Shown: positions 1-64,000 of the stretch, piece by piece | How the letters are laid out: every line of letters starts with the position of its first letter | Numbering within the stretch: position 1 is the first letter of the stretch | Assembly: GCA_023381555.1 (NCBI GenBank) | Contig: JAMCRV010000091.1 | Coordinates: 9,556-73,555, forward strand | Origin: Chloroflexota bacterium | GTDB taxonomy: Bacteria; Chloroflexota; UBA4733 | Length of the DNA: 64,000 nt | Direction of reading: 5' to 3' | Notes under the pieces: generated by a model | Databases searched by the model: none | Told to the model about the DNA's origin: nothing | The model's input: only the letters and a program-made list of their open reading frames with translations | Program-made: the position numbers and the translations under genes

Positions 1-173
1 AGGAACAGCTGTGGCGCTACCGCGCTCTCGTCGGTGGATTCTTCATCTTCAAGCACGAGTACGTTCTGGTGTTCCAAAAGCAGTGACGGCGAACGAATGG
101 TTCGACCTGAAGACGCCAGCCGAAGTTTGTCGCCTGAAGCTCACGGCTATGCCGCGCACGGACTTGCAGAAGC

Positions 174-662
174 TCACCGCTTCACTGGGACTGAGCCCAG
201 CTGCTTGACCAACGACGCCATCTCAATCGCAGCGCTGGCCGCTTCCACCCCCTTGTTCCCGAGCTTGATGCCAGCACGGTCGAAGGCCTGTTCATGATTC
301 TCTGTCGTGATGACGCCGAAGATACACGGTACACCCGTCTGGATGCCGACCTGCTGAATCGCCGAAGTCGCCGCGGATGCCACGTGATCGTAGTGGGTGG
401 TGGCACCGCGGATGATGCAGCCCAAACACACAATCGCATCATAGTCACCCGAACGTGCCAAGCGCATGGCAACGGTTCCCAGTTCGAAGGAACCCGGTAC
501 CCAAGCAACGGTGATGCCTTCGTCGTGTACGCCGTGGCGTTGCAGAGCGTGCAGGCAGCCACCAAGGAGCTCTCTCGTGATGAGCTCGTTGAAGCGAGCC
601 ACTACAACTCCAACCCTTAGACCTGTTCCGATGAGGGACCCTTCAAGCACACGAGGCATCAA
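174..662 (-). CDS. ribH: 6,7-dimethyl-8-ribityllumazine synthase (riboflavin synthase beta subunit).
   Basis: 162 aa. The conserved lumazine synthase N-terminus is present ([18 protein letters not shown], then [15 protein letters not shown]). It is the last gene of the rib operon. Confidence 0.9.
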
Positions 663-1926
663 GGAGCTCTCTTTCTTCCTGTGACACGTGGGAGTTCGGG
701 CCAGGAAACGTGTGGACCGTGGGAAGCAAGTGGCTCATACGCTCACGTTTGGTAGCCAGGTACCGCGCGCGTTCCGGACGTGGCGACGCGATCACCGGGA
801 CCCGCTCCACGACAGCAAGACCTAGTCGTCGTAGGGCATCGACTTTGTCAGGGTTGTTCGTGAGGAGCCGGACACGCTCGACCCCAAGGCTGCGGAGTAT
901 TTGGGCAGCCACTCCGTAGTGCCGGGCATCCGGTGGAAATCCAAGGGCTAGGTTAGCCTCGAAAGTATCGAGACCACTGTCCTGGAGTGCATACGCTTGG
1001 AGCTTCGCTGCGAGTCCGATCCCCCTCCCTTCTTGACGCAGGTAAAGCAGTACGCCAGCTCCAGCGGCGGCGATGGCCTGGAGTGACTGATGAAGCTGTT
1101 CACCACAGTCACACCGGAGGGAATGGAGCGCATCCCCTGTCAGACATTCGGAATGCACCCGCACCAAGGTTGGACCAACAGTGGGCACGTCTCCGTAAAT
1201 CAGCGCCACGTGATCGCTGCCGTCTGCAGTCAGGCGAAAGTCTGTTACCCGAAACTCGCCAAACTCCGTTGGGAGTTGCGCAGTAGCCCCGCGCTCAACG
1301 ACGGTGTCGTGCTGCCACCGATACTCGACAAGATCGGCAATGGAAACTACGGCGAGTTTGTGCTGGTCTGCGAAGCGATCGATACCTCTACCACGCAGAG
1401 ATTGCCCTGCTCCGTCCAAGACCTCGCAAATCACTCCTCCAGGAGTCAGCCCGGCGAGTCGAGTGAGGTCCACGGCAGCCTCGGTGTGGCCGCGGCGCCC
1501 CAGTACACCACGAGGATCTGCCGCGAGTGGGAACACGTGCCCAGGCCGCAGTAGGTCCTCCGGCCGTGCACTTTCTTCCACGAGACAGCGAGCCGTCCGG
1601 GCACGATCCTGGGTGGAGATGCCCGTGGTCGTTCCCTCCCGAGCGTCAACACTGATCGTAAAGGCTGTGCCGTGCCTCTCGGTCGCCACACCTGGTGGCA
1701 CCATCGGCTCGAGTCCTAGTTGAGCGAGCCGTTGCTGGGGCAGGGCGACACACACGAGTCCGCGGCCAAACATCACCATGAAGTTGATGGCTTCAGAGGT
1801 GGCGAACTCGGCAGCCACCAACAGATCAACTTCATGTTCGCGATCGTGATCGTCTGTCACTAAGACGACCTTCCCTTGACGCAGGTGCGCAAGCACCTCG
1901 ACCACCCCAGAACTCTGCTCTGACAT
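643..1926 (-). CDS. ribBA: Bifunctional 3,4-dihydroxy-2-butanone-4-phosphate synthase / GTP cyclohydrolase II.
   Basis: The DHBP synthase region is present ([15 protein letters not shown]) and a GTP cyclohydrolase II half with a CxC...C zinc site ([21 protein letters not shown]) follows. The ORF track extends it to 2271, but the conserved start is [11 protein letters not shown] at ~1926; the upstream extension has no homology. Confidence 0.88.
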
Positions 1927-1972
1927 CACTGTAAGCCCTTCCTCTTGGTCACTCCCAAGAACGTCGCGATTC

Positions 1973-2581
1973 CTACGGATCGCGTCCAACGTTGACGGAT
2001 TCTCGGAATGGCGCCAGCAATCGCTCGGCATACTTTGCAAGAATGTCAACTTCGAGGTTGACCGCGACTCCCGGTTGCCACTGCCCGAATATGGTGTGGT
2101 CGATCGTGAATCGAACGAGCGACACACGGAAACCATCCGGGAGAAGGGACACAATAGTGAGGCTAGCGCCGTCCACTGCGATGAAGCCCTTCTCAACAAG
2201 GTAGCGCTGGAGATGCTGTGGACAGGAGATGTCCACAAGCAGGGCATCGCCTTCAAGGAACAAGGCGGCAACGGTGCCTACTCCATCGACGTGCCCCTGA
2301 ACTATGTGGCCGCCGAGCGGCTTTTGCAGAGTAACGGCACGCTCCAAGTTGACTGGTGATGTGCTGGCTAGCTGCCCGAGGTTCGTCCGTCGCCACGTTT
2401 CCGGCATCACGTCGCATCCAAAGCCGTCGGGCCGCAGTCTCGCCACGGTGAGACAAGCCCCATTGACCGCGACGCTGTCCCCTAGTGCCAGTGTCTCACG
2501 CACACTGGGACACACGATATCAAGCGCAGTAGCACCGATGCACCGCACCAAGCCAACCTCTTCGATGATGCCAGTGAACAT
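1973..2581 (-). CDS. ribE: Riboflavin synthase alpha subunit.
   Basis: It has the canonical MFTGIIEEVG start at internal Met11 and a duplicated lumazine-binding repeat (VAVNGACLTV / IAVDGASLTI). The ORF track start at 2611 is probably too long. Confidence 0.85.
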   Translation of the reverse strand: MFTGIIEEVGLVRCIGATALDIVCPSVRETLALGDSVAVNGACLTVARLRPDGFGCDVMPETWRRTNLGQLASTSPVNLERAVTLQKPLGGHIVQGHVDGVGTVAALFLEGDALLVDISCPQHLQRYLVEKGFIAVDGASLTIVSLLPDGFRVSLVRFTIDHTIFGQWQPGVAVNLEVDILAKYAERLLAPFRESVNVGRDP

Positions 2582-2607
2582 CCTTGCCGCTCCTGTCACA
2601 AACACGA

Positions 2608-3741
2608 TCAAGCGTCGGTCGAAGATGGGAAAGAGACGCGTCCTCGCAGTACGGCATCCTGACCCACGGCAGCTGGCGAGGACCAGTCGATGCGGGCCGC
2701 CGCTGTGAGTGCCGACACTCCAGTGCCAGCGACGGGACCGGGCGCTTCTCCGCCACCGATTACACGCGGAGCGACGAAGATCACAGCCTCATCAACCAAG
2801 CGGTGATCGAAGAAGCTCCCTAGGACTCTTCCACCTCCCTCTACGAGCACGTGGTGACAGTCCAATGCCAGCAGTTGTTGCAATACGGCAGACGGGTCTA
2901 CCTGTCCCCTTGGTGATGCGGGAACTTGGATGAGAAGGGCGCCGCGCTGCGCGATCGCGGCGGCCCGCTCCATAGGTACAGCACTCGTTGCGAGGACAAC
3001 CGTCCTGTCCACGTGATCGTCGGTGAGGATCCCACTGCAAAGCGGAAGGCGCCCGTGACTATCGAGCACTACCCTCAGGGGACGGTGGAGGCGCGGCTCT
3101 CGTCGACTGAGATGATCTGGAAGCCGGACAGTAAGCTGAGGATCATCAGCAATCACCGTCGAGACGCCCACGACAATCGCGTCTACGACATCACGAATCT
3201 CGTGAACAACCGCTCGTGACGCCTCGCTACTGATCCAGCGGGAATCACCAGCGCGAGTAGCGATCTTGCCATCTGCGGACATGGCCCACTTTGCCGTCAC
3301 GAGCGGCCTGTCGCGGGTCACGGCTGTGAAGAAAGGCGCCAGTTGCTGCAGAGCCTCCTCGGCGCCATCGCCGATCTCCACAGCGACGCCGCTTTCGCGC
3401 AGCTTGTGAAAGCCTTGCCCACAAACCAGCGGGTTGGGATCCTGCTGACTCGCGACGACTCGTCGAATACCAGCAGCGATGACTGCGTCCGCGCACGGTG
3501 GGGTGCGCCCGTAATGCGAGCAAGGCTCGAGGGTGACGTAGAGCGTTGCTTCTTGGGCACGGTCTCCTGCCGCCTGCAGCGCAACCACTTCGGCGTGTGG
3601 ACCGCTCCGAGGCTGAGTGAATCCCGCTCCCACGACGCTACCGTCGCGGACGATGACCGCTCCGACCGGTGGGCGCGGCGCAGTCCGGCCTCGCGCAAGC
3701 TCAGCGTACTCAAGAGCGAGAAGCATTGGCTTTGACGTCAC
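2608..3741 (-). CDS. ribD: Bifunctional riboflavin biosynthesis deaminase/reductase (diaminohydroxyphosphoribosylaminopyrimidine deaminase and 5-amino-6-(5-phosphoribosylamino)uracil reductase).
   Basis: A CMP/dCMP-type deaminase zinc motif is present (HAEVVAL...LEPCSHYGRTPPC), followed by a RibD reductase C-terminal domain. The ORF begins with GTG at 3741; an internal ATG at 3726 (MLLALEYAELARG) matches the RibD N-terminus better. Confidence 0.9.
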   Translation of the reverse strand: MTSKPMLLALEYAELARGRTAPRPPVGAVIVRDGSVVGAGFTQPRSGPHAEVVALQAAGDRAQEATLYVTLEPCSHYGRTPPCADAVIAAGIRRVVASQQDPNPLVCGQGFHKLRESGVAVEIGDGAEEALQQLAPFFTAVTRDRPLVTAKWAMSADGKIATRAGDSRWISSEASRAVVHEIRDVVDAIVVGVSTVIADDPQLTVRLPDHLSRREPRLHRPLRVVLDSHGRLPLCSGILTDDHVDRTVVLATSAVPMERAAAIAQRGALLIQVPASPRGQVDPSAVLQQLLALDCHHVLVEGGGRVLGSFFDHRLVDEAVIFVAPRVIGGGEAPGPVAGTGVSALTAAARIDWSSPAAVGQDAVLRGRVSFPSSTDA

Positions 3742-3852
3742 TCACCACCCCTAGTCTACACATCGGGGCACGCGAGTGCTTGCAGGCAGCGCCGCACGAC
3801 CTAGCTCACCAGGTGTACGCCCACGACCACGAGCGGCAGTGCGCCTACAACA

Positions 3853-3986
3853 TCACCTTCTTGCATCCGGACTATACCGTCGGCTCCGGAGTCTCACCGG
3901 ATCCTGCGCACCCTTGCGTGCGCTCGCGGGCTCTACCGCCGATCGGGAATTGACGCTGCGCGCCTCACCCTGCCCCGAAGGTTCAA
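3853..3986 (-). ncRNA. FMN riboswitch (RFN element) in the 5' leader of the ribD-ribE-ribBA-ribH operon.
   Basis: The reverse complement reads CTTCGGGGCAGGGTGAGGCGCGCAGCGTCAATTCCCGATCGGCGGTAGAGCCCGCGAGC...GGATCCGGTGAGACTCCGGAGCCGACGGTATAGTCCGGATGCAAGAAGG. This matches the conserved RFN cores: GGGGCAGGGTGAaATTCCC, ACCGGCGGTA, AGCCCGCGAGC, and GGTGAaATTCCgaAGCCGACaGTATAGTCtGGATG-AGAAG. Confidence 0.8.
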
Positions 3987-4101
3987 CTCTTCTCTTGTTC
4001 TGATCTTTTGTAAGGTTACCACACGATGCCCATCGCGCCATCCCTGCGGCCGCTTCGCCCAGGGTGGTTCTTCGTCCTTCGTGTTACACTCCCCAACATT
4101 G

Positions 4102-4173
4102 GGCGACGTGGCCAAGTGGTTAAGGCAGGGGTCTGCAAAACCCCTATCGGCGGTTCGATTCCGCCCGTCGCCT
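4102..4173 (+). tRNA. tRNA-Cys (anticodon GCA).
   Basis: It folds as a cloverleaf. The acceptor stem is GGCGACG/CGTCGCC, the D-arm is GCC-AAGTGGTTAA-GGC, the anticodon stem-loop is GGGGT-CTGCAAA-ACCCC, and the T-arm is GGCGG-TTCGATT-CCGCC. No CCA is encoded. Confidence 0.85.
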
Positions 4174-4223
4174 CCTCACGTTGACGCCGCTGGGTCCACC
4201 TGCCATGCTCTCTCCTGCAAACA

Positions 4224-5522
4224 TTGAACCGGAGAGAGGAAGGTTGCGTGAGTGCGGTGCCAGTGCCAGCGTCGACTACTGGTGACAGTAGCTGGTTTGT
4301 CCAAGATCGGTTTGGCCTCTTCATCCATTGGGGTATCTACGCACTACCTGCACGTCACGAGTGGGTGAAGAATCGTGAGCGTATCTCTGACGAGCAGTAC
4401 CAGCGCTACTTCAGTCATTTTGATCCAGATCTGTACGACCCCCGAGCGTGGGCCCGGATCGCGAAAGCTGCCGGTATGCGTTACGCGGTGCTCACCACGA
4501 AGCATCACGATGGGTTCTGTCTCTGGGATTCAGCGCTCACCGACTACAAAGCGACCAACACGCTAGCCGGTCGCGATCTCGTCCGGGAGTACGTCGAGGC
4601 GTTCCGTGCTGAGGGATTCCGTATCGGTTTCTACCACTCTCTCATAGACTGGCACCATCCCGAGTTCCCTGTAGATGGACTACATCCACAGCGAGACGAT
4701 GTGGAGTTTCGAGCCAAGAACGCTCACCGCGATATTACAAAGTACGCGACCTACCTCCACGGACAGGTTCGCGAGCTTCTCTCGAACTATGGCAAAGTTG
4801 ACGTTCTGTGGCTCGACTTCTCCTATTCTCAGCGAGACTGGGGCTGGTCTAAGGGCAAGGGCAAAGACGACTGGCAGTCGGAAAAGCTGGTTGCCATGAT
4901 CCGTGAGCTGCAACCGCACATTCTCATCAACAACCGGAGTGAAACTGACGGCGACTTCTACACACCCGAGCAGGTGCAGCCGCAGGGTTGGGTGACGCAC
5001 GAGGGCAGGCCCGTCGTCTGGGAAGCCTGCCAGACTCTCAACGGAAGTTGGGGGTATGACCGTGACAACCTTGATTGGAAGTCTCCAGACTTACTCGTAC
5101 GCATGCTGATCGATGCGGTGTCCAAGGGTGGAAACATGCTCCTCAACGTGGGTCCCACAGCGAGGGGAGAGTTTGATGCTCGGGCGGTGACGACGCTTGC
5201 CGCCATTGGAGAGTGGATGCGCTTACACAGCCGGGCAATCTACGGATGTACACAAAGCGCGTACAGTGCGCCACAAGACTGCCGGCTCACCCAGCGCGGA
5301 ATGCGCTTGTACCTCCACGTATTTTCCTGGCCTTTCCGGCACCTGCACTTGAACGGTCTGGGGGGCAAGGTTTCCTACGCTCAGCTCCTCAACGATGCCT
5401 CAGAGATCAAGATGACAGAGGTGAGTGAGAACGGTACTTCAGGGAATTCGACGCTCCGTCTTGAGCTTCCGATTCAACGCCCCGGTGTTCTCGTTCCGGT
5501 CGTGGAGCTTTTCTTGAAGTAG
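4224..5522 (+). CDS. Alpha-L-fucosidase (glycoside hydrolase family 29).
   Basis: GH29 N-terminal signature is present (FGLFIHWGIYALPA...YAVLTTKHHDGFCLWDS...). Confidence 0.8.
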   Translation: MNRREEGCVSAVPVPASTTGDSSWFVQDRFGLFIHWGIYALPARHEWVKNRERISDEQYQRYFSHFDPDLYDPRAWARIAKAAGMRYAVLTTKHHDGFCLWDSALTDYKATNTLAGRDLVREYVEAFRAEGFRIGFYHSLIDWHHPEFPVDGLHPQRDDVEFRAKNAHRDITKYATYLHGQVRELLSNYGKVDVLWLDFSYSQRDWGWSKGKGKDDWQSEKLVAMIRELQPHILINNRSETDGDFYTPEQVQPQGWVTHEGRPVVWEACQTLNGSWGYDRDNLDWKSPDLLVRMLIDAVSKGGNMLLNVGPTARGEFDARAVTTLAAIGEWMRLHSRAIYGCTQSAYSAPQDCRLTQRGMRLYLHVFSWPFRHLHLNGLGGKVSYAQLLNDASEIKMTEVSENGTSGNSTLRLELPIQRPGVLVPVVELFLK

Positions 5523-5706
5523 GCGGCGTAGTACCACCGCACCAGCGACAGCACCCACGCTGTCAGTGACACGGGAGTATGCTAACCGCGGTACCCTCGT
5601 TCTCCCGACCCCGGTAGGCGTTCCCCGCCAGCGATCTGGCGATCTGGGCTTCCGACGCCGACACGTCGATGGCTGGCGCTCGAGGCTTACCGTCCCACTC
5701 GCGCGG

Positions 5707-7029
5707 TCAAGCGTCGCGATCGCTCCGGCCATCCTCGATGCGCAGAAGCGAGCCAATCTCCCGGACACGTGGAAGCACTCGCAAGCGTCTCACCGCTTCC
5801 TGCACCGAGGCTTCACGCGCGCGGTGGGTGAGGAGAACGATCTCTGCCGTCCTCCGCTCCGAGTCGCTCTCCTGTTGAATGAACGCGGCGATGCTGATGG
5901 CCAGAGAGCCAAACACCGTGGCAATCTCAGCGAGGACGCCGGGTTCATCCGAGACTGTCAGGCGGAAATAGTAACGCGTATCCAGTTCCTGGATCGATAG
6001 CACGCGGTTACCAGCTTCGATGCGAGCCTGTGTACGGTTGTTGACCCCCTTCCGAATATTGCGGGCGAGGTCGATCAGGTCGCCGGCTACAGCACTGGCC
6101 GTGGGGAAGCGGCCTGCTCCGCGTCCGTAGAGCAGTACCTGTCCAACGAGGTCACCCTCGATCTCGACCGCGTTGTAGACTCCGTTGACCTCCGAGAGCA
6201 ACTGCTGATGCGGAACGAGGGTTGGGTGCACTCGTGCCTCGATGCCGGAAGGGTGCTCACGAGCAATCGCTAGCAGCTTGATGGCGTATCCTAACTCACG
6301 CGCATAGCGGAAGTCACGTGCGGTCAACGTATCGATGCCTTGATGGTAGATCTGGTCAGGCGTTACCTCGGTATGGAACGCCAGTGATGAGAGGATCGCA
6401 AGCTTATAGGCCGCATCCAGGCCGGAGATATCGTTGAATGGGTCAGCCTCAGCGTATCCCAGGCGCTGGGCCTCCGCCAGAGCGTCGCGAAAGTCGATGC
6501 CTTCTTGGGACATCCTGGTGAGGATGTAGTTCGTGGTGCCATTGATGATGGCTCTCACTGACGAGATGTGGTTCGCGACAAAGTCGCGCTTGAATGGTCC
6601 AATAAGTGGCAGCCCACCGCCGACACTCGCCTCGTAGTACACATCGACGTTGTGTTGAGCAGCGAGCTCGAGTAAGCGGCGTCCGTGTTTTGCCATCACC
6701 TCTTTGTTAGCGGTCACGAGGTGCTTGCCTGCCTGGAGCGCTGCGCCCATGTAGGTGAGCGCTGGTTCCTCTCCACCCATGACTTCGACAACGACGTCAA
6801 TCGTCGGATCGCCAAGCACGTCTTGTGGATCGGTAGTGAGCACTGAACTCGGAATCTCCACTGGTCGAGGCTTTGTACGATCCCTCACCAGCGCTCGCGC
6901 TAGCTCAAGGTGGCAATCGAACAGGCGCGTGACCCGCTCCGCGCGCGTGATGACGAACTCAGCGACACCGCCCCCTACAGTCCCCAGTCCCAAGAGACCG
7001 ATGCGTAACTGCAATGGCTTCACTTCCAC
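5707..7029 (-). CDS. hom: Homoserine dehydrogenase with a C-terminal ACT domain.
   Basis: A Rossmann GLLGLGTVGGGV motif is present, the central domain is a conserved Hom catalytic region, and the C-terminus is an ACT domain (VSDEPGVLAEIATVFGSLAISI). Confidence 0.9.
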   Translation of the reverse strand: MEVKPLQLRIGLLGLGTVGGGVAEFVITRAERVTRLFDCHLELARALVRDRTKPRPVEIPSSVLTTDPQDVLGDPTIDVVVEVMGGEEPALTYMGAALQAGKHLVTANKEVMAKHGRRLLELAAQHNVDVYYEASVGGGLPLIGPFKRDFVANHISSVRAIINGTTNYILTRMSQEGIDFRDALAEAQRLGYAEADPFNDISGLDAAYKLAILSSLAFHTEVTPDQIYHQGIDTLTARDFRYARELGYAIKLLAIAREHPSGIEARVHPTLVPHQQLLSEVNGVYNAVEIEGDLVGQVLLYGRGAGRFPTASAVAGDLIDLARNIRKGVNNRTQARIEAGNRVLSIQELDTRYYFRLTVSDEPGVLAEIATVFGSLAISIAAFIQQESDSERRTAEIVLLTHRAREASVQEAVRRLRVLPRVREIGSLLRIEDGRSDRDA

Positions 7030-8192
7030 TGTCCCAAAGAACGGATGCGTTCCATAGCCTCCTCCAAGCGCAGGTCATCGATCGTCAACGACATGCGTAC
7101 GTAATTATCTCCCTGTGAGCCATAACCGACACCGGGAGTCACGACGACACCGGTCTTTTCGAGCAAGAGGCTGGCAAAGTCGATTGACCGCATCCCCGCG
7201 GGAATCGGCGCCCAGACGTAGAACGTAGCTTGTGGCTCATCGATCGGTAGACGGAGATTGCGCCAGGTCTCGACAACGAGATCGCGACGCCTACGATAGA
7301 TCTCGACCATACGGTGGATGTTGTCCTGCGGTCCCGTAAGGGCTGCGATCCCCGCCCGCTGCACCGCTCCAAAGATACCCGAATCGGTGTTTTCTTTGAC
7401 CTTACGCAGTGCGGCGATGATATCAGCGTTGCCGACCGCCATGCCAATGCGCCACCCCGTCATATTGTAGGGCTTAGAGAGCGAGTTGAATTCAACGAGA
7501 GGTGCATCCAGAGCGCCCGAGCAAAGCAGACTCGCCGGCTGCTCACCAAAGGCGATCTCACTGTACGGGCAATCGTTGACGACGATCGTGTCGTTCGAGC
7601 GTGACCACTCCGCCACCTCCTGCCAAAAGGATGATGGAGCCATAGCCGTGGTTGGGTTGTTAGGATAGTTGAGCCAGAGAATCTTGGCCCGGCGAGCCTG
7701 GTCGGTCGGGATATCCCTCAGTGCAGGAAGCCATCCTGTCGTTGCAGAGAGAGGTATCCGGATAATCTGAGCACCTGCAAAGATAGCGCTCGCAACGTAA
7801 GCAGGATACGCGGGATCCGGAATCAACGCGACGTCTCCTGGATTGAGATACGCGAGCGCAAGGTGGTGGTTTCCTTCCTTACTACCAATGAGGGCCAGCA
7901 CTTCGCGATCAGGGTCCAGCGAGACCGCAAACCGCTTCGCGTACCACTGCGCGACCGCCTGGCGGAACGACGTCATTCCACGCTCTTCATCGGGTGGATA
8001 CACGTGCATAGCCGGGTCGCGGGCCGCTCCATTGAGCGCATCGATGATGTGCCCAGGAGTCGGATGGTCAGGGTCTCCGACACCTAGGCTGATCACGTCG
8101 ATGCCTCGGGACCTGGCTTCCCGCTCCTTCTGACGAATCTGAACGAAGAGATAGGGTGGAAGCTGTTCGACTCTACCGGCTACGTGTACCAC
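7020..8192 (-). CDS. Class I PLP-dependent aminotransferase, most similar to LL-diaminopimelate aminotransferase (DapL type).
   Basis: The N-terminal motif LPPYLF...IDVISLGVGDPDHPTP is present. Other DapL-like matches are SKEGNHHLALAYLNPGDVALIPDPAYPAY and NYPNNPTTAMA. It overlaps the hom start by 10 bp. Confidence 0.6.
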   Translation of the reverse strand: MVHVAGRVEQLPPYLFVQIRQKEREARSRGIDVISLGVGDPDHPTPGHIIDALNGAARDPAMHVYPPDEERGMTSFRQAVAQWYAKRFAVSLDPDREVLALIGSKEGNHHLALAYLNPGDVALIPDPAYPAYVASAIFAGAQIIRIPLSATTGWLPALRDIPTDQARRAKILWLNYPNNPTTAMAPSSFWQEVAEWSRSNDTIVVNDCPYSEIAFGEQPASLLCSGALDAPLVEFNSLSKPYNMTGWRIGMAVGNADIIAALRKVKENTDSGIFGAVQRAGIAALTGPQDNIHRMVEIYRRRRDLVVETWRNLRLPIDEPQATFYVWAPIPAGMRSIDFASLLLEKTGVVVTPGVGYGSQGDNYVRMSLTIDDLRLEEAMERIRSLGQWK

Positions 8193-8272
8193 GCCTGCTG
8201 CTTCTCCTCAGCGCGAATCAACCACCACGTCACAACCGTGGCGAGTGTACCCGCAGAGCTAGCAGTGCGTCA

Positions 8273-10567
8273 TCACGCTGATCCATACCCACCCGACTGG
8301 ACAGTGGTGCTACTTCTCCACACTCTGAGCAGGGGCGCCACAAGGAGAACCGTGGCAATGGCAAGTGCCGTGAATGTGATCATGCCACCATAGAGCAGGA
8401 TTCTGGGCCGGTACGTCAAGGAGATGGTATGGCGTCCCGGCCCGATCTCCACACCAGATAACGCTCCATCAACCGGGAGCAACCGGGCCCGCCTCCCATC
8501 CACCGTGACGTGCCAGCCTGGGTAGTAAATCTGACTCCACACCAACAGCCCTTCGCCGGCGGTGGAAACCTCAGCGGTCAGATGTGTTGGGCTCGACTCG
8601 TGAACTTTCACCGTCTCATTACCAGGCTGTCCGAGAGGCAGCGGCAGTGGCGAATTGACTACCGCCATCTGGCCAACGTTACTCCGTCCGAGAATGCGCC
8701 ACACGTCTTGTCCGGAGCCAACCGCAACCTGATGCACGAGCCACGCCCGAGGCAGGCTGATCACTGGTGCCAGCCGGTAGAGGTGCAGTGGGCCGTCCGA
8801 GCCTAGAAGGGTCAGCGGCGCACCTGCAGGGAAGGTCCGCTTCGTCACGATATAGCGCACATTCAGTAGCATCTGACGCCGAGTGCCGTCGAGTAATCCT
8901 TGGGGCTGGGCGGCATTCATCGCGGCGAATGAGGAGAGCTCCAGAGGCGTGCTGCCGATCACGTCCTCGAGCCCGTAGATGAGGCCTTCATTGCCATCGG
9001 CAGGCAACGTTCCCTCAGTACTGACGCGAAAGGGACCATTCTTGCCGTGCTGCATCAGAGAGATAATCGTAAGCTCTGGATACGGTTGCAGATCTCCGGG
9101 TACCAATCCCCAGTAGCGATGCGCTGTAAAGAGCTCCACAATGGCGATCCCTATCAGGGCCACCAGTACGAACCGGCCGCGCCGCCCCAGAAGCATCCCG
9201 AGACCAATGATGAGGACGCTGATGATCACGAAGGCTGACAAACGGCGCACACCCAAGAGTGCTGCCTGTTGGGATGACTCACGGAGAATGGGCACTTTCG
9301 CCATCAGCTGCGCAAGAAAGAGGCCGGCCAGGACGAGAGCGGAGATGAGGAACAATGAGACGGACGTTCTGCTAGCGCTGGCCAGCAGCTCCCACAGGGC
9401 GCACATCCCGAGACCCGCAAGACAAGCAGCGGCAAAGGACACGAGGAGGATCGAGCGCTCCTGATCACGTACGAGGTTGAACCCTGGGAACACGTGATAC
9501 GCCACTGGATAGAGCGGTCCGTGTCCACCCAGGCTCATGAGCAGACCAAACGCACCAAGAATGACGAGCATTGGCCAGGGTCGCCAGTGCCAGGCGAAAA
9601 CTGCACCGAGACTCATAAGCACGACGGATGCCCCGACGTATGCCGGTGCAGCTGCTCCGAAACCGGAGTTGAGCACCGTCCCAAGTAGCTCATGCATCCT
9701 GAAACCGCCAGCCAGAAACGAGTACGGCTCTTTGTGACGGACCGTCAGAGGTACCATTTGTAGAGTCGGAAGCAGCTGGACCGCCCCCAGAGCGATACCA
9801 AGCGCAAGTCCTAACCCTGGTCTGGCGACGCTAGCTAGCTTGACACTCCACGGCCCCTTAGTGCGAAGAGAGCCAATGACAAGCCAGAGCGCTGCAGCAT
9901 AGCCTGTGTACAGCAAAGCCTGGGGATGACCACCGAGGATCGCGAGACCGAAACACAGTGCGAGCAGACCGAGAATCCAGGTAGCACTGGAATCCAATGA
10001 CAAGTCTACGAAGAGGAGGGTCCAAGGCAGCCAGGCTGAAACCTGGAGGATATCTGTATCCTGGAGAGGATAGGTCGTGAGATATCCACTCAGCTCGAAT
10101 GCGACAGCGGCCAAGGTGGCGCCAGCGAGGCGGGCGATCCACGGCAGTGATGAAGCGCGATCTCTGGTCAAGGCCAGAAGAAAGATCAGCGTGCCGGCTC
10201 CTGCGAATGCGATGTGAGCGAGTTCATCGACCACCAACATTCGCGGTGTGAGCAGCCGCTGCCCTCCAAGGAGGACCGCAAGGAGGAGGGTGGGTGGGTA
10301 GAAGCTATCGAATTGGATATCCGCGTCAGCTGGCTGGCCGGCATTGACGGCAGCCGCCCAGAGCGGGATGTGGCCGTGCTGATAGCTCGACACCACGAAG
10401 AAGTGCATCGGAAAGTGCACTTCTGAAAAGTCACCCAGGCGAATCGACCAACGTGCCGCAGTGTCTGGCGTCACAAGTGGCCAGAAGTACGTGACTGGCA
10501 AGGCACAAACCAGATTCACTGCCGCAAAGAAGACCAGCCACTTGACTACCCTGTGAGATCGCGGCAC
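8273..10567 (-). CDS. Large polytopic membrane protein, possibly a YfhO-like GT-C membrane glycosyltransferase.
   Basis: 764 aa. It has at least 12 predicted hydrophobic helices in the N-terminal two-thirds, a roughly 250-aa soluble C-terminal domain, and a final transmembrane helix. No catalytic motif was verified. Confidence 0.35.
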   Translation of the reverse strand: MPRSHRVVKWLVFFAAVNLVCALPVTYFWPLVTPDTAARWSIRLGDFSEVHFPMHFFVVSSYQHGHIPLWAAAVNAGQPADADIQFDSFYPPTLLLAVLLGGQRLLTPRMLVVDELAHIAFAGAGTLIFLLALTRDRASSLPWIARLAGATLAAVAFELSGYLTTYPLQDTDILQVSAWLPWTLLFVDLSLDSSATWILGLLALCFGLAILGGHPQALLYTGYAAALWLVIGSLRTKGPWSVKLASVARPGLGLALGIALGAVQLLPTLQMVPLTVRHKEPYSFLAGGFRMHELLGTVLNSGFGAAAPAYVGASVVLMSLGAVFAWHWRPWPMLVILGAFGLLMSLGGHGPLYPVAYHVFPGFNLVRDQERSILLVSFAAACLAGLGMCALWELLASASRTSVSLFLISALVLAGLFLAQLMAKVPILRESSQQAALLGVRRLSAFVIISVLIIGLGMLLGRRGRFVLVALIGIAIVELFTAHRYWGLVPGDLQPYPELTIISLMQHGKNGPFRVSTEGTLPADGNEGLIYGLEDVIGSTPLELSSFAAMNAAQPQGLLDGTRRQMLLNVRYIVTKRTFPAGAPLTLLGSDGPLHLYRLAPVISLPRAWLVHQVAVGSGQDVWRILGRSNVGQMAVVNSPLPLPLGQPGNETVKVHESSPTHLTAEVSTAGEGLLVWSQIYYPGWHVTVDGRRARLLPVDGALSGVEIGPGRHTISLTYRPRILLYGGMITFTALAIATVLLVAPLLRVWRSSTTVQSGGYGSA

Positions 10568-10661
10568 GTATCCTCCCAGTTTCCCTGGCTACTCACTAAT
10601 GTATGGTATGCTTACGGAAACTTACCGCGGCGTAGTTCAGCAGTGCTCGGAGGTCACACGA

Positions 10662-11021
10662 ATGATCACCATTACCCCGGAAGCAGCAGACAAGGTTCGA
10701 GAGCTTGCGTCTCGCGACGAGCGCCCAGACTTGGCGCTGCGGCTCTTCGTGACCAGCGGTGGGTGCTCGGGATTCAGTTATGGCATGACTCTCGATGACG
10801 AGATCATGGCAGACGATGACGTGAGCTCCGACCGTGGTGTGAAGATTGTTGTCGACTCAGACAGCGTGCCGTACGTCAATGGCTCTGAGATCCATTATGT
10901 GGAAAGCATGATGGGTGCTGGGTTCGTCGTGAACAATCCGAATGCGACGGGCTCCTGTGGGTGTGGTCAGTCCTTTCGCGTAGATGGTCAGAGCGGCCAG
11001 GCGCACAGCTGCGCTCACTAG
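10662..11021 (+). CDS. iscA: Fe-S cluster assembly accessory protein of the IscA/ErpA/HesB family.
   Basis: The three IscA cysteines are present, including CGCGQSF at the C-terminus. The start is MITITPEAADKV; the ORF track begins 21 codons upstream at 10599. Confidence 0.85.
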   Translation: MITITPEAADKVRELASRDERPDLALRLFVTSGGCSGFSYGMTLDDEIMADDDVSSDRGVKIVVDSDSVPYVNGSEIHYVESMMGAGFVVNNPNATGSCGCGQSFRVDGQSGQAHSCAH

Positions 11022-11044
11022 AGCCTTTCCAGCCTACTACTAAT

Positions 11045-11082
11045 GGGAGGAGGCGGATAACCGCTTCCTCCCGTTTTTTCTT
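11045..11082 (+). terminator. Rho-independent terminator after iscA.
   Basis: The sequence is GGGAGGAGGCGG-ATAA-CCGCTTCCTCCC followed by GTTTTTTCTT. This gives a 12-bp stem with one G-U pair and a T-tract. Confidence 0.75.
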
Positions 11083-11367
11083 GAGCAAGGTCCGCTGGCA
11101 GCGTGAGGTCTAAACTCCCTTTCCATCGAGGAGTGCTAGGACCTCCGGCGCCAGACTAGGGAGAACGACCTTGGCCGTTTGTTCTCCCGTCCCAATTCGT
11201 CCGAGCTCTTTCCCGAAGAGAGTAGAGTATTGATCGGAGTCCAGTGGGAAGACTGGTGGTCCAGATGTACGCACTTCGGAGCACTGGGGAAGACATCCAT
11301 GTGGGCCGGCGGGAGACCTGGCTGGCCTATAGATAGGGAGACGAGCTGGCAAAGGAGCGATTATACG

Positions 11368-12189
11368 ATGAAAGCAGGAGTTTGCTATGGTGTCATCGAC
11401 GAAGGGCATACCTTCGAAGAAAAGCTTGCAGCCGCCCACTCTTCCGGCTATGAAGGCGTCGAGCTGGCGCTCGGTATCGATCGCGCGGATCCACTCAGCT
11501 TGGGCCTGAACTCGGAATCACTCTTCGCAGTGCGCCGGACCGTGGAGCAAGCCCAGCTCGAGATACCCAGCGTAATGGGTGGTCCCGCGTTAGCGCAGAC
11601 ACCCCTCCTCAGCTTCGATCCAGAGGTCCGTCAGCGGTCTGTCAGGAACTATGCCCTCGCATTGGAGACGGTGGCAACCCTTGGAGCTTCGACCGTACTC
11701 ATGCATCCGGGTCAACTGCGCGCTGAAACCCGATACGACCAGGCGTGGGAATGGGTCGTCCAGGCCCTTCGTGACCTCATCCCAGCATGCGAGCGCACAG
11801 GTGTCAGCATTGGCCTGGAGAACGTGTGGAACAAGTTCTTGCTGTCTCCACGTGAGTTTGCACAACTGCTCGACGAGGTCAATCACCCGTTGATCGGCTG
11901 CTATCTCGATACGGCCAACATGCTGCTCTACGGCTACGCTGAGCAGTGGGTCGAAATCATCGGTCGGAGGATCAAGAAGGTACACGTCAAGGATTTCAAG
12001 CGTGAGCGTGGCGGAGGACGCTTCTGCCAGCTTCTAAGCGGTGACTGCAACTTTCCTCGCGTCATGGCTGAGCTCCGTGCGGTGAGGTATGACGACTATC
12101 TCACGAGCGAAGTCAGTCCATCTGAGCGCAGTGATGGTGAAACCATGCGAGATACAGCAGAGCGTATCCGCGAAATCACGTTGCTGTGA
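11368..12189 (+). CDS. Sugar phosphate isomerase/epimerase (xylose isomerase-like TIM barrel).
   Basis: A conserved AP-endonuclease-2/xylose-isomerase-like TIM-barrel pattern is present (GYEGVEL...VLMHPG...GLENVWN...YLDTANM). The start was chosen at MKAGVCYG; the ORF track begins at 11179. Confidence 0.6.
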   Translation: MKAGVCYGVIDEGHTFEEKLAAAHSSGYEGVELALGIDRADPLSLGLNSESLFAVRRTVEQAQLEIPSVMGGPALAQTPLLSFDPEVRQRSVRNYALALETVATLGASTVLMHPGQLRAETRYDQAWEWVVQALRDLIPACERTGVSIGLENVWNKFLLSPREFAQLLDEVNHPLIGCYLDTANMLLYGYAEQWVEIIGRRIKKVHVKDFKRERGGGRFCQLLSGDCNFPRVMAELRAVRYDDYLTSEVSPSERSDGETMRDTAERIREITLL

Positions 12190-12245
12190 CCCGCCGTGTG
12201 CCGTGTGTAGTTGAGTGTGGATGGTGATGTCCTGGTCGTCACTGC

Positions 12246-13142
12246 CTACTCAATACCGAAGAGACGCGCTGCCGTTCCAAAGAAGATTTGGTCTTGCTCC
12301 TCGGGTGTCAAGCCGATGGCGTTGAACGCATCCATCCAAGCGCTGAGCTCGCGACTGATGTGTGGGATACCGCAATCGCTTCCAAAACAAAGCTTGAGCG
12401 GGAGGATCTCCTTGCGTATCAGCCCGCGCTCGAGGATGTGGCGACGTACGACGCTGCCCCCCGAGATGTCGAAGGACACGTTACCGCGCCAGCGTGCCAC
12501 TGCTGTCGCTTCATCGTAGAACCCGTACCCCAGGTGGGCGCCGATAATGATGAGGTCAGGGAAGGCTTGGGCAATAGTGTCGAGCAAGGCCGGTCGTAGC
12601 CCATTGGCGCTGTAGGTCTTGCCGCGCCGGCGATCTTTCCACTGGCGCTCCCAATCGTTTGGGGGAAGAGGGTGTCGGGGTGGAAAGAGTAGCCAATCGA
12701 CCATGCCGCCAGCAATTCCCGTGTGAAACAAGCACACGAGGCCTTCCTCTTCGGCTGCCTGATAGATGGGAAAGTATTCAGCTGCGTCGTAGGGCCGGAG
12801 TGACGAATGAAACTTGAGCCCCACATATCCCTGAGTCTTGAGCTGGTGGATGAGCTCGGGTTCATCCTCATCGAGAACGACCCAGGCCATGGGTAGAAAG
12901 AGGTCAGGATAGCGGTCGCGGGCACGCAGCGGCGCCTCGCGATTCTGCCCTGGGGGAGAGAGCAAGGCGATCTTCTGGATGTTCAAGATGCCGGCCGTGT
13001 ACGCCAGCATATCGATCATGAACTCCTCAGCAAGCGCTGAACTGCCTCCTGGGCCCGAGCCGGGAAAGTGTACGTGCACATCAAAGACGCGTGGCGGAGC
13101 ATCTTTGATGTAGCGATTCGGATCGGGTCGGGGTACGGTCAC
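12246..13142 (-). CDS. Amidohydrolase-2 family metal-dependent hydrolase (TIM barrel).
   Basis: It has an FDVHVHFPG metal-binding start and an amidohydrolase_2-like HxH...H...D pattern. A probable GTG start at 13142 overlaps the metG stop (GTGA), which suggests translational coupling. Confidence 0.55.
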   Translation of the reverse strand: MTVPRPDPNRYIKDAPPRVFDVHVHFPGSGPGGSSALAEEFMIDMLAYTAGILNIQKIALLSPPGQNREAPLRARDRYPDLFLPMAWVVLDEDEPELIHQLKTQGYVGLKFHSSLRPYDAAEYFPIYQAAEEEGLVCLFHTGIAGGMVDWLLFPPRHPLPPNDWERQWKDRRRGKTYSANGLRPALLDTIAQAFPDLIIIGAHLGYGFYDEATAVARWRGNVSFDISGGSVVRRHILERGLIRKEILPLKLCFGSDCGIPHISRELSAWMDAFNAIGLTPEEQDQIFFGTAARLFGIE

Positions 13143-14815
13143 CGCGCTGATTCCTCTCCACTGTCCTCTACAATCTTTTGGAAGAGTGGCACTGGCTGAC
13201 CGAGTTGATGTCCCACACTCAACCGAGGTATCTCCCATTGCGGCTGCGTGCCTTTGACCTCAATCCCAAGCTGCCGTCGCAACTGCTCTGATGAGAATGG
13301 CAAGAACGGGGTCATCAGAGTAGAGAGTGCCGCAATCATCTGCACGCACACGTGCAGAGTGCTGCCCGTGCGCAGACGATCACTGCGAATGGTGTGCCAA
13401 GGAGCACACTCATCCAGGTAGCGATTGCCGCGGGCTGCGAGCTGCATGACGCTCCGCAAGCTGTCGCGAAACTGGCAGCGCGCGATCTGCCGCCCGACAT
13501 CGGCGAAGGTTGCCGGGATGGCATCGAGCGTGTCCTGGTCGAGTTTGTTCGTTCCCTCCAACGGCGGCACGATCCCGTCAAAGTGACGCTTCGTGAACGT
13601 GAGGACACGGTGTACGAAGTTGCCGTACGTCGCCACCATCTCATCGTTCGTCAGCCGGACGAAGTCTTCGTGCGAGAGGTCCGTATCGTGGGTCTCAGGC
13701 ATCATCGCTGTGAGCGCGTAGCGCACGGCATCGGCCTGGTACTTCGGTACGTACTCGTGTAAGGGCATCACCACCCCCCGGCTCTTCGACATCTTCGTCC
13801 CGCTCATAGTCATGTACTGATTCGCTGGGATGTCATAGGGAAGAACCAGACCGCCATATCCCATGAGGACTGCGGGCCACATGATCGTGTGGAAGAAGAT
13901 ATTGTCTTTTCCGAGAAAGTAGTAGGCACGCACCTCCGTGCTCTCCCAGAAGGGCTTCCAGGCGTCAGGTTCGCCTCGATTCTGCGCCCATTCAACGCTG
14001 GCTGACAGGTAGCCGATGAAGGCATCAAACCACACGTAAATTCGCTTCTGCTCATAACCCGGCAATGGGATCGGCACACCCCATTCGATATCGCGGGTGA
14101 CCGGCCGGTCCTTGAGCCCCTCCCGCAATAGACCGGTGGCGAAGCCATACACCTCCGGCCTCCAATACGTCTTCGGAGCGACCCAGCTCGTCAGGCGGCT
14201 CGTAAATGCCGACAGCCGCAAATAGAAGTGCTCTGTTTCGCGAAACTCGGGGACTGCCCCCGACAACCTACTGTGTAGCTCGATGAGATCAGCCGGATCG
14301 AGAACTCGACCGCAGTTGTCACACTGATCGCCGCGCGCCTCTGTATAGCCGCAATGAGGGCAGGTCCCTTCGACATAGCGATCGGGCAAGAACCGCGACA
14401 CGACTGGGTCATAGGGTGCGGTCGTCGTCGCCTTGTAGATGTAGTCGCGTTCCAGCAGTCGCAGGAACATGTCTTGAACCACGCGGTGGTGAGTAGGAGT
14501 CTCTGTGTGGGTGAAGAGATCAAAGCTGATGCCGAGACTGTGGAGGTCTTCCAGAAAGAAGCGATGGTAGCGCTCGGCGATGACGGCGGGGCTCACGCCT
14601 TCACGATCAGCGACGAGCGTGATAGGGGTTCCGTGCGTGTCGCTACCTGAGACCATGAGAACTTGGCTCCCGCGCATGCGATGGAAGCGCGCAAAGATGT
14701 CCGGCGCCAGCATCGCCCCGACGACGTGGCCCAAGTGCAAGCGCCCGTTGGCATAGGGCCAAGCCACGCCGACAAAAATCGTCTCGGTCACAGGTTCCTC
14801 CCGCAGTGGCTGCAT
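13139..14815 (-). CDS. metG: Methionyl-tRNA synthetase.
   Basis: A HIGH-region motif is present (PYANGRLHLGH), the zinc knuckle is CPHCGY...CDNCG, and the KMSKS motif is present. Confidence 0.95.
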   Translation of the reverse strand: MQPLREEPVTETIFVGVAWPYANGRLHLGHVVGAMLAPDIFARFHRMRGSQVLMVSGSDTHGTPITLVADREGVSPAVIAERYHRFFLEDLHSLGISFDLFTHTETPTHHRVVQDMFLRLLERDYIYKATTTAPYDPVVSRFLPDRYVEGTCPHCGYTEARGDQCDNCGRVLDPADLIELHSRLSGAVPEFRETEHFYLRLSAFTSRLTSWVAPKTYWRPEVYGFATGLLREGLKDRPVTRDIEWGVPIPLPGYEQKRIYVWFDAFIGYLSASVEWAQNRGEPDAWKPFWESTEVRAYYFLGKDNIFFHTIMWPAVLMGYGGLVLPYDIPANQYMTMSGTKMSKSRGVVMPLHEYVPKYQADAVRYALTAMMPETHDTDLSHEDFVRLTNDEMVATYGNFVHRVLTFTKRHFDGIVPPLEGTNKLDQDTLDAIPATFADVGRQIARCQFRDSLRSVMQLAARGNRYLDECAPWHTIRSDRLRTGSTLHVCVQMIAALSTLMTPFLPFSSEQLRRQLGIEVKGTQPQWEIPRLSVGHQLGQPVPLFQKIVEDSGEESAR

Positions 14816-14882
14816 CTGGCGCTCGCTTCACGAACGCCACAGGGGGAAGGGTACCACGCGGTATACTCGGCCCAGCTTCAGG

Positions 14883-14967
14883 GCCGGAGTGGCGAAATGG
14901 CAGACGCAGCGGACTTAAAATCCGAGGCCGATGAGGCGTGCGGGTTCGACTCCCGCCTCCGGCACCA
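14883..14967 (+). tRNA. tRNA-Leu (anticodon TAA), type II with a long variable arm.
   Basis: The acceptor stem is GCCGGAG/CTCCGGC, the anticodon loop is CTTAAAA, and the T-arm is GGGTTCGACTCCC. The 3' CCA is encoded. Position 27:43 is a G:A mismatch. Confidence 0.85.
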
Positions 14968-15532
14968 GAGGGAATCACCCAGCGGCGCTACGCTACCGGG
15001 AAGTGAAACAACTCGCCGGGGCGATCGCCCAGCCGCCATTGAGCCTCACTGGCAACTGGCTCTGCCGGAGATCGTGCGAGCGCTGAACGAGCAGTTAGCA
15101 GCGTTGCATCGTGGCTGCTATCGAACAGCGGTTCACGTGGCTGGACGCTGGCACGGCGGCGTTTGGAGCGGAAAGAGCGTCTTGCGTGTGACTTGACAGC
15201 TCATTCTGGACAAGTTTGCCATTTTGCGTTGGACAGATCCCTCTGGAAGCAAGGAGACTGTATGAGGAGGGTTAGCGCGAAAATTGCCATGAAGCTTTGG
15301 ACAGAGGAATTTGCCGCTTGGGGCTAGACAAAGTCCAATCGGTTGTGACAAAGCACAGGCTGCTGCGCGTCTGGTCACTGCGGACATCACACACATCCTG
15401 AGCAGTCCGCTGCTGCGCGCCCTCGCCACGTCTGTGGTCGGGTCGGCATCGTCTTCCTCCGGCAAGAGTTTTGACGAGCCGACCCGACCGCCCGGCCACT
15501 CCCCAAATGGCCAAAGTCGAGCTGAGATTCGG

Positions 15533-17083
15533 TCAAGATTCTGTAACAGGTGCCGTCTCCGTCTGATCTTCCCGTCCGGCTCGATCGTAGGTGACAGAGA
15601 GCTCTTCGAGTGCGGCCGCGACCTCAGGGCGCAGATCCCGTTCAGTGCAGCGCCAGCGCCACCACCCGATAATCCGGCCTGGGTAGTTCATCCTGGCTCT
15701 TGAGCCTAGCCGGAGATGATCCTGCAGTGGAATGATGGCGGTGTTCGCTACAGAGCCGTAGGCTAGCCTTATGGCCGCACCAATGGGGTCGCCGTCCCAG
15801 GCCGGGCCGACGTAGCGCCGCGCGAAAGCGTCTTCGCTAGGGGAGAGCGACTGCACCCACCCCGCGGCCGTGTCGTTGTCGTGTGTCCCCGTGTATACCA
15901 CGGTGTTGGCAAGGTGGCGGTGTGGAAGGTGGTCATTATCCGGCCCACCAAAGGCAAACTGGATGACCCGCATACCAGGGAAGCCAAACTGATCGCGAAG
16001 GGCAATCACGTCTGGCGTGATGATGCCGAGGTCCTCAGCCAGGAAGGGCAGGTGTCCGAGTGCATCCGCGATGGCGTGGAAGAGTGCCGGCCCCGGACCT
16101 TCCCTCCAACTCCCCTGTTCCGCCGTAGGCGAAGATGCAGGAATGGCAAAGTATGAGACGAATCCGCGAAAATGGTCGATGCGGATCTGATCAACGTGAC
16201 GAAGCGTGTGCCGCGCACGCTCGATCCACCAAGCATAGCCGTCCGCAGCCAGCTGATCCCAACGATATACTGGATTGCCCCAGCGCTGACCTGTAGCACT
16301 GAACAGATCAGGTGGCACCCCTGCTACCTCAGTCGGATTCCCGCCTGCATCTAACGCAAAGAGATCAGGGTGACTCCATGTATCAGCGCTCTGTTGAGCG
16401 ACGTAGATTGGGATGTCTCCGATCAGTCGTACACCGTGTACTCTTGCATAGGTATGCAGACGCTGCCATTGTTGGGCAAAGAGATACTGTACGAAGCGGT
16501 GGTACCGGACCCGGTAGCTGAGTTGTTCTCCGGCAACTTTCAATACTTCCGGATCGCGTCCTGCCAGAGGCGCCGGCCACGCCGTCCACAAGCGCCCGTC
16601 TTGAGCTTCGAGTAGTGCCGCAAATAGAGCGTAGTCGTGGAGCCAGTCTGACCCGGCCGCTTCAAACTCCTCCAGCTCTGTTCTATCCTGCGATGATGCA
16701 TCCTGTTCGAAGTGCTCGAAGGCTCGTTCGAAGACGAAATGTTTCCAGCGCTTCACTTCGTCGAAATCGACACTGCGTAACGGGAACGGCTTGCCATCCT
16801 TGAGATCCTCGGGACGGAGCAGCCCCTGTTCCGCGAGGAGATCTGGACTGATGAACAGCGGGTTTCCGGCGAAGGCCGAAAGGCCTTGATACGGCGAGTT
16901 GAATTCGTCGACGGGGTTGATCGGCAACACCTGCCAGAGGTGGTGCTGTGCCACCTTCAGGAAGTCAACAAACTGGAATGCGCTGGGACCGAGGTCGCCG
17001 ATCCCCCAGCGACTGGGGAGGCTGGTAATGTGCAGCAACACCCCGCACGATCTGGACACACCGACCCTCCAATCCGCCCCCAA
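15533..17083 (-). CDS. malQ: 4-alpha-glucanotransferase (amylomaltase, GH77).
   Basis: The N-terminal motif GVLLHITSLPS is present and GH77 regions are conserved throughout. The true start is probably a few codons inside the listed ORF. Confidence 0.85.
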   Translation of the reverse strand: MGADWRVGVSRSCGVLLHITSLPSRWGIGDLGPSAFQFVDFLKVAQHHLWQVLPINPVDEFNSPYQGLSAFAGNPLFISPDLLAEQGLLRPEDLKDGKPFPLRSVDFDEVKRWKHFVFERAFEHFEQDASSQDRTELEEFEAAGSDWLHDYALFAALLEAQDGRLWTAWPAPLAGRDPEVLKVAGEQLSYRVRYHRFVQYLFAQQWQRLHTYARVHGVRLIGDIPIYVAQQSADTWSHPDLFALDAGGNPTEVAGVPPDLFSATGQRWGNPVYRWDQLAADGYAWWIERARHTLRHVDQIRIDHFRGFVSYFAIPASSPTAEQGSWREGPGPALFHAIADALGHLPFLAEDLGIITPDVIALRDQFGFPGMRVIQFAFGGPDNDHLPHRHLANTVVYTGTHDNDTAAGWVQSLSPSEDAFARRYVGPAWDGDPIGAAIRLAYGSVANTAIIPLQDHLRLGSRARMNYPGRIIGWWRWRCTERDLRPEVAAALEELSVTYDRAGREDQTETAPVTES

Positions 17084-17655
17084 ACCCTGTTTCGTCCAAC
17101 GAGGCGGATTGTAGATGAGTGTGGCCTCGAACCGCGGGCGGTCCTAGTTGCTCCTCTAGCCCTTGGCATAAGACCACCGATGCGTTGGCGGCCCGCACCT
17201 CTACGACCCCTGATGCAGCGGCCCGGTCCCAGCGACGGAGCAGTGCCGCGTTCATCTCCAGGACAGTGCGCGCTACCAGGCCCCAGCCCTGTTGACGGGC
17301 GTAGGCGGCGGTGCGCCAGGCGAAGCGTGGCGGCGTATAACAGTAGCAGACGTGAACCGCGTCCGGCCTTACCCTGACTCCCTTGGCGAAGGCGCTGGCG
17401 CTGGAGAGCACGACAGCGGCTTCTGGCCGCATGAGCCGGAAGGCCAGGGGGAAGAAGGGCAGCAGCAGTTGGTAGTAGCGCTTGCCGGGGTAGAATGGCT
17501 GCAGAAAGGAAGTCCGTACGCGCTCGCCCGGAATATCGTGATCAGTGTTCTTTGGATCGTAGAGAGACGTGTAGATCAGCGCGTCAGGATAGAGCTACGC
17601 CAGCGACAAGAAGATGCGCTCGGCGCCGCCTGGCTCAAGCTCGGACTAAGTTCAA
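16965..17655 (-). pseudogene. Remnant of a GT4 glycosyltransferase: N-terminal half only, interrupted by an in-frame TAG.
   Basis: Reverse-strand translation gives ...ERIFLSLA*LYPDALIYTSLYDPKNTDHDIPGERVRTSFLQPFYPGKRYYQLLLPFFPLAFRLMRPE...DAVHVCYCYTPPRFAWR. This has a GT4 N-domain pattern including the CY(C)HTPxRYAW motif. There is no C-terminal Rossmann half, and the sequence runs into the malQ 5' end. Confidence 0.5.
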
Positions 17656-18008
17656 GCAAATAGCAGGGCGTTCGAACCTGTATCGTCGGCCCGACGCGGC
17701 GTACACAGCTATTTAAGTACCACTGCTGCAGTAGATATCAATGCTCATCGTGAGCCAACGTTCCCAAGCGTCTTCCTGTCGGATCAAACCGCAACTGTAT
17801 CACATCATCATATGGTGTCAGTCCAGGCTCGACTTCATGTGCGCCACAAGTTCTTGCGCTGCTCAGTTGCTGTCCAGTGGAGCGATCCGCCGCGATGCAG
17901 TGCATTCGGCTACAATAGCTATGCCATTCCGTGACAAGTGGTGGATGTGCTGCCTTATAACTGGCAGTAGGAAACAGCGCTGTCTCGACTCTGCATATAT
18001 GCCGTTAG

Positions 18009-19217
18009 ATGGGTGGCGGAGCAAGTTCTGGAACGGGAGATGACGTTGCGCTCGCTGGTGGAAATAGTAGTCTGGCAGTGAACATACTCTATTGCGCCGT
18101 TGATCTGTTCGGCCTTGGTGGCGTGCAACGCTACTCTCGGTACGAAGCGAGTATTCTCGAACGAATGGTGCCGCCGGTGCGGCTGACAGCGGTGTCGCTC
18201 TTCGCGCCCCAGCAACACGACTACTTCGACCAGCCGCTTCCCAAGGAACTGACGAGCGCGCATGGCTCACGTCGCCGCTTCATGCTGGACTTGCTTGCCC
18301 AAGCTCGTTGCTCGCCCCCCGATCTGGTGATTGCCGATTACCTGCCTATGGGCCCATTCGCTCTCGCCATGGCCGCACGGTGGCGCGTCCCGTACATCAT
18401 CAACGTCTATGGACTGGAAGTATGGCGCCCCTTGCCAGCCAAATTCCGCGTCCCTTTGCTGCGCGCGACGGCCATCATGTCCGATTGCGTCTTCACGCAA
18501 CGCTACCTGCAGGCCCAGTATCGCCACCTGCCGCCTATCGCGGTGATTCAGGACCCCGTCGATTGCGATCGGTATCAACCGCGTGAGTACGACCCGGCAT
18601 ATCGCCGGCAGCTCGGTCTCAAGCATGGTCCGGTGCTGCTCACAGTATCACGCCTCAAGGCCGGGCGATCCAAGGGTCACGACGTAGTGTTGCGGGCAAT
18701 GGCGCAGTTGGTCGACACCTTTCCTTCGCTGCAGTATGTGATTGTCGGCGATGGCGATGATCGTCCGCGCCTGGAAGCGCTCGCAGTCTCCCTTGGACTG
18801 CGTGAACGCGTGGTGTTTACCGGACGACTGGATGACGGTGAGTTGCCGGCTGTCTACCACGCTTGTGATCTGTTTGTCCTGGTGAGCAGGTTCCGAGAGG
18901 GGAAGCAGGCGGCCGGCGAGGGTGTGCCGCTGGCTGTGCTTGAAGCGCAAGCCTCGGGTAGGGCGGCCATTACCAGCAAGTTGGATGGCTCTGCCGAGTC
19001 AATCGTCGACGGTGAGACTGGGCTGTTGGTTGATCCGCACAGCGTCGACGAGGTAGCTGGTGCGATCGCTCGGTTGCTTGGCGACCCGGCGTTGCTCCGC
19101 AGTATGAGTGCGCGGGCAGCCGGCGCTGCCAGACAGCGAAATGGTCTACCCGTCTTCGCAATGAAGCTGACAAGGCTCATCGAATTGGTCACATCGAAGG
19201 AAGTGCGTGTCTCGTGA
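18009..19217 (+). CDS. GT4-family glycosyltransferase (GT-B fold).
   Basis: The C-terminal domain has the GT4 signature (EGVPLAVLEAQASGRAAITSKLDGSAESIVDGETGLLVDP). It is the first gene of a glycan cluster that follows a lower-GC promoter region. Confidence 0.8.
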   Translation: MGGGASSGTGDDVALAGGNSSLAVNILYCAVDLFGLGGVQRYSRYEASILERMVPPVRLTAVSLFAPQQHDYFDQPLPKELTSAHGSRRRFMLDLLAQARCSPPDLVIADYLPMGPFALAMAARWRVPYIINVYGLEVWRPLPAKFRVPLLRATAIMSDCVFTQRYLQAQYRHLPPIAVIQDPVDCDRYQPREYDPAYRRQLGLKHGPVLLTVSRLKAGRSKGHDVVLRAMAQLVDTFPSLQYVIVGDGDDRPRLEALAVSLGLRERVVFTGRLDDGELPAVYHACDLFVLVSRFREGKQAAGEGVPLAVLEAQASGRAAITSKLDGSAESIVDGETGLLVDPHSVDEVAGAIARLLGDPALLRSMSARAAGAARQRNGLPVFAMKLTRLIELVTSKEVRVS

Positions 19218-20350
19218 GTAATGATAAGTTTATGCCGATTGCGGAACCATCGCTGTCCCATCTGGAGTTGCAGTACGTCACCGACGCGGTGCGTAGCGGC
19301 TGGGTGTCATCGAAGGGCCCGTTCGTCGACCGCTTTGAACAGAGCCTGGCCGAGTACCTGGGCGCACGGTTTGCCGTATCCACGTGCAACGGCACTGCGG
19401 CGTTGCATCTGGCTCTTGCAGCGCTCGGCGTTGGTCCGGGCGACGAGGTTATCGTACCAACCCTGACATTCATCGCGACCGCCAACGCAGTGCGCTATGT
19501 CGGCGCCACGCCTGTGCTGTGTGATGTCGATTCCAGCACCTGGTGCATGCGCGCCGCTGATGCTGCACCGCTGCTGACGTCGCGTACGAAGGCAATCATC
19601 CCAGTGCATCTTTACGGCCACCCCGCAGATATGGACGATATCTGTGCTCTGGCCGCGCATCATAACCTCCTCGTGGTGGAAGATGCAGCGGAAGCCCTTG
19701 GTGCATGCTATAAGCAACGTAAGGTAGGAACGATCGGCCATGCTAGTGTCTTCAGCTTCTATGGTAACAAAATGATTACCACGGGAGAGGGCGGCATGCT
19801 GGTCACAGATGATCCGGATCTATATCAACGAGCCAGAGTCTTGCGCGATCACGGGATGGATCCCGATCGACGCTACTGGCATCCGTGGATCGGCTTCAAC
19901 TTCCGATTGACAAACCTGCAGGCAGCGCTAGGTGTAGCGCAGCTTACCCGTATTGACGACCTGCTCGGCGCGAAGATTTCCAATGCACAGGCGTACCGCA
20001 GAATATTAGCCGGCATTCCCGGCGTGGAGCCCCAGCGGGAGCAGGAATGGGCAGCGAGCTCCTGGTGGATGTTCTCCGTGACCCTAGGCGAGGAGTTGGC
20101 AATGACTCCCAACGAGCTTGCCAGACGATTGCGTGAGCGGGGCATTGACTCGCGGCCGGTTTTTCACCCGATCCATCACATGCCGCCGTACCACCAGGAT
20201 CTGCGGCTGCCAGTGAGCGAACGCATTGCGCGTACCGGATTGAGCCTGCCCAGCGGCGCGCTATTAACTCAAGGAGATGTAGAACGGGTGTGCGTCGAGA
20301 TTGAATGCGCCCTGCGCGCAAACTCTAGCGAGAGTCTGCTAGGGTCGTGA
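19214..20350 (+). CDS. DegT/DnrJ/EryC1/StrS-family PLP-dependent sugar aminotransferase.
   Basis: DegT signature segments are present (VTDAVRSGWVSSKGPFVDRFE...FAVSTCNGTAALHLAL). The GTG start overlaps the upstream stop (GTGA); the conserved start is more likely MPIAEPSL at 19232. Confidence 0.85.
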   Translation: MSNDKFMPIAEPSLSHLELQYVTDAVRSGWVSSKGPFVDRFEQSLAEYLGARFAVSTCNGTAALHLALAALGVGPGDEVIVPTLTFIATANAVRYVGATPVLCDVDSSTWCMRAADAAPLLTSRTKAIIPVHLYGHPADMDDICALAAHHNLLVVEDAAEALGACYKQRKVGTIGHASVFSFYGNKMITTGEGGMLVTDDPDLYQRARVLRDHGMDPDRRYWHPWIGFNFRLTNLQAALGVAQLTRIDDLLGAKISNAQAYRRILAGIPGVEPQREQEWAASSWWMFSVTLGEELAMTPNELARRLRERGIDSRPVFHPIHHMPPYHQDLRLPVSERIARTGLSLPSGALLTQGDVERVCVEIECALRANSSESLLGS

Positions 20351-20368
20351 CCATTATGAGGACGGCTA

Positions 20369-21625
20369 GTGTTGAGGGCTTCCGTATTGCCTACGCTAAG
20401 GTCCACCGTAGAATGCGATAATGTGCATATTCTCCAGGTCGCTCCAGGATATACGCCATACGTCGGCGCCGCCGTAAACCTCGTGCGCTCGCTTAGAGGG
20501 CAGTGGATTAACCTTGGCCACCGCGTCACGTTAGTCGCTCCAAAGCCACACCCCAGACTGCAATGGATGCGCGAGGCGACTGCCGACAGCGGAGATGATG
20601 GATTGGGTAGAGTTGCTCGCGTGCCTCTCCTGTTTGCCAGCCGCCGTGGTGTCTGGATCGTTTCCGCGCCGCGCTTCTACCATACTATTCGTCACATCTG
20701 CCGGACCGACCGCCCTGATGTCGTTTTTGTCCACTACGTTCCCTGGAACTGCCTTGGATGGGCCGCCTATATGGCAGCTCATCCGCTCAATATTCCAGTC
20801 GTTGCGCGCGTTCATGACATTTATCGCCCAGTTGGTATGAAGGACCGCTTCTTCGATCTGGTGAATAACCGTGCATTGCTGCCCCGGCTAAGCCACATCG
20901 AGGCGACGAACCAGAGTTCGCGTTGCTACCTCTCGCGTACGTACAGTATCGCCGACAACCGCGTGCTCATCAGACCCAATGGCCTTAACCTCGACCGGTA
21001 TCGGCCTCTTGGTCAGGCGCTAGAGAGTGGGAATTGCGCACCAACAATTTGTTATGTTGGGGCGCTGAACGGGCATCGAGGACTTGAGCAAATGGCAGCA
21101 ATTTACGCCCGCGTGCGGGCGAAGGTGTCTGACTGCAAGTTGCTGATCATTGGAGATGGTGCTGGCAGGCAGCAGTTGCTCGCGGAGGCCGACCGTCTGG
21201 GCATTACCGACAGCATAGAAATCACCGGTGCATTATCTGTGCCCTTGATGGTCAATCGGTTGCGCGACGTGCATGTCGGTCTCGGTACATTCGATACTGC
21301 CAGCAACTACGCTGAGTTCCAGATGCTCACAAAAGCGCTGGACTATACCGCGATGGGCATCCCCTGGGTGTCCTTCAGCACCCCCGGCGTCCAGGATCTT
21401 TGTCACAGCGTCGGATCCGGGATAGCCGTTCCAGCCGATATCGAGGTGGCAGCCGAAACCGTGGCAGCGCTGCTCCTAAATAAAAATATGCGGCGCGACA
21501 TGGCCCATCGCGGTCTCAGCAATATCGAGCGCTACGACTGGCGGCGGCAGGCAGAACAGATCGCGGACGACATGAAGCGGGCTGTCATCTCTTCTCGGGA
21601 ACAGCGAACAAAGGAGGGGGGATAA
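20369..21625 (+). CDS. GT4-family glycosyltransferase.
   Basis: Conserved GT4 Rossmann halves are present, including LLIIGDGAGRQQLLAEADRLGITDSIEITG. Confidence 0.75.
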   Translation: MLRASVLPTLRSTVECDNVHILQVAPGYTPYVGAAVNLVRSLRGQWINLGHRVTLVAPKPHPRLQWMREATADSGDDGLGRVARVPLLFASRRGVWIVSAPRFYHTIRHICRTDRPDVVFVHYVPWNCLGWAAYMAAHPLNIPVVARVHDIYRPVGMKDRFFDLVNNRALLPRLSHIEATNQSSRCYLSRTYSIADNRVLIRPNGLNLDRYRPLGQALESGNCAPTICYVGALNGHRGLEQMAAIYARVRAKVSDCKLLIIGDGAGRQQLLAEADRLGITDSIEITGALSVPLMVNRLRDVHVGLGTFDTASNYAEFQMLTKALDYTAMGIPWVSFSTPGVQDLCHSVGSGIAVPADIEVAAETVAALLLNKNMRRDMAHRGLSNIERYDWRRQAEQIADDMKRAVISSREQRTKEGG

Positions 21626-21630
21626 CAGCG

Positions 21631-22773
21631 GTGATTCACGTCGTCATCGCTTCGAAAAGTTATACATTGCGGACATTTCAGGAGCAGCTGGCCTGTGTGG
21701 CAGAGGCACCGGATATCCGCATCACGCTGCTCAGCCCGGCTGGGTGGCCAAGCATGCCACTTGAGTCCCTTATGACACATCACCCGAGAGTCGATATCCA
21801 GTTGCTGCCGTCGCTCTTCCTTGGGAAGCACGCCTTGTGGTCTATGCCGAGTTGCTATCCGGCTCTACGACGCTTGCGACCGGACATTTTACACTTCGAT
21901 GAGTTCTACACCGTTCATTCGTTTCTCTCTTCTTTTAGCGGCATGCTGTATGGGATTCCCTCTATTTTCAGCACCTATCAGAACATCTACCGGCAATATC
22001 CACTCCCGTTCTCTGCGATCGAGCGCTTTGTGCTGAGGCATTCTTCCGGCGCTATCGCACATAGCGAGGGTGCCGCCTCCGTTCTCCGGCGGAAGGGGTT
22101 CAAAGGGAGGACGGTGATAACGCAGGATCTTGGGGTAGATACGGCGCTTTTTACACCAGGTCCACGCAGGCAAATGGCACTGCCGTACGAACAACTCAGA
22201 GTGGGCTTTGCCGGCCGGTTGGTCCGTGCCAAGGGCGTGGACGTGCTGGTTGACGCGTTCGCGCGCCTGGCTCCCGGGCCCCATCTCTATCTTGCCGGTG
22301 ACGGCCCCCTTGGGGCGGAGCTCCAACAGATCATCGCGAGACTGCACACCGAAGGACGCGTGCATTTGTTTGGTCATCAGCCGTCAAGTAGAATGGCAGT
22401 GTTTATGAACGAAGTTGACGTCCTCGTGTTGCCGTCGCGGACGACCCTAACCTGGAAAGAGCAATTCGGACGGGTTCTGGTGGAGGCGATGGCAACCGGC
22501 ATGCCGGTTCTTGGATCAGATAGCGGTGAGATCCCGGCGGTTATTGGCGATGCAGGACTCATCCACCGCGAAGGAGATGCTGAACAACTCGCGGCGCAGC
22601 TCGCGGGTGTCCTGCAAGATGATGCGCTGCGCCGGAGTCTGGGGGATGCGGCACGACGGCGCGCGACCGAGAATTACGATACGCGCCATCTGGCACACCG
22701 GCGTGCGGCGTTCTATCGATCTGTTGTAGGCACTCCCACGCCGTCAAAGGGGGTGCCGCCAGTTGCGCCATAG
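21631..22773 (+). CDS. GT4-family glycosyltransferase.
   Basis: A GT4 C-domain signature is present (GRLVRAKGVDVLVDAF...LAGDGPLGAELQ...EQFGRVLVEAMATGMPVLGSDSGEIP). It has a GTG start with a strong AAGGAGGGGGG ribosome-binding site. Confidence 0.8.
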   Translation: MIHVVIASKSYTLRTFQEQLACVAEAPDIRITLLSPAGWPSMPLESLMTHHPRVDIQLLPSLFLGKHALWSMPSCYPALRRLRPDILHFDEFYTVHSFLSSFSGMLYGIPSIFSTYQNIYRQYPLPFSAIERFVLRHSSGAIAHSEGAASVLRRKGFKGRTVITQDLGVDTALFTPGPRRQMALPYEQLRVGFAGRLVRAKGVDVLVDAFARLAPGPHLYLAGDGPLGAELQQIIARLHTEGRVHLFGHQPSSRMAVFMNEVDVLVLPSRTTLTWKEQFGRVLVEAMATGMPVLGSDSGEIPAVIGDAGLIHREGDAEQLAAQLAGVLQDDALRRSLGDAARRRATENYDTRHLAHRRAAFYRSVVGTPTPSKGVPPVAP

Positions 22774-23011
22774 GGAATACCGGCTATCTGCTGATAATTT
22801 GGTGGGCCTGCTGCGGTTCTTGGCGTTCCGTTTCAGGCATCCGGGACGGGCCGCCGGAGACCTGGTGTATTTGGGATCAGGGGCCCACATCGTCTTTGAG
22901 CGGTCAGGGCGGCTTGAGATCGGGCAAGGCGCCTATATCGGCCGCGACTTTGATGCCTACTGTGGCGGCAAACTCCGGAACGGAAGGACGTGCCGGCCGT
23001 CTTGCACATAG
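22763..23011 (+). pseudogene. N-terminal fragment of a hexapeptide-repeat (LbH) acyl/acetyltransferase, in the WcaF / maltose O-acetyltransferase-like family.
   Basis: The sequence LVGLLRFLAFRFRHPGRAAGDLVYLGSGAHIVFERSGRLEIGQGAYIGRDFDAY has the characteristic LbH N-terminal pattern. It stops after ~80 aa and is directly fused to the next fragment. Confidence 0.45.
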
Positions 23012-23322
23012 CGGACTACGTCCTCGTCCCGTCGTGGCAAGAGCCATTCGGCCTGGTCGTCATCGAGGCGATGGCTGCCGGCAAGGTGGTCATCGCAACC
23101 AACGTCGGCGGGCCGAGCGAGGTCATACGAGATGGAGAGACGGGCTTTCTCATCTCTCCCCACTCGGGAGACGCAATCGCCGCGGCCGTCGTGCGCTGCA
23201 TTCAGCAACCCGCGCAAGCCAGCCAGATCGCCCGAGCCGCACAGCGGGACGTGGCGCAGCGCTTCAGCTTGGACGCCTTCGCGGGCGCGCTGATCCGGGT
23301 ATACGCATCGGCTATGGCGTGA
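22990..23322 (+). pseudogene. C-terminal ~110-aa fragment of a GT4 glycosyltransferase.
   Basis: ADYVLVPSWQEPFGLVVIEAMAAGKVVIATNVGGPSEVIRDGETGFLISP is the GT4 C-terminal E-x7-E region. No N-terminal domain is present. Confidence 0.55.
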
Positions 23323-23344
23323 TAATGGAAAGGGAAGCTGCCTG

Positions 23345-24505
23345 ATGGCGGCCGGTGGTGAGCGTACGCTCACGTACTCATTCCTCAGCAAGCTCGGCGG
23401 CAAGAGCATGTCGGCAGCGGCCCACGTCGACGTGTCTACTTTGATCCGTGACGGATGGCGCGGAGAAGTACTGGCTCCCTCTTTTGCGCGGCCGGTGCAG
23501 GGCGCGTGGCGCCAGCGCTCTACCATGCCGGGCTTCGCACCGATCGTGTACCGCATGCCCAACTTCAAACAGGATTGGGGTGGCTTTGTGCGTGACACGC
23601 TGCACGACGCACTGGCGGCACGACTGATGACCGGTTCGGCTGTCTTCCACGGTTGGGCCAGGGGGTCATCCCGCTCACTTGAGCGTGCGCGTGCGTTCGG
23701 CGCTTTCTGCATCATCGAGATCGCCACGTCCCACGCCGCCGAGCAGAACGCGCTGCTCAACCGGGAGCGGCGGGAGTTTGGCTACACCGAGCGTCCGGAG
23801 CATCATCCGTGGAGCCTCAAGCGACACGAGGCGGAGTATGCAGCGGCCGACGCTGTCCTGGTCTGGTCAACGGCGGCGCGGGACTCGTTTCTAGCGCGCG
23901 GTATGGCGGCTGGGAAGGTCTTCCTGCATCCTCCGCGCTACAGCTTTCGTGCCCGTGCTAGCAGCGAGCGCGCACCGGCCAGTCCTCTGCGCGTGCTGTT
24001 CGTCGGCCAGGTCTGTCTCCGTAAGGGCGTACATTACCTCCTCCAGGCTTGGGAGTTGCTGCGCCATCCCTCGGCAGAACTCTGGCTCTGCGGCGATGTA
24101 GGAGCTGACATCCAGCCCTATCTGCGTAGCCATCCTCTACCCGGTAGTGTGAAGTTGACCGGTTTTGTGCAGGATCCTTCGCCCCTCTTCGAAGCGGCTA
24201 CGGTGTTCGTCTTGCCGTCGATTGAGGACGGATTTGGACTCGTTGTGGCCGAGGCGATGAGCTACGGAGTACCCGTTGTTGTGAGCGAGAACGTCGGCGC
24301 GCGCGATCTCGTGCGCGATGGCGAGTCCGGTGTGGTGGTGCCGATCCGGAACGCCGCTGCTCTGGCCCAGGCGCTGGAGCGATTGCTTTCGGCGCCCGAC
24401 GCGGCGCTGGGGATGGGAGCAAGAGGGCGGGATCTGTTAGCCGAACGCGCCGCGCGCAGCCCATCGATCGCCGGTATTTACGACAAACTGCTTCACCAGA
24501 GGTGA
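23345..24505 (+). CDS. GT4-family glycosyltransferase.
   Basis: A GT4 signature is present (LRVLFVGQVCLRKGVHYLL...VFVLPSIEDGFGLVVAEAMSYGVPVVVSENVGARDLVRDGESGVVVP). Confidence 0.8.
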   Translation: MAAGGERTLTYSFLSKLGGKSMSAAAHVDVSTLIRDGWRGEVLAPSFARPVQGAWRQRSTMPGFAPIVYRMPNFKQDWGGFVRDTLHDALAARLMTGSAVFHGWARGSSRSLERARAFGAFCIIEIATSHAAEQNALLNRERREFGYTERPEHHPWSLKRHEAEYAAADAVLVWSTAARDSFLARGMAAGKVFLHPPRYSFRARASSERAPASPLRVLFVGQVCLRKGVHYLLQAWELLRHPSAELWLCGDVGADIQPYLRSHPLPGSVKLTGFVQDPSPLFEAATVFVLPSIEDGFGLVVAEAMSYGVPVVVSENVGARDLVRDGESGVVVPIRNAAALAQALERLLSAPDAALGMGARGRDLLAERAARSPSIAGIYDKLLHQR

Positions 24506-24586
24506 GGCTCCGGAGCATTTCATGACCCCTGCCGAACAGTTTGGCGTATCACGATTGGAAGCCGTTCTCAGCAAGAAGGGGTGTAT

Positions 24587-25573
24587 ATGACGACCCGGAC
24601 GGGACTGGACACTCTCGAGGAGGCATTGAAGTGCGTGGTCGACTACGGGCTGCACATCGGCTTGCTCGTCCCACCGCTCTGGTCATTTTTGGAAGGCGCC
24701 ACGGTGTGGGCCGGCCACCGCTGGCCCGACTCCCGAATCACAGGAGCGCTGGCATTTCGTCTAAGGGAAGTATCGCTTCGCTGGTCGCCTTCGGCCATTT
24801 CAAGAGTGGCCATGCTACCAACCGGCGCTCGCTTGGCTCTGTCCCTGCAAGACTATTATCACTACCGTCTGTACTTCACAGGCCTGTTCGAACCTGGCAC
24901 AACGGCGCTGGTGAGGAAACTGCTTCGACCTAACGATGTCTTCATCGATATTGGCGCGAACATCGGTTTCTATTCCTGCACCGCTGCTGCACTTCAGGCC
25001 CGCGTCCACGCCTTCGAGCCGAACCCGTCCCTCTCCCGGTTTCTCGAACAGTCCCGAGTTCTCAACGGCTGGGGCGAGCGGCTGACGGTCAACACGTGCG
25101 CAGTTGCGTCCACTGCAGGCCGGGCCGAGTTCTTCTTGAGCACAAACCAGGAGAACAGCGGGCTCTCTTCCTTACTCCCCCTAGATCACCTGTCGACTGC
25201 CGAAAAGCTCGTTGTGCCGACAACGACGCTCGACGCCTATTGCTCCGCGCATGGCATCGATCACGTCCGACTCATCAAGATAGATGTCGAAGGCGGCGAG
25301 CGGGACGTCCTAACCGGCGCTGCGCGGGTCCTGCAAGACGTCCGGCCGGACGCCGTCATCTGTGAGCTCAGCAGCTTCGGCGGCGGTAGCAAACCCGCTG
25401 ACGTCTTGCATCTTCTCGAGGAGGCCGGCTACGTTCCCTACGAGATCGCTGAAAATGGAAACGGTCTACTGCGCACCTACTCGGGCATGGAAACGGAGAC
25501 GAACTGGGGACCACCCAACCTGTGCTTCCTTAGGGGCAGCCCCGCCGAGCTTGGGCTGATCAGCGCTTGCTGA
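24587..25573 (+). CDS. FkbM-family SAM-dependent methyltransferase.
   Basis: An FkbM-family glycine-rich SAM motif is present (VFIDIGANIGFYS) along with downstream FkbM-family features. The ATG at 24587 has a ribosome-binding site; the ORF track begins at 24581 (GTG). Confidence 0.8.
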   Translation: MTTRTGLDTLEEALKCVVDYGLHIGLLVPPLWSFLEGATVWAGHRWPDSRITGALAFRLREVSLRWSPSAISRVAMLPTGARLALSLQDYYHYRLYFTGLFEPGTTALVRKLLRPNDVFIDIGANIGFYSCTAAALQARVHAFEPNPSLSRFLEQSRVLNGWGERLTVNTCAVASTAGRAEFFLSTNQENSGLSSLLPLDHLSTAEKLVVPTTTLDAYCSAHGIDHVRLIKIDVEGGERDVLTGAARVLQDVRPDAVICELSSFGGGSKPADVLHLLEEAGYVPYEIAENGNGLLRTYSGMETETNWGPPNLCFLRGSPAELGLISAC

Positions 25574-25646
25574 GCGTAGCATACAGCGCGGCGACCTGGG
25601 CAGCAGTGGCTTGCACTGTGAATTGTTCCTGAACTCGACGCCGGCC

Positions 25647-25697
25647 CGCGCGATCTCGTGCGCGATGGCGAGTCCAGTGTGGTGGTGCCGTCCGCGA
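25647..25697 (+). repeat. Near-exact duplicate (~50 bp) of an internal segment of the GT4 gene at 24300-24350.
   Basis: The segment CGCGCGATCTCGTGCGCGATGGCGAGTCC(A/G)GTGTGGTGGTGCCG occurs at both loci with 2-3 mismatches. The second copy lies outside any GT reading frame, at the junction with a transposase fragment. Confidence 0.7.
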
Positions 25698-25699
25698 CG

Positions 25700-25995
25700 G
25701 TACCGGCCAACATCTGGTAGTCGATGGGCACGCCACCCGCTGCCGTCACCGTCGCGGCGATCTCCACCTGCTGGCAGTCGGGACGGTGATCCCGGCTGTA
25801 GCCATAGGTCATGAGCTCCGCCTCCTCGTAGGCGCCAAAGAAGCTGATGGAGGTGAGGTCATAGCAGAGTTGCGACCGGTCCAGGTCAAACGTCACGATC
25901 GCCCGCAGGACCACCTCCTGCCACAGCTCGTCGCGGTGCGGGACCAGGGCATCAAGCGTCCGCGCCAGCCGGTCATCGTTCGCCTGCCCCGCCAT
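25700..25995 (-). mobile_element. Fragment of an IS1634/IS4-family DDE transposase.
   Basis: ...LTSISFFGAYEEAELMTYGYSRDHRPDCQQVEIAATVTAAGGVPIDYQ matches the conserved IS1634 G(Y/H)SKDHRPDLKQ region. Only about 100 aa are recognisable; the rest of the listed ORF (25477-25700) is antisense of unrelated sequence. Confidence 0.45.
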
Positions 25996-26059
25996 CGAAA
26001 AGCCACGGCTCGAACCGCACCTTGTCCGCAGAACTAGTGCGCTCGGTCCCTTGTAAGCC

Positions 26060-26608
26060 CTATTTTGTCACAATCTGCTGTTGCAATTCAGCCTCCGAAA
26101 GCGTCGCGGGAAGATCTGGTGATTCGGGATCTAGACGCTTCAGCGTGCCGTTCTGGTCAAGGTACAACCCTGGACTGCCACCAACAGGGATGTACTGGTC
26201 CGTGTCCCGGCCTGGCCCGAAAGTGAAGCGTTGGAGGAACACGACGTAAGAGCTACCGGACTGTACCAGTGGGGCTGAGTCCGTCAACCTGACATTGCCG
26301 CTCAGACTCCCCATCTGCCGCAGCTTGATCGACGGTCCATTCACGGATCCACGCAGAAATTGGTCCACCCTTACCACGGTGACCGTGTAGGGAATGGTAC
26401 CAATCGGTTCAACCGAGCGTGTATTGGTCGCGGTGACGCGAGCGACCGCCACCGCCTCGCTGTTCAGCTCTTGAAGCGAATGATAGTTCTTGAGCCTACT
26501 TGCCTCGATGAACTGGGGCGGCGTGCTGCCCGTAGCACTCTGACTACACGCGGCAAGTGAGATAATGGACGCAAATAGGAGGGCAAAAAGGACACGGGAG
26601 CGCCACAT
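26060..26608 (-). CDS. Hypothetical secreted lipoprotein.
   Basis: It has a signal peptide with a lipobox (LFALLFASIISLAAC). No recognisable domain was found. It is followed by an unusually AT-rich 50-bp upstream region at 26609-26660. Confidence 0.4.
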   Translation of the reverse strand: MWRSRVLFALLFASIISLAACSQSATGSTPPQFIEASRLKNYHSLQELNSEAVAVARVTATNTRSVEPIGTIPYTVTVVRVDQFLRGSVNGPSIKLRQMGSLSGNVRLTDSAPLVQSGSSYVVFLQRFTFGPGRDTDQYIPVGGSPGLYLDQNGTLKRLDPESPDLPATLSEAELQQQIVTK

Positions 26609-26642
26609 ATGATCCGCCTTTCCTCACTAATATATAGAGTTT

Positions 26643-27296
26643 ATGCCGTTGATATCATCTTGTTGGCCAGATATGGTCGCTGTTTCCTTCTCCGACCGCG
26701 TCGCTCCCCTGCGCGCCTTCGTCGAGGCAGGCCTTATCCTCGACCCCTGGCTGGCAGGGCTGGGCGAGGACTACTTTGCCTTCGGCAGCCAGGAGCTACT
26801 CTACCAGTTCAACCACTTCGCTGACTGGGACACGCAAGCGGCCAAGATCGCACCCGCTGCCGGCGACTATCGTCGTGCCTTCACCGCCTTCACCGGCATC
26901 GGACCAGGCATGCACGTGCTGGAGGCCGTCGTCAGCCTGGCCTATTGGGCCGGCCTGCGCATCAGCGAGATCGCCGCGCTGCGCAGCGCCGACTGCGACC
27001 TCAACCAGCGCGCCGGTGCGCTGCGGTTGGTCGACGCCAAAGGCGGCAAGACGCGCACCATCGACCTGCACAACCAGGCCCGCCGAGCACTCTTGGCCTA
27101 CTTACACGCGCCGGCCGGCACCTCCGATAGCCGGGATCCGGAAAGCGGGTACGTCTTCACGAGCCAGCGCGCGGCCTGGTTGCGCCAACAGGGCCGGCCA
27201 GACCATCTCTCGATGCGCGGCATCGAGCACCTCTGGCGTGGTCTCACGGCGCAGGCCACGCACGAAGAGTGGGCGGCGCTCCAGGGCGCGCTCTAG
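26643..27296 (+). pseudogene. Degenerate tyrosine recombinase (phage integrase/Xer-like), catalytic-domain fragment.
   Basis: The phage-integrase catalytic domain pattern is present through box I and the K region (LAYWAGLRISEIAALRSADCDLNQRAGALRLVDAKGGKTRTIDLHNQARRALLAYL...VFTSQRA). The N-terminal core-binding domain is missing, and the C-terminal HxxR...Y region is poorly conserved. Confidence 0.5.
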
Positions 27297-27299
27297 AAT

Positions 27300-27311
27300 G
27301 AAGTGCAACAC
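27300..27311. repeat. Left 12-bp inverted repeat (GAAGTGCAACAC), paired with 28057-28068.
   Basis: The reverse complement of AGTGTTGCACTTC (28056-28068) matches GAAGTGCAACACC (27300-27312) at 12 of 13 positions. Together they bracket the partial IS30 transposase ORF with ~770 bp between them. Confidence 0.5.
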
Positions 27312-28076
27312 CTCCGGTCCAAGGATGGCGGAGGTGAGCGAATGGGGGTAAGGAAGTGGTCACCAGAGCAGGTGGCCGGGAGGTCGCGGATGGGCTATCC
27401 CGAGGACAAGCAGTGGCACGTCTCCCATGAGACCATCTACCAGTTCATTTATGCCTATCCGGTGGGCGAGCTGCGCAGGGCGCTGGTAGCGGCGCTGCGC
27501 AAAGGCCACTCGAAGCGCAAGCCCAGGAGCCGTGGACAAGACCGGCGGGGGCAACTGCGGAATATGCGTTCCATCCGGGAACGTCCGGAGGAGGCCCAGG
27601 ACCGCGAGATACCGGGCCACTGGGAAGGTGACTTCATCAAGGGGGCATACAACGGCAGCGCCATTGGCACCCTGGTGGAACGCAGCAGCCGTTTTGTGCT
27701 TCTGGCCAGGATGGAGGGCACCGATGCCGACGCGGCCCTGGAGGGGTTCACCAGACGCCTGCGCAGCTTGCCCAAATCCGTCTTGCATACCCTCACCTAT
27801 GACCAGGGCAAGGAGATGGCGCGGCACGAGGAGCTGGAGCGCAAGGCTGACCCGCATAGTCCCTGGCAGCGCCCGACCAATGAGAATACCAATGGTCTGT
27901 TACGCCAGTATTTCCCCAAGGGAACGGATTTATCGGGATATTCGCAGCGGCACTTGACGCAGGTGGCGGAGGAACTCAATAATCGCCCAAGGAAATCCTT
28001 GGGATTCCGAACACCAGCCGAAGTAATGGCGCAACAAATCAGGCAGTTAAACAGCAGTGTTGCACTTCAAATTTGA
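27303..28076 (+). mobile_element. Partial IS30-family transposase gene; the N-terminal HTH region is missing.
   Basis: The DDE region is present (HWEGDFI...TYDQGKEMARH...SPWQRPTNENTNGLLRQYFPKGTDLSGYS). At 257 aa it is shorter than full-length IS30 transposases (~320-380 aa), and it starts at GTG inside the left inverted repeat. Confidence 0.8.
28057..28068. repeat. Right inverted repeat of the IS30-like element.
   Basis: See the left repeat. It is adjacent to the palindrome TTCAAATTTGAA (28066-28077), which overlaps the transposase stop. Confidence 0.5.
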
Positions 28077-28106
28077 AACCGCCCCCTCAAAAAATGCCGG
28101 CTCCCC

Positions 28107-29561
28107 ATGAGCAGCTCAAGACGGACCCCCATGACCCCGGCGCAGAAGCGCGTGCGCCGGGCAGTGCTTGCCGGCATCGCTGCATCAGGACTAGCCGTTG
28201 GCGGTGCCGCAGCGCACATCGCCCTCCCCGTTCTCGACCGGTTCTTCGGCCGCCGCAATGGAGACTACTCCACTGGTCCCACACCCGTTCCCACCGCATT
28301 TGTGGATACCGGTCCGACACTCGTCCGCGCCGCCGCTACGCCGACTCCAGTGACTCCAGGGAAAAACGGCACTCTCACGTTCTGGTATTCGATCCCAGAT
28401 CTCGGTAAAGAGCGCACTGCGCACGCGGCCGTGTGGCAGAGCCTACGTGAGCAAAAAGGTATAGGGCTTGCCGCATCATCCATCGCTTCAACGCCACAAC
28501 ACGACCTCGAGCAAGTGCTGGCAGCGGCGGTGGCCGCACAACAACCTCCAGATATCGTCTGCGTACCGCGGTATTTTGCAGGCAGCTTGAGCTGGCGCCA
28601 GTTGCTGACAGATGTATCGACACTGGCGCGCAAGAATAGCATCAGTGCCACGCAGTTCTACCCAGCCAGCTGGGCCGAATCTACTCTCGACCGCCAGCTG
28701 TATGGTCTACCGTTTGGTGCGGACGCGCGGGCCGTCTGGGCTAAAATCAGCTTCTATGCGGGCGAGCGCAACCCACCTTTCGACCTCAACACCGGCCCGA
28801 CCACCCTGCAGCAACTCGTGGCAGCAGGCGGTAAGCCGCGACCTTCCGGTAACGGATCGCTCTGGGGTTACTCTCCCTTCGGAGGTGAAAATCACCCCTA
28901 CACATGGGGCATACCTTTTGGGGCCCGCTGGTACCAGGAGCAGACCCATCGCTACGTATCGTCCGCCTCCGCTGAAACAACGACACTCGGCTGGGTCCAG
29001 CAGTTTCTCGCTGATGGGCGGCCTCCGCAAGCTCCCGGTGCCCTTCCTCCTGTGTTGACTTCGCGCTTGAACGTGCTGGTCTACTCTCAATCCCTGCTCG
29101 CCGACCTAGGTCTCGACGAGCGGTCTCCAGACTGGAAAGTCACGCCCTTGCCCAATGCCGATGCTCCTGGCACCGCCGCAGTATGGTCGAGCGGCTATTT
29201 GCTAAGCCTCGCCAGCGGTGCCAAGAGGCTAGAAGCAGCATGGTCAGCCATCCAGCTCTACGCCAGCGCTGCCAGCTTCCTCATCTACGTGAGAGCAGGC
29301 GGGCGGAGAGTGCTCCCAGCGCTCCCTTCGCTCGCTACCAATAAGGAGATTCTCAAGATCGCTCCTTACACATCGCTGTTCCTGTCGCTCCTTCCCTCAG
29401 CTTGGGCCCTTCCAACAACGTCGGAGAGCTGGCTCGCCTACCGGACACTCGGAAACGCCGCCTACGCGCTGGGCCTCGGTGCCGGTTCGCCAGCCCGGCT
29501 CTTCACCGAGGCCGACGCAACGATCGACGCGGCGCTCCGCCACGATGGCTGGAGCGGCTGA
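28107..29561 (+). CDS. Putative secreted extracellular solute-binding protein (SBP_bac_1-like), orphan.
   Basis: The N-terminus has RR and a hydrophobic anchor (RRAVLAGIAASGLAVGGAAA). It has LTFWYSIP, DIVCVP and LYGLPFGADA patterns typical of family-1 sugar-binding proteins. No permease genes are adjacent. Confidence 0.4.
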   Translation: MSSSRRTPMTPAQKRVRRAVLAGIAASGLAVGGAAAHIALPVLDRFFGRRNGDYSTGPTPVPTAFVDTGPTLVRAAATPTPVTPGKNGTLTFWYSIPDLGKERTAHAAVWQSLREQKGIGLAASSIASTPQHDLEQVLAAAVAAQQPPDIVCVPRYFAGSLSWRQLLTDVSTLARKNSISATQFYPASWAESTLDRQLYGLPFGADARAVWAKISFYAGERNPPFDLNTGPTTLQQLVAAGGKPRPSGNGSLWGYSPFGGENHPYTWGIPFGARWYQEQTHRYVSSASAETTTLGWVQQFLADGRPPQAPGALPPVLTSRLNVLVYSQSLLADLGLDERSPDWKVTPLPNADAPGTAAVWSSGYLLSLASGAKRLEAAWSAIQLYASAASFLIYVRAGGRRVLPALPSLATNKEILKIAPYTSLFLSLLPSAWALPTTSESWLAYRTLGNAAYALGLGAGSPARLFTEADATIDAALRHDGWSG

Positions 29562-29738
29562 ACGCCGCGACTACTTCAGTAGTGGACCCGTGCAAGGCTG
29601 CGGTGTGTCATGACAGTCGATCGGCAACTGTAGCACGCCAATCCGCCGGGTTTCAGAAACTCCAGTAATCACCGCACAACCGTCTGACAGCACGCGTGCT
29701 AGCTTGGTTCCCAAGCGTGGCCGGCACGCTCCGCCAGC

Positions 29739-31211
29739 TCAAAACTCTGGAGCTGGGGCCTCTTCCGCCACTGAATCTGCCGCAAGCTGAGCACGCAGCT
29801 GGGTCGCGAAAGCGAGCGCTCGCTCCGGCGCGGTACCGACGTGTCCAGACGGATCGAGCAGGCGGGCCACTTCGGCACGTACCGTGGGATACGACTCCTC
29901 GAACCGGCCAGATTCCAGCGCACGCACCGCAATACGGTCGACTAACGGGTTCGGCTCACCCCCCTGCAGCGCACCCCACGCCTCCAGCGCTGCATGCCGG
30001 ATCAGCTCGTGTAGCTCTTGCCTACTGAAGCCGCGCTGCTGCACCCACGCCATGAGAAGCCGCTCCGTGCCGGCGAACGGGCCGAAGCGATCAAGATTCC
30101 GCTGCAAGGCATCGCGGTGCACGTCGAGGTGCGAGACGACATAGCGCAAGCCGATGAGCACTTCATCCACCGCGAGAAAGGCTTCGGGAAACACGAGTCT
30201 CCGTGCAGCCGAATCATCCAGCGTCCGCTCTAGAAGGCTATGCGCTGCGTTGCCATACGCCACGGCCGGAAGGGCCATCACATAGCGAGCCAGCGAACAT
30301 ACACGCTCCGTCGTGCGCGGATTGCGCTTGAACGGCATTGCCGAAGACCCGACTTGACCCGCGCCGAACGGTTCCGCCACTTCACCGAATCCGGGAGACT
30401 GCAGCACCCGGACATCGAACGCAAAGCGGTACGCTGACTGCGCGATTCCGGCGAGAGTGTTGATCACCAGCACATCTTGCTTCCGCGGATACGTTTGACC
30501 ATCGATCAAGAACGCAGGTAAACCCAGGCGGTTCAGCACCCCCTCTTCGAGCGCTGATGCACCACCGTCCCGGCCTTCCAGAAGAAATGCGTAACTCGCT
30601 GCTGTCCCCACAGCGCCTTTGAGGCCCTTACCGCGCAATGACGATGTGAGCCAGTGCAGCTGCTGGAGATCAACCAGGAAGTCTTGAGCGTAGAGGGCCA
30701 GGCGGTACCCGAGCGTGGTCGGCTCAGCAGGTTGAAGATGCGTGTACGCCATGCACACGGTGCGGGCATACCGTTCGATGAGAGCCGCGAGGTCACTGAG
30801 CAGCCCTTCCACTTTCTTCGCAATCACATTCAGCGATTCGCGCTCTCGGAGTACATCAGCATTGTCTTCAATGTCAGCCGACGTAGCCCCAAGATGGATC
30901 TTGCCTCCGCCGACGGAGGCCTGCTCAGCGAACGCGCGAATTTCGGCCATCACATCGTGGCGTGTCTCTCGCTCAATGGCGTGCGCCCGTTCGAGGTCGA
31001 TCTCCTCTGCATGTGCCTCAATATCTTGGAGCTCCTCGGCCGTGACCAGCCCGAATCGGTGTTGCTCACGGGCCAGCGCTACCCAGATGCGGCGCCAGAG
31101 CAGACGGTAGTGTTCTTCAGACCAAATCCGGCGAAGCTCCGCACTTCCGTAACGCCAGGTGAATGGCGACAAGTAATCGTGGTGTGTGAAACTCTCGCCG
31201 GAGCCAGCCAT
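29739..31211 (-). CDS. purB: Adenylosuccinate lyase.
   Basis: Fumarate-lyase family signatures are present (HLGATSADIEDNADVL, GSSAMPFKRNP), and the PurB N-terminus is FTWRYGSAELRRIWSEE. Confidence 0.9.
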   Translation of the reverse strand: MAGSGESFTHHDYLSPFTWRYGSAELRRIWSEEHYRLLWRRIWVALAREQHRFGLVTAEELQDIEAHAEEIDLERAHAIERETRHDVMAEIRAFAEQASVGGGKIHLGATSADIEDNADVLRERESLNVIAKKVEGLLSDLAALIERYARTVCMAYTHLQPAEPTTLGYRLALYAQDFLVDLQQLHWLTSSLRGKGLKGAVGTAASYAFLLEGRDGGASALEEGVLNRLGLPAFLIDGQTYPRKQDVLVINTLAGIAQSAYRFAFDVRVLQSPGFGEVAEPFGAGQVGSSAMPFKRNPRTTERVCSLARYVMALPAVAYGNAAHSLLERTLDDSAARRLVFPEAFLAVDEVLIGLRYVVSHLDVHRDALQRNLDRFGPFAGTERLLMAWVQQRGFSRQELHELIRHAALEAWGALQGGEPNPLVDRIAVRALESGRFEESYPTVRAEVARLLDPSGHVGTAPERALAFATQLRAQLAADSVAEEAPAPEF

Positions 31212-31301
31212 GCCCGTCCCCTCGCCTTGCCTGTACTAACAACGGTCATTGTACGGCGGCAGCGTGAATGACCCGGACGGTATTTACGATAATCAGAAGA
31301 A

Positions 31302-32549
31302 TCAATCCGTGGCGTGCCAAACGATGCTCGCACCTTGTGCCGGAGTCGTGATGAATGTCCTGGGGATACGGCCGAAGTGCTGCCGGAATACGTCTCGAAC
31401 CGTACGGCTCCAATGGTTCACCGCACGTTGCTCCACGAGCGTCACAGTAGAACCGCCAAATCCACCGCCCGTCATACGGCTGCCAACAACGCCACGTACA
31501 CCCCGTCCTGCCTCGACGAGGGTATCAAGCTCGGGAATACTCACCTCGTAGTCGTCGCGCAAGCTCGTGTGAGAGGCATACATCAGCTCGCCCACACGAT
31601 CCAGCGCTTCTGCACGCAGCGCCGCCACCGTCTCCAGCACGCGCGCATTTTCGGTAACTACGTGCCGGCAGCGCCTTCGCACTGGATCTATGAGCGTGTG
31701 CTCATGCCGCACAAAGTCTTCAACAGACACATCTCGGAGAGCGCGAATGCCGGGCAGCACAGCCGCTAAGGCGGCAACCCCTAGCTCACACTCAGCTCGG
31801 CGACGGTTGTACTCTGATGCCACCAGCCCGTGCTCCACCCCTGTGTCTGCGACGCCGATGACGAAGCCATCGGGTAGCGGCACGTACTCATAAGCCTGAG
31901 TGCGGCAATCCAGCAACAGCAAGTGCTGCGCTTGCGCCAGGCCACTCACAAACTGGTCCATAATTCCTGTACGCACACCAACGAACTCGTTCTCGACTCG
32001 TTGACATAAGAGAGCGAGTGTCGTGGTGGCGCGGCTCGTCTCCGCCAGGCTCAGTAATGCTGTACCCGTTGCCATTTCCAGGGCTGCCGAGCTCGACACA
32101 CCAGCTCCAAGTGGGACCGTGCTGGCGATTGCGAGGTCTGCGCCGGCGATTGGCACTCCCGCTTCAGGAAGCAGCTTTGTGAGCCCGCGCAGATAGTTGC
32201 TCCACGGTTGATCGGCAGATTGCTCGACGTCACGGAGATACCACTGAGCGCCGCTGCGGAGAGTCGCTGAGTACGCTCGCACCTGCCCATCTACGCGCGC
32301 TCGCGCAGCAACCAGGGTATCTCGCTGGATGGCAAGCGGGAGAACAAAGCCGTCATTGTAGTCCGTGTGCTCGCCGATGAGGTTGACACGCCCCGGAGCC
32401 CGCGTTATGACGGATGGTGCAACACCGAACTGCCGGGTGAAGACGCGCTGCAAGTGCGCCACCCGCTCCTCGAGAGGCTGGGGCATGCCTCTCCCTAGAT
32501 CCCGGACACCGGCTCGGCTTCCACGCTCGTTCACCGTCACTGTTCCCAT
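31302..32549 (-). CDS. galK: Galactokinase (GHMP kinase).
   Basis: The GalK signature APGRVNLIGEHTDYNDGFVLP is present, along with the GHMP ATP motif region PLGAGVSSSAALE. Confidence 0.9.
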   Translation of the reverse strand: MGTVTVNERGSRAGVRDLGRGMPQPLEERVAHLQRVFTRQFGVAPSVITRAPGRVNLIGEHTDYNDGFVLPLAIQRDTLVAARARVDGQVRAYSATLRSGAQWYLRDVEQSADQPWSNYLRGLTKLLPEAGVPIAGADLAIASTVPLGAGVSSSAALEMATGTALLSLAETSRATTTLALLCQRVENEFVGVRTGIMDQFVSGLAQAQHLLLLDCRTQAYEYVPLPDGFVIGVADTGVEHGLVASEYNRRRAECELGVAALAAVLPGIRALRDVSVEDFVRHEHTLIDPVRRRCRHVVTENARVLETVAALRAEALDRVGELMYASHTSLRDDYEVSIPELDTLVEAGRGVRGVVGSRMTGGGFGGSTVTLVEQRAVNHWSRTVRDVFRQHFGRIPRTFITTPAQGASIVWHATD

Positions 32550-32661
32550 CTGCAGCCTGATCCGTGCCCATCTCCTAGAGCGTATCTGTAGCGATTACCA
32601 GTGCAGCCAGCGTACCCTCACAGGCTTGTTGGGAGTGCTCTCGAGCGTCAGGACCTGGGGA

Positions 32662-32904
32662 TCACCAGGAAAGATGTCGAGCATGTTGTCGCTCCACCTT
32701 GCCTCGGAGTCTGTCATCACCTAGATCCTCGTTCCGTCCCACGAATGGGTCTGGAATGGCCCGAGCCGCTACGAGGTCCTGGTATACCGTGCCGGGTACC
32801 TGGGCAGGGATCCAACCATCGGGCTGGCTTAAGTCAGCGACGACGTGGCGCTCCCCTGTCTGCTGTTTCAGCGACCATCCAGTGTGTAGATAACGCCGAA
32901 GCAT
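32662..32904 (-). pseudogene. N-terminal ~80-aa remnant of a GH2-family glycoside hydrolase (beta-galactosidase/beta-mannosidase-like).
   Basis: WSLKQQTGERHVVADLSQPDGWIPAQVPGTVYQDLVAARAIPDPFVGRNEDL matches the GH2 N-terminal sugar-binding domain start. It terminates after ~80 aa, only 110 bp upstream of galK. Confidence 0.5.
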
Positions 32905-33019
32905 CCCAATGGCTCCTTCTCTCGGCGACAGTGCGGCTACAACCCTCGTCCCGAAGTGCCGGCCCCGGCCAATAACCGGCGGTCGCACGTACGTGCCGTC
33001 CGGACCGGCAACCAAGGTC

Positions 33020-33718
33020 TTAGTTCCCACGGTCCTTCCCGACACCCAGCGCCACAGAATCTGGAGACTCCTGTGGCCGTGCCGCGACGTAGAAGACAGC
33101 AACCGCTGCGACGAGCTGACTCTGGACGTCAGCGATCGAGCCACGCCCATCGACGAATTCCACTAACCCCCGGCTGAGATACCACTGAACGACGGGCTCA
33201 CTGCGTTTGACGTAGACCTTCAGTCTATGCTGCACTGTCGCCGGTGCATCGTCGAGCCGCTGTGCCAGACCATTGCCACACACATCGCAAATCCACGGCA
33301 CCTTCGGTGGATCGATCGTGAGACTGAAAATTGCACCACACTGAGGACACGTCAACCGCTCTGCTGCACGTTGGAGCAGGTCCGCCTCTGGCACGTTCAG
33401 CACCAACACTCGGTCTACACGGATGCCAAGGTCCTCGAGCGTCTCGGCTTGGGCCACCGTGCGTGGATAGCCATCAAGCAGGACGTCGTGCGCATTCATA
33501 CGCTCGATGACGAGATTCGTCACAAGGTCGTCTGGTACGTATTCGCCTCGAGCAAGAAAATCGCTAACCTTACGTCCCCGTTCAGAGTGCTCTTGAGAGA
33601 TTTCCCGAAGCAGGTTGCCCGTTGCGAGATGCAAGAGAGAGAAACGTTCAGCGAGCAACTGGGCCTGCGTGCCCTTCCCTGCCTGCGGAGGTCCCATAAT
33701 GAGGAAGTGTCGGGGCAT
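33020..33718 (-). CDS. adk: Adenylate kinase (long type with zinc lid).
   Basis: The P-loop GPPQAGKGTQA is present and the LID domain has CPQCG...CDVCG. Confidence 0.95.
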   Translation of the reverse strand: MPRHFLIMGPPQAGKGTQAQLLAERFSLLHLATGNLLREISQEHSERGRKVSDFLARGEYVPDDLVTNLVIERMNAHDVLLDGYPRTVAQAETLEDLGIRVDRVLVLNVPEADLLQRAAERLTCPQCGAIFSLTIDPPKVPWICDVCGNGLAQRLDDAPATVQHRLKVYVKRSEPVVQWYLSRGLVEFVDGRGSIADVQSQLVAAVAVFYVAARPQESPDSVALGVGKDRGN

Positions 33719-33842
33719 GTCTCTGACTCTGTCCCTTCTGCACCCACGAAGGCGGCGGCACTGACGCCTCCCGCAGGAGAGCTCAGCGGTAGTCTAACAG
33801 CCGTACCGCCTCGCACAGTGTGAAGACGATACGGCACACATC

Positions 33843-35033
33843 TCAGTCTGTGAGTTCCACCCCACCTTGATATGCTCCTAAGAACTCCTGCTCATACTCA
33901 TCAAGACGCCCTTGTACGATCGCGCTCCGGATATCCCGAACCAGGCGTACACAGAAGTGCACGTTGTGCACTGTGGCAAGGTGCGGCCCGAGGGCTTCCT
34001 CGGCTTTGAACAAGTGACGCAAGTACGCTCGTGAAAACGAACAACAAGTGTAGCAGTTGCACGAAGAATCAGGCGGCCGGCTGTCTGCCGTCCACGCTGC
34101 GCTCGCGAGACGAAGGCGACCACGTCGTGTGAAGAGCGTACCGTGCCGTGCCAGACGCGTGGGGAGCACACAGTCGAACATATCGATACCGCGGCGAACA
34201 ACCATGAAGAAACTCTCAGGGTCACCGACCCCCATTGCGTAGTGCGGCCTGTCATGAGGCAGCAAGGGCCCGATCCAGTCCAGAATAGTTGCAGTCATGC
34301 CGCGTGAGTAGCCGATAGACTCCCCACCCACAGCGACTCCAGGAAGGTCAAGCCCCGTCACGAAGCGAGCGCTCTCCTCCCGCAGCCTGCGGCTATTACC
34401 GCCCTGAATGATTCCGAACAATGCTTGGGGGGGCTGATCGTGCTTGTTCGATTCCTGCTCGTGCCACCGTGCGACGCATCGCTCCAGCCACGCATGGGTC
34501 CGGCGCAACGACCGCTCTGCCTCTTCTTCATCGTTATCATCGCGAGAGCACTCGTCAAGCGCCATGATGATGTCAGCTCCGATGAGCGTCTGCACGTCGA
34601 CCGAACGCTCAGGGCTGATGAACTGACGCGACCCGTCTATTGGCGAAGTAAACCAGACTCCCTCGTCGGTGACTTTGACCAGGCTCCCTTGGGCACCTTC
34701 GCGCCTACGTGGGTTCGCCAGACTAAAGATCTGGAAGCCACCGCTGTCGGTGAGGAGTGACCGGCTCCATCCCATGAACTGATGAAGGCCACCGTGCTCC
34801 CGCAGAGCCTCTGCCCCTGGCCGGAGCGTTAGATGATAGGCATTCGCTAGAAGAATCTGCACCGCCGAGTCCACGAGATCCCGGGGAGTCAACGTCTTGA
34901 CCGTTGCTTGCGTGCCCACGGGCATGAAGACCGGTGTCTCGATGGCACCGTGGGGGGTCCATAAGGTGCCCGCGCGGGCCAGTGCTCCGGGAGCACGTGC
35001 TTCTACAGTGAAGCGAAACAGTGAAGGGTCCAC
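33843..35033 (-). CDS. tgt: Queuine tRNA-ribosyltransferase.
   Basis: Tgt signatures are present (HGAIETPVFMPVGTQATVK, LLANAYHL, zinc site CNCYTCCSF...H). The conserved start is probably a GTG at ~35033; the ORF track extends to 35198 and overlaps proS. Confidence 0.88.
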   Translation of the reverse strand: MDPSLFRFTVEARAPGALARAGTLWTPHGAIETPVFMPVGTQATVKTLTPRDLVDSAVQILLANAYHLTLRPGAEALREHGGLHQFMGWSRSLLTDSGGFQIFSLANPRRREGAQGSLVKVTDEGVWFTSPIDGSRQFISPERSVDVQTLIGADIIMALDECSRDDNDEEEAERSLRRTHAWLERCVARWHEQESNKHDQPPQALFGIIQGGNSRRLREESARFVTGLDLPGVAVGGESIGYSRGMTATILDWIGPLLPHDRPHYAMGVGDPESFFMVVRRGIDMFDCVLPTRLARHGTLFTRRGRLRLASAAWTADSRPPDSSCNCYTCCSFSRAYLRHLFKAEEALGPHLATVHNVHFCVRLVRDIRSAIVQGRLDEYEQEFLGAYQGGVELTD

Positions 35034-35061
35034 CTCGTTGCTAGCTTCCCGTCGAGATCCT

Positions 35062-36495
35062 CTAGTAAGCCTTCGCGACAGCCACGCGATGCTGCGGCTG
35101 TCCGCCACATACTGCGCACCGCCCAGTCGGTGTCGACAGTGTCTCGTCGAGCGGGATGCACCGGATGGTCGCTTTGAAATCTGCCAGCCGGAGCTCACAT
35201 TCCTCGCCCCCGCACCAGTTCATCAAGTAGAAGCCTGATTGCTCATCGAGCTTTTCGAGATCGGCCAGAGTTGTCGCCGCGAACGTGTGCTCGTCGCGGA
35301 ACCGCAGAGCTCGTTGAAACAAGCCGATCTGAATCTCTTCGAGTAGCGCCGGGATCGATGCTTTCAACGTTTCGAGACTCAGCGGCGCCTTTTCCGCTGT
35401 ATCTCGCCGTGCTGCCACGACCTGATGCCGTTGGATGTCGCGCGGTCCCAGCTCAAGGCGGAGCGGAACGCCACGCAACTCCCAATCGTTGAACTTGAAT
35501 CCCGGGGTGACTTCCTCGCGCGAATCGACCTGAACGCGCACACCAGCTACCTTGAGATCAGCTGCTATTCCACCGGCCGCTGCGAGAATCTGCGCCCGCT
35601 GCTCATCGGAGCGTGCAATAGGAACGATGACTACTTGGATCGGTGCCAGGCGCGGTGGCAAGAGCAGCCCCTTACGATCGCCGTGCGCGAGCACTAGCGC
35701 ACCGAGCAGGCGCGTTGTGACTGCCCAGCTGGTCGACCAGGGCCACCGTCGCACGCCATCCCGATCGAGGAACCAGACGTCAAACGCCTGGGCAAAGTTC
35801 TGGCCAAGATCGTGACTGGTGCCCATCTGCAACGCTTTACCGTCCCTCATGAGCGATTCGACAGTGTACGTATCCCGTGCTCCAGCGAAGCGCTCCCGCG
35901 GTGACTTGCGCCCAGGAAGAACCGGGATGGCAAGCAGGTCCTGGATGAGATGCGTGTAGATATCGAGAATCAGCCGGGCCTCAGCGACTGCCTCGTCCGG
36001 CGTGGCGTGGGCGGTATGACCCTCTTGCCACAGGAACTCCATGGACCGCAGAAATGGACGGGTCCGAAGCTCCCAGCGGACCACGTTACACCACTGATTG
36101 ATGAGTAAAGGCAGATCGCGGTAGCTCTGCACCCAGCTGCGGTAGGTATCGTAGATGATTGTCTCTGACGTTGGCCGCACGACCAGAGGCTCAGCCAGCT
36201 CCTGACCTCCTCCGTGGGTCACCACAGCCAGTTGAGGCGCAAAGCCCTCAACGTGCTCTTTCTCTTTCTGGATGAAGCTCAGTGGAATGAAAAGGGGAAA
36301 GTACGCATTCTGGTGGTTGGTCGCCTTGAGACGATCATCGAGCCAACGCTGCATATTCTCCCAGATGCTGTAGGCGTAGGGGCGAATCACTACACACCCG
36401 CGCACCGCCGAGTAGTCGGCTAGCTGGGCCTTCACAATGACGTCGCTGTACCACTCCGCTATATCCCCCTCTTGCAGTTCCTCGAGTTCCGCCAC
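35062..36495 (-). CDS. proS: Prolyl-tRNA synthetase, archaeal/eukaryotic-like type.
   Basis: 477 aa. The N-terminus is typical of archaeal-type ProRS (EWYSDVIVKAQLADYSAVRGCVVIRPYAYSIWENMQ...NAYFPLFIP) and it has a C-terminal zinc-binding domain. There is no bacterial insertion domain. Confidence 0.9.
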   Translation of the reverse strand: MAELEELQEGDIAEWYSDVIVKAQLADYSAVRGCVVIRPYAYSIWENMQRWLDDRLKATNHQNAYFPLFIPLSFIQKEKEHVEGFAPQLAVVTHGGGQELAEPLVVRPTSETIIYDTYRSWVQSYRDLPLLINQWCNVVRWELRTRPFLRSMEFLWQEGHTAHATPDEAVAEARLILDIYTHLIQDLLAIPVLPGRKSPRERFAGARDTYTVESLMRDGKALQMGTSHDLGQNFAQAFDVWFLDRDGVRRWPWSTSWAVTTRLLGALVLAHGDRKGLLLPPRLAPIQVVIVPIARSDEQRAQILAAAGGIAADLKVAGVRVQVDSREEVTPGFKFNDWELRGVPLRLELGPRDIQRHQVVAARRDTAEKAPLSLETLKASIPALLEEIQIGLFQRALRFRDEHTFAATTLADLEKLDEQSGFYLMNWCGGEECELRLADFKATIRCIPLDETLSTPTGRCAVCGGQPQHRVAVAKAY

Positions 36496-36815
36496 CGATT
36501 CTCCGTTCTTCGGCTACCAATGCTGCTCTATTGTGCCACGCCTCCAGCTCGTCAGCGCCGGCCACAGCCACATCTCTAGGCTTCACGCCGTGGTCCCGTC
36601 ATCGTGTGGTGACTGCCAGATGACTGACGTTCCAAGGTGGTCTCAAAGGTAGATCCCCGTCTTCCTATCGCTGGCTATGCATCTCTGTTTCGACACTCTA
36701 CTCCTGTGCGCACCGCTCCTGCCGTGGCCAGCATTGTAGAGGCACCGGGCTGTGCGACAGGAGGTAGCATAATAAGAAGAGCCGGTCGTGCGATCATAGG
36801 AAGAGTGAGCAACCA

Positions 36816-37358
36816 GTGCGCTGGCGGGTCATTCGAGCTATTCTGTTGGGCTGCGCCGCCTTTCTGCTCGCCTTTGGCGCAGTTCTAGTCGTCGGCGCCC
36901 ACCAACGTGCAGCCCTCAGCGCCCCCGTGACGGTGCCAAGCCAGCTTACCGATCATCCTGCCCCTGGCTGGGTGCTCACAGGCACACAGGGACAAACCAT
37001 CACCCTGTCGAGCTTCTCTGGGGGGCCACTCCTCATCAACTTCTGGGCGACGTGGTGCCATCCTTGCAAGCAAGAGCTTCCGCTTCTGCAACGCTATGCC
37101 GCCCACGCTAGATCAGCTCGAGTAGTAGGCATCGACGAGCTCGAAGGCATCAGCCTCGTTGCTCCATTCGTGCACGACGCTGGCATCAGCTACCCCATCG
37201 CTCTCGACAAAGATGGCAGCGTTGGCAGGAGCTACGGAGTTGCTGGTCTGCCGACCACTATCGCGATTGATCGACACGGCATCGTGCGCGCCGTGCATCT
37301 CGGACAGCTCACTGAGAACGATCTGATAACACTGGCGCGGCTAGCGACGAGCTCCTAA
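36816..37358 (+). CDS. TlpA/ResA-like thiol-disulfide oxidoreductase (thioredoxin fold), membrane-anchored.
   Basis: It has an N-terminal transmembrane helix and an LINFWATWCHPCKQELP active site (WCxxC). Confidence 0.8.
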   Translation: MRWRVIRAILLGCAAFLLAFGAVLVVGAHQRAALSAPVTVPSQLTDHPAPGWVLTGTQGQTITLSSFSGGPLLINFWATWCHPCKQELPLLQRYAAHARSARVVGIDELEGISLVAPFVHDAGISYPIALDKDGSVGRSYGVAGLPTTIAIDRHGIVRAVHLGQLTENDLITLARLATSS

Positions 37359-37626
37359 TCCTACAGTCGCACTTATTTTCCCGTCCTCTGTTGAAGGTTG
37401 GTCATCGAAGCGATCTGGTGCTGCTGCTTCCTCTGGCGCGCCCGGGCGTCGTGGACCAAGTGAGACTGTTAGGACTAACCAACAGTGCAACGCCGTCCGT
37501 CCAGCACCTCGACGAATTGAGCGCGATCGTTGAGTCTAGCTTTCATGATGTTGTTGCTACGCGCCTTTACCGTGGATTGGAGGCTGCACCTCCATCCAGA
37601 GAGGAGCCTGCTCTCCACGGCGAATG

Positions 37627-38802
37627 CTACCTCGGCCCAAGCTGACGCTCTTCCTCGGTGACCGGTACGGCGTAGAGACCAGCACCTCGTCGCCGGCTGC
37701 GCGGAGGAGACGGAGACCGAGGATGTTCCTGCGTCTCTCGCTCGAGCGCCGCAAGCTTCTCCTCATCGATCGTGATCCCCAGCCCGGGGGAGTCTCCCAG
37801 GACGATGAAACCATTCTCAATATGATTGTCAGCGTGCCAGCATACTTCTCGACCAGCTTCCACCACCTCCATCATCATATGGTTGGGGAGAGCCGCCGCT
37901 ACATGGGCCATAACGTTGCCCGGACAGTTCATCATCGCGACTGGGAGCTCGAACCCAGCCGCCATATGCGCTACTTGGAGTGCACCGGTGATGCCCGTGG
38001 TACCCATCCCAATCTCCACAACGTCCACCGCCTCGTTGAGGATGAGCGGGGAGAAGTCACTCGCATCATTGAGGTTTTCACCCGTGGCAACAGCGGCGCG
38101 CACCGACTGCGACACTTTGCGGAGACCGCGGTAATCCCAGCGGCGCGCCGGCTCTTCGACCCAGGTAAGATCGAACCGCTCTTCAAACTGCCGGATGGCG
38201 CGAATAGCCTGCTTAGGAGACCAGTATTCGTTCGAATCAATCATGAGAGATGGGCGGGGCTGAACGAGGGACAGCTCCTCCTGAACGATCGCAAGCCTCC
38301 GAAGGTCAGCATCCATGTCAAGACCAACTTTGAGTTTGCCGGCGTCAACACCACGCCCGGCCATCCGCCGGTAGAAGGCACGCAGCTCAGCATCCGTGAG
38401 GCACATGTCGATGCCACTGGCATATGCCTTACAGCGCCCATCGAGTGCGCCGAGAGTCTTCCACAACGGCTCGAGGTTGATCTTTGCTTTCAGATCCCAG
38501 AGCGCGATGTCCAACGCACTGATTGCAGCTTTCCACTCACCTTCGTTGCCGCCCTTGAAGACGGCAGCGATCATGCTCTGCCACAGGCCAACGACTCCTC
38601 GCGGGTCCAGGCCGATGAGCAACGGAGCCAGACTGGGCACCGCACTTCCACCCAGCGGGGCCACACCAGTGATACCCTCATCAGTCTCTATGAATGTGAA
38701 ACCGCCAGTCATATCGTCAAACCCGAGCGGCCAGTTCGCATCGCCAATCTTCCGCGCACTCCGGTAGCGATAGCTTCTCTGGGAAACGTTGACGATTCTC
38801 AT
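37627..38802 (-). CDS. Enolase-superfamily enzyme (mandelate racemase/muconate-lactonizing enzyme family).
   Basis: An MR/MLE N-terminal capping domain and a TIM-barrel with KLKVGLD and metal-ligand Asp/Glu positions are present. The long antisense ORF at 37624..38838 (+) was rejected. Confidence 0.7.
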   Translation of the reverse strand: MRIVNVSQRSYRYRSARKIGDANWPLGFDDMTGGFTFIETDEGITGVAPLGGSAVPSLAPLLIGLDPRGVVGLWQSMIAAVFKGGNEGEWKAAISALDIALWDLKAKINLEPLWKTLGALDGRCKAYASGIDMCLTDAELRAFYRRMAGRGVDAGKLKVGLDMDADLRRLAIVQEELSLVQPRPSLMIDSNEYWSPKQAIRAIRQFEERFDLTWVEEPARRWDYRGLRKVSQSVRAAVATGENLNDASDFSPLILNEAVDVVEIGMGTTGITGALQVAHMAAGFELPVAMMNCPGNVMAHVAAALPNHMMMEVVEAGREVCWHADNHIENGFIVLGDSPGLGITIDEEKLAALERETQEHPRSPSPPRSRRRGAGLYAVPVTEEERQLGPR

Positions 38803-38940
38803 AAGCCTCTTTCTCGCACCGTGGCCTCAGCCAACTAACCCTCTAGCATCCAGTGACGCTGCCATCACGTCGCGCTCCAGCGAGCACCTGAGGATGTAGC
38901 ACACTGGTGTTAGCAGGTCAAAGTGGCAAGCACGATAGCA

Positions 38941-38977
38941 AGCAGAGCTGGACCTAATGCGTAGGTCCAGCTCTGCT
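38941..38977. terminator. Perfect 15-bp-stem hairpin 14 nt downstream of the copZ stop.
   Basis: AGCAGAGCTGGACCT-AATGCGT-AGGTCCAGCTCTGCT. There is no clear U-tract, so it could be a terminator or a protein-binding palindrome. Confidence 0.5.
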
Positions 38978-38990
38978 TCCTCCGGCTACC

Positions 38991-39206
38991 TTAGCGCACG
39001 GCAGCGACGGGATACTCCTCTTCAGCAAGAGCCGCTTTGAGTGCATCTACACCGACCCTACTGGTATCGTAGGTCACAGTCACGAGTTTCTGGGGAATGC
39101 TGACTTCGACCTGGGCGACTCCCGCGAGCTTGCCGAGCGCACTTTTCACAGTCCGCTCACAGTGCTCACAGCTGATGTCTGGGACAACGAGGATACTGGT
39201 CACCAT
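38991..39206 (-). CDS. copZ: Heavy-metal-associated (HMA) domain copper chaperone.
   Basis: 71 aa with a ferredoxin-like HMA fold and a metal-binding CxxC (ISCEHC). Confidence 0.75.
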   Translation of the reverse strand: MVTSILVVPDISCEHCERTVKSALGKLAGVAQVEVSIPQKLVTVTYDTSRVGVDALKAALAEEEYPVAAVR

Positions 39207-39346
39207 CTCTAAATTCTCCTTAGAAAACTCATCTCACCGTGACCACCTGCCCCCCGCTTGTGACGAGGGCATTGCAGTCTCACGTGCTCAACCCTGTGAG
39301 TTACTTGAGTGGGAAGGTGTTCTTGGAGTGGACACTTGCGCGCTCC

Positions 39347-39727
39347 TTAGCTATTCTCCACAGCGCAGCAGCTCGATGCACCCAGCACTTCCACCGAGCT
39401 CAGGTCAGCATCACTCCCGGTGAAGCCGCCGCTGTATTTCAGAGCGGCCATAAGCTCATCGATCTTCTGCTCACCCTGACCAGCACGAATGGCCTCGGCC
39501 ACACACGTCGAGAGATGGTTACGCAGGATCGCCCTGTTGACACGTTCAAGCTGGGCCTGCACAGCCGATAGCTGTTTCATGAGGTCGACGCAGTAGACCC
39601 CTTGATCGACCATGCGCCGTACTGCCTCGAGCTGGCCTGCCGCTACCTTCAACCCAATCTCGACGTCTCGCTGAACACCAGCACGCATTCGTAAACCTTC
39701 CCAACCCCACCCCTGGTGGGGTGACAT
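39347..39727 (-). CDS. csoR: CsoR/RcnR-family metal-sensing transcriptional repressor.
   Basis: It carries the CsoR-family helical bundle with the C-H-C copper ligand pattern. It lies upstream of copZ. The real start is probably an internal Met (MRAGVQRD, ~39688). Confidence 0.75.
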   Translation of the reverse strand: MSPHQGWGWEGLRMRAGVQRDVEIGLKVAAGQLEAVRRMVDQGVYCVDLMKQLSAVQAQLERVNRAILRNHLSTCVAEAIRAGQGEQKIDELMAALKYSGGFTGSDADLSSVEVLGASSCCAVENS

Positions 39728-39949
39728 CAGTCTACCAGATCATGATTCGTGTCACATCAACCGTCGTGCTACGCTCTGCCGCAGCAAGCCAGAGGAGAAG
39801 CACAGTGAAAATCCGCGACATCACTCTGCCCGTGCGGTCCTAGCCGATTCTCTGCCACGATGTGCGCTGGAGCCTACAGAGACGCCTTGATGGCTGCAGC
39901 TTCTCCGTGCGGCGCGTCGCACTTGGTACCCCTGGTTCCTGGAGCAGGT

Positions 39950-40405
39950 TCATCGCGCATCGCGACCGGAGTGCTGCGCCAGCGACTCAAACTCATCCCG
40001 CGACAGTGAGAGCTTGATCCGCTCCGGCGAGACGCTCTGAACCACCCGGCTGGGAACATCCGTTAGCTGCTCGCCGAAAACGCTACCGTGGCGTACGACG
40101 AGGCGTTGTACCGTACCATCAGCATCCACCTCGATCTCTTCAACACGTCCAAGTCGCCCATCCTTGCCCTCCACCGGGGTCTGGGGGCTAATGGCCGTCT
40201 CACCAGCCGGAATGAATTCTTGGGTAACAGGAGTGGGAATCGTAGGCGCCCCGATGGGACCCAGCAGAGCCTCGATAGCAGCAAAGAGATATTGCTGTGG
40301 TAGATAACCGAGCGTCGGATGAGGCTGATCCGGCAATAGGAAAACTCGTTGATCGAACAGCGCCATCTGCTCGAGCTCTGCGAGCGAACACGACAGTACC
40401 AGCAC
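39950..40405 (-). CDS. Hypothetical protein, possibly with a PRC-barrel-like domain.
   Basis: GKDGRLGRVEEIEVDADGTVQRLVV resembles a PRC-barrel core. Weak evidence. Confidence 0.3.
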   Translation of the reverse strand: MLVLSCSLAELEQMALFDQRVFLLPDQPHPTLGYLPQQYLFAAIEALLGPIGAPTIPTPVTQEFIPAGETAISPQTPVEGKDGRLGRVEEIEVDADGTVQRLVVRHGSVFGEQLTDVPSRVVQSVSPERIKLSLSRDEFESLAQHSGRDAR

Positions 40406-40794
40406 GCCCTGCTCAATGCCACGTACCTGCGCAAGAGGGACGAGGCGGTGCTCACGATGGTGAGTGGCCGTTTCCGTCTCCTTGCGCTACACTGCGAGGA
40501 GCGAGGCAATGAGCAGGCCTTCCACACCCACCGCCCGAGCCGCTCGCATTGCTCCGCAAGCACGTGTCGGACAGAACCCCGGTGAGGCTGTGCTCCGCGC
40601 TCCCATCCAGAGGTAAGAATGACAAGCCGGAAAAATACGTGGCACGGCTGGTCGCATTCATTCGTGTGGATCAACACGAAGACCCGCTAGACCAAGCGAG
40701 CTCTGTGGGAGGATCACCCGTTCGCTACTCTAAAGGGCTACACTCATCACCGCTGTGTGAATGCCCGCGTCACGAGCACGAACGGAGTAGATCG

Positions 40795-42174
40795 TTGAGC
40801 TCATCCCGGCCAAATATCGTCTTCATCGCGGCGGATACGCTTCGTCCGGACCACCTGTCGGCCTACGGCTACACGCGTCCTACCAGCCCCAACATTGATC
40901 GTCTTGCTGAGGAGGGCGCACTCTTCAGTGACTATCAGGCCGCCCAGATCCCGACGCATCCTGCGTTTACGACCCTCCTGACTGGCGTCGACCCGCTCTA
41001 CCACGGCATCCTATCGCACTCTGGCACGCGCCAGCTTCGCCCGTCAGTGCCCATGCTGCCGCAGCGGTTGCAAGCGGCCGGATATATCACGGGTGGCGTC
41101 GACAACATGATGGCAATGCAGACCGGGCCGAGCTGGTTCGCACGCGGCTTCGACTATTTCCGTATCTACCGCTATACACCAGGGACTGGCGAGGCAGCGC
41201 GTGTTACCAACTGGGCGCTGAGCTTGCTCGACTTGCTCACTCAAGAGCAACGGCCATTCTTCCTGTTCCTGCACTACTTCGATCCCCACACTCCCTACGC
41301 CCCTCCGGCGGAATTTCAGCGGCGCTTCTACTCGGGAGACGAATGCGATCCAGCGAACACATCCTTGCACAATGCCATCCCAGAAGATGACCGGCTCACG
41401 CCGCTGCTCCTTGGTAACCTCACGACCCGCGGCGTCACCGACTTCAACTACGTCATAGCTCAATACGACGGTGAGATTGCCTTCATGGATCGCGAGATTG
41501 GCCGTCTACTGAACGAGCTTGACGCCCGCTCCCTGTCCCGCAACACTCTGGTGGTCTTGCTCTCCGACCATGGGGAAGCCTTCGGCGAAGGTGGCTTGGT
41601 GTTCGATCACCACACTATTCATAATGCCGTGACCAGGTGCGCATTGCTCCTCAGACTCCCGGGAGAGATTCCAGAGGGACTGAGAGTTTCGAGTCTGGCA
41701 TCCAGTATGGACGTCACGCCAACAATTCTCGACCTCTGTGAGCTGCCACTCATCCAGCCCACAGAGGTCGCTGGAGTCAGTCTCACGCCTCTGTTGAGAG
41801 GTGCTCCTAGCGTGCGCCTGTCAGCGCCGATCGGCGAAGCCTCCCGCCAGGTGAGTCACGGCGTCGTCACGCCCGAATGGCGCCTCATCGAGCCGGTCAC
41901 GGCTCGCACCGATGGCACCCCGCTGCCCGATTTCCTCGGCCGGCCGCGCGATCCGCATATTCAGCTCTTCGACCGGCGCAGCGATCCTCACGAGCAACAT
42001 AACGTCGCTACACAGCACCCGCAGATGGTCGCAGTACTGCAACGCCTCATGCGAGAGCGCCTGGAACGGCTTCACCCCTACACTGGAGTAGATGACCCGT
42101 TCCGTCACTGCTCGCTGACACTGGACTTCGAGACGATGGTGGCACGGCATAACACCCGGGCCACGTCCGCATGA
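40795..42174 (+). CDS. Alkaline-phosphatase-superfamily 'sulfatase' domain protein, with Thr in place of the formylglycine Cys/Ser.
   Basis: The N-terminal sulfatase-fold metal-binding region PNIVFIAADTLRPDHLSAYGY is present, as is downstream GLVFDHH. The expected C/S-x-P-x-R motif reads T-H-P-A-F (QIPTHPAFTTLLTG). The start is reassigned to TTG at 40795, which has a GGAG ribosome-binding site 8 nt upstream; the ORF track start at 40549 gives an 80-aa extension with no homology. Confidence 0.75.
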   Translation: MSSSRPNIVFIAADTLRPDHLSAYGYTRPTSPNIDRLAEEGALFSDYQAAQIPTHPAFTTLLTGVDPLYHGILSHSGTRQLRPSVPMLPQRLQAAGYITGGVDNMMAMQTGPSWFARGFDYFRIYRYTPGTGEAARVTNWALSLLDLLTQEQRPFFLFLHYFDPHTPYAPPAEFQRRFYSGDECDPANTSLHNAIPEDDRLTPLLLGNLTTRGVTDFNYVIAQYDGEIAFMDREIGRLLNELDARSLSRNTLVVLLSDHGEAFGEGGLVFDHHTIHNAVTRCALLLRLPGEIPEGLRVSSLASSMDVTPTILDLCELPLIQPTEVAGVSLTPLLRGAPSVRLSAPIGEASRQVSHGVVTPEWRLIEPVTARTDGTPLPDFLGRPRDPHIQLFDRRSDPHEQHNVATQHPQMVAVLQRLMRERLERLHPYTGVDDPFRHCSLTLDFETMVARHNTRATSA

Positions 42175-42355
42175 ACCCTGTGCTGGAACTGCGCCCTAGT
42201 GGTCAGAGGTCAATCCATTGGCCGGGACGATGCCCGTTCGAAGCTACAGCAGCATTCTGTCGAAGATAACTATCTGGTGCACTTCTACAAGGGGATGGCA
42301 TAGCGTGTTCAGCGCTGTGCAGTTCTCTCTCGATAAGTAAGGATTCCTACGAGGG

Positions 42356-43534
42356 CTAGCGGGTAGCTGGTGTCGAGCGTAACTCTTCAACCTTATGCGC
42401 TGTTTCAACAAGCAGCTTGTTGAAAGCCTCTTCAAACAGCCTGACGCCATCGTTCTCGAGCTCATCGGTCAACTCTTCAAAACTGATGTTGAGGTCTGCC
42501 AGGAGCTGAATCCGAGCACGCGCGGCGTCTACGTTTTCCTTCGCGGTCAAACCGCGCACGACACCATGGTCGCGAAAAGCATCAATGGTCTGCGGTGGCA
42601 TAGTGTTGACGGTCTGCTCCGCAATGAGCTCCTCCACATAGAGAACATCACGCCGCTTCGGATCCTTCATACTGGTGCTGGCCCATAGAGGCCGCTGCAC
42701 TTGAGCCCCTTGTGGCGCGAGCGCTGCGAAGCGCGGATTCGCTGAGCTGAAAATCTCCTCGAAGCGCGCATAAGCGAGCTTCGCATTGGCTATCGCGATA
42801 GTGCCCAACAGACTCTCGAGCTGGGCTCGCTCAGTATCACTTGTTGAGGCTTCGATCCTGCCACGTAAGGTCTTGTCCACGATGGTGTCCACACGGCTTA
42901 CGAAGAAGCTTGCGACCGAGGCCAGATCCCGAACCGGAAGACCCGCCTTCACGCGCGCTTCCATCGCCTCGATGAAAGCCCAGGCTACCGCCTCGTAGTG
43001 ATCCAAGGAGAATAGCAGGGTCACGTTGATGTTGATGCCCTCGCTCAGGCACCGCCGGATTGCCGGGACGCCCTCAACCGTACCCGGAATCTTGACCATC
43101 ACGTTCGGCCGGCCCACAGCCTGCCACAAGCGCCTCGCTTCAGTGATCGTCTCCTCTGTATTACGAGCGAGGTTCGGCGCGACTTCGATGCTTACGAAGC
43201 CATCGCGATGCCCCGTCGCTTCCCATGTAGGGCGAAGCACGTCGGCGGTACTTCGAATGTCCTCAAGCATGAGCGCATCGAGAATTGCAGGGGCCTCCTG
43301 ACCCTCACCGAGGAGTTGGCGGATCGCACCGTCGTACTCGCCCCCTGAGCCAATAGCCTTCTCGAAGATGGATGGGTTCGACGTCACCCCGCTGATGCCA
43401 TCCTCTTCGACGAGCTGCTTGAGCTGACCAGTTTGGAGTTGCCTTCGCGTGATATTGTCTTGCCAGACGCTCTGCCCCAACCCCTCCAACTTGCGCAGGC
43501 GATTCGTAGAGGCGTTCTGTGCGACCGAAGCCAC
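42356..43534 (-). CDS. tal: Transaldolase.
   Basis: The signature is QSVWQDNITRRQL...GISGVTSNPSIFEKAI, with an ~390-aa architecture. Confidence 0.85.
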   Translation of the reverse strand: MASVAQNASTNRLRKLEGLGQSVWQDNITRRQLQTGQLKQLVEEDGISGVTSNPSIFEKAIGSGGEYDGAIRQLLGEGQEAPAILDALMLEDIRSTADVLRPTWEATGHRDGFVSIEVAPNLARNTEETITEARRLWQAVGRPNVMVKIPGTVEGVPAIRRCLSEGININVTLLFSLDHYEAVAWAFIEAMEARVKAGLPVRDLASVASFFVSRVDTIVDKTLRGRIEASTSDTERAQLESLLGTIAIANAKLAYARFEEIFSSANPRFAALAPQGAQVQRPLWASTSMKDPKRRDVLYVEELIAEQTVNTMPPQTIDAFRDHGVVRGLTAKENVDAARARIQLLADLNISFEELTDELENDGVRLFEEAFNKLLVETAHKVEELRSTPATR

Positions 43535-43893
43535 GGTGCTACTCCTTATACTCTGCAGTGTCCATCGCGCCGCTGCAATGAGCTAGCGCACGTTGCGGCG
43601 GTACTCCTATAGGCATTGTCCCAGAAACTTGAACCTTCTGCCAGTTACTTCCAGCAGTGATCGTACATCGTGAGCACCAGGCAGGATGAAGACGATCTGA
43701 CAACGCTGTCGCAGGACGGCAAACTCAGGGTGTTGGCCTCTCTAGGGCAGCCGGCAGTGCGGACAGCGCCAGTGCCAACCTGGGGACGGAGACACCGCCG
43801 TGGTAGCTTCCTCGAAGGAAGAATGACATCTCTGCTCGAAACCAACGTCGTGTACAATGGTAACAATGGCAACTCGTTGGGAAAGGCTGCTTC

Positions 43894-45240
43894 ATGGTGG
43901 CGCTGCCACTGTCTCGCCGCACCGTCATCAAGTCCCTCGGCTCAGCGTCTCTCAGTTTCACAGTCGCAAGCATTCTCGCCAGTTGTGGGCTAACCGGAAG
44001 GCCGGCTGCTGCTAAGGTGAAGTTCGAATACTGGCACAGCTGGTCGAATCCGCCCATCATCACAGCGGTAGCGGGGGCGTGTGATCAGTACAACGCCCAG
44101 CATCCCGACCAGGAAGTTATTCCACGCTGGGGCATACCTGCAACTCGCGGTCTACTGGCTGCTGCAGGAGGGCAGCCACCCGCCGTGTTCACCCTCTATC
44201 CCGGCGGCACACTTTCAGCATGGGCCAGTAACGGCGCGCTGCGCGGCCTCAACGAATATGTGAAGGCTAGCCACTACGACCTCAACCGTTTCGTCCAGTC
44301 CCAGATCGTCCACGCGATCTTCCAGGGGCAGCTCTATGCGTTGCCTCTGGGAATGGGCGCGTATATGCTCTACTATAATCGCAAGATCTTTGCGGAAGAA
44401 GGTATCGCCTCTCCACCACAGACTCTTCAAGAAGCATTCGACCTCAGCAACAAGATCAGCAAGAAATCAACCGCGGGCTACAGCCGCATCGGTTTCCTTC
44501 CATTCTCCGGCTTTGCTGGAAACGGATCAGGCTTTGGTCTCTACGCCTATCTCTTCGGTGGCAAGCTCTGGAGCGGGAAGAGGCAACAGTTCACGATCGA
44601 TGCACCCCAGAACCTGGTTGCTCTCAAATGGCTACAAGAATACTATCAGCACTATGGTGCCACGAGTGTTGATGAATTCACGGCAGGTTTCGGTAGCCAG
44701 GCGCAGGACCCGTTCTTCGCAGGAAAGCTCGTCTTCGAGATCAACGGACAGTGGGAAGTCTTCAATGCTCATAACTTCAAACCAAACCTCGACTATGACG
44801 TCGCGCCGATCCCCTACGATGAGCAGCACCCCGAGTTCAAGAACTCAACACAGACTCGAGGAAACTCTCTGGTGCTCCCAAAGGGGTCAATGCATCCCGA
44901 GCACGGCTGGAGCTTCATCACGTGGATGCAAACGGGAGACGCCCCCGTTATTATGGCCCGAGCTGTCAACAACATGCCAGCGGTGAAGTCGTATCTCACC
45001 AACAAGCAGCTCACCTCGATAGACCCGCGCTACGCTCACTTCTTGGAATACCTCCGCTCGGGGAATATCCAGCCACAGTGGCCAGCAACGCCGGTTACAA
45101 GCCTGCTAGCGAACACGCTTCAGACTGGCGTCGATGCTGCGACACACGGAAGTGAAACAGCCCCAGCGGCACTCGCTCATGCTCAGAGCGTCATGGAGCA
45201 GAACCTTGCTCAGGCCCAACTTCGTCAGCGCCAGCCCTAA
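43894..45240 (+). CDS. ABC transporter substrate-binding lipoprotein (carbohydrate, SBP family 1).
   Basis: A lipoprotein signal (LASCG) and an SBP_bac_1 pattern are present. It is followed by two permease genes. Confidence 0.85.
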   Translation: MVALPLSRRTVIKSLGSASLSFTVASILASCGLTGRPAAAKVKFEYWHSWSNPPIITAVAGACDQYNAQHPDQEVIPRWGIPATRGLLAAAGGQPPAVFTLYPGGTLSAWASNGALRGLNEYVKASHYDLNRFVQSQIVHAIFQGQLYALPLGMGAYMLYYNRKIFAEEGIASPPQTLQEAFDLSNKISKKSTAGYSRIGFLPFSGFAGNGSGFGLYAYLFGGKLWSGKRQQFTIDAPQNLVALKWLQEYYQHYGATSVDEFTAGFGSQAQDPFFAGKLVFEINGQWEVFNAHNFKPNLDYDVAPIPYDEQHPEFKNSTQTRGNSLVLPKGSMHPEHGWSFITWMQTGDAPVIMARAVNNMPAVKSYLTNKQLTSIDPRYAHFLEYLRSGNIQPQWPATPVTSLLANTLQTGVDAATHGSETAPAALAHAQSVMEQNLAQAQLRQRQP

Positions 45241-45437
45241 ATCAAACCAGAATGGCGTTGCGAAGGAGGTCCTCTCCCCCTGCCCCTCACCCCAAGCTTG
45301 GGGGAGGGGTGGCGAGCCTTAGCGAGCCGGGGTGAGGGCTTCGCCTTTCGCAACACCACCGTGGAAGGACTTAGCAGTGAGAGCTGGCGCGCCCGAGATA
45401 CAATCTCGCTGCTAAACCAAACTAAAGGAGTAAGCCT

Positions 45438-46370
45438 GTGGCAACGATAGCCAGAAGCCGCGCTGAGGCTTCTGCCCCGGTCTCGGTCGCGATGCGACGG
45501 CGCAACACACGGGTCGGTGTACTCTTTGCCCTGCCATTCCTCATCGGGTTCCTTACCTTGCAGGTCTATCCACTCATCGCCTCCTTCTACTACAGCTTCA
45601 CACAGTTCAACGTCTTCCAGTCACCGATCTGGATCGGCGGACAGAACTACGCTCAGCTCATCCACGATCCTCTCTTCTGGACCTCGCTGCAAGATACGTT
45701 CTTCATGGTGGTCATCGGCATTCCCATTCAGCTCGTCCTGGCGTTCCTGGTGGCACTGCTACTCAATAGCAAAGTGAAGGGAATCGCTGTCTTCCGCACC
45801 TTTGTCTATCTCCCAACCGTCACTCCGATTGTGGCCTCCTCGCTCCTGTGGCTGTGGTTGCTCAATCCGGTGTACGGCCCCATCAACTTTGTGTGGGTAC
45901 ACCTGCTGCATACACAAGGCCCCGGCTGGTTCGCGACAGCGGCATGGGCGAAGCCAGCCATGATCGTTATGGGCCTGTGGGGTATCGGGACGGCAATGAT
46001 CGTATTCCTGGCAGCCCTTCAGGGCGTACCAGAGCAACTGTACGAAGCAGCACGGATCGACGGTGCGAACGGCTGGCAACGAGCGCTCCGTGTCACCCTC
46101 CCACTCATCTCACCAGCAACTTTCTTTCTACTCATCACACACGTGATAGACACGCTGCAGATCTTCGCAAGTGCGTACATCGTCGCCAGTGGCGGCGGCG
46201 GACCGCAGAACGCACTGCTCTTCTATGCAGTCTATCTCTACCAGAATGCGTTCAACTACCTGAAGATGGGATACGCATCAGCAATGGCCTGGCTTCTATT
46301 CATCGTCATCGTGTTCCTGACGCTACTCATCTTTCGCTCCGGTCGCCGCTGGGTGTACTACGAAGGGTAA
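45438..46370 (+). CDS. ABC sugar transporter permease (MalF/UgpA-like).
   Basis: It has six transmembrane helices and an EAA loop (EAARIDGANGWQRALRVTLPL). Confidence 0.85.
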   Translation: MATIARSRAEASAPVSVAMRRRNTRVGVLFALPFLIGFLTLQVYPLIASFYYSFTQFNVFQSPIWIGGQNYAQLIHDPLFWTSLQDTFFMVVIGIPIQLVLAFLVALLLNSKVKGIAVFRTFVYLPTVTPIVASSLLWLWLLNPVYGPINFVWVHLLHTQGPGWFATAAWAKPAMIVMGLWGIGTAMIVFLAALQGVPEQLYEAARIDGANGWQRALRVTLPLISPATFFLLITHVIDTLQIFASAYIVASGGGGPQNALLFYAVYLYQNAFNYLKMGYASAMAWLLFIVIVFLTLLIFRSGRRWVYYEG

Positions 46371-46375
46371 ACGCA

Positions 46376-47251
46376 TTGTCTCAACGCACACTTGCATTCG
46401 ACGCACCTACGATCCGGCGTCACCATTCCAGGTCTTCTCTTACGCCAGCGTTGCGCTATCTGATACTCACCATTATTGGGCTGCTCTTCGCCTTCCCTTT
46501 CCTCTGGATGGTGAGTACATCGCTCAAGACAACGCAAGCCGTCTTCAAAGTGCCGCCTCAGATCCTTCCGATCCCACCGCAGTGGTCTAACTACGCCGTA
46601 GCGTTCACACAAGTACCTTTTCTGCTCTATCTCCGGAATACGCTCATCATTGCCGTGTTCGGAACCATTGGTGCACTCTTCTGTGCCTCTCTGGTGGGCT
46701 ACTCGCTCAGTCGCGTCGATTGGTGGGGAAGACGCTGGCTCCTGCCACTAGTACTGGTGAGCATGATGCTGCCATTCCAGGTGAAGATGGTGCCAACGTT
46801 CCTGATCTTCACCTGGATCCACTGGATCGGGACATTCCTCCCGCTCATTGTGCCCAGCTTCATCAACGTGCCGCTCTTCATTTTCCTCATGCGGCAGTTC
46901 TATCTCACACTCCCCTTTGAGCTGGCTGATGCAGCGCGTGCCGATGGGGCAAATGAATGGCAGGTGTTCTGGTCAATCGTCCTCCCGCTCACACGGCCAG
47001 CTCTCGCCAGTGTGGCCATCTTCTCTTTTCTGGGCCACTGGAACGACTTTCAAGGGCCGCTAATCTACCTCACGCACCAGAATGATTTCACGCTCTCTAT
47101 CGGTTTGCAGGCATTTCAGTCTGATCATGCCACCGAGTGGGCGCCCCTGATGGCTGCGGCCACAGTCTTCACGCTCCCGGTCGTTATCCTGTTCTTCGCA
47201 TTGCAGCGCTATTTCGTCCAAGGATTGGCAGTGACGGGGCTCAAAGGCTAG
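46376..47251 (+). CDS. ABC sugar transporter permease (MalG/UgpE-like).
   Basis: An EAA loop is present (DAARADGANEWQVFWSIVLPLTRP). The start was chosen at TTG 46376, just after the upstream stop. The 467-aa ORF listed from 45848 is a frame artefact that overlaps the first permease. Confidence 0.85.
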   Translation: MSQRTLAFDAPTIRRHHSRSSLTPALRYLILTIIGLLFAFPFLWMVSTSLKTTQAVFKVPPQILPIPPQWSNYAVAFTQVPFLLYLRNTLIIAVFGTIGALFCASLVGYSLSRVDWWGRRWLLPLVLVSMMLPFQVKMVPTFLIFTWIHWIGTFLPLIVPSFINVPLFIFLMRQFYLTLPFELADAARADGANEWQVFWSIVLPLTRPALASVAIFSFLGHWNDFQGPLIYLTHQNDFTLSIGLQAFQSDHATEWAPLMAAATVFTLPVVILFFALQRYFVQGLAVTGLKG

Positions 47252-47262
47252 GGACGGAGGGC

Positions 47263-48039
47263 TCAGTCGCCTCGAAACTCGCGCGCAGCTGTCACCACAG
47301 CTTGGGCCGCGCCGGTCATCAGCGCAGCATCACTGCCAATCGCAATGAGCCGGAACCCCTGCTCCCAGCGCTGCCGGGCTGTAGAGGCTGTACCGGTGAG
47401 GATACCTGCCACTTTCTCATGCCGCTGAGCAACAGTCACGATGTATTGCAGCGCGGCCTCATAGGTCGGATAGGTGGGCTCGAGCAGGGGAGGCAGGCCG
47501 AGCGACGCGCATAAGTCGTTTGGCCCGACGAAGAGGCAGTCGAAGCCGGGCAAGGCGGCGATCTCCTCGAGTCGAGAAAGGGTATCGGTATGCTCGACTT
47601 GCAGCGCCACCAGCACTTCGTGATTGGCTTCGGCAAGATACTCCGCTCGAGGGACACCAAAACTCAACGGCGGGCGTAGGCCCCCAACACTCCTCACCCC
47701 CTGTGGCGGATAACGGCAGGATGCGATGGCACGGCGAGCCTCGTCAGGAGTATTCACCATCGGAATGACGATGCCATGGACACCAGCGTCAAGCACGCGC
47801 TTGATGAGGTTGACGTCGTTCCCCATCACCCGTGCGAGTGGCGCTACGGGCGTTCCCTGCATTGCCTGAAGCATCTGAATCAGCGTCTCAGTATCGGTAG
47901 GCGAGTGTTCGGTATCGACGACGAGGAAGTCGAACCCAGTGTGAGCGAGCAGTTCCGTGGCGATGGGACTCGCAAGATTGAGCCACGATCCGATGACGCC
48001 ACGCCTGGTTCGCAATCGAGAAAGCAACTGGTTCTGCAC
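47263..48039 (-). CDS. HpcH/HpaI-family 2-keto-3-deoxy-acid aldolase.
   Basis: The family pattern is conserved throughout (FDFLVVDTEHSP...GVHGIVIPMVNTPDEARR...YPPQGVRSVGG...). Confidence 0.8.
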   Translation of the reverse strand: MQNQLLSRLRTRRGVIGSWLNLASPIATELLAHTGFDFLVVDTEHSPTDTETLIQMLQAMQGTPVAPLARVMGNDVNLIKRVLDAGVHGIVIPMVNTPDEARRAIASCRYPPQGVRSVGGLRPPLSFGVPRAEYLAEANHEVLVALQVEHTDTLSRLEEIAALPGFDCLFVGPNDLCASLGLPPLLEPTYPTYEAALQYIVTVAQRHEKVAGILTGTASTARQRWEQGFRLIAIGSDAALMTGAAQAVVTAAREFRGD

Positions 48040-48449
48040 GTTTTAGCCCTCTTTCTCAGAAAGCACCGCCGGCGGGTGCCCAATCGTTCCCGCTCACGAC
48101 TGCGACGAAGGAGACTGATCCCGCGGACCTGGCCGTCGTCGCCCCAAGCCCTGCGCGCGCCGGTGGACCGCGAGCACATACTGCTGCATCTCGAACATCA
48201 CTCGCGCTGACCGCACCTCAGGATGTTCGGGACCGAATCCCCAGCTCTGGAGATGAGCAATACGCCGCTCTGCAGATTCCACCACAACCTGCAGCACGCG
48301 ATCGAGGTCACTCTCGGGAACAGGCTTGCTTGCGCGCATTGAACCTCACTGACTCGACTTCACTTCTGGCGCGAGTCGACAGAGTGACCGAGACCGCCGT
48401 TACCTTACCATAGATAGACGTCACGAAGACAGGAAGGAAGAGCGCCAAG

Positions 48450-49556
48450 GTGACGCTGCCATCCACCCCGTATCAACGGTTTGCCTACCCGGTGCTTCGC
48501 AGCCTTGATGCTGAAGCAGCGCATCACCATGCGCTCACTGCCCTCCAGACTCTGCAACGCAACTCGCTCGCCCTTGCTATACTGCGACAGCTCTATACAG
48601 TTCGCCACCCTCGCCTCGAGCGGACGCTGTTTGGCGTTCGCTTTGCCAACCCTGTAGGCGTGGCTGCCGGCTTCGACAAGAATGGAGTCGCCGTCGAGGC
48701 GCTTGCAGCACTCGGCTTCGGCCACATCGAAGTGGGCACGGTCACTCCCCGCCCACAGCGCGGCAATGAGCGTCCACGGCTAGTCCGTCTCATACGTGAC
48801 GAGGCCCTCATCAATCGTCTTGGCTTTCCGAATGAGGGTATGCACGCCATCATTCCGCACTTGCCCCCCCGCGGCACGCGCACCTTTGTGCTCGGCATCA
48901 ACATCGGCCCCAACAAGACCAGCGTCACGGCAGGCCGCGCAATCGACGACTACTTGGCGGCGCTCGACTACTGCGCTCCAGTGGCCGACTACTTCGCCAT
49001 CAACATCTCTTCGCCGAACACTCCAGGGCTGCGCAGCTTGCAACAGGCGCAGAGCCTCGACGATCTCCTGACCTCGATTTTCCGGCACACATCCAATGAA
49101 CGTATTTCCACACCAATCGCGGTGAAGCTTGGACCTGACCTCACTCGTGACGACCTGTGCGAGCTCGTGCGAGTGCTTATGGCCCATCCAGTCGCCGCCG
49201 TCATCGCGACAAACACCACGTCTTCCCGTCCAGCATCGCTACGGGATCCTCTAGCCACGGAGAGCGGCGGCTTGAGCGGGCGGCCCCTCCGTGACCTGGC
49301 CACTGCGGTGATTCGGACCATCAGCGACGCCAGCGCCGGAAAGCTCCCGGTCATCGGCGTCGGGGGGGTTTTCTCTGCACGTGATGCACACGAGAAGCTG
49401 GAAGCCGGGGCTACGCTCGTCCAGCTCTACACTGGGTTCGTCTACATCGGTCCATCCACAGCACGACGCATCAATGAAGGTCTGCTCTCGATGAAACGCA
49501 TCCGCCAGCGTGACACCAAAGCGGTCGCACGTAGCCCTTTGCCCCAGGACGGGTGA
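48450..49556 (+). CDS. pyrD: Dihydroorotate dehydrogenase (quinone), class 2.
   Basis: A class-2 N-terminal extension is present, along with GVAAGFDKNG, GFGHIEVGTVTP and NRLGFPNEG. Confidence 0.9.
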   Translation: MTLPSTPYQRFAYPVLRSLDAEAAHHHALTALQTLQRNSLALAILRQLYTVRHPRLERTLFGVRFANPVGVAAGFDKNGVAVEALAALGFGHIEVGTVTPRPQRGNERPRLVRLIRDEALINRLGFPNEGMHAIIPHLPPRGTRTFVLGINIGPNKTSVTAGRAIDDYLAALDYCAPVADYFAINISSPNTPGLRSLQQAQSLDDLLTSIFRHTSNERISTPIAVKLGPDLTRDDLCELVRVLMAHPVAAVIATNTTSSRPASLRDPLATESGGLSGRPLRDLATAVIRTISDASAGKLPVIGVGGVFSARDAHEKLEAGATLVQLYTGFVYIGPSTARRINEGLLSMKRIRQRDTKAVARSPLPQDG

Positions 49557-49760
49557 TCAGTACAGCCCCTTCGCTCAACATCAACATCACCGGACCAACT
49601 ACTGGCAGCAACGTCACACTCGACGATATCGCCACGCACGTCGTAAAGGGGAGAAAGTGGTGTTTCGAGAGCCCGCACGCCGGTATCCCGGCACAGTGAT
49701 CGAACAATCGCGCGAGCAGGAGGCGGTTTGAGCACGTGTCTCACTAAGATAGCAGTGGGC

Positions 49761-50507
49761 TCAGTACGTGGCCCGTCCACCGCTGATGTCAAAACACTGA
49801 CCGGTGCTGAAGCTGACTTCATCGGAAGCAAGCCAGCAGATGAGCGCCGCCACTTCGGTCGCCTTGCCCGTGCGTCCCATCGGGATGCGCTCGACCATGT
49901 AATCCACCTGCTGTGGTGTCAGCTGCTCGAGGATGGCAGTTTCGATCACTGCTGGGCTTACAGCATTCACCAAGATGCCATCTCTAGCCACCTCTTTGGC
50001 AAGTGCCTTCGTCAGCCCGATGACCCCGGCCTTGGCGGTCGAATAGGGAATCATATTGGGATTGCCTTCTTTGCCAGCAATCGAGGCAACATTAACGATC
50101 CGGCCATAGCGACGAGCCTTCATCCCAGGGATCGCAGCCCGACAGCAATAGAACACGCTCTGCAGGTCTACTGCCATCATCGTCTCCCAGTCCTCATCGG
50201 TTACACGTTCGATGGGGGCAGCACGGCCTGCGATGCCAGCGTTGTTCACGAGAATGTCCACCTTCCCGTGTTGACGCTCCGTTCCTCCAATGAGCGCCTC
50301 GACGTCGCTCTGCACCGTCACGTCAGTCACCATCGACACCACAGCCAGTCCAGCAGCTCTCAGCGCAGTCACCACGCTGGCCAGAGCGGTAGCATCGCGA
50401 TCTGCGAACACGACGAGTGCCCCTTCCCGTGCGAGCCGCTCCGCCGCCGCCGCTCCGATGCCTCGCGCTGCTCCTGTGACAACCGCGACCTTACCCTCCA
50501 GCAGCAT
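49761..50507 (-). CDS. Short-chain dehydrogenase/reductase (FabG-like).
   Basis: Classical SDR motifs are present: TGAARGIGAA, NNAG and YSTAKAG (Y-x3-K). The true start is MLLEGKVAVVTG; the 130-codon Cys/Arg-rich N-terminal extension in the ORF track was rejected. Confidence 0.85.
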   Translation of the reverse strand: MLLEGKVAVVTGAARGIGAAAAERLAREGALVVFADRDATALASVVTALRAAGLAVVSMVTDVTVQSDVEALIGGTERQHGKVDILVNNAGIAGRAAPIERVTDEDWETMMAVDLQSVFYCCRAAIPGMKARRYGRIVNVASIAGKEGNPNMIPYSTAKAGVIGLTKALAKEVARDGILVNAVSPAVIETAILEQLTPQQVDYMVERIPMGRTGKATEVAALICWLASDEVSFSTGQCFDISGGRATY

Positions 50508-50585
50508 TATGAACGCCCCCCTATATATATCCTCGCAAATACGGTAATCTTCGCACTTCTGCGCGAATGTGTCACAGGTACAGGT

Positions 50586-50627
50586 AAAACGCAAAGTGCG
50601 GGAGCGTACCAGTCCATCGCTCCCGCA
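50586..50627 (-). terminator. Putative intrinsic terminator downstream of the SSF symporter gene.
   Basis: TGCGGGAGCG-(11 nt)-CGCTCCCGCA is a perfect 10-bp inverted repeat. On the minus-strand RNA it is followed by ACUUUGCGUUUU. Confidence 0.5.
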
Positions 50628-50647
50628 CCTGTAATGAGAACTACGCG

Positions 50648-52177
50648 CTATGCAGCGCTCGCAGCGGCCTCGAATTCTATCTCGACACCACGGCCGCGGG
50701 CCACACCGAGCGCATCGAAGATAATGGTAAACACGACCGCAACTACAATGTTGAGCGCCAGGGCAAGCACGGCAGCGTAAGCACTGTAAGTAAACCCACC
50801 AAGGTGGAGCGCATACACCGACCCCGCAAACTTGTTGGCAACAGCCATGGCGATGCCCGCGACGATCCCGGCAGCCCAGCCGAGCAGCAGTGCCCACCGG
50901 TGGAACCAGCGCGTGTAGAGCGAAAAGACGACCGCGGGGAACGTCTGCGAGATGAGGATACCGCCCAGGAGCTGAAAGTTGATGGCATATTGCTGTGGCA
51001 AGAAGATCACGAAAATGAGCGCACCGAACTTCACGACGAAGGAAGTGATCTTGGCTGCACGCGCTTCCTCGCCCGTCGAGCAGTTCGGCCTGAAGTACGT
51101 CTTATAGATGTTGCGCGTAAACAGGTTTGCCGCCGCAATCGACATGACCGCGGAGGGAACGAGAGCGCCAATGACGATGGCCGCGAAGGTCACACCGACA
51201 AACCACGACGGGAACATCGCAACGAATAGGGCCGGAACGGCAAAGTTCGGTGTCTTTGGCGTGACGTGGGCAGCGAGCGCAAAGTACCCCAACAATGCCA
51301 TGAAGGCGAGCAACAGCGAGTACAGACCGAGCATCGCTGAGTTACGCCGGATCACTCCGCCACTCTTGGAGCTGAACACTGCGGTGATCGCGTGCGGGTA
51401 CATGTACAGAGCAAGCGCAGAGCCCAGTGCAAGAGTACCGTAAGCGCTGAAGGCGCCTGGCGGGAGAATGAGTGGGGATGGCGGCTTGTGCGCCTTGAGC
51501 GCAAGATCGGCCGCCTGGAAGATGTGTCCATAGCCACCGAGCTTGATAGGGATGTAGATCGCAGCCACGATACAGGTGATGTAGATGAGGCAATCCTTCA
51601 CGATTGCTGTGAGCGCCGGTGCCCGCAAGCCGCTTGAGTAGGTGTAGAGAGCAAGCACCAGGAAAGCGACGATGAGTGGGAGATCACCGGCCAGTCCTAA
51701 TCCAGTGAAACCCAGAGATGCGATGACCACCTGCATACCGACGAGCTGAAGAGCGATGTAAGGCATGGTGGCCACGATTCCGGTAACAGCAATGGCCAGC
51801 GCGAGTAAGCCGCTATCCGTGCGGTGATGAATCCAATCTGCTGCGGTGATGTAACCGTGCTTCTTCGCGATCACCCATAGGCGCGGCATGATAAAGAACA
51901 CTAACGGCCAGACGACGACGGTATAGGGAACTGCAAAGAAACCAACTGCGCCAGCCCCGTAGAGCGTTCCCGGCACTGCCACAAACGTGTACGCGGTAAA
52001 GAGGTCGCCACCGACGAGAAACCACGACACGATCGTCCCGAACTGTCTGTTCGCAAGACCCCATTCAGTAATGTGACTCAAGTCGCCGCGCCGCCACCGC
52101 GCCGCTGCGAACCCCACATAGGTGACAACCACAAACAACGCTAGAAAGACAATGGTTGCTACCCAGTCGATATGCAT
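50648..52177 (-). CDS. Sodium:solute symporter family (SSF) transporter.
   Basis: 509 aa with ~13 transmembrane helices and an SSF N-terminal region (WGLANRQFGTIVSWFLVGGDLFTAYTFVAVPG). Confidence 0.85.
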   Translation of the reverse strand: MHIDWVATIVFLALFVVVTYVGFAAARWRRGDLSHITEWGLANRQFGTIVSWFLVGGDLFTAYTFVAVPGTLYGAGAVGFFAVPYTVVVWPLVFFIMPRLWVIAKKHGYITAADWIHHRTDSGLLALAIAVTGIVATMPYIALQLVGMQVVIASLGFTGLGLAGDLPLIVAFLVLALYTYSSGLRAPALTAIVKDCLIYITCIVAAIYIPIKLGGYGHIFQAADLALKAHKPPSPLILPPGAFSAYGTLALGSALALYMYPHAITAVFSSKSGGVIRRNSAMLGLYSLLLAFMALLGYFALAAHVTPKTPNFAVPALFVAMFPSWFVGVTFAAIVIGALVPSAVMSIAAANLFTRNIYKTYFRPNCSTGEEARAAKITSFVVKFGALIFVIFLPQQYAINFQLLGGILISQTFPAVVFSLYTRWFHRWALLLGWAAGIVAGIAMAVANKFAGSVYALHLGGFTYSAYAAVLALALNIVVAVVFTIIFDALGVARGRGVEIEFEAAASAA

Positions 52178-52241
52178 CGCATGAGCCTCTCTTCAGCTTC
52201 ACGCTTGTTCTCCACGTCAACGGACCTCGGGCGCTGAGTCG

Positions 52242-52448
52242 CTACCGAGTGATGAAATACACCGTGGTGCATACGATTCCACCGAGAATGACCCAGAGAA
52301 TCTGCCACCAGTAGTAGAACGGAAAGCCGAAAAGCTCAGGAGTCTGCGAAGCATAAATCTGCGGGAAGAGCGTAAAGATGAAAGGAATGATGAGGAGAAT
52401 CTGCCAGCCCTTATGACGGCGGGCCCCTCCCTCAGCAGGATCGTCCAC
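52242..52448 (-). CDS. Small two-helix membrane protein, DUF3311/DUF485-like partner of the SSF symporter.
   Basis: 68 aa from a GTG start at 52448, with a GAGAGGAAGG ribosome-binding site ~9 nt upstream. It has two hydrophobic helices and a PFYYWWQ motif. It sits immediately upstream of the symporter, which is a conserved arrangement for this family. Confidence 0.4.
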   Translation of the reverse strand: MDDPAEGGARRHKGWQILLIIPFIFTLFPQIYASQTPELFGFPFYYWWQILWVILGGIVCTTVYFITR

Positions 52449-52791
52449 GAGCGCCTTCCTCTCTGCGCACTTCTGCGACACGCTCTGCAACTGTCCGGAT
52501 ACAGACGGAATGGAAGTACGGGAACCTCGGCCACTCCGAGACGGTGCAACTATAGCAAGCTCGCCACGAAGGGACAAGAATCCATCGAGATTCCTAGTCA
52601 AACTGGGAAGTGGCGGAGAGATCACGTCGTGCCCCAATCGGCTCCACGTGGCCTATCGCAACTGTTCGGAGCGCGCTGGTAGGTAGTAAGAGGCTCCGCC
52701 ACCAGACGTCTGGCCGGGATGCTGACTCGTCCACTGTCCCAAGCCGGCACGCGCTGCAGCACACCCTGGCTTGGGACGCACTACCCGCAGA

Positions 52792-53745
52792 CTAGAGTGT
52801 CAGACGATCTATCTCCGCAAGCTCTTCTGGGCTGAATTCGAGCTTGTCTAGGGCACTGACGTTCTCCTCGATCTGCTCCACCTTGGAAGCGCCAATCAGG
52901 GCACTCGTCACTGTAGGGAGCCGCAGAATCCAGGCAAGCGCCATCTGGGCGAGTGTCTGTCCTCGCCGGCCGGCAAGGCTGTTGAGGGCCCTTAGCTGTT
53001 CGAGACGCTCGGGCGTGAGGCGCCGCCTAGTCTGCTCTTCACCCCACCACAGGGCGGCTCGGGAATCGGCCGGGATCTCCCCTGAAAGGTATTTTCCCGT
53101 CAGCAGGCCGCTCGCGAGCGGGACAAAGGCAATGACGCCCGCTCCTGCGCGCTCGGTCTGCGGCAGCAAGTCGCGCTCGATGCCGCGATTGAGCAGATTG
53201 TACGCAGGCTGATGTATCGTGATCGGAGCCCAGTCGTGGCGCTCGCCCACCCTCACTGCATCGGCAAAATGAGCCCCATTGAAACTGCTCACACCTCCAT
53301 AGAGCACTTTTCCTTGGCGAATGAGCATGTCAATCGCACCCAAGCTCTCCTCAAGTGGTGTGTGCGAGTCAGGTCGGTGGAGATAGAAGATGTCGAAGTA
53401 GTCCAGGCCCATCCGCTTCAAGCTCTGCTCGCAGCTCGCCACGATGTACTTCTTCGAGAGCCATTCCCCATACGGACCGGGCCACATGCGATAGCCCGCC
53501 TTCGAGCTGATGATCAGCTCGTCGCGCGGCAGCTCGCCGCGGATGATCTCACCACACACAAGCTCCGAGTTGCCTGGAGGGCGCCCATAGTTGTTGGCAA
53601 AGTCAAAGTGCGTGATGCCGAGATCGAAGGCCCGGCGCAAGCACGCCCGCGCAATCTCCGGACCCCGATATCCGCCGAACGTCTCCCATCCCCCAAGGGA
53701 GATGACGGGGAGCAGCAAGCCACTGCGTCCACACCGACGGTAGAC
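52792..53745 (-). CDS. Aldo/keto reductase (YghZ/Tas-like).
   Basis: An AKR pattern is present (LGGWETFG...GITHFDFANNYG). The start was chosen at MVYRRCGRSGLLLPVISLG; the ORF track starts 33 codons upstream. Confidence 0.85.
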   Translation of the reverse strand, partial: VYRRCGRSGLLLPVISLGGWETFGGYRGPEIARACLRRAFDLGITHFDFANNYGRPPGNSELVCGEIIRGELPRDELIISSKAGYRMWPGPYGEWLSKKYIVASCEQSLKRMGLDYFDIFYLHRPDSHTPLEESLGAIDMLIRQGKVLYGGVSSFNGAHFADAVRVGERHDWAPITIHQPAYNLLNRGIERDLLPQTERAGAGVIAFVPLASGLLTGKYLSGEIPADSRAALWWGEEQTRRRLTPERLEQLRALNSLAGRRGQTLAQMALAWILRLPTVTSALIGASKVEQIEENVSALDKLEFSPEELAEIDRLTL

Positions 53746-54048
53746 CATATGGTCGTACCGGTCGGCAGCGAAAACGTCCTCGACTCCACGCGCGATTCGC
53801 GTCGCGCGCAGCTGAAGATCTCCCTCTTGACCCATTCTCTGCACCTTTTCTGCTGCACCCTAGAACTGCGGACGGCATTACCGCACCGGCAAGAGCTTAG
53901 AGGATAACCTTCCTGACACGCAACGCCAGCGCCGGGGTTGGCACTGATGTTGCAACAGGTCATTCATGGAGAGTAAGCTAACGATGCAGGGCCTTTCAAT
54001 ATGGGTGGCTCGTTTCCCCGATATCGGCAGCCGAAAGGGGTAAAAACA

Positions 54049-54810
54049 ATGGCTACAGCGCAACTGCTCCAAACCGTCGTGCGCGGTTTGAATGAGGTTC
54101 AAAAGCGCACCGACGAGTCGTCCCGTCAGACGGCTCGACTGCGTGCTGACTTCCTGGAGCGTATTGAAAAGGCCACCGAGCAGCTTCAAGATAGCGCTGT
54201 CTATCTCCGGCAGCTGGGCAGACTCGTCGAGGAGGAGATCAGTCCTCTGACGGCGACCGCTCGTGATATGATGTCTGCGATACCTCAGTTCACCGAGGAG
54301 GGAGGTCGCTACATCAAAAAACAGGCCAGCGCAACGCTACACTCTCAGTCGCTCTCTCTAATCAACCGGCTGTCACGCGGGCTGCCGCGCCTTCAGGTCA
54401 CCCTGTCACGGCCTTTCCTGCAGCGCGCTCGTCCCTCACCCTGGCAACTCGCAGCAAGACGCCGGTTCTCCTTCCTCTCACGAGCAAGCATGTTCAGCTT
54501 CGGCAGTCTGCTGAGCTTTAGCAGCTTCTGCAGTGTCCTAAGTGTCAATAGCGCGGGCAGCGTCTTGAGCATCGGGAGCGCTGGGAGCATCCTCAGCATC
54601 GGAAGTGTCGGGAGTATCCTCAGTATCCGAAGTACTCAGAGCATCCTCAGTATTGGGGGGAAACGCACGGTACTGCATCGCCGCAACCGGGCAGGATCCA
54701 CACTAGGCACTGCAGCAGACCAACCGCAATCAGCAACTACCGCTGACACCGACGGTGACCAGGCGGCCAAGGGTAACAACGACTCGCCGGTCACAGACAC
54801 AGCCAGCTAG
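54049..54810 (+). CDS. Hypothetical protein with an N-terminal predicted coiled coil and a C-terminal Ser/Ile/Gly-rich nonapeptide tandem repeat.
   Basis: The ATG at 54049 has a GAAAGGGG ribosome-binding site. The protein contains SVLSVNSA-GSVLSIGSA-GSILSIGSV-GSILSIRST-QSILSIGG, encoded by an imperfect 27-bp tandem repeat (~54527-54665). Confidence 0.4.
   Translation: MATAQLLQTVVRGLNEVQKRTDESSRQTARLRADFLERIEKATEQLQDSAVYLRQLGRLVEEEISPLTATARDMMSAIPQFTEEGGRYIKKQASATLHSQSLSLINRLSRGLPRLQVTLSRPFLQRARPSPWQLAARRRFSFLSRASMFSFGSLLSFSSFCSVLSVNSAGSVLSIGSAGSILSIGSVGSILSIRSTQSILSIGGKRTVLHRRNRAGSTLGTAADQPQSATTADTDGDQAAKGNNDSPVTDTAS
54527..54665 (+). repeat. Imperfect 27-bp tandem repeat, ~5 copies, in-frame within the hypothetical CDS.
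   Basis: The copies are GGCAGCGTCTTGAGCATCGGGAGCGCT, GGGAGCATCCTCAGCATCGGAAGTGTC, GGGAGTATCCTCAGTATCCGAAGTACT, CAGAGCATCCTCAGTATTGGGGGG ... Confidence 0.65.
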
Positions 54811-56414
54811 ACGGCTGTCGTGCGTGGCCAGGATAGCTCAAACCCCTGTGCGGCACAGAGCCGCTGGAAGTCCTGCAGATACTCCTGTGACTCCCGCACA
54901 GCATGCGGACTGTGCCTGGCGACGAGGCAGTGCGCCGCCAACAGCCCTGCTGCTTCACCGATGTTCCACTCGACCGGGTGCAGGCGGTAGCATCCAGTGG
55001 TGATGTGGGTCACGCCGAGGTTCTTGCACGCTGGTAGAAGATTACGGACACGCACCGGAAGCAGCGCACCGAGTGGAATGCGGAAGGGTAGAGAGTCGAT
55101 GTCGACGTAGTTGACGTGCGTCGATGAGGGGTGGAGATCGATGCGATAGCAGCCCACTCCAACACTGTCAACAAATGGTTCACCTTCTCCCGGTTGGCCC
55201 CGCCCGATTCCCCGCGCCCTGGCTCCCACGTGCTGCTCGGTTACCGTGAAGACCGCGCGGATGCGCCTGCTCTCCCGAATGTAGGGATACTTTGCCAGAC
55301 CATCGTCCGTATCGACGAGATCTGGTCTCAGGTAGAGCCCAGGGTAACCGGCGCCGCCGTCAGGACGAGGAGCCTCGGTCTGGAGCCAGTACATCAGGCT
55401 GAGGGAAAGCTGTCGTGCCTCCTCGAGGTAGCGCTGTCGCTCCTCTTCCGGCTTGTCGATAATGTTCCCCTCAAAGTAGTCGTTCTGAGGCCAGTTGACG
55501 AGCGTTACCTCGTGCGGAACAACGTCCCCCACGTAGTGACCGCTGTGTACGATTCTGCGGTAGAGCCAGAGTGACTGGCGCGTCTCTTCCCCTGGGAAGA
55601 GCACTCGCTGGCGTGGTCTGAGTGTGATGGGATCAGGATGCGTCCAGCTGAGCAGCGGGCCCGTCCACGCTGGTGTGAGATCAGGAACGTAGTTGCGCCA
55701 GCACGCATACTGTGGCGGCCGGTCGATGACGTGGTTAGCGCCCGGCGCCGGATCATACGCCATTGGGAAGCACCAGGTGATGCCCTGCACATTATCCGGT
55801 TGCGGCGGACCTTCGACCGCGTGGGGCTCGCCGGTCTCGGCCTGACTTTCGGCCCCTGAGACATACTCCACAGCAGCAAGCGGCAGGAGATCTCCGAGCT
55901 CGGTCGCATCGAGGACATAGCGGGCTGCGACCACGATCTCCTCGTTCGTGACACTGTTGCGAACCGTCACCGACCGGATGGCATCCCCATCGACCTCTGC
56001 GGCTACCGGCACAGTGTTGAGCATCACGCGGAGGAGCCCCGACATTCGAGCGAAGGACAGCATCTCCTCTAATACTGCGTGACCAATGCGGAAATCGTGA
56101 CACAGGCGCGAGACACCACCCTGGCCGGGGTTTAGGTAAGGGTCACGTAGCGCGTCGGCGATGAGTGGGTGATGATGGCGGTAGTAGGCCCGCACTCCGG
56201 TGCGATAAGCGCGATAGCGCCGGGTGCTTCCAAACTGCTCGATCCAGCGGTGCTCATCTGGTGGAACCGCCTGGGATGTCAGCTGCCCGCCGATCCACGA
56301 CGTCTCCTCAGTCAGCACCACACGCTGGCCCAAGCTGGTCGCTGCCATTGCGGCGGCGACGCCACCAGTGCCTCCTCCCACGACCACAACATCGGTCTGA
56401 ACTTCCTTGACCAC
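54807..56414 (-). CDS. FAD-dependent oxidoreductase (PF12831-like).
   Basis: A GxGxxG dinucleotide fold is present (DVVVVGGGTGGVAAAMAA) and there is a PF12831-like C-terminus (NIGEAAGLLAAHCL). Confidence 0.75.
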   Translation of the reverse strand: MVKEVQTDVVVVGGGTGGVAAAMAATSLGQRVVLTEETSWIGGQLTSQAVPPDEHRWIEQFGSTRRYRAYRTGVRAYYRHHHPLIADALRDPYLNPGQGGVSRLCHDFRIGHAVLEEMLSFARMSGLLRVMLNTVPVAAEVDGDAIRSVTVRNSVTNEEIVVAARYVLDATELGDLLPLAAVEYVSGAESQAETGEPHAVEGPPQPDNVQGITWCFPMAYDPAPGANHVIDRPPQYACWRNYVPDLTPAWTGPLLSWTHPDPITLRPRQRVLFPGEETRQSLWLYRRIVHSGHYVGDVVPHEVTLVNWPQNDYFEGNIIDKPEEERQRYLEEARQLSLSLMYWLQTEAPRPDGGAGYPGLYLRPDLVDTDDGLAKYPYIRESRRIRAVFTVTEQHVGARARGIGRGQPGEGEPFVDSVGVGCYRIDLHPSSTHVNYVDIDSLPFRIPLGALLPVRVRNLLPACKNLGVTHITTGCYRLHPVEWNIGEAAGLLAAHCLVARHSPHAVRESQEYLQDFQRLCAAQGFELSWPRTTAV

Positions 56415-56498
56415 CGGATCTCCGCCTCTTACTAACTCGGAATACGCGGCGCAGTGAGCCGCATCTGTGACTGGGACTTGCCCGTTCTCTTCAGTCCT

Positions 56499-56720
56499 TC
56501 ATCCCTGCGCAGCGAAACGAGGTCCCAAGAACGCCCCCTGGCGTACCAACGTCCGCTGTAGCTCCTGAACTGGAATGGCCCGCGGTGGGCACCCCATCCG
56601 GACGGCGATAGCTGCCGCAGTGCCGGCTGCCTGTCCCATGGCATACCCGGAGGGCTGTACTCGGATAGCGCCAGCGGTGCCGCTGCCGTAAGGCACAACC
56701 GCTGATTATCGGCCTCTGCC
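56499..56720 (-). pseudogene. C-terminal remnant (~65 aa) of a second PF12831-type FAD-dependent oxidoreductase.
   Basis: SGTAGAIRVQPSGYAMGQAAGTAAAIAVRMGCPPRAIPVQELQRTLVRQGAFLG parallels the C-terminus of the intact paralog at 54807-56414. There is no upstream catalytic domain. Confidence 0.45.
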
Positions 56721-56758
56721 ATCGCGGCGGTACACTGCAGAAGTGAAAGGCAGTACCC

Positions 56759-57445
56759 GTGCCCGACAAGCATGACCCCCTTGATGAACGAGGCCTTCAA
56801 TCCCATGGCCCGGCGGAGCCTGCGGACCCGGCCGAGGAGCATACCGACGAGCAACGTGCGGACCAACCGGAGGATACCATCGATATTCGCCCGCTCGCTG
56901 ACGAAGAAGAAAGCGAGCTGGACGCCTTCTACGCGTTGCATTTCACCCCCTTACCGATGGGGTGGGGGGCGGAGATCATCGGCAGTGGAGACAGCCCCAT
57001 GGCTGCACTCCAAGAAGCCTACCTCTCCCTGGACCGCAGCCGGCCGCTGCGCATGCTGGTGCTGGAATCTATGCCTGCGCTGGGAGCCATCGCGAGCATA
57101 CTCGGTACTGATCTGCACAATCTGACCTCAGGTGGTATCACCATTGCCCCGAGTGCCCCCGAGCCTTTCGAGATTCGACAAGTCGCTCAGTATCTCAACC
57201 ACCTTGTCTCGACCCTTGAGGACCTCAAGGCCGCTGGTCGCGAGACGACATCCGGAGCAGAGCTTGGATCCATCTTGGGGCCAGTCGACCTTGGGCTCTG
57301 GCTGGTGATTCACATTTACCTCACTGACGGCGACGAAGAGTGGGACCCGAACTCACTGACCATCGCTGAAGCACTGACGATGGCCCGGCAGGCTGCTATC
57401 CACGCTGAGATGGATACCCTCCCCTTTTCTCGAACCGTGCACTGA
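56759..57445 (+). CDS. Hypothetical acidic protein.
   Basis: 228 aa with a very acidic N-terminus and no recognisable domain. The true start may lie downstream. Confidence 0.25.
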   Translation: MPDKHDPLDERGLQSHGPAEPADPAEEHTDEQRADQPEDTIDIRPLADEEESELDAFYALHFTPLPMGWGAEIIGSGDSPMAALQEAYLSLDRSRPLRMLVLESMPALGAIASILGTDLHNLTSGGITIAPSAPEPFEIRQVAQYLNHLVSTLEDLKAAGRETTSGAELGSILGPVDLGLWLVIHIYLTDGDEEWDPNSLTIAEALTMARQAAIHAEMDTLPFSRTVH

Positions 57446-57917
57446 GCGCGCGCCAGCTTGCACAGCTACACGAGTGTGCGCCGGCGCAGTGCTTGCACAC
57501 CAATGGGCAGCGTCACGGTTACAGTAATGGTGAGTACAGCTAGCTTCCGGCTGCCAAGATACGTAGTCGCGGATCGCTCACCGGTGACGGTGCAGTGGCT
57601 CTGTACGTAGCGTGCAGCGGTGCGCCTTAGCTGACGCGGCCTTACCCGATGGATCTCACGGTGCCCTGAGCTTTCCGGGTTCACGCTGCTCTGACGAGTA
57701 CGAGAAGGAAGGGCCGGGAGAGCAGGAAGCAAAGGAGAATCCGCATGTCGCCACATCTCATCATTAGAGCGTTTCGCCCCCTCACTCTTTCAATCGGTCA
57801 TCGTGAGGCTGTGTTGGCACGAACAGTGCTCTCTGTCGAACAATGGGGTAGCGCATGGCTGTCTGGACGATACCGCTCACTCAGTCGTACGTTAATACGG
57901 GGCAGGGAGAGCAATAA

Positions 57918-58355
57918 ATGAGATGGTGTAGCGCACCTGCTGATCGCGTCCTCGGTGATGTCGACCTGCCTAGCCCTAGGCCCTGTCCAAGGCGCACGCG
58001 GGAACGCCCAATCAGGACGGGCAAGCCGCTCATTGGTGAGGAAGGCGAGGTGGTGCTCAGGGCTGTGACGTACTCGTACCATGCGCTCACACGGAGCTGC
58101 CAGAGAGCGCTCACTCCCGACCAAATTGCCTACGTGCTCATCTACGGCACTCCGGTGTTTCGCGCAGGAGCGCTCTTCTACGTGCTGCGCCGGCGTGACA
58201 TCACGCCCGGAGATCTGCGTTCCGATGAAGTTGCCAAGCTCGAAGGTGCCGTCGTCTTAGTCAGCGAAGGTGTCATTACGACGGTGTATCGCAACCGTCG
58301 CGCGCTGCGGAGCATCCGCAAGAAGCAGAAGTATTTCCGAGGCTCAGCGGCGTAA
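57918..58355 (+). CDS. Hypothetical protein, DUF4258-like.
   Basis: The C-terminal ~90 aa (VVLRAVTYSYHALTRS...TPDQIAYVL...VVLVSEGVITTVYRNR) resemble DUF4258 small proteins. The start is uncertain. It is convergent with the helicase-nuclease gene, with a 7-bp gap. Confidence 0.3.
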   Translation: MRWCSAPADRVLGDVDLPSPRPCPRRTRERPIRTGKPLIGEEGEVVLRAVTYSYHALTRSCQRALTPDQIAYVLIYGTPVFRAGALFYVLRRRDITPGDLRSDEVAKLEGAVVLVSEGVITTVYRNRRALRSIRKKQKYFRGSAA

Positions 58356-58362
58356 CCCTGCG

Positions 58363-61300
58363 CTACTGTGTACTGGCCTCATTCGCCGTAACAGCACTCT
58401 CCACTGCGCCTGACGCTCCGGGACGCTTGGGACAGATGAAGAGCTGTGCGCACTCCGAGCAGTGCTGCCCTGGGCTTGGCAGGAACCTCTTCGAGGCAAT
58501 CATCTGTGCTGTGGAATCGAAGGTGTTGAGTCGTGCTTGTTCATGGCGCTTCTGCGGTGGCCACACTTCAATCAATATGTTGTCGAGTGGGTAGAAAAGC
58601 TCTACTCGAGCTGTCTCATCCGCCGCATACTGACTGAGAGCGAGGCGGTAGAGCGACAACCGGTCTTCACGTGGATGCTCGTCCGACCTCCTGCCGAACC
58701 GGATGCGTCGCAACACAAGGCCGCTGCCGGTCCGTTTGCTCTCGTCGAAGTCTACGCGGATGACCGAGTGCGGGAGGTCAACCCACAGGGAGTGGCACCA
58801 TACCTGGAACGCTCCGTCACGTTGCTCGCGATCGTAGAGGCTCCGCAGCATCGTCTCCGCCCGTTGACGGTAGTACTGCTCATAGGTAGACCCAACAGGC
58901 CCGCCAGCCGCCCACTTGTCCTCAAATTCCGAAAGCGTGGCCTTCCAGGAAGGTAGCACACCCGCGGCTATGCTGTTCCGTAGCCATTCTCCCGTCTGGG
59001 ACACAACGCTCGTGTACCGGCGCTGCGGGTTCTGCTGAGAACCACTGTCCAGCAACAATACGCGTTGGTAGTAGAACTGGAGCGGGCAGCGCAGATAGTG
59101 CTCGATGGCATAGGCAGAGTGCCGTGGTTTGTCGCTCTTGATGGCCGGTAGCGAAGGCTCTACGATGGCCGCGCCGCTCATCCAGCTATCATTAGCCCTC
59201 TCAGCCGTGCCAAGTCGTTGAGGATGGACGCCAAGCCGTTCGCAATACGGAAGCACGAGGTCGACAAAGGGCGAAGGCTTCTCCTCACGTTTGAGATAGC
59301 GCTTCGACCAGCTCAGCACGAGCACGTCGCGCGCCCGGCTTATCGCTACGAAGAAGAGAAAGGCTTCATCGGAGGTGTCAGCGCTGGGTATCGCCGAGAG
59401 CAAGCCAGGCGGTGGTGGGCAGGGTTCTCCCTTACTTGACGCTGGAAATCGGCCCTTCGTCAGGTGAGGCACCGCGACTACGGGGAATTCGAGTCCCTTA
59501 CTCGCGTGCACCGTGAGGATGCGGATCGCGTCCACTCTTTCCAAGCTGGGAGGAAGCCCGATGCGCCCTTCGCCCATCTGGAAGAGGCGCCGTGCGTAGT
59601 CGACGAACGTCAAGCGACCGAATCCTGGCACACCCGCTGTCTTGCGCACCTGGAAGCTGCGCGCGAGCAGCACGAGCTCTCCGAGCGTCACAAGCTCAAG
59701 CTGCGCTTCAATGCCACCATCACGCAACAGTGTCTGGAGATGTGCCGGAGCAGAGAATAGGTACCGGGCCAATCCTTTGGCTGGGTCGCCATCGCGAAAG
59801 CACGTGGCCAGAAGCTCTCCAAGACGCTGGAACTGGATGGCGTCATCTGGTGCAATCCCTGCGATCTCGCCTGCTCTCCTAAGCGCGTCAGGAAAAGGGA
59901 TTCCGCAGAGACGCGCGTTGGTCACGAGGGTATGAGCCGCCTCCGGATGCAGCGAAGGATCTACAAGGCGCGCGAGACCGAAGAGATCACCGCCGTCACC
60001 TTCCTCCGTCAAGGACAGGAGCGACAGGAGCTCTTTCACTTCTGGGCGGGTGAAGAGATTTCCCAGATAGGCTACGGGCACGCCACACTGCTTCAACGCC
60101 TGGGCGATAGCTTCCGCCTGGGAGTTCGTCCGGCACAGCACGGCCATATCGCGGAAAGGGCGCCCCGCCGTGTGCTCATCGTGCAGCGCTGCTGCCAGGG
60201 CAGCATGCTCACTCGCGCCATCGCTACTCTCAAACAGCCGCACCGCAGGCCTCATTGCCCTTGCCAGGTCGCCGCGCTCACTCCCCCACGGCGCTATCGG
60301 ATCGTCCGGGAGAATCTGATTGGCAACGTCTGAGAAGAGACCGACCAGTGGTGCAACGGACCGGTAGTTGCGGGCGAGGTGAATACGGCTTGCTTCCCGG
60401 AAGTCTTGCTCGAACTGACCGACGTTGGCCGGAGAGGCCCCACGGAACTGGTAGATCGACTGGCGCAAGTCTCCTACCGCCCACAATCCACGGCCTTCGC
60501 TCGCCAGTAGCTTGAGCAGGTAGGCACTCGCTCGGTTGACATCCTGATACTCATCCACAAGCACGTGCTGGTACTGCGCCTGAAGCTCATTCCGGACATC
60601 CTCGTACTCTTCGAGCAGATGAACCACCTTCACCAGCAAGTCACCGTAGTCCACCATAGTCAAGCTGTTGAGAAGAGCGTCGTAGTAAGCATAGAAATCC
60701 GCCACCTCCATAGCCTTGGCTGCCGCCAGCTGTTCCGCGTCCTTGTGCGCCGCATCCCACTGCCGCTCCGCAAGCCGGCGATAGTCCCGAGGCGTCTTGA
60801 GCTCATCCTTGGCACGCGACACCGCTCTCAGAAGGTCCGGTAGATAGAGCCCTGGCTCTCCCGGATGCGCATAGTGCTGCAGCGGCAACGAGGCGATTCG
60901 CTCGTCAAGCATGAGGTAGGCATCGACCGTGTCGATGATGCGCACATCCGGCCGCAGACCCGCTCGCAGGCTGTAGCGCCGTAGGAGCTCGAGGGAAAAG
61001 GAATGAAACGTCTCTATAGTGAGACCCGTAGCCGCATCGCCGGCGGCGGAAGCAAGGCGATCGCGCAGCTCCTGTGCCGCCTTGTTCGAGAACGTCAGCA
61101 CGAGAATACTGCGAGCTGGAACGTGCTGCTCACGGAGCAAATACTGCACCCTACCACTCAAGGCACGCGTCTTTCCCGTGCCCGGACCTGCTGCGACAAG
61201 GAGGGCCCGGCCCTTCCAACGAGCGGCTTGATCTTGCGAGAGGTCTAGAGTGACGGGTTGAGCTTCCACGGCGGCAGCTACCGGCTCATTACCGGGAGCC

Positions 61301-61863
61301 TGTTCAACAGGAGGCTCAGCCGTCAACACCCCAGCAATGAGCTGATTGATGACGGCGCTTTCGGGCAGCTCCAATCGCTCTACGAGTTGAGCCAGGGTTG
61401 CGCCTTCCCGAATGAGCGCTCGGAGCAGCAACTGCGGGGCCAGAAGCTCAGCAGCGAAGACGCTCGCCTCCATCTCAGTGCGCTGTCGTGGATTGTAGGT
61501 GGCGAGCTTACTCGTCGAGGATAGCGAAGACTCGTCTGGCAGCGCTTCGACATCACCATCACCACAGTTAGTGGCTGCACCGTGCTGGTGACCGAGCACG
61601 AAGTGACCGATTTCGTGAGCGACGGCAAAGTTCTGCGCCGCCAGGCTGAGCGACCTATCGACGGAGATCCATTCGTCAACCAGTCTAGCCCGCGCACCGT
61701 CGAGCGCCGGGTCGTCTGGACCGAGGGGCAATAAGCCGAGGTCCGTCTGGGCAAGCGCGGCAGCGACCACGAGCGAGCCCCAGGTACAGCCATCGTCGTC
61801 AGAGCAGCAAATGTTTGTGCGGAAGGTCTGGGCCCGCAGACGCACCTGTGCCCAGGTATCCAC
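58363..61863 (-). CDS. Three-domain fusion: M78-family (ImmA/IrrE-like) zinc metallopeptidase, UvrD/Rep-type SF1 helicase, and Cas4/AddB-like PD-(D/E)XK Fe-S nuclease.
   Basis: 1166 aa. The N-terminus has HEXXH (AVAHEIGHFVLGH) plus a downstream Glu (EASVFAAELLAP), which is the ImmA/IrrE pattern. The helicase carries motif I AAGPGTGKT, motif II LVDEYQD, motif III DLRQSIYQFRGA, ARNYRS, VLCRTN and motif V/VI TVHASKGLEFPVV. The C-terminus has YAIEHYLRCPLQFYYQR (the Cas4-like N-terminal Cys), VDFDE, and a terminal C-x2-C-x5-C (HCSECAQLFIC). The GTG start is 3 nt after the upstream gene's stop. Confidence 0.8.
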   Translation of the reverse strand: MDTWAQVRLRAQTFRTNICCSDDDGCTWGSLVVAAALAQTDLGLLPLGPDDPALDGARARLVDEWISVDRSLSLAAQNFAVAHEIGHFVLGHQHGAATNCGDGDVEALPDESSLSSTSKLATYNPRQRTEMEASVFAAELLAPQLLLRALIREGATLAQLVERLELPESAVINQLIAGVLTAEPPVEQAPGNEPVAAAVEAQPVTLDLSQDQAARWKGRALLVAAGPGTGKTRALSGRVQYLLREQHVPARSILVLTFSNKAAQELRDRLASAAGDAATGLTIETFHSFSLELLRRYSLRAGLRPDVRIIDTVDAYLMLDERIASLPLQHYAHPGEPGLYLPDLLRAVSRAKDELKTPRDYRRLAERQWDAAHKDAEQLAAAKAMEVADFYAYYDALLNSLTMVDYGDLLVKVVHLLEEYEDVRNELQAQYQHVLVDEYQDVNRASAYLLKLLASEGRGLWAVGDLRQSIYQFRGASPANVGQFEQDFREASRIHLARNYRSVAPLVGLFSDVANQILPDDPIAPWGSERGDLARAMRPAVRLFESSDGASEHAALAAALHDEHTAGRPFRDMAVLCRTNSQAEAIAQALKQCGVPVAYLGNLFTRPEVKELLSLLSLTEEGDGGDLFGLARLVDPSLHPEAAHTLVTNARLCGIPFPDALRRAGEIAGIAPDDAIQFQRLGELLATCFRDGDPAKGLARYLFSAPAHLQTLLRDGGIEAQLELVTLGELVLLARSFQVRKTAGVPGFGRLTFVDYARRLFQMGEGRIGLPPSLERVDAIRILTVHASKGLEFPVVAVPHLTKGRFPASSKGEPCPPPPGLLSAIPSADTSDEAFLFFVAISRARDVLVLSWSKRYLKREEKPSPFVDLVLPYCERLGVHPQRLGTAERANDSWMSGAAIVEPSLPAIKSDKPRHSAYAIEHYLRCPLQFYYQRVLLLDSGSQQNPQRRYTSVVSQTGEWLRNSIAAGVLPSWKATLSEFEDKWAAGGPVGSTYEQYYRQRAETMLRSLYDREQRDGAFQVWCHSLWVDLPHSVIRVDFDESKRTGSGLVLRRIRFGRRSDEHPREDRLSLYRLALSQYAADETARVELFYPLDNILIEVWPPQKRHEQARLNTFDSTAQMIASKRFLPSPGQHCSECAQLFICPKRPGASGAVESAVTANEASTQ

Positions 61864-61866
61864 TCG

Positions 61867-62484
61867 TCACTCCGCCGCGGCAGTATTGATAGCGGACCAG
61901 CGTTCCTCCGCCAGCCAGACTCTCATCTCCGGAGTTGTCTTCGCCCGTTCGAGCGCAGCGTCGAAGGACTCCTGCAGGGGCTCAATGGGGACGGTGCGGG
62001 CGTAGTGCGCCCCTTGCGGCTGCGGCTGTTGGAGATAAGCGATGACCTGGGCGACGCTCAAGTCAAGAACGTCCGCCAAGCGACTAATGAGCTTGACCGG
62101 CAATGAGCCGAGACTGAGCCCGCGCATATCTATCTTGCCAAAAACCTCGAGGGGTATCCCTATCGCACCGGCTATGGCACTCTTGCACTTTCCGAGCTCT
62201 CGCCCGCGCGCAGAAAGCGTCTTGGGCATCCTCCGGAGGGCCTGTGCCATGGTTTCTGTCAGGATGCGCTCGAGTTCAGGATACTGATCGTTCTCCAGAA
62301 CATCCTCGTCGGCATCGACCGTCGCTTCGTAGAGCTCGGCAAATTCTAGGAGCCCACTTGCATGTTGCGGATACTGCTCGAGAAGGTCGAAGAGGGTGGG
62401 ACCTGTGCGCCGCTCTCGCCCCTCGACGTAGAGCATGAGAACGCTGTCCAACTCAGCTTCGGAACGCTCGGGGGTAGTCATCAT
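61867..62484 (-). CDS. XRE-family helix-turn-helix protein, the putative repressor partner of the peptidase fusion.
   Basis: The start was chosen at MMTTPE; its ATG overlaps the sigma-factor TGA (ATGA). A central HTH is present (LSARGRELGKCKSAIAGAIGIPLEVFGKI...LSVAQVIAYL). It lies directly upstream of the M78 peptidase domain, mirroring ImmR-ImmA/DdrO-IrrE gene pairs. Confidence 0.6.
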   Translation of the reverse strand: MMTTPERSEAELDSVLMLYVEGRERRTGPTLFDLLEQYPQHASGLLEFAELYEATVDADEDVLENDQYPELERILTETMAQALRRMPKTLSARGRELGKCKSAIAGAIGIPLEVFGKIDMRGLSLGSLPVKLISRLADVLDLSVAQVIAYLQQPQPQGAHYARTVPIEPLQESFDAALERAKTTPEMRVWLAEERWSAINTAAAE

Positions 62485-63338
62485 CGGGAGTACTCCTCTT
62501 GTGAGCCAAGTAACTGCCTGAGCCACCTCAGCGCCCTGTTCCGGATGTTTCTCACCGTGCGATCGGTCACGCCTAGCACACTGCATACCGTCCTCTCAGA
62601 TGGATCCTGCGAGGTGACCTTGAGCTTCTCCTCGAACAGCAAGATGAGGACCTGTTGCTCTTGATACGGCAGCCTCAGCAAGGCATCTCGTAGCTTTGCG
62701 CTCTCCACACTGGCAAGAACCTGAGCGTCAGGCGTGGGAGCCGGATCAACGGGCTCCCACTCCCTGTCGTCGCCCTGGCTGTTTGTGCTGTTGAACCTCT
62801 CTTCGTGCTGCTGGCGGTTGTCGCGCGCAGAACCGGCCCCGCGCGCCGCGGAGATCACGATTCGCCTGAGTGCTTCCTGAAAGTTTGCTTCCCAAAACTC
62901 CCGTTGGGGATCCAGTATATGTTGCCAGAGCGTGACGCTCACTTTTTGAAGGAAGTCGCTGCTCTCCGGAGAGTGACGCCACCTATCCACAGCTCTCGCG
63001 TACCGGAGAATGAGGGGTTTGGTCCGCAGCACGAGCAGCTCCGCTGCCTGGTCCCTTTCCTCTTGATTGCCGTGCCGCACGAAGTAGCGCACTGCCATCA
63101 CGAGCACCTCAGACGCGACGTAGCGTTGACTCCCTTGGTTTGCCTCGCGGAGGTAGTCCCAGAACGCACGGGTATGCACTGGCGGCAGCTTGCGAAGCTG
63201 CTCCGCAACGGTCTCGTTGAGCGTGTACTGGCGTGTCGCACGCACATCCAGCGTGTGAAGACTTCCTTGGCGTCCCGCTGTTGCCATCCCCGAACTCCCA
63301 CCCAGGACCAGTAGCTTCTCCTGACGGGAGTGTGGCAT
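62481..63338 (-). CDS. Sigma-70-family RNA polymerase sigma factor (ECF-like/divergent), first gene of the three-gene operon.
   Basis: The C-terminal region 4 HTH is clear (LPYQEQQVLILLFEEKLKVTSQDPSERTVCSVLGVTDRTVRNIRNRALRWLRQ). A region-2-like helical segment lies upstream (YVASEVLVMAVRYFVRHG). Confidence 0.65.
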   Translation of the reverse strand: MPHSRQEKLLVLGGSSGMATAGRQGSLHTLDVRATRQYTLNETVAEQLRKLPPVHTRAFWDYLREANQGSQRYVASEVLVMAVRYFVRHGNQEERDQAAELLVLRTKPLILRYARAVDRWRHSPESSDFLQKVSVTLWQHILDPQREFWEANFQEALRRIVISAARGAGSARDNRQQHEERFNSTNSQGDDREWEPVDPAPTPDAQVLASVESAKLRDALLRLPYQEQQVLILLFEEKLKVTSQDPSERTVCSVLGVTDRTVRNIRNRALRWLRQLLGSQEEYSR

Positions 63339-63452
63339 GAATACAGCACTTGAGTGAAATTGACCGCCGGCGCATGCCAGAGAACCACCGTGTTGCCCCT
63401 CTCACCATGCCTACTCGCCGCAGCCAGCTCCAGGCGGAAGTACCGCTGGCAG

Positions 63453-63495
63453 TTGTCAGCCGCAGAATCGTGACAATATAGTGTCTTGAAGACAC
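63453..63495 (+). promoter_or_regulatory. Putative sigma-70 promoter (TTGTCA, 18 nt spacer, TATAGT) with an overlapping palindrome GTGTCTT-G-AAGACAC.
   Basis: A -35/-10 pair with 18-nt spacing is present. A perfect 7-bp-arm inverted repeat lies immediately downstream at 63481-63495, in the divergent region between DUF488 and the sigma operon. Confidence 0.35.
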
Positions 63496-63515
63496 AGAGA
63501 GTAGGAGGTGGGCAC

Positions 63516-63884
63516 ATGGTGAAGACAAAGCGCGTCTACGACCTCCCAGTAAAGGACGATGGCTATCGCGTGCTCATCGAGAGACTCTGGCCCCGCGGCC
63601 TGTCGAAGGACCGCGCCCAGATTGATGAGTGGTGCAAGGATGTCGCACCATCGACAGCGCTACGCACTTGGTATGCACACGACCCCACCAAGTGGGAAGA
63701 GTTCAGCCACCGCTACCGTGCCGAGCTCGCCCAGGCACTGGCACAACGTGCCCTGACTACTCTCGTCCAGAGGGCCCGCCAAGAGCACGTCACGCTCCTC
63801 TTTTCAGCACGCAATCCTGAGCTGACCAGCGCACGTATCCTTGCTGAAGAAATCGAGCAGCGGCTTGCGTTGCCCTCAACATAG
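63516..63884 (+). CDS. DUF488-family protein.
   Basis: The conserved DUF488 core is present (YDLPVKDDGYRVLIERLWPRGLSKDRAQIDEWCKDVAPSTALRTWYAHDPTKWEEF). The start was chosen at MVKTKRVYD, with a GGAGGTGGG ribosome-binding site. Confidence 0.7.
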   Translation: MVKTKRVYDLPVKDDGYRVLIERLWPRGLSKDRAQIDEWCKDVAPSTALRTWYAHDPTKWEEFSHRYRAELAQALAQRALTTLVQRARQEHVTLLFSARNPELTSARILAEEIEQRLALPST

Positions 63885-64000
63885 GCTGGGGGGCCATCCC
63901 TGAGTCTACTTCGAAGTAACGACGATACCGCTCAAGATGAAGCGCTGTCCGAAGAAGAACAAGAGAATCGGCACGAGAGCTACGGTCAGCGAGGCGGCCA

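Follow-up and report, generated by a model that had tools for sequence, protein, structure and literature searches.

Several M78-family metalloproteases are known to act on a partner regulator. In IrrE(PprI)/DdrO of Deinococcus and ImmA/ImmR of ICEBs1, an M78 protease cleaves an Xre-type repressor upon DNA damage, and IrrE/PprI is reported to sense ssDNA directly, at least in the account given in PMC10904395. In the CapH/CapP pair ("controller of adjacent pathways"; Lau et al. 2022), CapP is a protein of ~290 aa made up of a peptidase, a central HTH and a C-terminal GAF domain. Its active site consists of H96/E97/H100/E129, its cysteine switch (C113) lies 13 residues past the second histidine, ssDNA activates it, and it cleaves CapH; in 24 CBASS systems, capH/capP are joined by a gene for a sigma-70-family sigma factor (Lau et al.). 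Other described systems resemble parts of the locus reported here. In AdnAB, AddAB and RecBCD, a UvrD-like SF1A motor precedes a RecB-fold domain whose iron staple reads C...CxxCx5C. In Myxococcus, the ECF sigma factor DdvS drives a defence locus, a CBASS-CRISPR island, and is restrained by the anti-sigma factor DdvA (Sci Adv 2024); as far as that paper's description goes, DdvA is a transmembrane anti-sigma factor and the system differs from ours in having no M78 peptidase or helicase. Finally, CapW/BrxR and CapK/CapS, regulators of Bub, Bil, CBASS and BREX that respond to DNA damage or ssDNA, occupy the same niche beside Bub/Bil operons as our cassette but belong to unrelated protein families (WYL-HTH; GHKL kinase + STAS).

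The locus described here lies in a stretch of 64,000 nt (the window, meaning all of the DNA analysed) and centers on one unbroken open reading frame of 1166 aa (58363–61863, minus strand), which starts with GTG and has GGAG 6 nt 5′ of the start. The predicted protein joins a CapP-type M78 peptidase, a UvrD-type SF1A motor and a degenerate Fe-S nuclease-like domain. We propose, with a probability of roughly 0.6, that it is the sensor-protease of a three-gene transcriptional switch formed with a sigma factor and an HTH partner, and thereby a helicase-coupled variant of the CapH/CapP, IrrE/DdrO and ImmA/ImmR regulators that respond to DNA damage or phage.

To Pfam, the fusion protein matched above gathering thresholds with Peptidase_M78 at residues 63–174 (PF06114, 32.7 bits; cutoff 22), UvrD-helicase at 209–488 (PF00580, E = 3 × 10−62), UvrD_C (PF13361, E = 1 × 10−31) and PDDEXK_1 at 916–1145 (25.4 bits; cutoff 22). 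A confident AF2 model (pLDDT 83.6, pTM 0.83) showed three domains with two short disordered linkers between them, at 187–202 and 888–909. Pfam and the model together recovered the peptidase, helicase and Cas4-like region that the original prediction had named, and the strings it quoted are located at HEIGH 83–87, EASVFAAELL 132–141, GPGTGKT 226–232, DEYQD 437–441, YLRCPLQ 923–929 and HCSECAQLFIC 1134–1144. The identical NCBI entry is named [quoted passage not shown] Over 100 homologues, ~1130 aa long and at 33–43% identity, come from independent assemblies and have the whole architecture in common. Because 118 full-length homologues have the same architecture, the fusion is not an assembly artefact or a frameshift, the possibility that had been raised against it; these 118 sequences form the alignment from which all column conservation below was taken. 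The protein had been singled out as an unusual fusion, but it is no single oddity: the family comprises several hundred 50%-identity clusters and always belongs to a gene cassette of fixed make-up. The family is widespread and apparently undescribed, and we found no paper describing the cassette. A cysteine-rich patch that had also drawn attention, CCSDDDGC (19–26), is unconserved (C19 in 22/118, C20 in 0/118, C26 in 1/118) and falls in a variable loop of lower model confidence.

Pfam, PDB relatives and conservation delimit the peptidase domain to residues 1–185 (61309–61863, minus strand). Its closest relative in the PDB, by structure as well as by sequence, is CapP (7t5t, E = 1.7 × 10−5), followed by IrrE (3dte). 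The HExxH...E site noted at first sight, which supplies the zinc ligands and catalytic base of M78 peptidases, is intact, with H83, E84 and H87 (61603–61617) and E130 (61474–61476) each present in 118/118 homologues. C100 (61564–61566; 112/118) lies 13 residues past H87, the spacing seen in CapP, and AHEIGHFVLGHQHGAATNCGDGD of the fusion protein aligns without gaps to AHELGHYILHRMQRESFQCSDAD of CapP from the HExxH through the cysteine segment, including C-x-D-x-D (QCSDAD versus NCGDGD). Judged by this alignment, the peptidase is CapP-type and carries the CapP cysteine switch, a feature that IrrE does not have. Autoinhibition of the peptidase, an idea of the original prediction, is plausible and would likely work through the cysteine-switch loop. 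The original prediction was right about the three-domain fusion and overlooked both this cysteine, the most informative one, and the operon context with its sigma factor and HTH genes. The rest of the protein sets it apart from CapP, since there is no GAF domain and in its place stand a ~680-aa UvrD motor and a ~240-aa, probably dead, Fe-S nuclease domain. IrrE/DdrO and ImmA/ImmR likewise differ in being without a helicase, an Fe-S domain or a sigma factor.

The fusion gene comes third and last in a compact cassette. The first gene (62481–63338, minus strand) encodes an ECF-like member of the sigma-70 family, 285 aa long, in which an N-terminal extension precedes the sigma2 and sigma4 regions (57.7 bits to NCBIfam TIGR02937, against a cutoff of 42.9); in a profile search against the PDB it matched SigL (6dv9_F, E = 4.4 × 10−7) across both regions. 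The second gene (61867–62484, minus strand) encodes a 205-aa partner with an N-terminal three-helix domain bearing a "YPQ" motif, a central Xre/cI-like HTH and C-terminal helices, as well as a conserved disordered loop, [FYH]-[KR]-[AS]-x3-P, after the HTH. The HTH matches are weak (E = 0.025 by sequence; Foldseek E ≥ 0.45), and the partner has no match in Pfam, including none to an anti-sigma domain. Among its homologues, such a domain was detected in L006 only, where zf-HC2 (E = 8 × 10−5) replaces the usual N-terminal domain and the C-terminal half is still homologous. An adjoining HTH partner gene is shared with CapH/CapP, and a sigma-70-family gene occasionally accompanies capH/capP as well, but the partner here carries one more domain at its N terminus and gives no HTH match in Pfam. 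The genes are closely joined: the ATG of the partner overlaps the stop of the sigma gene (ATGA), and its own stop lies 3 nt ahead of the GTG of the fusion gene. Homologues of both smaller genes were found at the same positions in 14 of 18 genome loci, drawn from Acidobacteria, Alpha-, Beta- and Gammaproteobacteria, Chloroflexi and Verrucomicrobia, and the cassette was also found on plasmids and in every metagenome context read.

Pairs of HTH and M78 genes are a recurrent two-gene arrangement in the Xre-COG2856 literature. One could accordingly read the partner and fusion genes as a toxin-antitoxin-like module in which the M78 protein is toxic, the HTH protein neutralizes it and the sigma factor is accessory, and the depositors of 7t5t did call the chain "CapP toxin." This reading leaves unexplained why the helicase is strictly conserved, why the sigma factor is conserved and why the promoter motif described below is shared with downstream operons, and CapP has been shown to be a CapH-cleaving regulator and no toxin (Lau et al.). 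We regard it as very improbable.

The central part of the protein, residues ~205–885 (59209–61251, minus strand), is a UvrD/PcrA-like SF1A helicase core by Pfam, by comparison with PcrA in the PDB (E = 1.6 × 10−132) and by Foldseek (PcrA/UvrD, E = 1 × 10−33). The full set of SF1 motifs I–VI is present, as had been predicted, along with the UvrD N- and C-terminal Pfam domains; the Walker A motif GPGTGKT lies at 61168–61188, and K231, D437, E438, Q440 and R843 are each found in 118/118 homologues. All scores against NCBIfam equivalogs fell far under their cutoffs (PcrA 277 bits against 911, UvrD 222 against 1144, Rep 233 against 951), and we rejected assignment as a PcrA, UvrD or Rep orthologue. 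The AddA model also matched below its cutoff.

The C-terminal domain, residues ~910–1147 (58423–59136, minus strand), is a RecB/AdnA-like "iron-staple" domain by PDDEXK_1 and by profile search, in which the AdnA nuclease domain was the nearest solved relative (E = 5 × 10−8). The original prediction had described a Cas4-like nuclease with a 1+3 cysteine arrangement. The cysteines stood up: C926 (59086–59088), C1135 and C1138 are present in 118/118 homologues and C1144 in 115/118 (C1135/C1138/C1144 at 58432–58461), and these four (C...CxxCx5C) are the predicted 4Fe-4S ligands. The active nuclease did not, as motif III reads R1053-I-R1055 (58699–58707) in place of D-x-K, with VVVDLKTG of AdnA aligned to lvveRlRtG. 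In the column of AdnA D934, R occurs in 105/118 homologues and D/E in 0/118; in that of K936, R occurs in 91/118 and K in 9/118. The motif II aspartate, D1040, is kept (115 D and 3 E among the 118), and the Q of QxxxY is missing. By these alignments, the domain retains its fold and Fe-S cysteines while its PD-(D/E)xK catalytic center is degenerate across the family; because that center is lost, the protein very probably has no active Cas4/AddB-type nuclease. Classification as Cas4 proper was rejected, with no cas genes in the flanks examined in the window and related loci.

These features bear on the possibility that the protein is a repair helicase-nuclease of the AddA/AdnA/RecB kind, working on double-strand breaks with an active Cas4-like nuclease and an ImmA-like domain that links repair to derepression of a local regulator; in essence, this is how the original prediction read the protein. 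A motor followed by a C-terminal RecB fold does resemble AddA, AdnA and RecB, and both the conserved Fe-S cysteines and the sub-threshold matches to PcrA, UvrD and AddA fit such a role. Yet R-x-R has taken the place of the motif III acidic residue and lysine in ~90% of members, the QxxxY glutamine is lost, and the equivalog scores are far too low. Repair enzymes of this kind also differ in organization: the fusion is one polypeptide with an N-terminal protease, neither the window nor any related locus has an AddB, AdnB, RecC or RecD-like partner gene beside it, its genomic context is one of regulation or defence instead of repair, and its spread is patchy and plasmid-borne, not that of a core-genome gene. 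A repair function appears improbable to us.

In relatives, the cassette was found directly upstream of BilABCD (PADLOC E = 1 × 10−45 to 1 × 10−164) and of Bub operons (Multi_ubiq, DUF6791-ThiF, DUF6527), and BREX adjoins it divergently; in these relatives, though not in the window, an anti-phage operon beside the cassette recalls CapH/CapP. It precedes many Bub/Bil operons, in Sphingomonas, Acinetobacter, Pseudomonas, Kluyvera, Caulobacter, Chloroflexi and others. Across 18 loci of different phyla, the cassette lies upstream of and co-directional with bilA or the Bub Ubl gene, at a distance of ~40–130 nt in 17 of them and ~475 nt in L084. This orientation, with the gene order sigma–partner–fusion, differs from that of capH/capP, which are reported to be divergent upstream of bilABCD in all but one case. 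Among the 6E.2 Bub operons of Sphingomonas in a published regulator table, several (Sphingomonas sp., sp. Ant H11 and sp. Y57) are given without a regulator, and the table does not contain the word "helicase"; its Sphingomonas entries are not matched to the loci here.

The spacers between the fusion gene and the Bil/Bub operon, ~100 nt in length, contain an ECF-type motif, TTCCGG-N15–17-CGATT, in 15 of 18 cases with at most two mismatches; each of these 15 matches was found in ≤4% of shuffles, against a consensus derived from the same spacers. Seven loci (L002, L004, L008, L014, L053, L081 and L084) show the same motif, by eye, 5′ of the sigma gene, and it also passes the scan in L002, L004, L008, L053 and L084. 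In the window, a candidate promoter of this type, TTCCGC-N16-CGAGT (63413–63439, minus strand), lies ~75 nt before the ATG of the sigma gene, and the same variant is found upstream of the sigma gene in L085. A second candidate, TTCCGG-N16-CGAGT with the extended −35 CTTTCCGGGTT (57673–57699, plus strand), lies beyond the 3′ end of the fusion gene. It points at a convergent small open reading frame of 145 aa (57918–58355, plus strand) with a weak, below-threshold likeness to DUF4258 (E = 0.058), of which the real protein is likely the C-terminal ~100 aa, from 58047. TTCCGS-N16-CGAGT has two matches in the window, which flank the cassette, against 0.06 expected. The second site is also the top PWM site of the window (score 15.6), not significant alone: when the PWM is built from other loci, about half of shuffled windows contain a site that scores at least as high as the best one in the window. 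The −35/−10 motif before the cassette and its putative targets is conserved in relatives and suggestive only in the window. Tentatively, we assign the second site to the cassette system and name the DUF4258-like frame as a possible sigma-dependent target, the only candidate for an additional one in the window.

The window itself holds no Bil, Bub or other recognised defence operon, and its cassette stands alone among metabolic genes. Stand-alone cassettes were likewise found in L083, L085 and L086, and this lack of an adjoining defence operon in the window and several relatives is a counterpoint to the switch. It fits an alternative in which the three genes form an anti-phage or abortive-infection system complete in itself, with the fusion protein as effector: the helicase would act directly on invading DNA by stripping it, unwinding it or blocking its replication, the peptidase, sigma and HTH genes would control only its expression or activity, and adjacency to Bil, Bub and BREX would reflect clustering in defence islands. 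The patchy, HGT-like distribution of the family, plasmids included, and the strict conservation of all ATPase motifs would also suit an effector, as would the best PADLOC matches, which are to the defence helicases GajB and RTasHel. These matches are confined to the generic UvrD core; there is no GajA neighbor, leading us to reject identity with Gabija GajB, and among the window's open reading frames no RT partner gene lies beside the fusion gene. Loss of the nuclease center also speaks against an effector. The cassette keeps a fixed, co-directional distance to bilA or the Bub Ubl gene across phyla, with a conserved sigma-type promoter in the spacer, and we therefore argue for functional coupling rather than chance clustering. 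On balance, we consider the effector reading unlikely.

We return to the switch that we favor. In this model, the motor and the dead nuclease domain would engage DNA ends or ssDNA that arise when phage infects or DNA is damaged. Either this contact or ssDNA generated by it would displace the cysteine-switch loop and activate the peptidase, which would then cleave the HTH partner, probably in the conserved disordered loop after the HTH. The partner would normally keep the sigma factor inactive, as an anti-sigma factor and/or repressor. Once freed, the sigma factor would take RNA polymerase to TTCCGG-N16-CGAT/CGAGT promoters, resulting in positive feedback on the cassette and induction of the adjacent effector operon. 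Cleavage of the partner, its anti-sigma role and DNA sensing by the motor are proposed by analogy with the systems above; the output here is probably sigma activation, in contrast to the simple derepression of CapH/CapP. An ATP-driven motor protein of 1166 aa is a heavy sensor, and it could itself be an effector.

A stronger version of this model, which we put forward tentatively and at somewhat less than even odds, is that an SF1 motor, powered by ATP and joined to an end-binding Fe-S domain without nuclease activity, licenses a cysteine-switch metalloprotease in cis, which destroys an anti-sigma/repressor partner and turns on a dedicated ECF-like sigma factor. Such a system would amount to a helicase-gated counterpart of RecA/LexA in bacteria and a previously unrecognised class of DNA-sensing signalling, and many Bil/Bub operons would have it as their native inducer. 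The Bil/Bub ubiquitin-like conjugation systems are a current focus of anti-phage immunity, and those who studied Bub report that, in E. coli, they have so far seen none of its operons protect against phage. A helicase-gated switch, if true, could explain this lack of protection and, if the cassette is the inducer, would offer a directly testable way to activate Bil/Bub systems. The family is a clear case of a RecB/Cas4-fold Fe-S domain retained for a non-catalytic role, and, if the model is true, it would be a new example of sensing by a motor protein that controls when a transcription-factor partner is proteolysed.

The open reading frame at 58363–61863 on the minus strand (c0) is unbroken, starts with GTG and encodes 1166 amino acids. 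It contains, at their reported positions, all of the strings quoted in the original prediction, which had proposed a fusion of a zinc peptidase, a UvrD helicase and a Cas4-like Fe-S nuclease. Domain annotation with Pfam agreed on the overall layout, placing Peptidase_M78 at residues 63–174, UvrD-helicase and UvrD_C at residues ~209–854 and PDDEXK_1 at residues 916–1145, all over the gathering threshold. A confident AlphaFold2 model computed from 25 family members (mean pLDDT 83.6, pTM 0.83) separated the three domains by two short disordered linkers, at residues 187–202 and 888–909. A homology search returned more than 100 homologues of about 1130 amino acids; they come from many separate assemblies, are 33–43% identical to c0 and share its Pfam layout. 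The three-domain fusion is thus real, and the frameshift or assembly error that the original prediction had named as its possible undoing is rejected in view of these conserved full-length relatives. Public databases already list members of the family under generic names, and the sequence itself is therefore not new; the NCBI entry identical to c0 is a “UvrD-helicase domain-containing protein” from a Chloroflexi MAG. PADLOC models for GajB and RTasHel also matched c0, and we rejected membership in both, as only the generic helicase core was covered and the partners were absent.

To describe the spread of the family, we scanned one genome per species and found full-length relatives in Acidobacteria, Alpha-, Beta- and Gammaproteobacteria, Verrucomicrobia and Chloroflexi, the proteobacterial ones from Sphingomonas, Caulobacter, Nitrosomonas, Collimonas, Pseudomonas, Kluyvera and Methylococcaceae. 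Plasmid-borne relatives were found by tblastn in Aminobacter, Rhizobium, Roseovarius and Acinetobacter. Searched exhaustively by HMMER, the N-terminal 200 residues alone yielded 378 clusters at 50% identity. Among the 141 newly returned best matches, 73 were at least 1000 amino acids long and a further 39 were shorter and carried a Walker A motif; these 39 are truncated fusions. Since most of these 141 are either long or bear a Walker A motif, this M78 subtype is virtually confined to the fusion.

By family profile, CapP (7t5t, E = 1.7e-5) and IrrE are the closest PDB entries to the N-terminal domain, and AHEIGHFVLGHQHGAATNCGDGD in c0 aligns without gaps to AHELGHYILHRMQRESFQCSDAD in CapP. In Thauera CapP the active site consists of H96, E97, H100 and E129, while a “cysteine switch,” C113, sits on an inserted loop, serves as a zinc ligand and blocks the substrate site; the enzyme is activated by single-stranded DNA (ssDNA) and cuts the HTH repressor CapH (Lau et al., bioRxiv 10.1101/2022.04.27.489752). 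IrrE/PprI is likewise reported to be ssDNA-activated (PMC10904395). We counted residue conservation over 118 full-length members of the c0 family and found H83, E84, H87 and E130 to be invariant. The counterpart of C113 is C100, which also lies 13 residues past the second histidine and is present in 112 of the 118. The loop bearing it (residues 90–124) has low model confidence, consistent with a mobile loop. Judged by these sequence features, the c0 peptidase is CapP-like; the HTH and GAF sensor module of CapP, however, is missing from c0, and a UvrD motor stands in its place.

Invariant residues of the motor across the same 118 members include the Walker A lysine K231, Walker B D437/E438, Q440 and R843 of motif VI. 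All 118 also share C926, C1135 and C1138 of the C-terminal domain; C1144 occurs in 115, and the motif II aspartate D1040 is kept in 115 and replaced by E in 3. The nearest solved relative of this domain is the nuclease domain of AdnA (E = 5e-8), whose catalytic motif III, VVV-D934-L-K936-TG, aligns with “lvv-e-R-l-R-tG” in the family and with R1053-I-R1055 in c0 itself. The D934A substitution, which is visible in the PDB sequences of AdnA, is reportedly a published nuclease-dead mutant. Across the family, the aspartate position holds R in 105/118 and D or E in 0/118, the lysine position holds R in 91/118 and K in 9/118, and the Q of QxxxY is likewise gone. The domain is thus predicted to keep its fold and iron staple and to have lost the PD-(D/E)xK active site. 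That the replacing R-x-R-T-G is conserved in turn suggests that the domain has kept a function in binding, plausibly of DNA, and has not simply decayed. The original prediction had also singled out a Cys-rich CCSDDDGC patch, which lies between two N-terminal helices, in a loop that varies, and is not conserved (C19 in 22/118, C20 in 0/118, C26 in 1/118); on these counts the patch is noise. The fusion stands and its initial interpretation survives in part, without the catalytic nuclease, whose D-x-K is R-x-R here, and without the patch.

Directly upstream of c0 and on the same strand lie an ECF-like sigma gene (c1, 62481–63338) and a gene for a 205-amino-acid partner (c2, 61867–62484). An ATGA overlap joins the c1 stop to the c2 start, and 3 nt separate the c2 stop from the c0 GTG, with a GGAG ahead of this start codon. 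By BLAST clustering of all ORFs, c1 and c2 homologues occupied matching positions in 14 of 18 loci, and the same cassette arrangement was present in plasmid records and in 6/6 metagenome contexts with gene tables. Three loci (L005, L012 and L014) instead carry a distinct, co-varying, divergent sigma-like/partner pair (clusters c25/c26), consistent with a sigma factor and partner evolving as an interacting pair. The c1 product scores 57.7 bits with the NCBIfam sigma70-ECF model, above the cutoff of 42.9, and its family profile matched ECF sigma factors in the PDB with both sigma2 and sigma4 covered (SigL, E = 4e-7). A sigma-70-family sigma factor is found alongside capH/capP in 24 CBASS systems (Lau et al., bioRxiv 10.1101/2022.04.27.489752).

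For c2, no Pfam family was found and a single-sequence homology search matched only c2 itself; a profile search detected 163 homologues, all annotated “hypothetical.” In an AF2 model built with database homologues (pLDDT 73.7), a three-helix domain at the N-terminus is confidently predicted; the other parts are a central domain, for which the top matches were weak and without exception Xre/cI-type HTHs (NGO0477, SinR, C.BclI, lambda cI and DdrO), a disordered loop with a conserved [FYH]-[KR]-[AS]-x3-P motif, and C-terminal helices. Foldseek with this model gave no significant match; the local matches to Xre/cI-type HTHs were weak. The best hint on hand of what the N-terminus does comes from L006, where a canonical zf-HC2 anti-sigma domain stands in place of the c2 N-domain, the C-terminal half stays homologous to the usual c2 (hhalign probability 99%) and the gene upstream keeps a sigma4-like region; this swap hints that the c2 N-terminus is a sigma-binding module.

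In relatives, what follows the cassette is often an anti-phage operon for ubiquitin-like conjugation. In nine loci the BilA–D four-gene set comes after it in the same direction (PADLOC E = 1e-45 to 1e-164), across a spacer of about 90–130 nt in eight loci and about 475 nt in L084. A different set comes next in nine further loci: genes for Multi_ubiq, E1-like DUF6791/JAB-ThiF and DUF6527 proteins, which together make up the Bub (6E) operon described by Ye, Gong and Corbett. Known capH/capP pairs lie divergently upstream of bilABCD with one exception (Chambers et al.), whereas the present cassette is co-directional with bil. The regulator table in the literature gives no regulator for the 6E.2 Bub operons of Sphingomonas sp., sp. 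Ant H11 and sp. Y57; both Sphingomonas loci that we examined (L009 and L013), which may or may not be among those table entries, bear the cassette. On one metagenome contig (P0010) the cassette divergently adjoins a BREX locus with BrxE, BrxA, BrxB, a large ATPase-sized gene and a PglX-like methylase, and an ADP-ribosylglycohydrolase gene comes after the cassette. A HipA_C kinase-domain gene recurs in Bil-type alphaproteobacterial loci, just 3' of bilD in L002 (12474–14321) and L004 (12846–14117) and, in L021 (10–1074), ~3.4 kb ahead of the sigma gene.

The spacers from c0 to bilA or to the Bub Ubl gene contain TTTCCGGTT, then a gap of 15–17 nt and CGATTA/G. At no more than two mismatches, TTCCGG-N15-17-CGATT was present in 15/18 spacers, and each spacer motif was equalled by at most 4% of shuffled spacers (most by at most 0.5%), the consensus being drawn from the same spacers in which it was counted. 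Its layout is that of a putative ECF-type promoter. The same motif occurs upstream of c1 in L002, L004, L008, L014, L053, L081 and L084; a motif ahead of both the sigma operon and the downstream operon would be expected from an autoregulated sigma factor with an adjacent target. In L003 (5075–5101), L007 (4992–5018) and L018 (4991–5017), all on the plus strand, it also falls within c1, towards the 3' end of the gene, which suggests an internal promoter for c2–c0; these sites are ~200 nt ahead of c2, and all three loci are of the Bub (JAB-E1) type. An ARPP-1 (PF20208) gene stands beside the cassette in L084 (15477–16484, plus strand) and L086 (5540–6550, minus strand). The best motif match in L086 (score 16.9, position 6615, minus strand) faces this gene, divergent from c1, and ARPP-1 may be another regulated target. 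In L001, from Acidobacteria, a tandem GATTTCG repeat with four copies of TTTCGGA directly follows the c0 stop (9392–9427, plus strand) and looks like reiterated -35 elements.

The window has exactly two copies of the variant TTCCGS-N16-CGAGT, where 0.06 would be expected. One copy (63413–63439, minus strand) is a candidate c1 promoter 75 nt upstream of the c1 ATG, in the intergenic region common to c1 and a divergent DUF488 family gene (63486–63884, plus strand; PF22752/PF04343, E = 2e-38). The second (57673–57699, plus strand) lies just beyond the c0 3' end and faces a small convergent ORF (57918–58355, likely 58047–58355, plus strand), whose C-terminal ~100 amino acids resemble DUF4258 below threshold (E = 0.058). 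A PWM made solely from other loci ranked the 57673 site top in the window, with about half of shuffled windows reaching its score, and as a promoter this site is suggestive only.

Nothing recognisable follows the cassette in L083, L085 and L086, nor in the window, where tblastn with BilA–D and Bub proteins found none. We consider the main rival, that c0 is itself the effector of a stand-alone defence system, unlikely; the meaningful context of c0 is regulatory. Because the Pfam-annotated neighbours from 40 to 57 kb are all metabolic and transport genes, with no defence genes, the window cassette is not in an obvious defence island, and no GC anomaly was found around it. The genes at 40549–56414 include a sulfatase, transaldolase, ABC transporter parts, HpcH aldolase, dihydroorotate dehydrogenase, SDR, Na:solute symporter, aldo/keto reductase and FAD oxidoreductase. 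An ORF at 54001–54810 (plus strand) overlaps the end of the opposite-strand FAD oxidoreductase gene; its C-terminal half consists of short repeats that are nearly identical (…SVLSIGSAGSILSIGSVGSILSIRSTQSILSIGG…), and the ORF may be spurious.

The motor and nuclease-dead Fe-S domain of c0 resemble the DNA-end-engaging parts of AdnAB and AddAB. Building on the computationally established domain identities, active-site status, cassette conservation, operon adjacency and promoter motif, we propose that c0, in which we infer a sensing role, would load onto DNA ends or ssDNA arising from phage infection or damage. The cysteine switch would then be freed, either by ATP-driven translocation or by the ssDNA that results, and the peptidase would cut c2, the inferred anti-sigma partner of c1. 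Once released, c1 would drive transcription of its own operon and of the neighbouring one, whether Bil, Bub or another. We put the probability of this mechanism as a whole, from sensing through c2 cleavage to c1 release, at roughly 0.6.

We found no description of an M78-UvrD(-dead nuclease) fusion or of a sigma-c2-c0 cassette in the literature searched, including the Bil, Bub, CapH/CapP, CapK/CapS and Iyer 2006 papers, in whose texts the word “helicase” is absent, and supplements had no entry for either; a published description may nonetheless exist. The cassette is best seen as a regulator of the CapH/CapP and IrrE/DdrO type whose sensor is based on a motor and whose output is probably a sigma factor.

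Follow-up and report, generated by a model that had tools for sequence, protein, structure and literature searches.

A sigma factor gene, an HTH protein gene and a peptidase-helicase-nuclease fusion as a candidate transcriptional switch

In a window of 64,000 nucleotides, the whole stretch of DNA from a Chloroflexota bacterium analysed here, the gene at 61867..62484 on the minus strand lies between a gene for a sigma-70/ECF-like factor and a gene for a large protein in which an M78 peptidase is fused to a helicase and a nuclease. The interpretation toward which we lean, with modest conviction, is that its 205-aa product, defined by the ORF, a family alignment and an AlphaFold model, is the candidate inhibitory component of a portable transcriptional switch made up of three genes, and that it is at the same time the substrate of the peptidase encoded downstream. 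That the middle protein would be such a substrate is well supported by comparison, because the peptidase is CapP/IrrE-like, the two proteins co-occur family-wide, a linker in the middle protein is conserved, and the trio context is kept in relatives.

The gene trio, its promoters and its neighbourhood

The product of the middle gene is 100% identical to an NCBI hypothetical protein from a Chloroflexi MAG. Its ATG (62484-62482) overlaps the TGA (62483-62481) of the upstream sigma gene in an ATGA junction, with AGGAG lying 8 nt 5′ of the ATG, and a gap of 3 nt, CGA, separates its own TGA (61869-61867) from the GTG start, at 61863, of the 1166-aa fusion gene. The first-pass annotation had described this ORF and its coupling on both sides, and these can be read directly from the sequence. 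It had also deduced stoichiometric co-expression from the tight coupling; co-expression can be kept, but stoichiometry is not a necessary consequence. A longer ORF of 239 aa, starting at 62586, is unsupported as the gene because alignments of homologues begin at the 62484 start, and the case of a true start elsewhere, raised as a danger to the HTH assignment, did not arise.

How widely is this arrangement kept? The order of sigma factor, HTH protein and fusion is maintained across five phyla in loci that bear the M78 domain. In all 22 M78-bearing loci the middle protein is encoded directly upstream of the fusion, whereas loci with a plain UvrD lack it; in 21 of the 22 the middle gene is itself directly preceded by a sigma homologue. 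The 4-nt overlap between sigma and middle genes recurs in at least 12 of these related loci, and the spacing from the middle gene to the fusion gene is 10 nt or less in every one. The trio is found in Chloroflexota, Acidobacteriota, Verrucomicrobiota, and Alpha-, Beta- and Gammaproteobacteria, and also on 73 plasmids; no near match to the enterobacterial version was found in E. coli genomes. The P0208 contig is interrupted by an IS66 element. A BilABCD or Bub-type ubiquitin-like operon directly follows the trio in 18 of the 22 loci, and in 21 loci Bil or Bub operons run in the same direction as the module. We found no description in the literature of a module made of a sigma factor, an HTH protein and an M78-UvrD protein, nor does the helicase fusion appear in any of the papers retrieved.

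The sigma-70/ECF-like factor (62481..63338, minus strand; 285 aa) has an N-terminal extension of about 95 aa. TIGR02937 (sigma70-ECF) matches aa 98-277 with 57.7 bits against a cutoff of 42.9, and Pfam Sigma70_r4 and r4_2 give weak matches below their cutoffs. Ahead of the sigma ATG, at a distance of 74-101 nt (63412..63439, minus strand), pattern matching revealed TTCCGC-N16-CGAGTA, an ECF-like promoter motif, and it revealed a second copy, TTCCGG-N16-CGAGTA (57673..57700, plus strand), which points at a convergent DUF4258-like gene. Exact matches to TTCCGS-N16-CGAGTA number two in the 64 kb, against 0.01 expected; since the site of the sigma operon partly defined the CGAGTA pattern, only the second site is independent. 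A generic PWM from distant taxa gave the window's own promoter no high rank, and the lineage-specific -10 CGAGTA was required to detect it. In relatives the motif is TT(T/A)CCGG-N16-CGATTA, with spacers of N15-17 and -10 elements CGATT(A/G), and in 20 loci it is located in the intergenic space ahead of the Ubl operon; it is also seen at -69 to -104 in the homologous loci L002, L004, L008, L053, L082 and L084. With a leave-one-out PWM, the other top site falls before or within the sigma gene. A rare ATT Ile codon (7-13% usage) is retained in the motif, which is evidence of selection at the DNA level. The general form TT(T/A)CCG(G/C)-N16-CGA(T/G)TA is supposed to be a promoter of the sigma type, placed before the sigma operon and before the cargo.

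In the window, the candidate sigma-dependent cargo is the DUF4258-like gene (58050..58355, plus strand; 101 aa in the NCBI call), which owes its designation to the NCBI name and to a weak Pfam DUF4258 match (E=0.056). Its longest ORF starts at 57918, and about 350 nt separate the candidate cargo promoter from the gene start. A convergent DUF4258-like gene and a diverged module are also paired in L086. A 58-aa ORF (57745-57921), ATGA-coupled to a 145-aa ORF, was considered as a real gene pair; probably it is not, because homologues keep only the C-terminal ~95 aa and the NCBI start is at 58050. Remnants of Bil or Bub operons in the window were not found by tblastn, and no defence island or compositional anomaly was seen in it. 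The sigma-type promoters and the Bil and Bub cargo operons of relatives are a context that was absent from the first-pass annotation.

The middle protein and the question of a repressor

Searched alone, the 205-aa protein matches no Pfam family up to E<=10, nor anything in NCBIfam, in PADLOC or, by phmmer, in the PDB; it does not reach the Pfam gathering threshold of XRE-type HTH models, and a k-mer search for homologues retrieved nothing but the query. The XRE-HTH identity given to it at first pass is borne out at the level of family and fold only. The family comprises about 160 cluster representatives (E<=1e-3); HTH_3, HTH_31, HTH_26 or Xre-like-HTH models match 7-13 of 61 members, and the family profile matches CapH-NTD, SinR and the 434 repressor in PDB. 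By Foldseek, the AlphaFold model (pLDDT 87.5; single-sequence modelling was uninformative, with pLDDT 47) resembles CapH-NTD (TM 0.79, rmsd 1.3), SinR (TM 0.73, rmsd 2.0) and DdrO-NTD (TM 0.68). As the HTH spans aa ~88-152, it is indeed flanked, as had been said, by a long region at the N-terminus (aa 1-87) and by an extension at the C-terminus (aa 153-205).

The protein, which is cytoplasmic and has no transmembrane segment, begins with an acidic helical N-domain (aa 1-85; 62230..62484, minus strand) of net charge -13, in which alignment and model place a conserved L..W..RYPQxA..L..FA; the profile of this domain retrieved nothing from PDB and Pfam beyond noise and designed helical repeats, and thus neither an anti-sigma family nor any other known one. 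The central five-helix HTH of the XRE/Cro-C1 type (aa 88-152; 62029..62223, minus strand) was assigned from the family profile, Pfam at family level, the model and Foldseek. It is followed by a conserved non-helical linker (aa 153-174; 61963..62028, minus strand), the candidate cleavage region, recognised by column conservation, by DSSP on the AlphaFold model (aa 153-173 without helix) and by analogy to the sites of CapH, DdrO and ImmR. Column conservation in 167 sequences gives the linker motif PPxLAx[YF][KR][AS][DE]xAP....QE[SD]F, and the window's own linker reads Q-P-Q-P-Q-G-A-H160-Y161-A162-R-T-V-P166...F174. The C-terminal helices (aa 174-204; 61873..61965, minus strand), defined by model and conservation, keep F174, A177 and W190; no similarity of this part to the C-terminal domains of CapH or DdrO was detected by sequence. 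The net charge of the whole protein is -12, with the HTH domain alone mildly basic at +4 (family median +2). The recognition helix, P-L-E-V-F-G-K-I-D-M-R in the window and [GSP]x[DAS][LVI][LVI]xKL[DE]xR in the family, is largely hydrophobic.

Can such a protein work as a repressor? A serious if unlikely explanation is that it is a dimeric XRE repressor of the ImmR/DdrO/CapH type, which occupies operators of module and cargo and is removed by M78 cleavage, so that the sigma factor serves only for promoter recognition. The XRE fold, with the N-domains of CapH and DdrO among the top structural matches, is in line with this, the mildly basic HTH domain may bind DNA, and the characterised partners of M78 enzymes are all DNA-binding repressors (PMC13228613, PMC12828697). 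The recognition helix, however, consists mainly of aliphatic and acidic residues with few base-reading side chains, in a protein that is strongly acidic as a whole. Short palindromes or hairpins are present between the -10 and the RBS in most cargo leaders, but they are unconserved in sequence, and none is common to both window promoters. A palindrome at 63481-63495, which is intergenic, was weighed as an operator of the HTH protein and rejected: what it overlaps is the -10 of the promoter of the divergent DUF488 gene and not the module promoter, and it is not repeated at the second promoter.

A different kind of evidence comes from a variant locus, L006, in which a zf-HC2 anti-sigma zinc finger (23.1 bits, cutoff 22.2) takes the place of the N-domain and a non-homologous sigma factor that of the usual one; among the window protein and 45 relatives, no anti-sigma family was matched, zf-HC2 being confined to L006. 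This joint exchange of N-domain and sigma factor, known from that single locus, speaks against a repressor, and, taken together with the acidic charge, the hydrophobic recognition helix and the coupling to a sigma gene, it makes an anti-sigma role fit the sequences at least as well as operator binding. Thus, of what the first-pass annotation had proposed, the candidate protease substrate stands by comparison, whereas a DNA-binding repressor of the ImmR/DdrO type is doubtful, because the protein is acidic, its recognition helix is hydrophobic, and its gene is coupled to a sigma gene.

The fused peptidase and the proposed switch

The fusion (58363..61863, minus strand; 1166 aa) has 120 full-length homologues of about 1130 aa each, and Pfam and these homologues divide it into a CapP/IrrE-like M78 peptidase, a UvrD SF1 helicase and a PD-(D/E)XK nuclease. 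The peptidase, with a small HTH subdomain, covers aa ~40-175 (61339..61746, minus strand) and was assigned by PF06114 (7.5e-08), by the family profile and by its invariant residues. HEIGH is located at aa 83-87 (nt 61603-61617), and H83, E84, H87, E130 and E132 are invariant in sets of 21 and 17 sequences. Against PDB, the M78 family profile finds CapP (7t5t, E=1.9e-9) best and IrrE (3dte, 2.3e-7) second. The cysteine switch is also seen: C100 (H83+17) and D102/D104 align gap-free to HELGH-x12-C-SDAD of Thauera CapP, with C100 and D104 at least 90% conserved, and the counterparts of this loop in CapP are H97, C114 and D117/D118 (PMC13228613). The fused M78 peptidase claimed at first pass is therefore confirmed as a CapP/IrrE-type enzyme with HExxH, Glu ligands and cysteine-switch loop; the complete or near invariance of the catalytic set and the loop across phyla points to a protease that is active and under regulation. 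The fusion lacks the C-terminal GAF domain, and the UvrD/PcrA-like helicase core (aa ~205-860; 59284..61251, minus strand) starts directly after the peptidase and HTH subdomain, with Walker A GPGTGKT, DEYQD and other invariant motifs (PF00580 3.3e-62, PF13361 1.4e-31). The nuclease (aa ~916-1145; 58429..59118, minus strand; PF12705) is of the Cas4/AddB type and has invariant C926, C1135, C1138, C1144 and D1040; by analogy to AddB and Cas4, the four cysteines may hold an Fe-S cluster. Assignment to a PADLOC system (Gabija GajB, DRT helicase) was rejected, as only the helicase core matches the GajB/RTasHel models and partner proteins are absent; PADLOC gave no match to the sigma and middle proteins.

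M78 enzymes of the CapP/IrrE type cut an adjacent XRE-HTH protein (PMC13228613, PMC12828697), and CapP and IrrE are activated by ssDNA (PMC13228613, PMC10904395, PMC12828697). Since the GAF domain is absent here, activation by ssDNA would need a different route. The linker after the HTH resembles the scissile sites between F82 and R83 of CapH, L106 and R107 of DdrO, and F95 and M96 of ImmR, with an aromatic-basic dipeptide as in CapH. The candidate site is less canonical in the window, where H-Y-A departs from the family consensus [YF]-[KR]-[AS]. Comparison with ImmR and DdrO repressors, suggested at first pass as a way to locate the cleavage site, yielded a conserved similar linker motif but no sequence similarity to the C-terminal domains of CapH or DdrO.

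Rather improbable, in our judgement, is that the middle protein stays uncut, either because it partners the helicase-nuclease in fixed stoichiometry or inhibits it, as an adaptor or antitoxin-like subunit like Xre in Xre-COG2856 pairs, or because the M78 domain simply binds it in the manner of Rir and Crh, or because the M78 substrate lies elsewhere. Rir inhibits Crh with no detectable cleavage (PMC12828697), COG2856-Xre pairs are commonly classed as toxin-antitoxin-like modules (PMC8649781), and other candidate substrates can be named, such as the sigma factor, whose unexplained ~95-aa N-terminal extension recalls pro-sigma processing, or a phage protein. Nevertheless, the conservation of catalytic residues and switch loop described above speaks against an uncut partner, the nearest solved relatives, CapP and IrrE, both cleave the adjoining HTH partner, and a conserved unstructured linker is what a protease substrate would need. 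That an unrelated small regulator just happens to lie between the sigma and helicase genes is effectively refuted by the same overlapping or near-abutting order in several phyla and on 73 plasmids.

How, then, might a switch with the middle protein as anti-sigma component work? The sigma-like factor would recognise its own promoter type before the sigma operon and the DUF4258-like gene, or before BilABCD or Bub in relatives. The middle protein would hold the switch off, most likely by binding the sigma factor through its acidic N-domain, while its CapH-like part, consisting of the XRE HTH, linker and C-terminal helices, would be what the peptidase recognises. The UvrD helicase and the Cas4-type nuclease would act on DNA ends, or on DNA that is damaged or foreign, and produce single strands; this might release the cysteine switch that the fused M78 domain shares with CapP, the helicase-nuclease taking over the role of the ssDNA-binding GAF groove. 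The peptidase would then cut the linker just past the HTH, around H160-Y161-A162, and the freed sigma factor would allow the module and its cargo to be transcribed. Such an arrangement suggests that the signal is DNA-end processing rather than diffusible ssDNA. A wider proposal, which we put forward tentatively and would not yet bet on, is that the trio is an undescribed, self-contained and horizontally mobile sensor of infection or DNA damage, in which a cytoplasmic anti-sigma protein with a CapH-type degron is cut by a peptidase driven by the AddA/Cas4-like helicase-nuclease to which it is fused, and a private sigma factor fires orthogonal promoters of defence cargo. The cargo named as interchangeable for such a sensor is Bil, Bub and ARPP-1, with the DUF4258-like gene in the window.

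What triggers the Bil and Bub ubiquitin-like operons is an open question, and the biological role of Bub is itself unknown (10.1101/2024.11.21.623953). Because the trio sits directly before such antiviral operons in many bacteria, cutting of the middle protein would be expected to switch the downstream genes on, and the conserved position makes the question of triggering directly testable. If the proposal is true, there would be no earlier case in which a DNA-processing motor directly drives the proteolysis of an anti-sigma factor, and ubiquitin-like immunity in bacteria would have a general on-switch. The trio would also provide an inducible expression cassette that is compact and independent of the host, and its annotation would give a function to about 160 clusters of 'hypothetical' 200-aa proteins.

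Comparison with known systems

Outside the M78 world, sigma/anti-sigma pairs of the ECF type (RseA-sigmaE, RsiV-sigmaV and ZAS proteins) have the same layout of a sigma gene followed by a translationally coupled small gene, an autoregulated -35/-10 promoter with a 16-nt spacer, and release by proteolysis, which is proposed here as well. They differ in that the window's N-domain matches no anti-sigma family, a bona fide zf-HC2 being found in L006, in that the window's protein is cytoplasmic and lacks a transmembrane segment, and in the protease: those pairs use a site-1/site-2 or Clp enzyme, whereas here the M78 domain of a DNA helicase-nuclease would do the cutting. AddAB, AdnAB and RecBCD, together with Cas4, resemble the rest of the fusion, with an SF1 UvrD-like motor, a PD-(D/E)XK nuclease and four conserved cysteines; the fusion, however, is one polypeptide chain that carries its regulatory peptidase at the N-terminus and has no partner subunit, and it occurs on plasmids and beside defence operons, with a role in repair having no support.

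In IrrE/PprI with DdrO of Deinococcus, and in ImmA with ImmR of ICEBs1 and phages, an M78 (COG2856) enzyme cuts a neighbouring XRE protein on the C-terminal side of the HTH. ssDNA stimulates IrrE (PMC12828697, PMC10904395), which has no cysteine switch, whereas the fusion possesses one; the GAF groove for ssDNA is present in IrrE and CapP and absent in ImmA and in the fusion. Neither pair includes a sigma factor or a helicase-nuclease fusion, and DdrO and ImmR, unlike the middle protein, are small dimers with an N-terminal HTH.

The nearest likeness is to CapH and CapP. The M78 domains share HExxH, Glu and a cysteine-switch loop with identical spacing, each has an adjoining XRE-HTH partner whose C-terminal part has an aromatic-basic site, a candidate one in the family of the middle protein, and both systems are associated with Bil and Bub (6E.2) operons; in 24 CBASS systems, capH and capP are even accompanied by a sigma-70-family factor (Lau et al. 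2022, 10.1101/2022.04.27.489752). There are also clear differences. In place of the GAF domain of CapP, the protein here, of ~1150 aa, has a UvrD helicase and a Cas4-type nuclease; CapH has its HTH at the N-terminus, whereas that of the middle protein is central, after an extra acidic N-domain of ~85 aa; and CapH/CapP genes are divergent from the cargo in the literature, whereas the trio is co-directional with it, with a putative ECF-type promoter instead of a repressor operator in front of the cargo. Judged from sequence, the trio probably belongs with the CapH/CapP kind, as a variant in which a helicase-nuclease stands in place of GAF.

A conserved gene trio

On the minus strand of the window, ORF and sequence reading places three genes in tight packing: a sigma-70/ECF-type gene (62481..63338, 285 aa), the gene of the 205-aa middle protein (61867..62484), and that of a 1166-aa fusion protein joining an M78 peptidase, a UvrD helicase and a Cas4-type nuclease (58363..61863). 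The ATG of the middle gene (62484-62482) overlaps the TGA of the sigma gene (62483-62481), with AGGAG lying 8 nt 5′ of this ATG, and CGA alone separates its own TGA (61869-61867) from the GTG start of the fusion gene. The ORF with tight coupling on both sides, as described in the first-pass annotation, is confirmed by this direct reading, and its start at 62484 is borne out by the homologues. An alternative start giving 239 aa is unsupported because homologue alignments begin at 62484. The product is 100% identical to a 'hypothetical protein' of a Chloroflexi MAG at NCBI. The upstream protein is assigned as a sigma-70/ECF-type factor by its match to TIGR02937 (57.7 bits, cutoff 42.9, aa 98-277). 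Its N-terminal extension of about 95 aa (aa 1-95) has no family assignment; a pro-sequence and a docking site are two possibilities.

How widely is this arrangement kept? When the fusion alignment was scanned against GTDB species genomes, 80 loci were obtained, 22 of them with a match that takes in the M78 region. At all 22, a middle-protein HMM matches the ORF directly upstream of the fusion gene, and it gives no match at plain-UvrD loci; a sigma homologue stands immediately upstream in 21 of the 22, frequently with a 4-nt overlap. Hosts of the trio belong to Chloroflexota, Acidobacteriota, Verrucomicrobiota, and Alpha-, Beta- and Gammaproteobacteria, and 73 plasmids carry the middle protein, 45 of them from Acinetobacter and others from Rhizobium, Agrobacterium and further hosts. 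The context of the middle gene is much richer than the first reading had seen. On large Acinetobacter plasmids, the module and a Bub-type (bacterial ubiquitin-like) operon are found between IS elements and a mer operon. Both are present on Acinetobacter soli plasmid pAS435-1 (locus L081, 8228-15433), from whose gene table the fusion gene is absent; its longest ORF there is 895 aa, and the gene may be a pseudogene or interrupted.

The fused peptidase and its probable substrate

Pfam places Peptidase_M78 at aa 63-174 of the fusion protein, UvrD helicase at aa 209-854 and a PD-(D/E)XK domain at aa 916-1145, and its relatives form a large family of about 1130 aa with identical architecture. In a 21-member alignment, HExxH (H83, E84, H87) and E130/E132 are invariant, as are Walker A GPGTGKT, DEYQD and the cysteines C926, C1135, C1138 and C1144, a set of four that we take to be typical of AddB/Cas4-type nucleases. 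The best solved relatives of the N-terminal 200 residues in profile searches are CapP (7t5t, E=1.9e-9) and IrrE (3dte, 2.3e-7). Alignment with CapP runs without gaps across HE.GH-x12-C-x-D-x-D, and therefore C100 and D104 of the fusion correspond to C114 and D118 of the CapP cysteine switch (CapP numbering, PMC13228613). The catalytic and cysteine-switch residues are conserved across phyla. In CapP and IrrE a GAF domain forms the ssDNA groove, whereas the fusion lacks it and the helicase directly follows the peptidase.

As a single sequence, the middle protein has no match in Pfam (even at E<=10), NCBIfam, PADLOC or PDB, and a k-mer search returned only the protein itself. Exhaustive HMMER search gathered 160 cluster representatives, nearly all of about 190-230 aa and about 30% identical over full length. 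The AlphaFold model (pLDDT 87.5, with a 61-sequence alignment as input) has N-terminal helices at 5-25, 31-37, 39-59 and 69-84, a five-helix unit at 90-152, a non-helical stretch at 153-173, and closing helices at 174-180 and 185-204. Foldseek matches the central unit to SinR (TM 0.73, rmsd 2.0 Å), the CapH N-domain (0.79, 1.3 Å) and the DdrO N-domain (0.68), and also to 434 repressor/Cro and C.AhdI. The family profile finds 3kxa, CapH-NTD and SinR in PDB, and 7-13 of 61 family members touch Xre-like-HTH, HTH_3, HTH_31 or HTH_26. Model and family comparison identify the central unit as an XRE/Cro-C1 HTH, upholding the earlier assignment of such a domain.

All characterised relatives of this peptidase type act on an adjacent XRE-HTH protein (PMC13228613, PMC12828697). 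CapP cuts CapH at F82|R83 only once ssDNA opens the cysteine switch (PMC13228613); IrrE cuts DdrO at L106|R107 under ssDNA stimulation, and ImmA cuts ImmR at F95|M96 (PMC12828697). In 167 sequences of the middle family, the most conserved non-helical segment lies just C-terminal to the HTH, with the columns P154 P155 x L A x [Y59% F20%] [K32% R32%] [A62% S28%] [D/E] x A P166(94%), continued by Q E [S/D] F174(91%). A flexible linker with an aromatic residue next to a basic one resembles, by analogy, the sites that the known enzymes cut. The window has H160-Y161-A162 here, a variant that recurs in further Chloroflexi-type proteins of the family (F-Y-H-A, F-H-Y-A). In addition, the middle protein is strictly co-inherited with the fusion. 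It is likely a substrate of the fused peptidase, a case that is comparative but coherent. The helicase-nuclease, in place of the GAF domain and its ssDNA groove, would couple peptidase activation to DNA-end processing.

Promoter-like motif and possibly interchangeable cargo

Of the 22 genome loci, 18 have a ubiquitin-like conjugation operon behind the trio, on the same strand and after a gap of 40-135 nt. It is BilABCD in L002, L004, L005, L008, L012, L014, L021 and L046, and multiubiquitin/E1/DUF6527 (Type II Bub, '6E.2') in L003, L007, L009, L010, L011, L013, L016, L017, L018 and L053; three of five further loci have BilABCD (L082, L085) or multiubiquitin/E1/DUF6527 (L081). All gaps 5′ of Bil and Bub operons contain a sigma-type promoter motif, with TT(T/A)CCGG and, after 16 (15-17) nt, CGATT(A/G). 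Second sites in each locus were located with leave-one-out weight matrices. In six Bil-type and Chloroflexi-like loci (L002, L004, L008, L053, L082, L084), the other best site lies 5′ of the sigma gene, between -69 and -104. In ten Bub-type loci (L003, L007, L009, L010, L011, L016, L017, L018, L020, L081), it falls within the sigma ORF, between +553 and +640 and some 200 nt 5′ of the middle gene. There it is encoded by codons for [FY]-R...A-I with TTC/TAC, CGG/CGA, GCG and ATT kept, and ATT is retained even where it accounts for 7-13% of Ile codons, which argues for selection on DNA. Such retention within the sigma gene implies that the motif would drive the middle and fusion genes as an internal promoter dependent on the sigma factor. 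The motif is also found 5′ of ARPP-1 (PF20208) genes in L082 (17406) and L084 (8617, minus strand), and in L082 (3392) 5′ of an uncharacterised four-gene operon ending in an AAA_12-type helicase gene, suggesting that the cargo of the sigma factor is interchangeable. Most cargo leaders have, 3′ of the -10 element and 5′ of the RBS, a short GC-rich palindrome or hairpin of variable sequence (L003, L005, L008, L009, L010, L011, L017, L021, L081, L085), a candidate for either a stem-loop at the RNA 5′ end or an operator that co-evolves.

The window, like L001, L083 and L084, has no ubiquitin-like operon after the trio, and tblastn found no Bil/Bub remnants in it. A lineage-specific form of the motif, TTCCGS-N16-CGAGTA, occurs in the window exactly twice against 0.01 expected from shuffles, of which copy 1 (63439..63412, minus strand, 74-101 nt before the sigma ATG) helped define the pattern and copy 2 (57673-57700, plus strand) alone is an independent observation. 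Copy 2 is oriented towards the gene that converges on the fusion gene (58050..58355, plus strand; DUF4258 per NCBI, with a weak Pfam hit at E=0.056). A DUF4258-like gene is also convergent in the homologous locus L086 though the module has diverged: identity to the window is 47% for the fusion, 37% for the middle protein and 72% for the DUF4258-like product. The window module stands alone with this small gene as candidate cargo. Between copy 2 and this gene, a leader of some 350 nt holds a 58-aa ORF (57745-57921) preceded by a strong RBS. On the other side of the trio, a sigma-70-like promoter TTGTCA-18-TATAGT (63453-63495) precedes a divergent DUF488 (DUF488-N3i) gene (63516-63884, plus strand); a perfect palindrome of 7-1-7 layout, GTGTCTTcAAGACAC, overlaps this promoter, and a near-repeat of the palindrome, TGAAGACA(C/A)AG, is located 33 nt downstream.

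Mode of action and relation to known systems

The first-pass annotation had seen in the middle protein an ImmR/DdrO-type repressor and a probable substrate of the peptidase. The substrate part stands as likely on comparative grounds, while the repressor part has become uncertain in view of anti-sigma features. The middle gene is translationally coupled to the sigma gene, net charge is -12 for the protein and -13 for its N-domain, the recognition helix consists mainly of aliphatic and acidic residues and has one well-conserved basic residue, K117, and no operator common to both window promoters was found. In L006 (variant module, 3564-9699), a 385-aa protein has homologous HTH, linker and C-terminal parts, an extra middle region and, at its N-terminus, a zf-HC2 (ZAS) anti-sigma zinc finger (HLERCTRC; 23.1 bits, cutoff 22.2), and the upstream 357-aa sigma factor is homologous to that of the window in region 4 only. 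Since L006 differs in both, the N-domain appears to change together with the sigma factor, in this single case. P0208, apparently a truncated relative, adjoins an IS66 transposase. These features point to an anti-sigma role instead of, or besides, repression. Against such a role speak the slightly positive charge of the HTH domain, the short palindromes in cargo leaders, the restriction of the N-domain/sigma swap to one locus, and an N-domain that matches no known family, anti-sigma or other, in Pfam and PDB profile searches. On balance, we lean towards reading the middle protein as an inhibitor that the fused CapP-like peptidase takes as its substrate, and we favour sequestration of the sigma factor as its mode; a pure repressor, the main rival, is rather improbable.

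In published work, CapH and CapP are neighbours of CBASS and DISARM, of Bil, at 15% of Type II operons, and of Bub, at 31% of 544 operons. Lau et al. (10.1101/2022.04.27.489752) mention in passing 24 CBASS systems with capH, capP and a sigma-70-family factor. In the searchable open-access article texts, no mention was found of a CapP-UvrD-nuclease fusion, the partner family of about 200 aa or the promoter motif. A helicase-nuclease-fused CapP, a private sigma factor and its strong Bil/Bub linkage would surprise phage-defence specialists, and all three lend themselves to direct testing. CapH/CapP has a GAF domain and is almost always divergent from its cargo, whereas the trio has no GAF domain and is co-directional with cargo; ECF/anti-sigma pairs have a recognisable anti-sigma domain, whereas the middle protein of the window does not. 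Therefore, the trio, which would work like CapH/CapP and a sigma/anti-sigma switch combined, is best filed as a plain member of neither.
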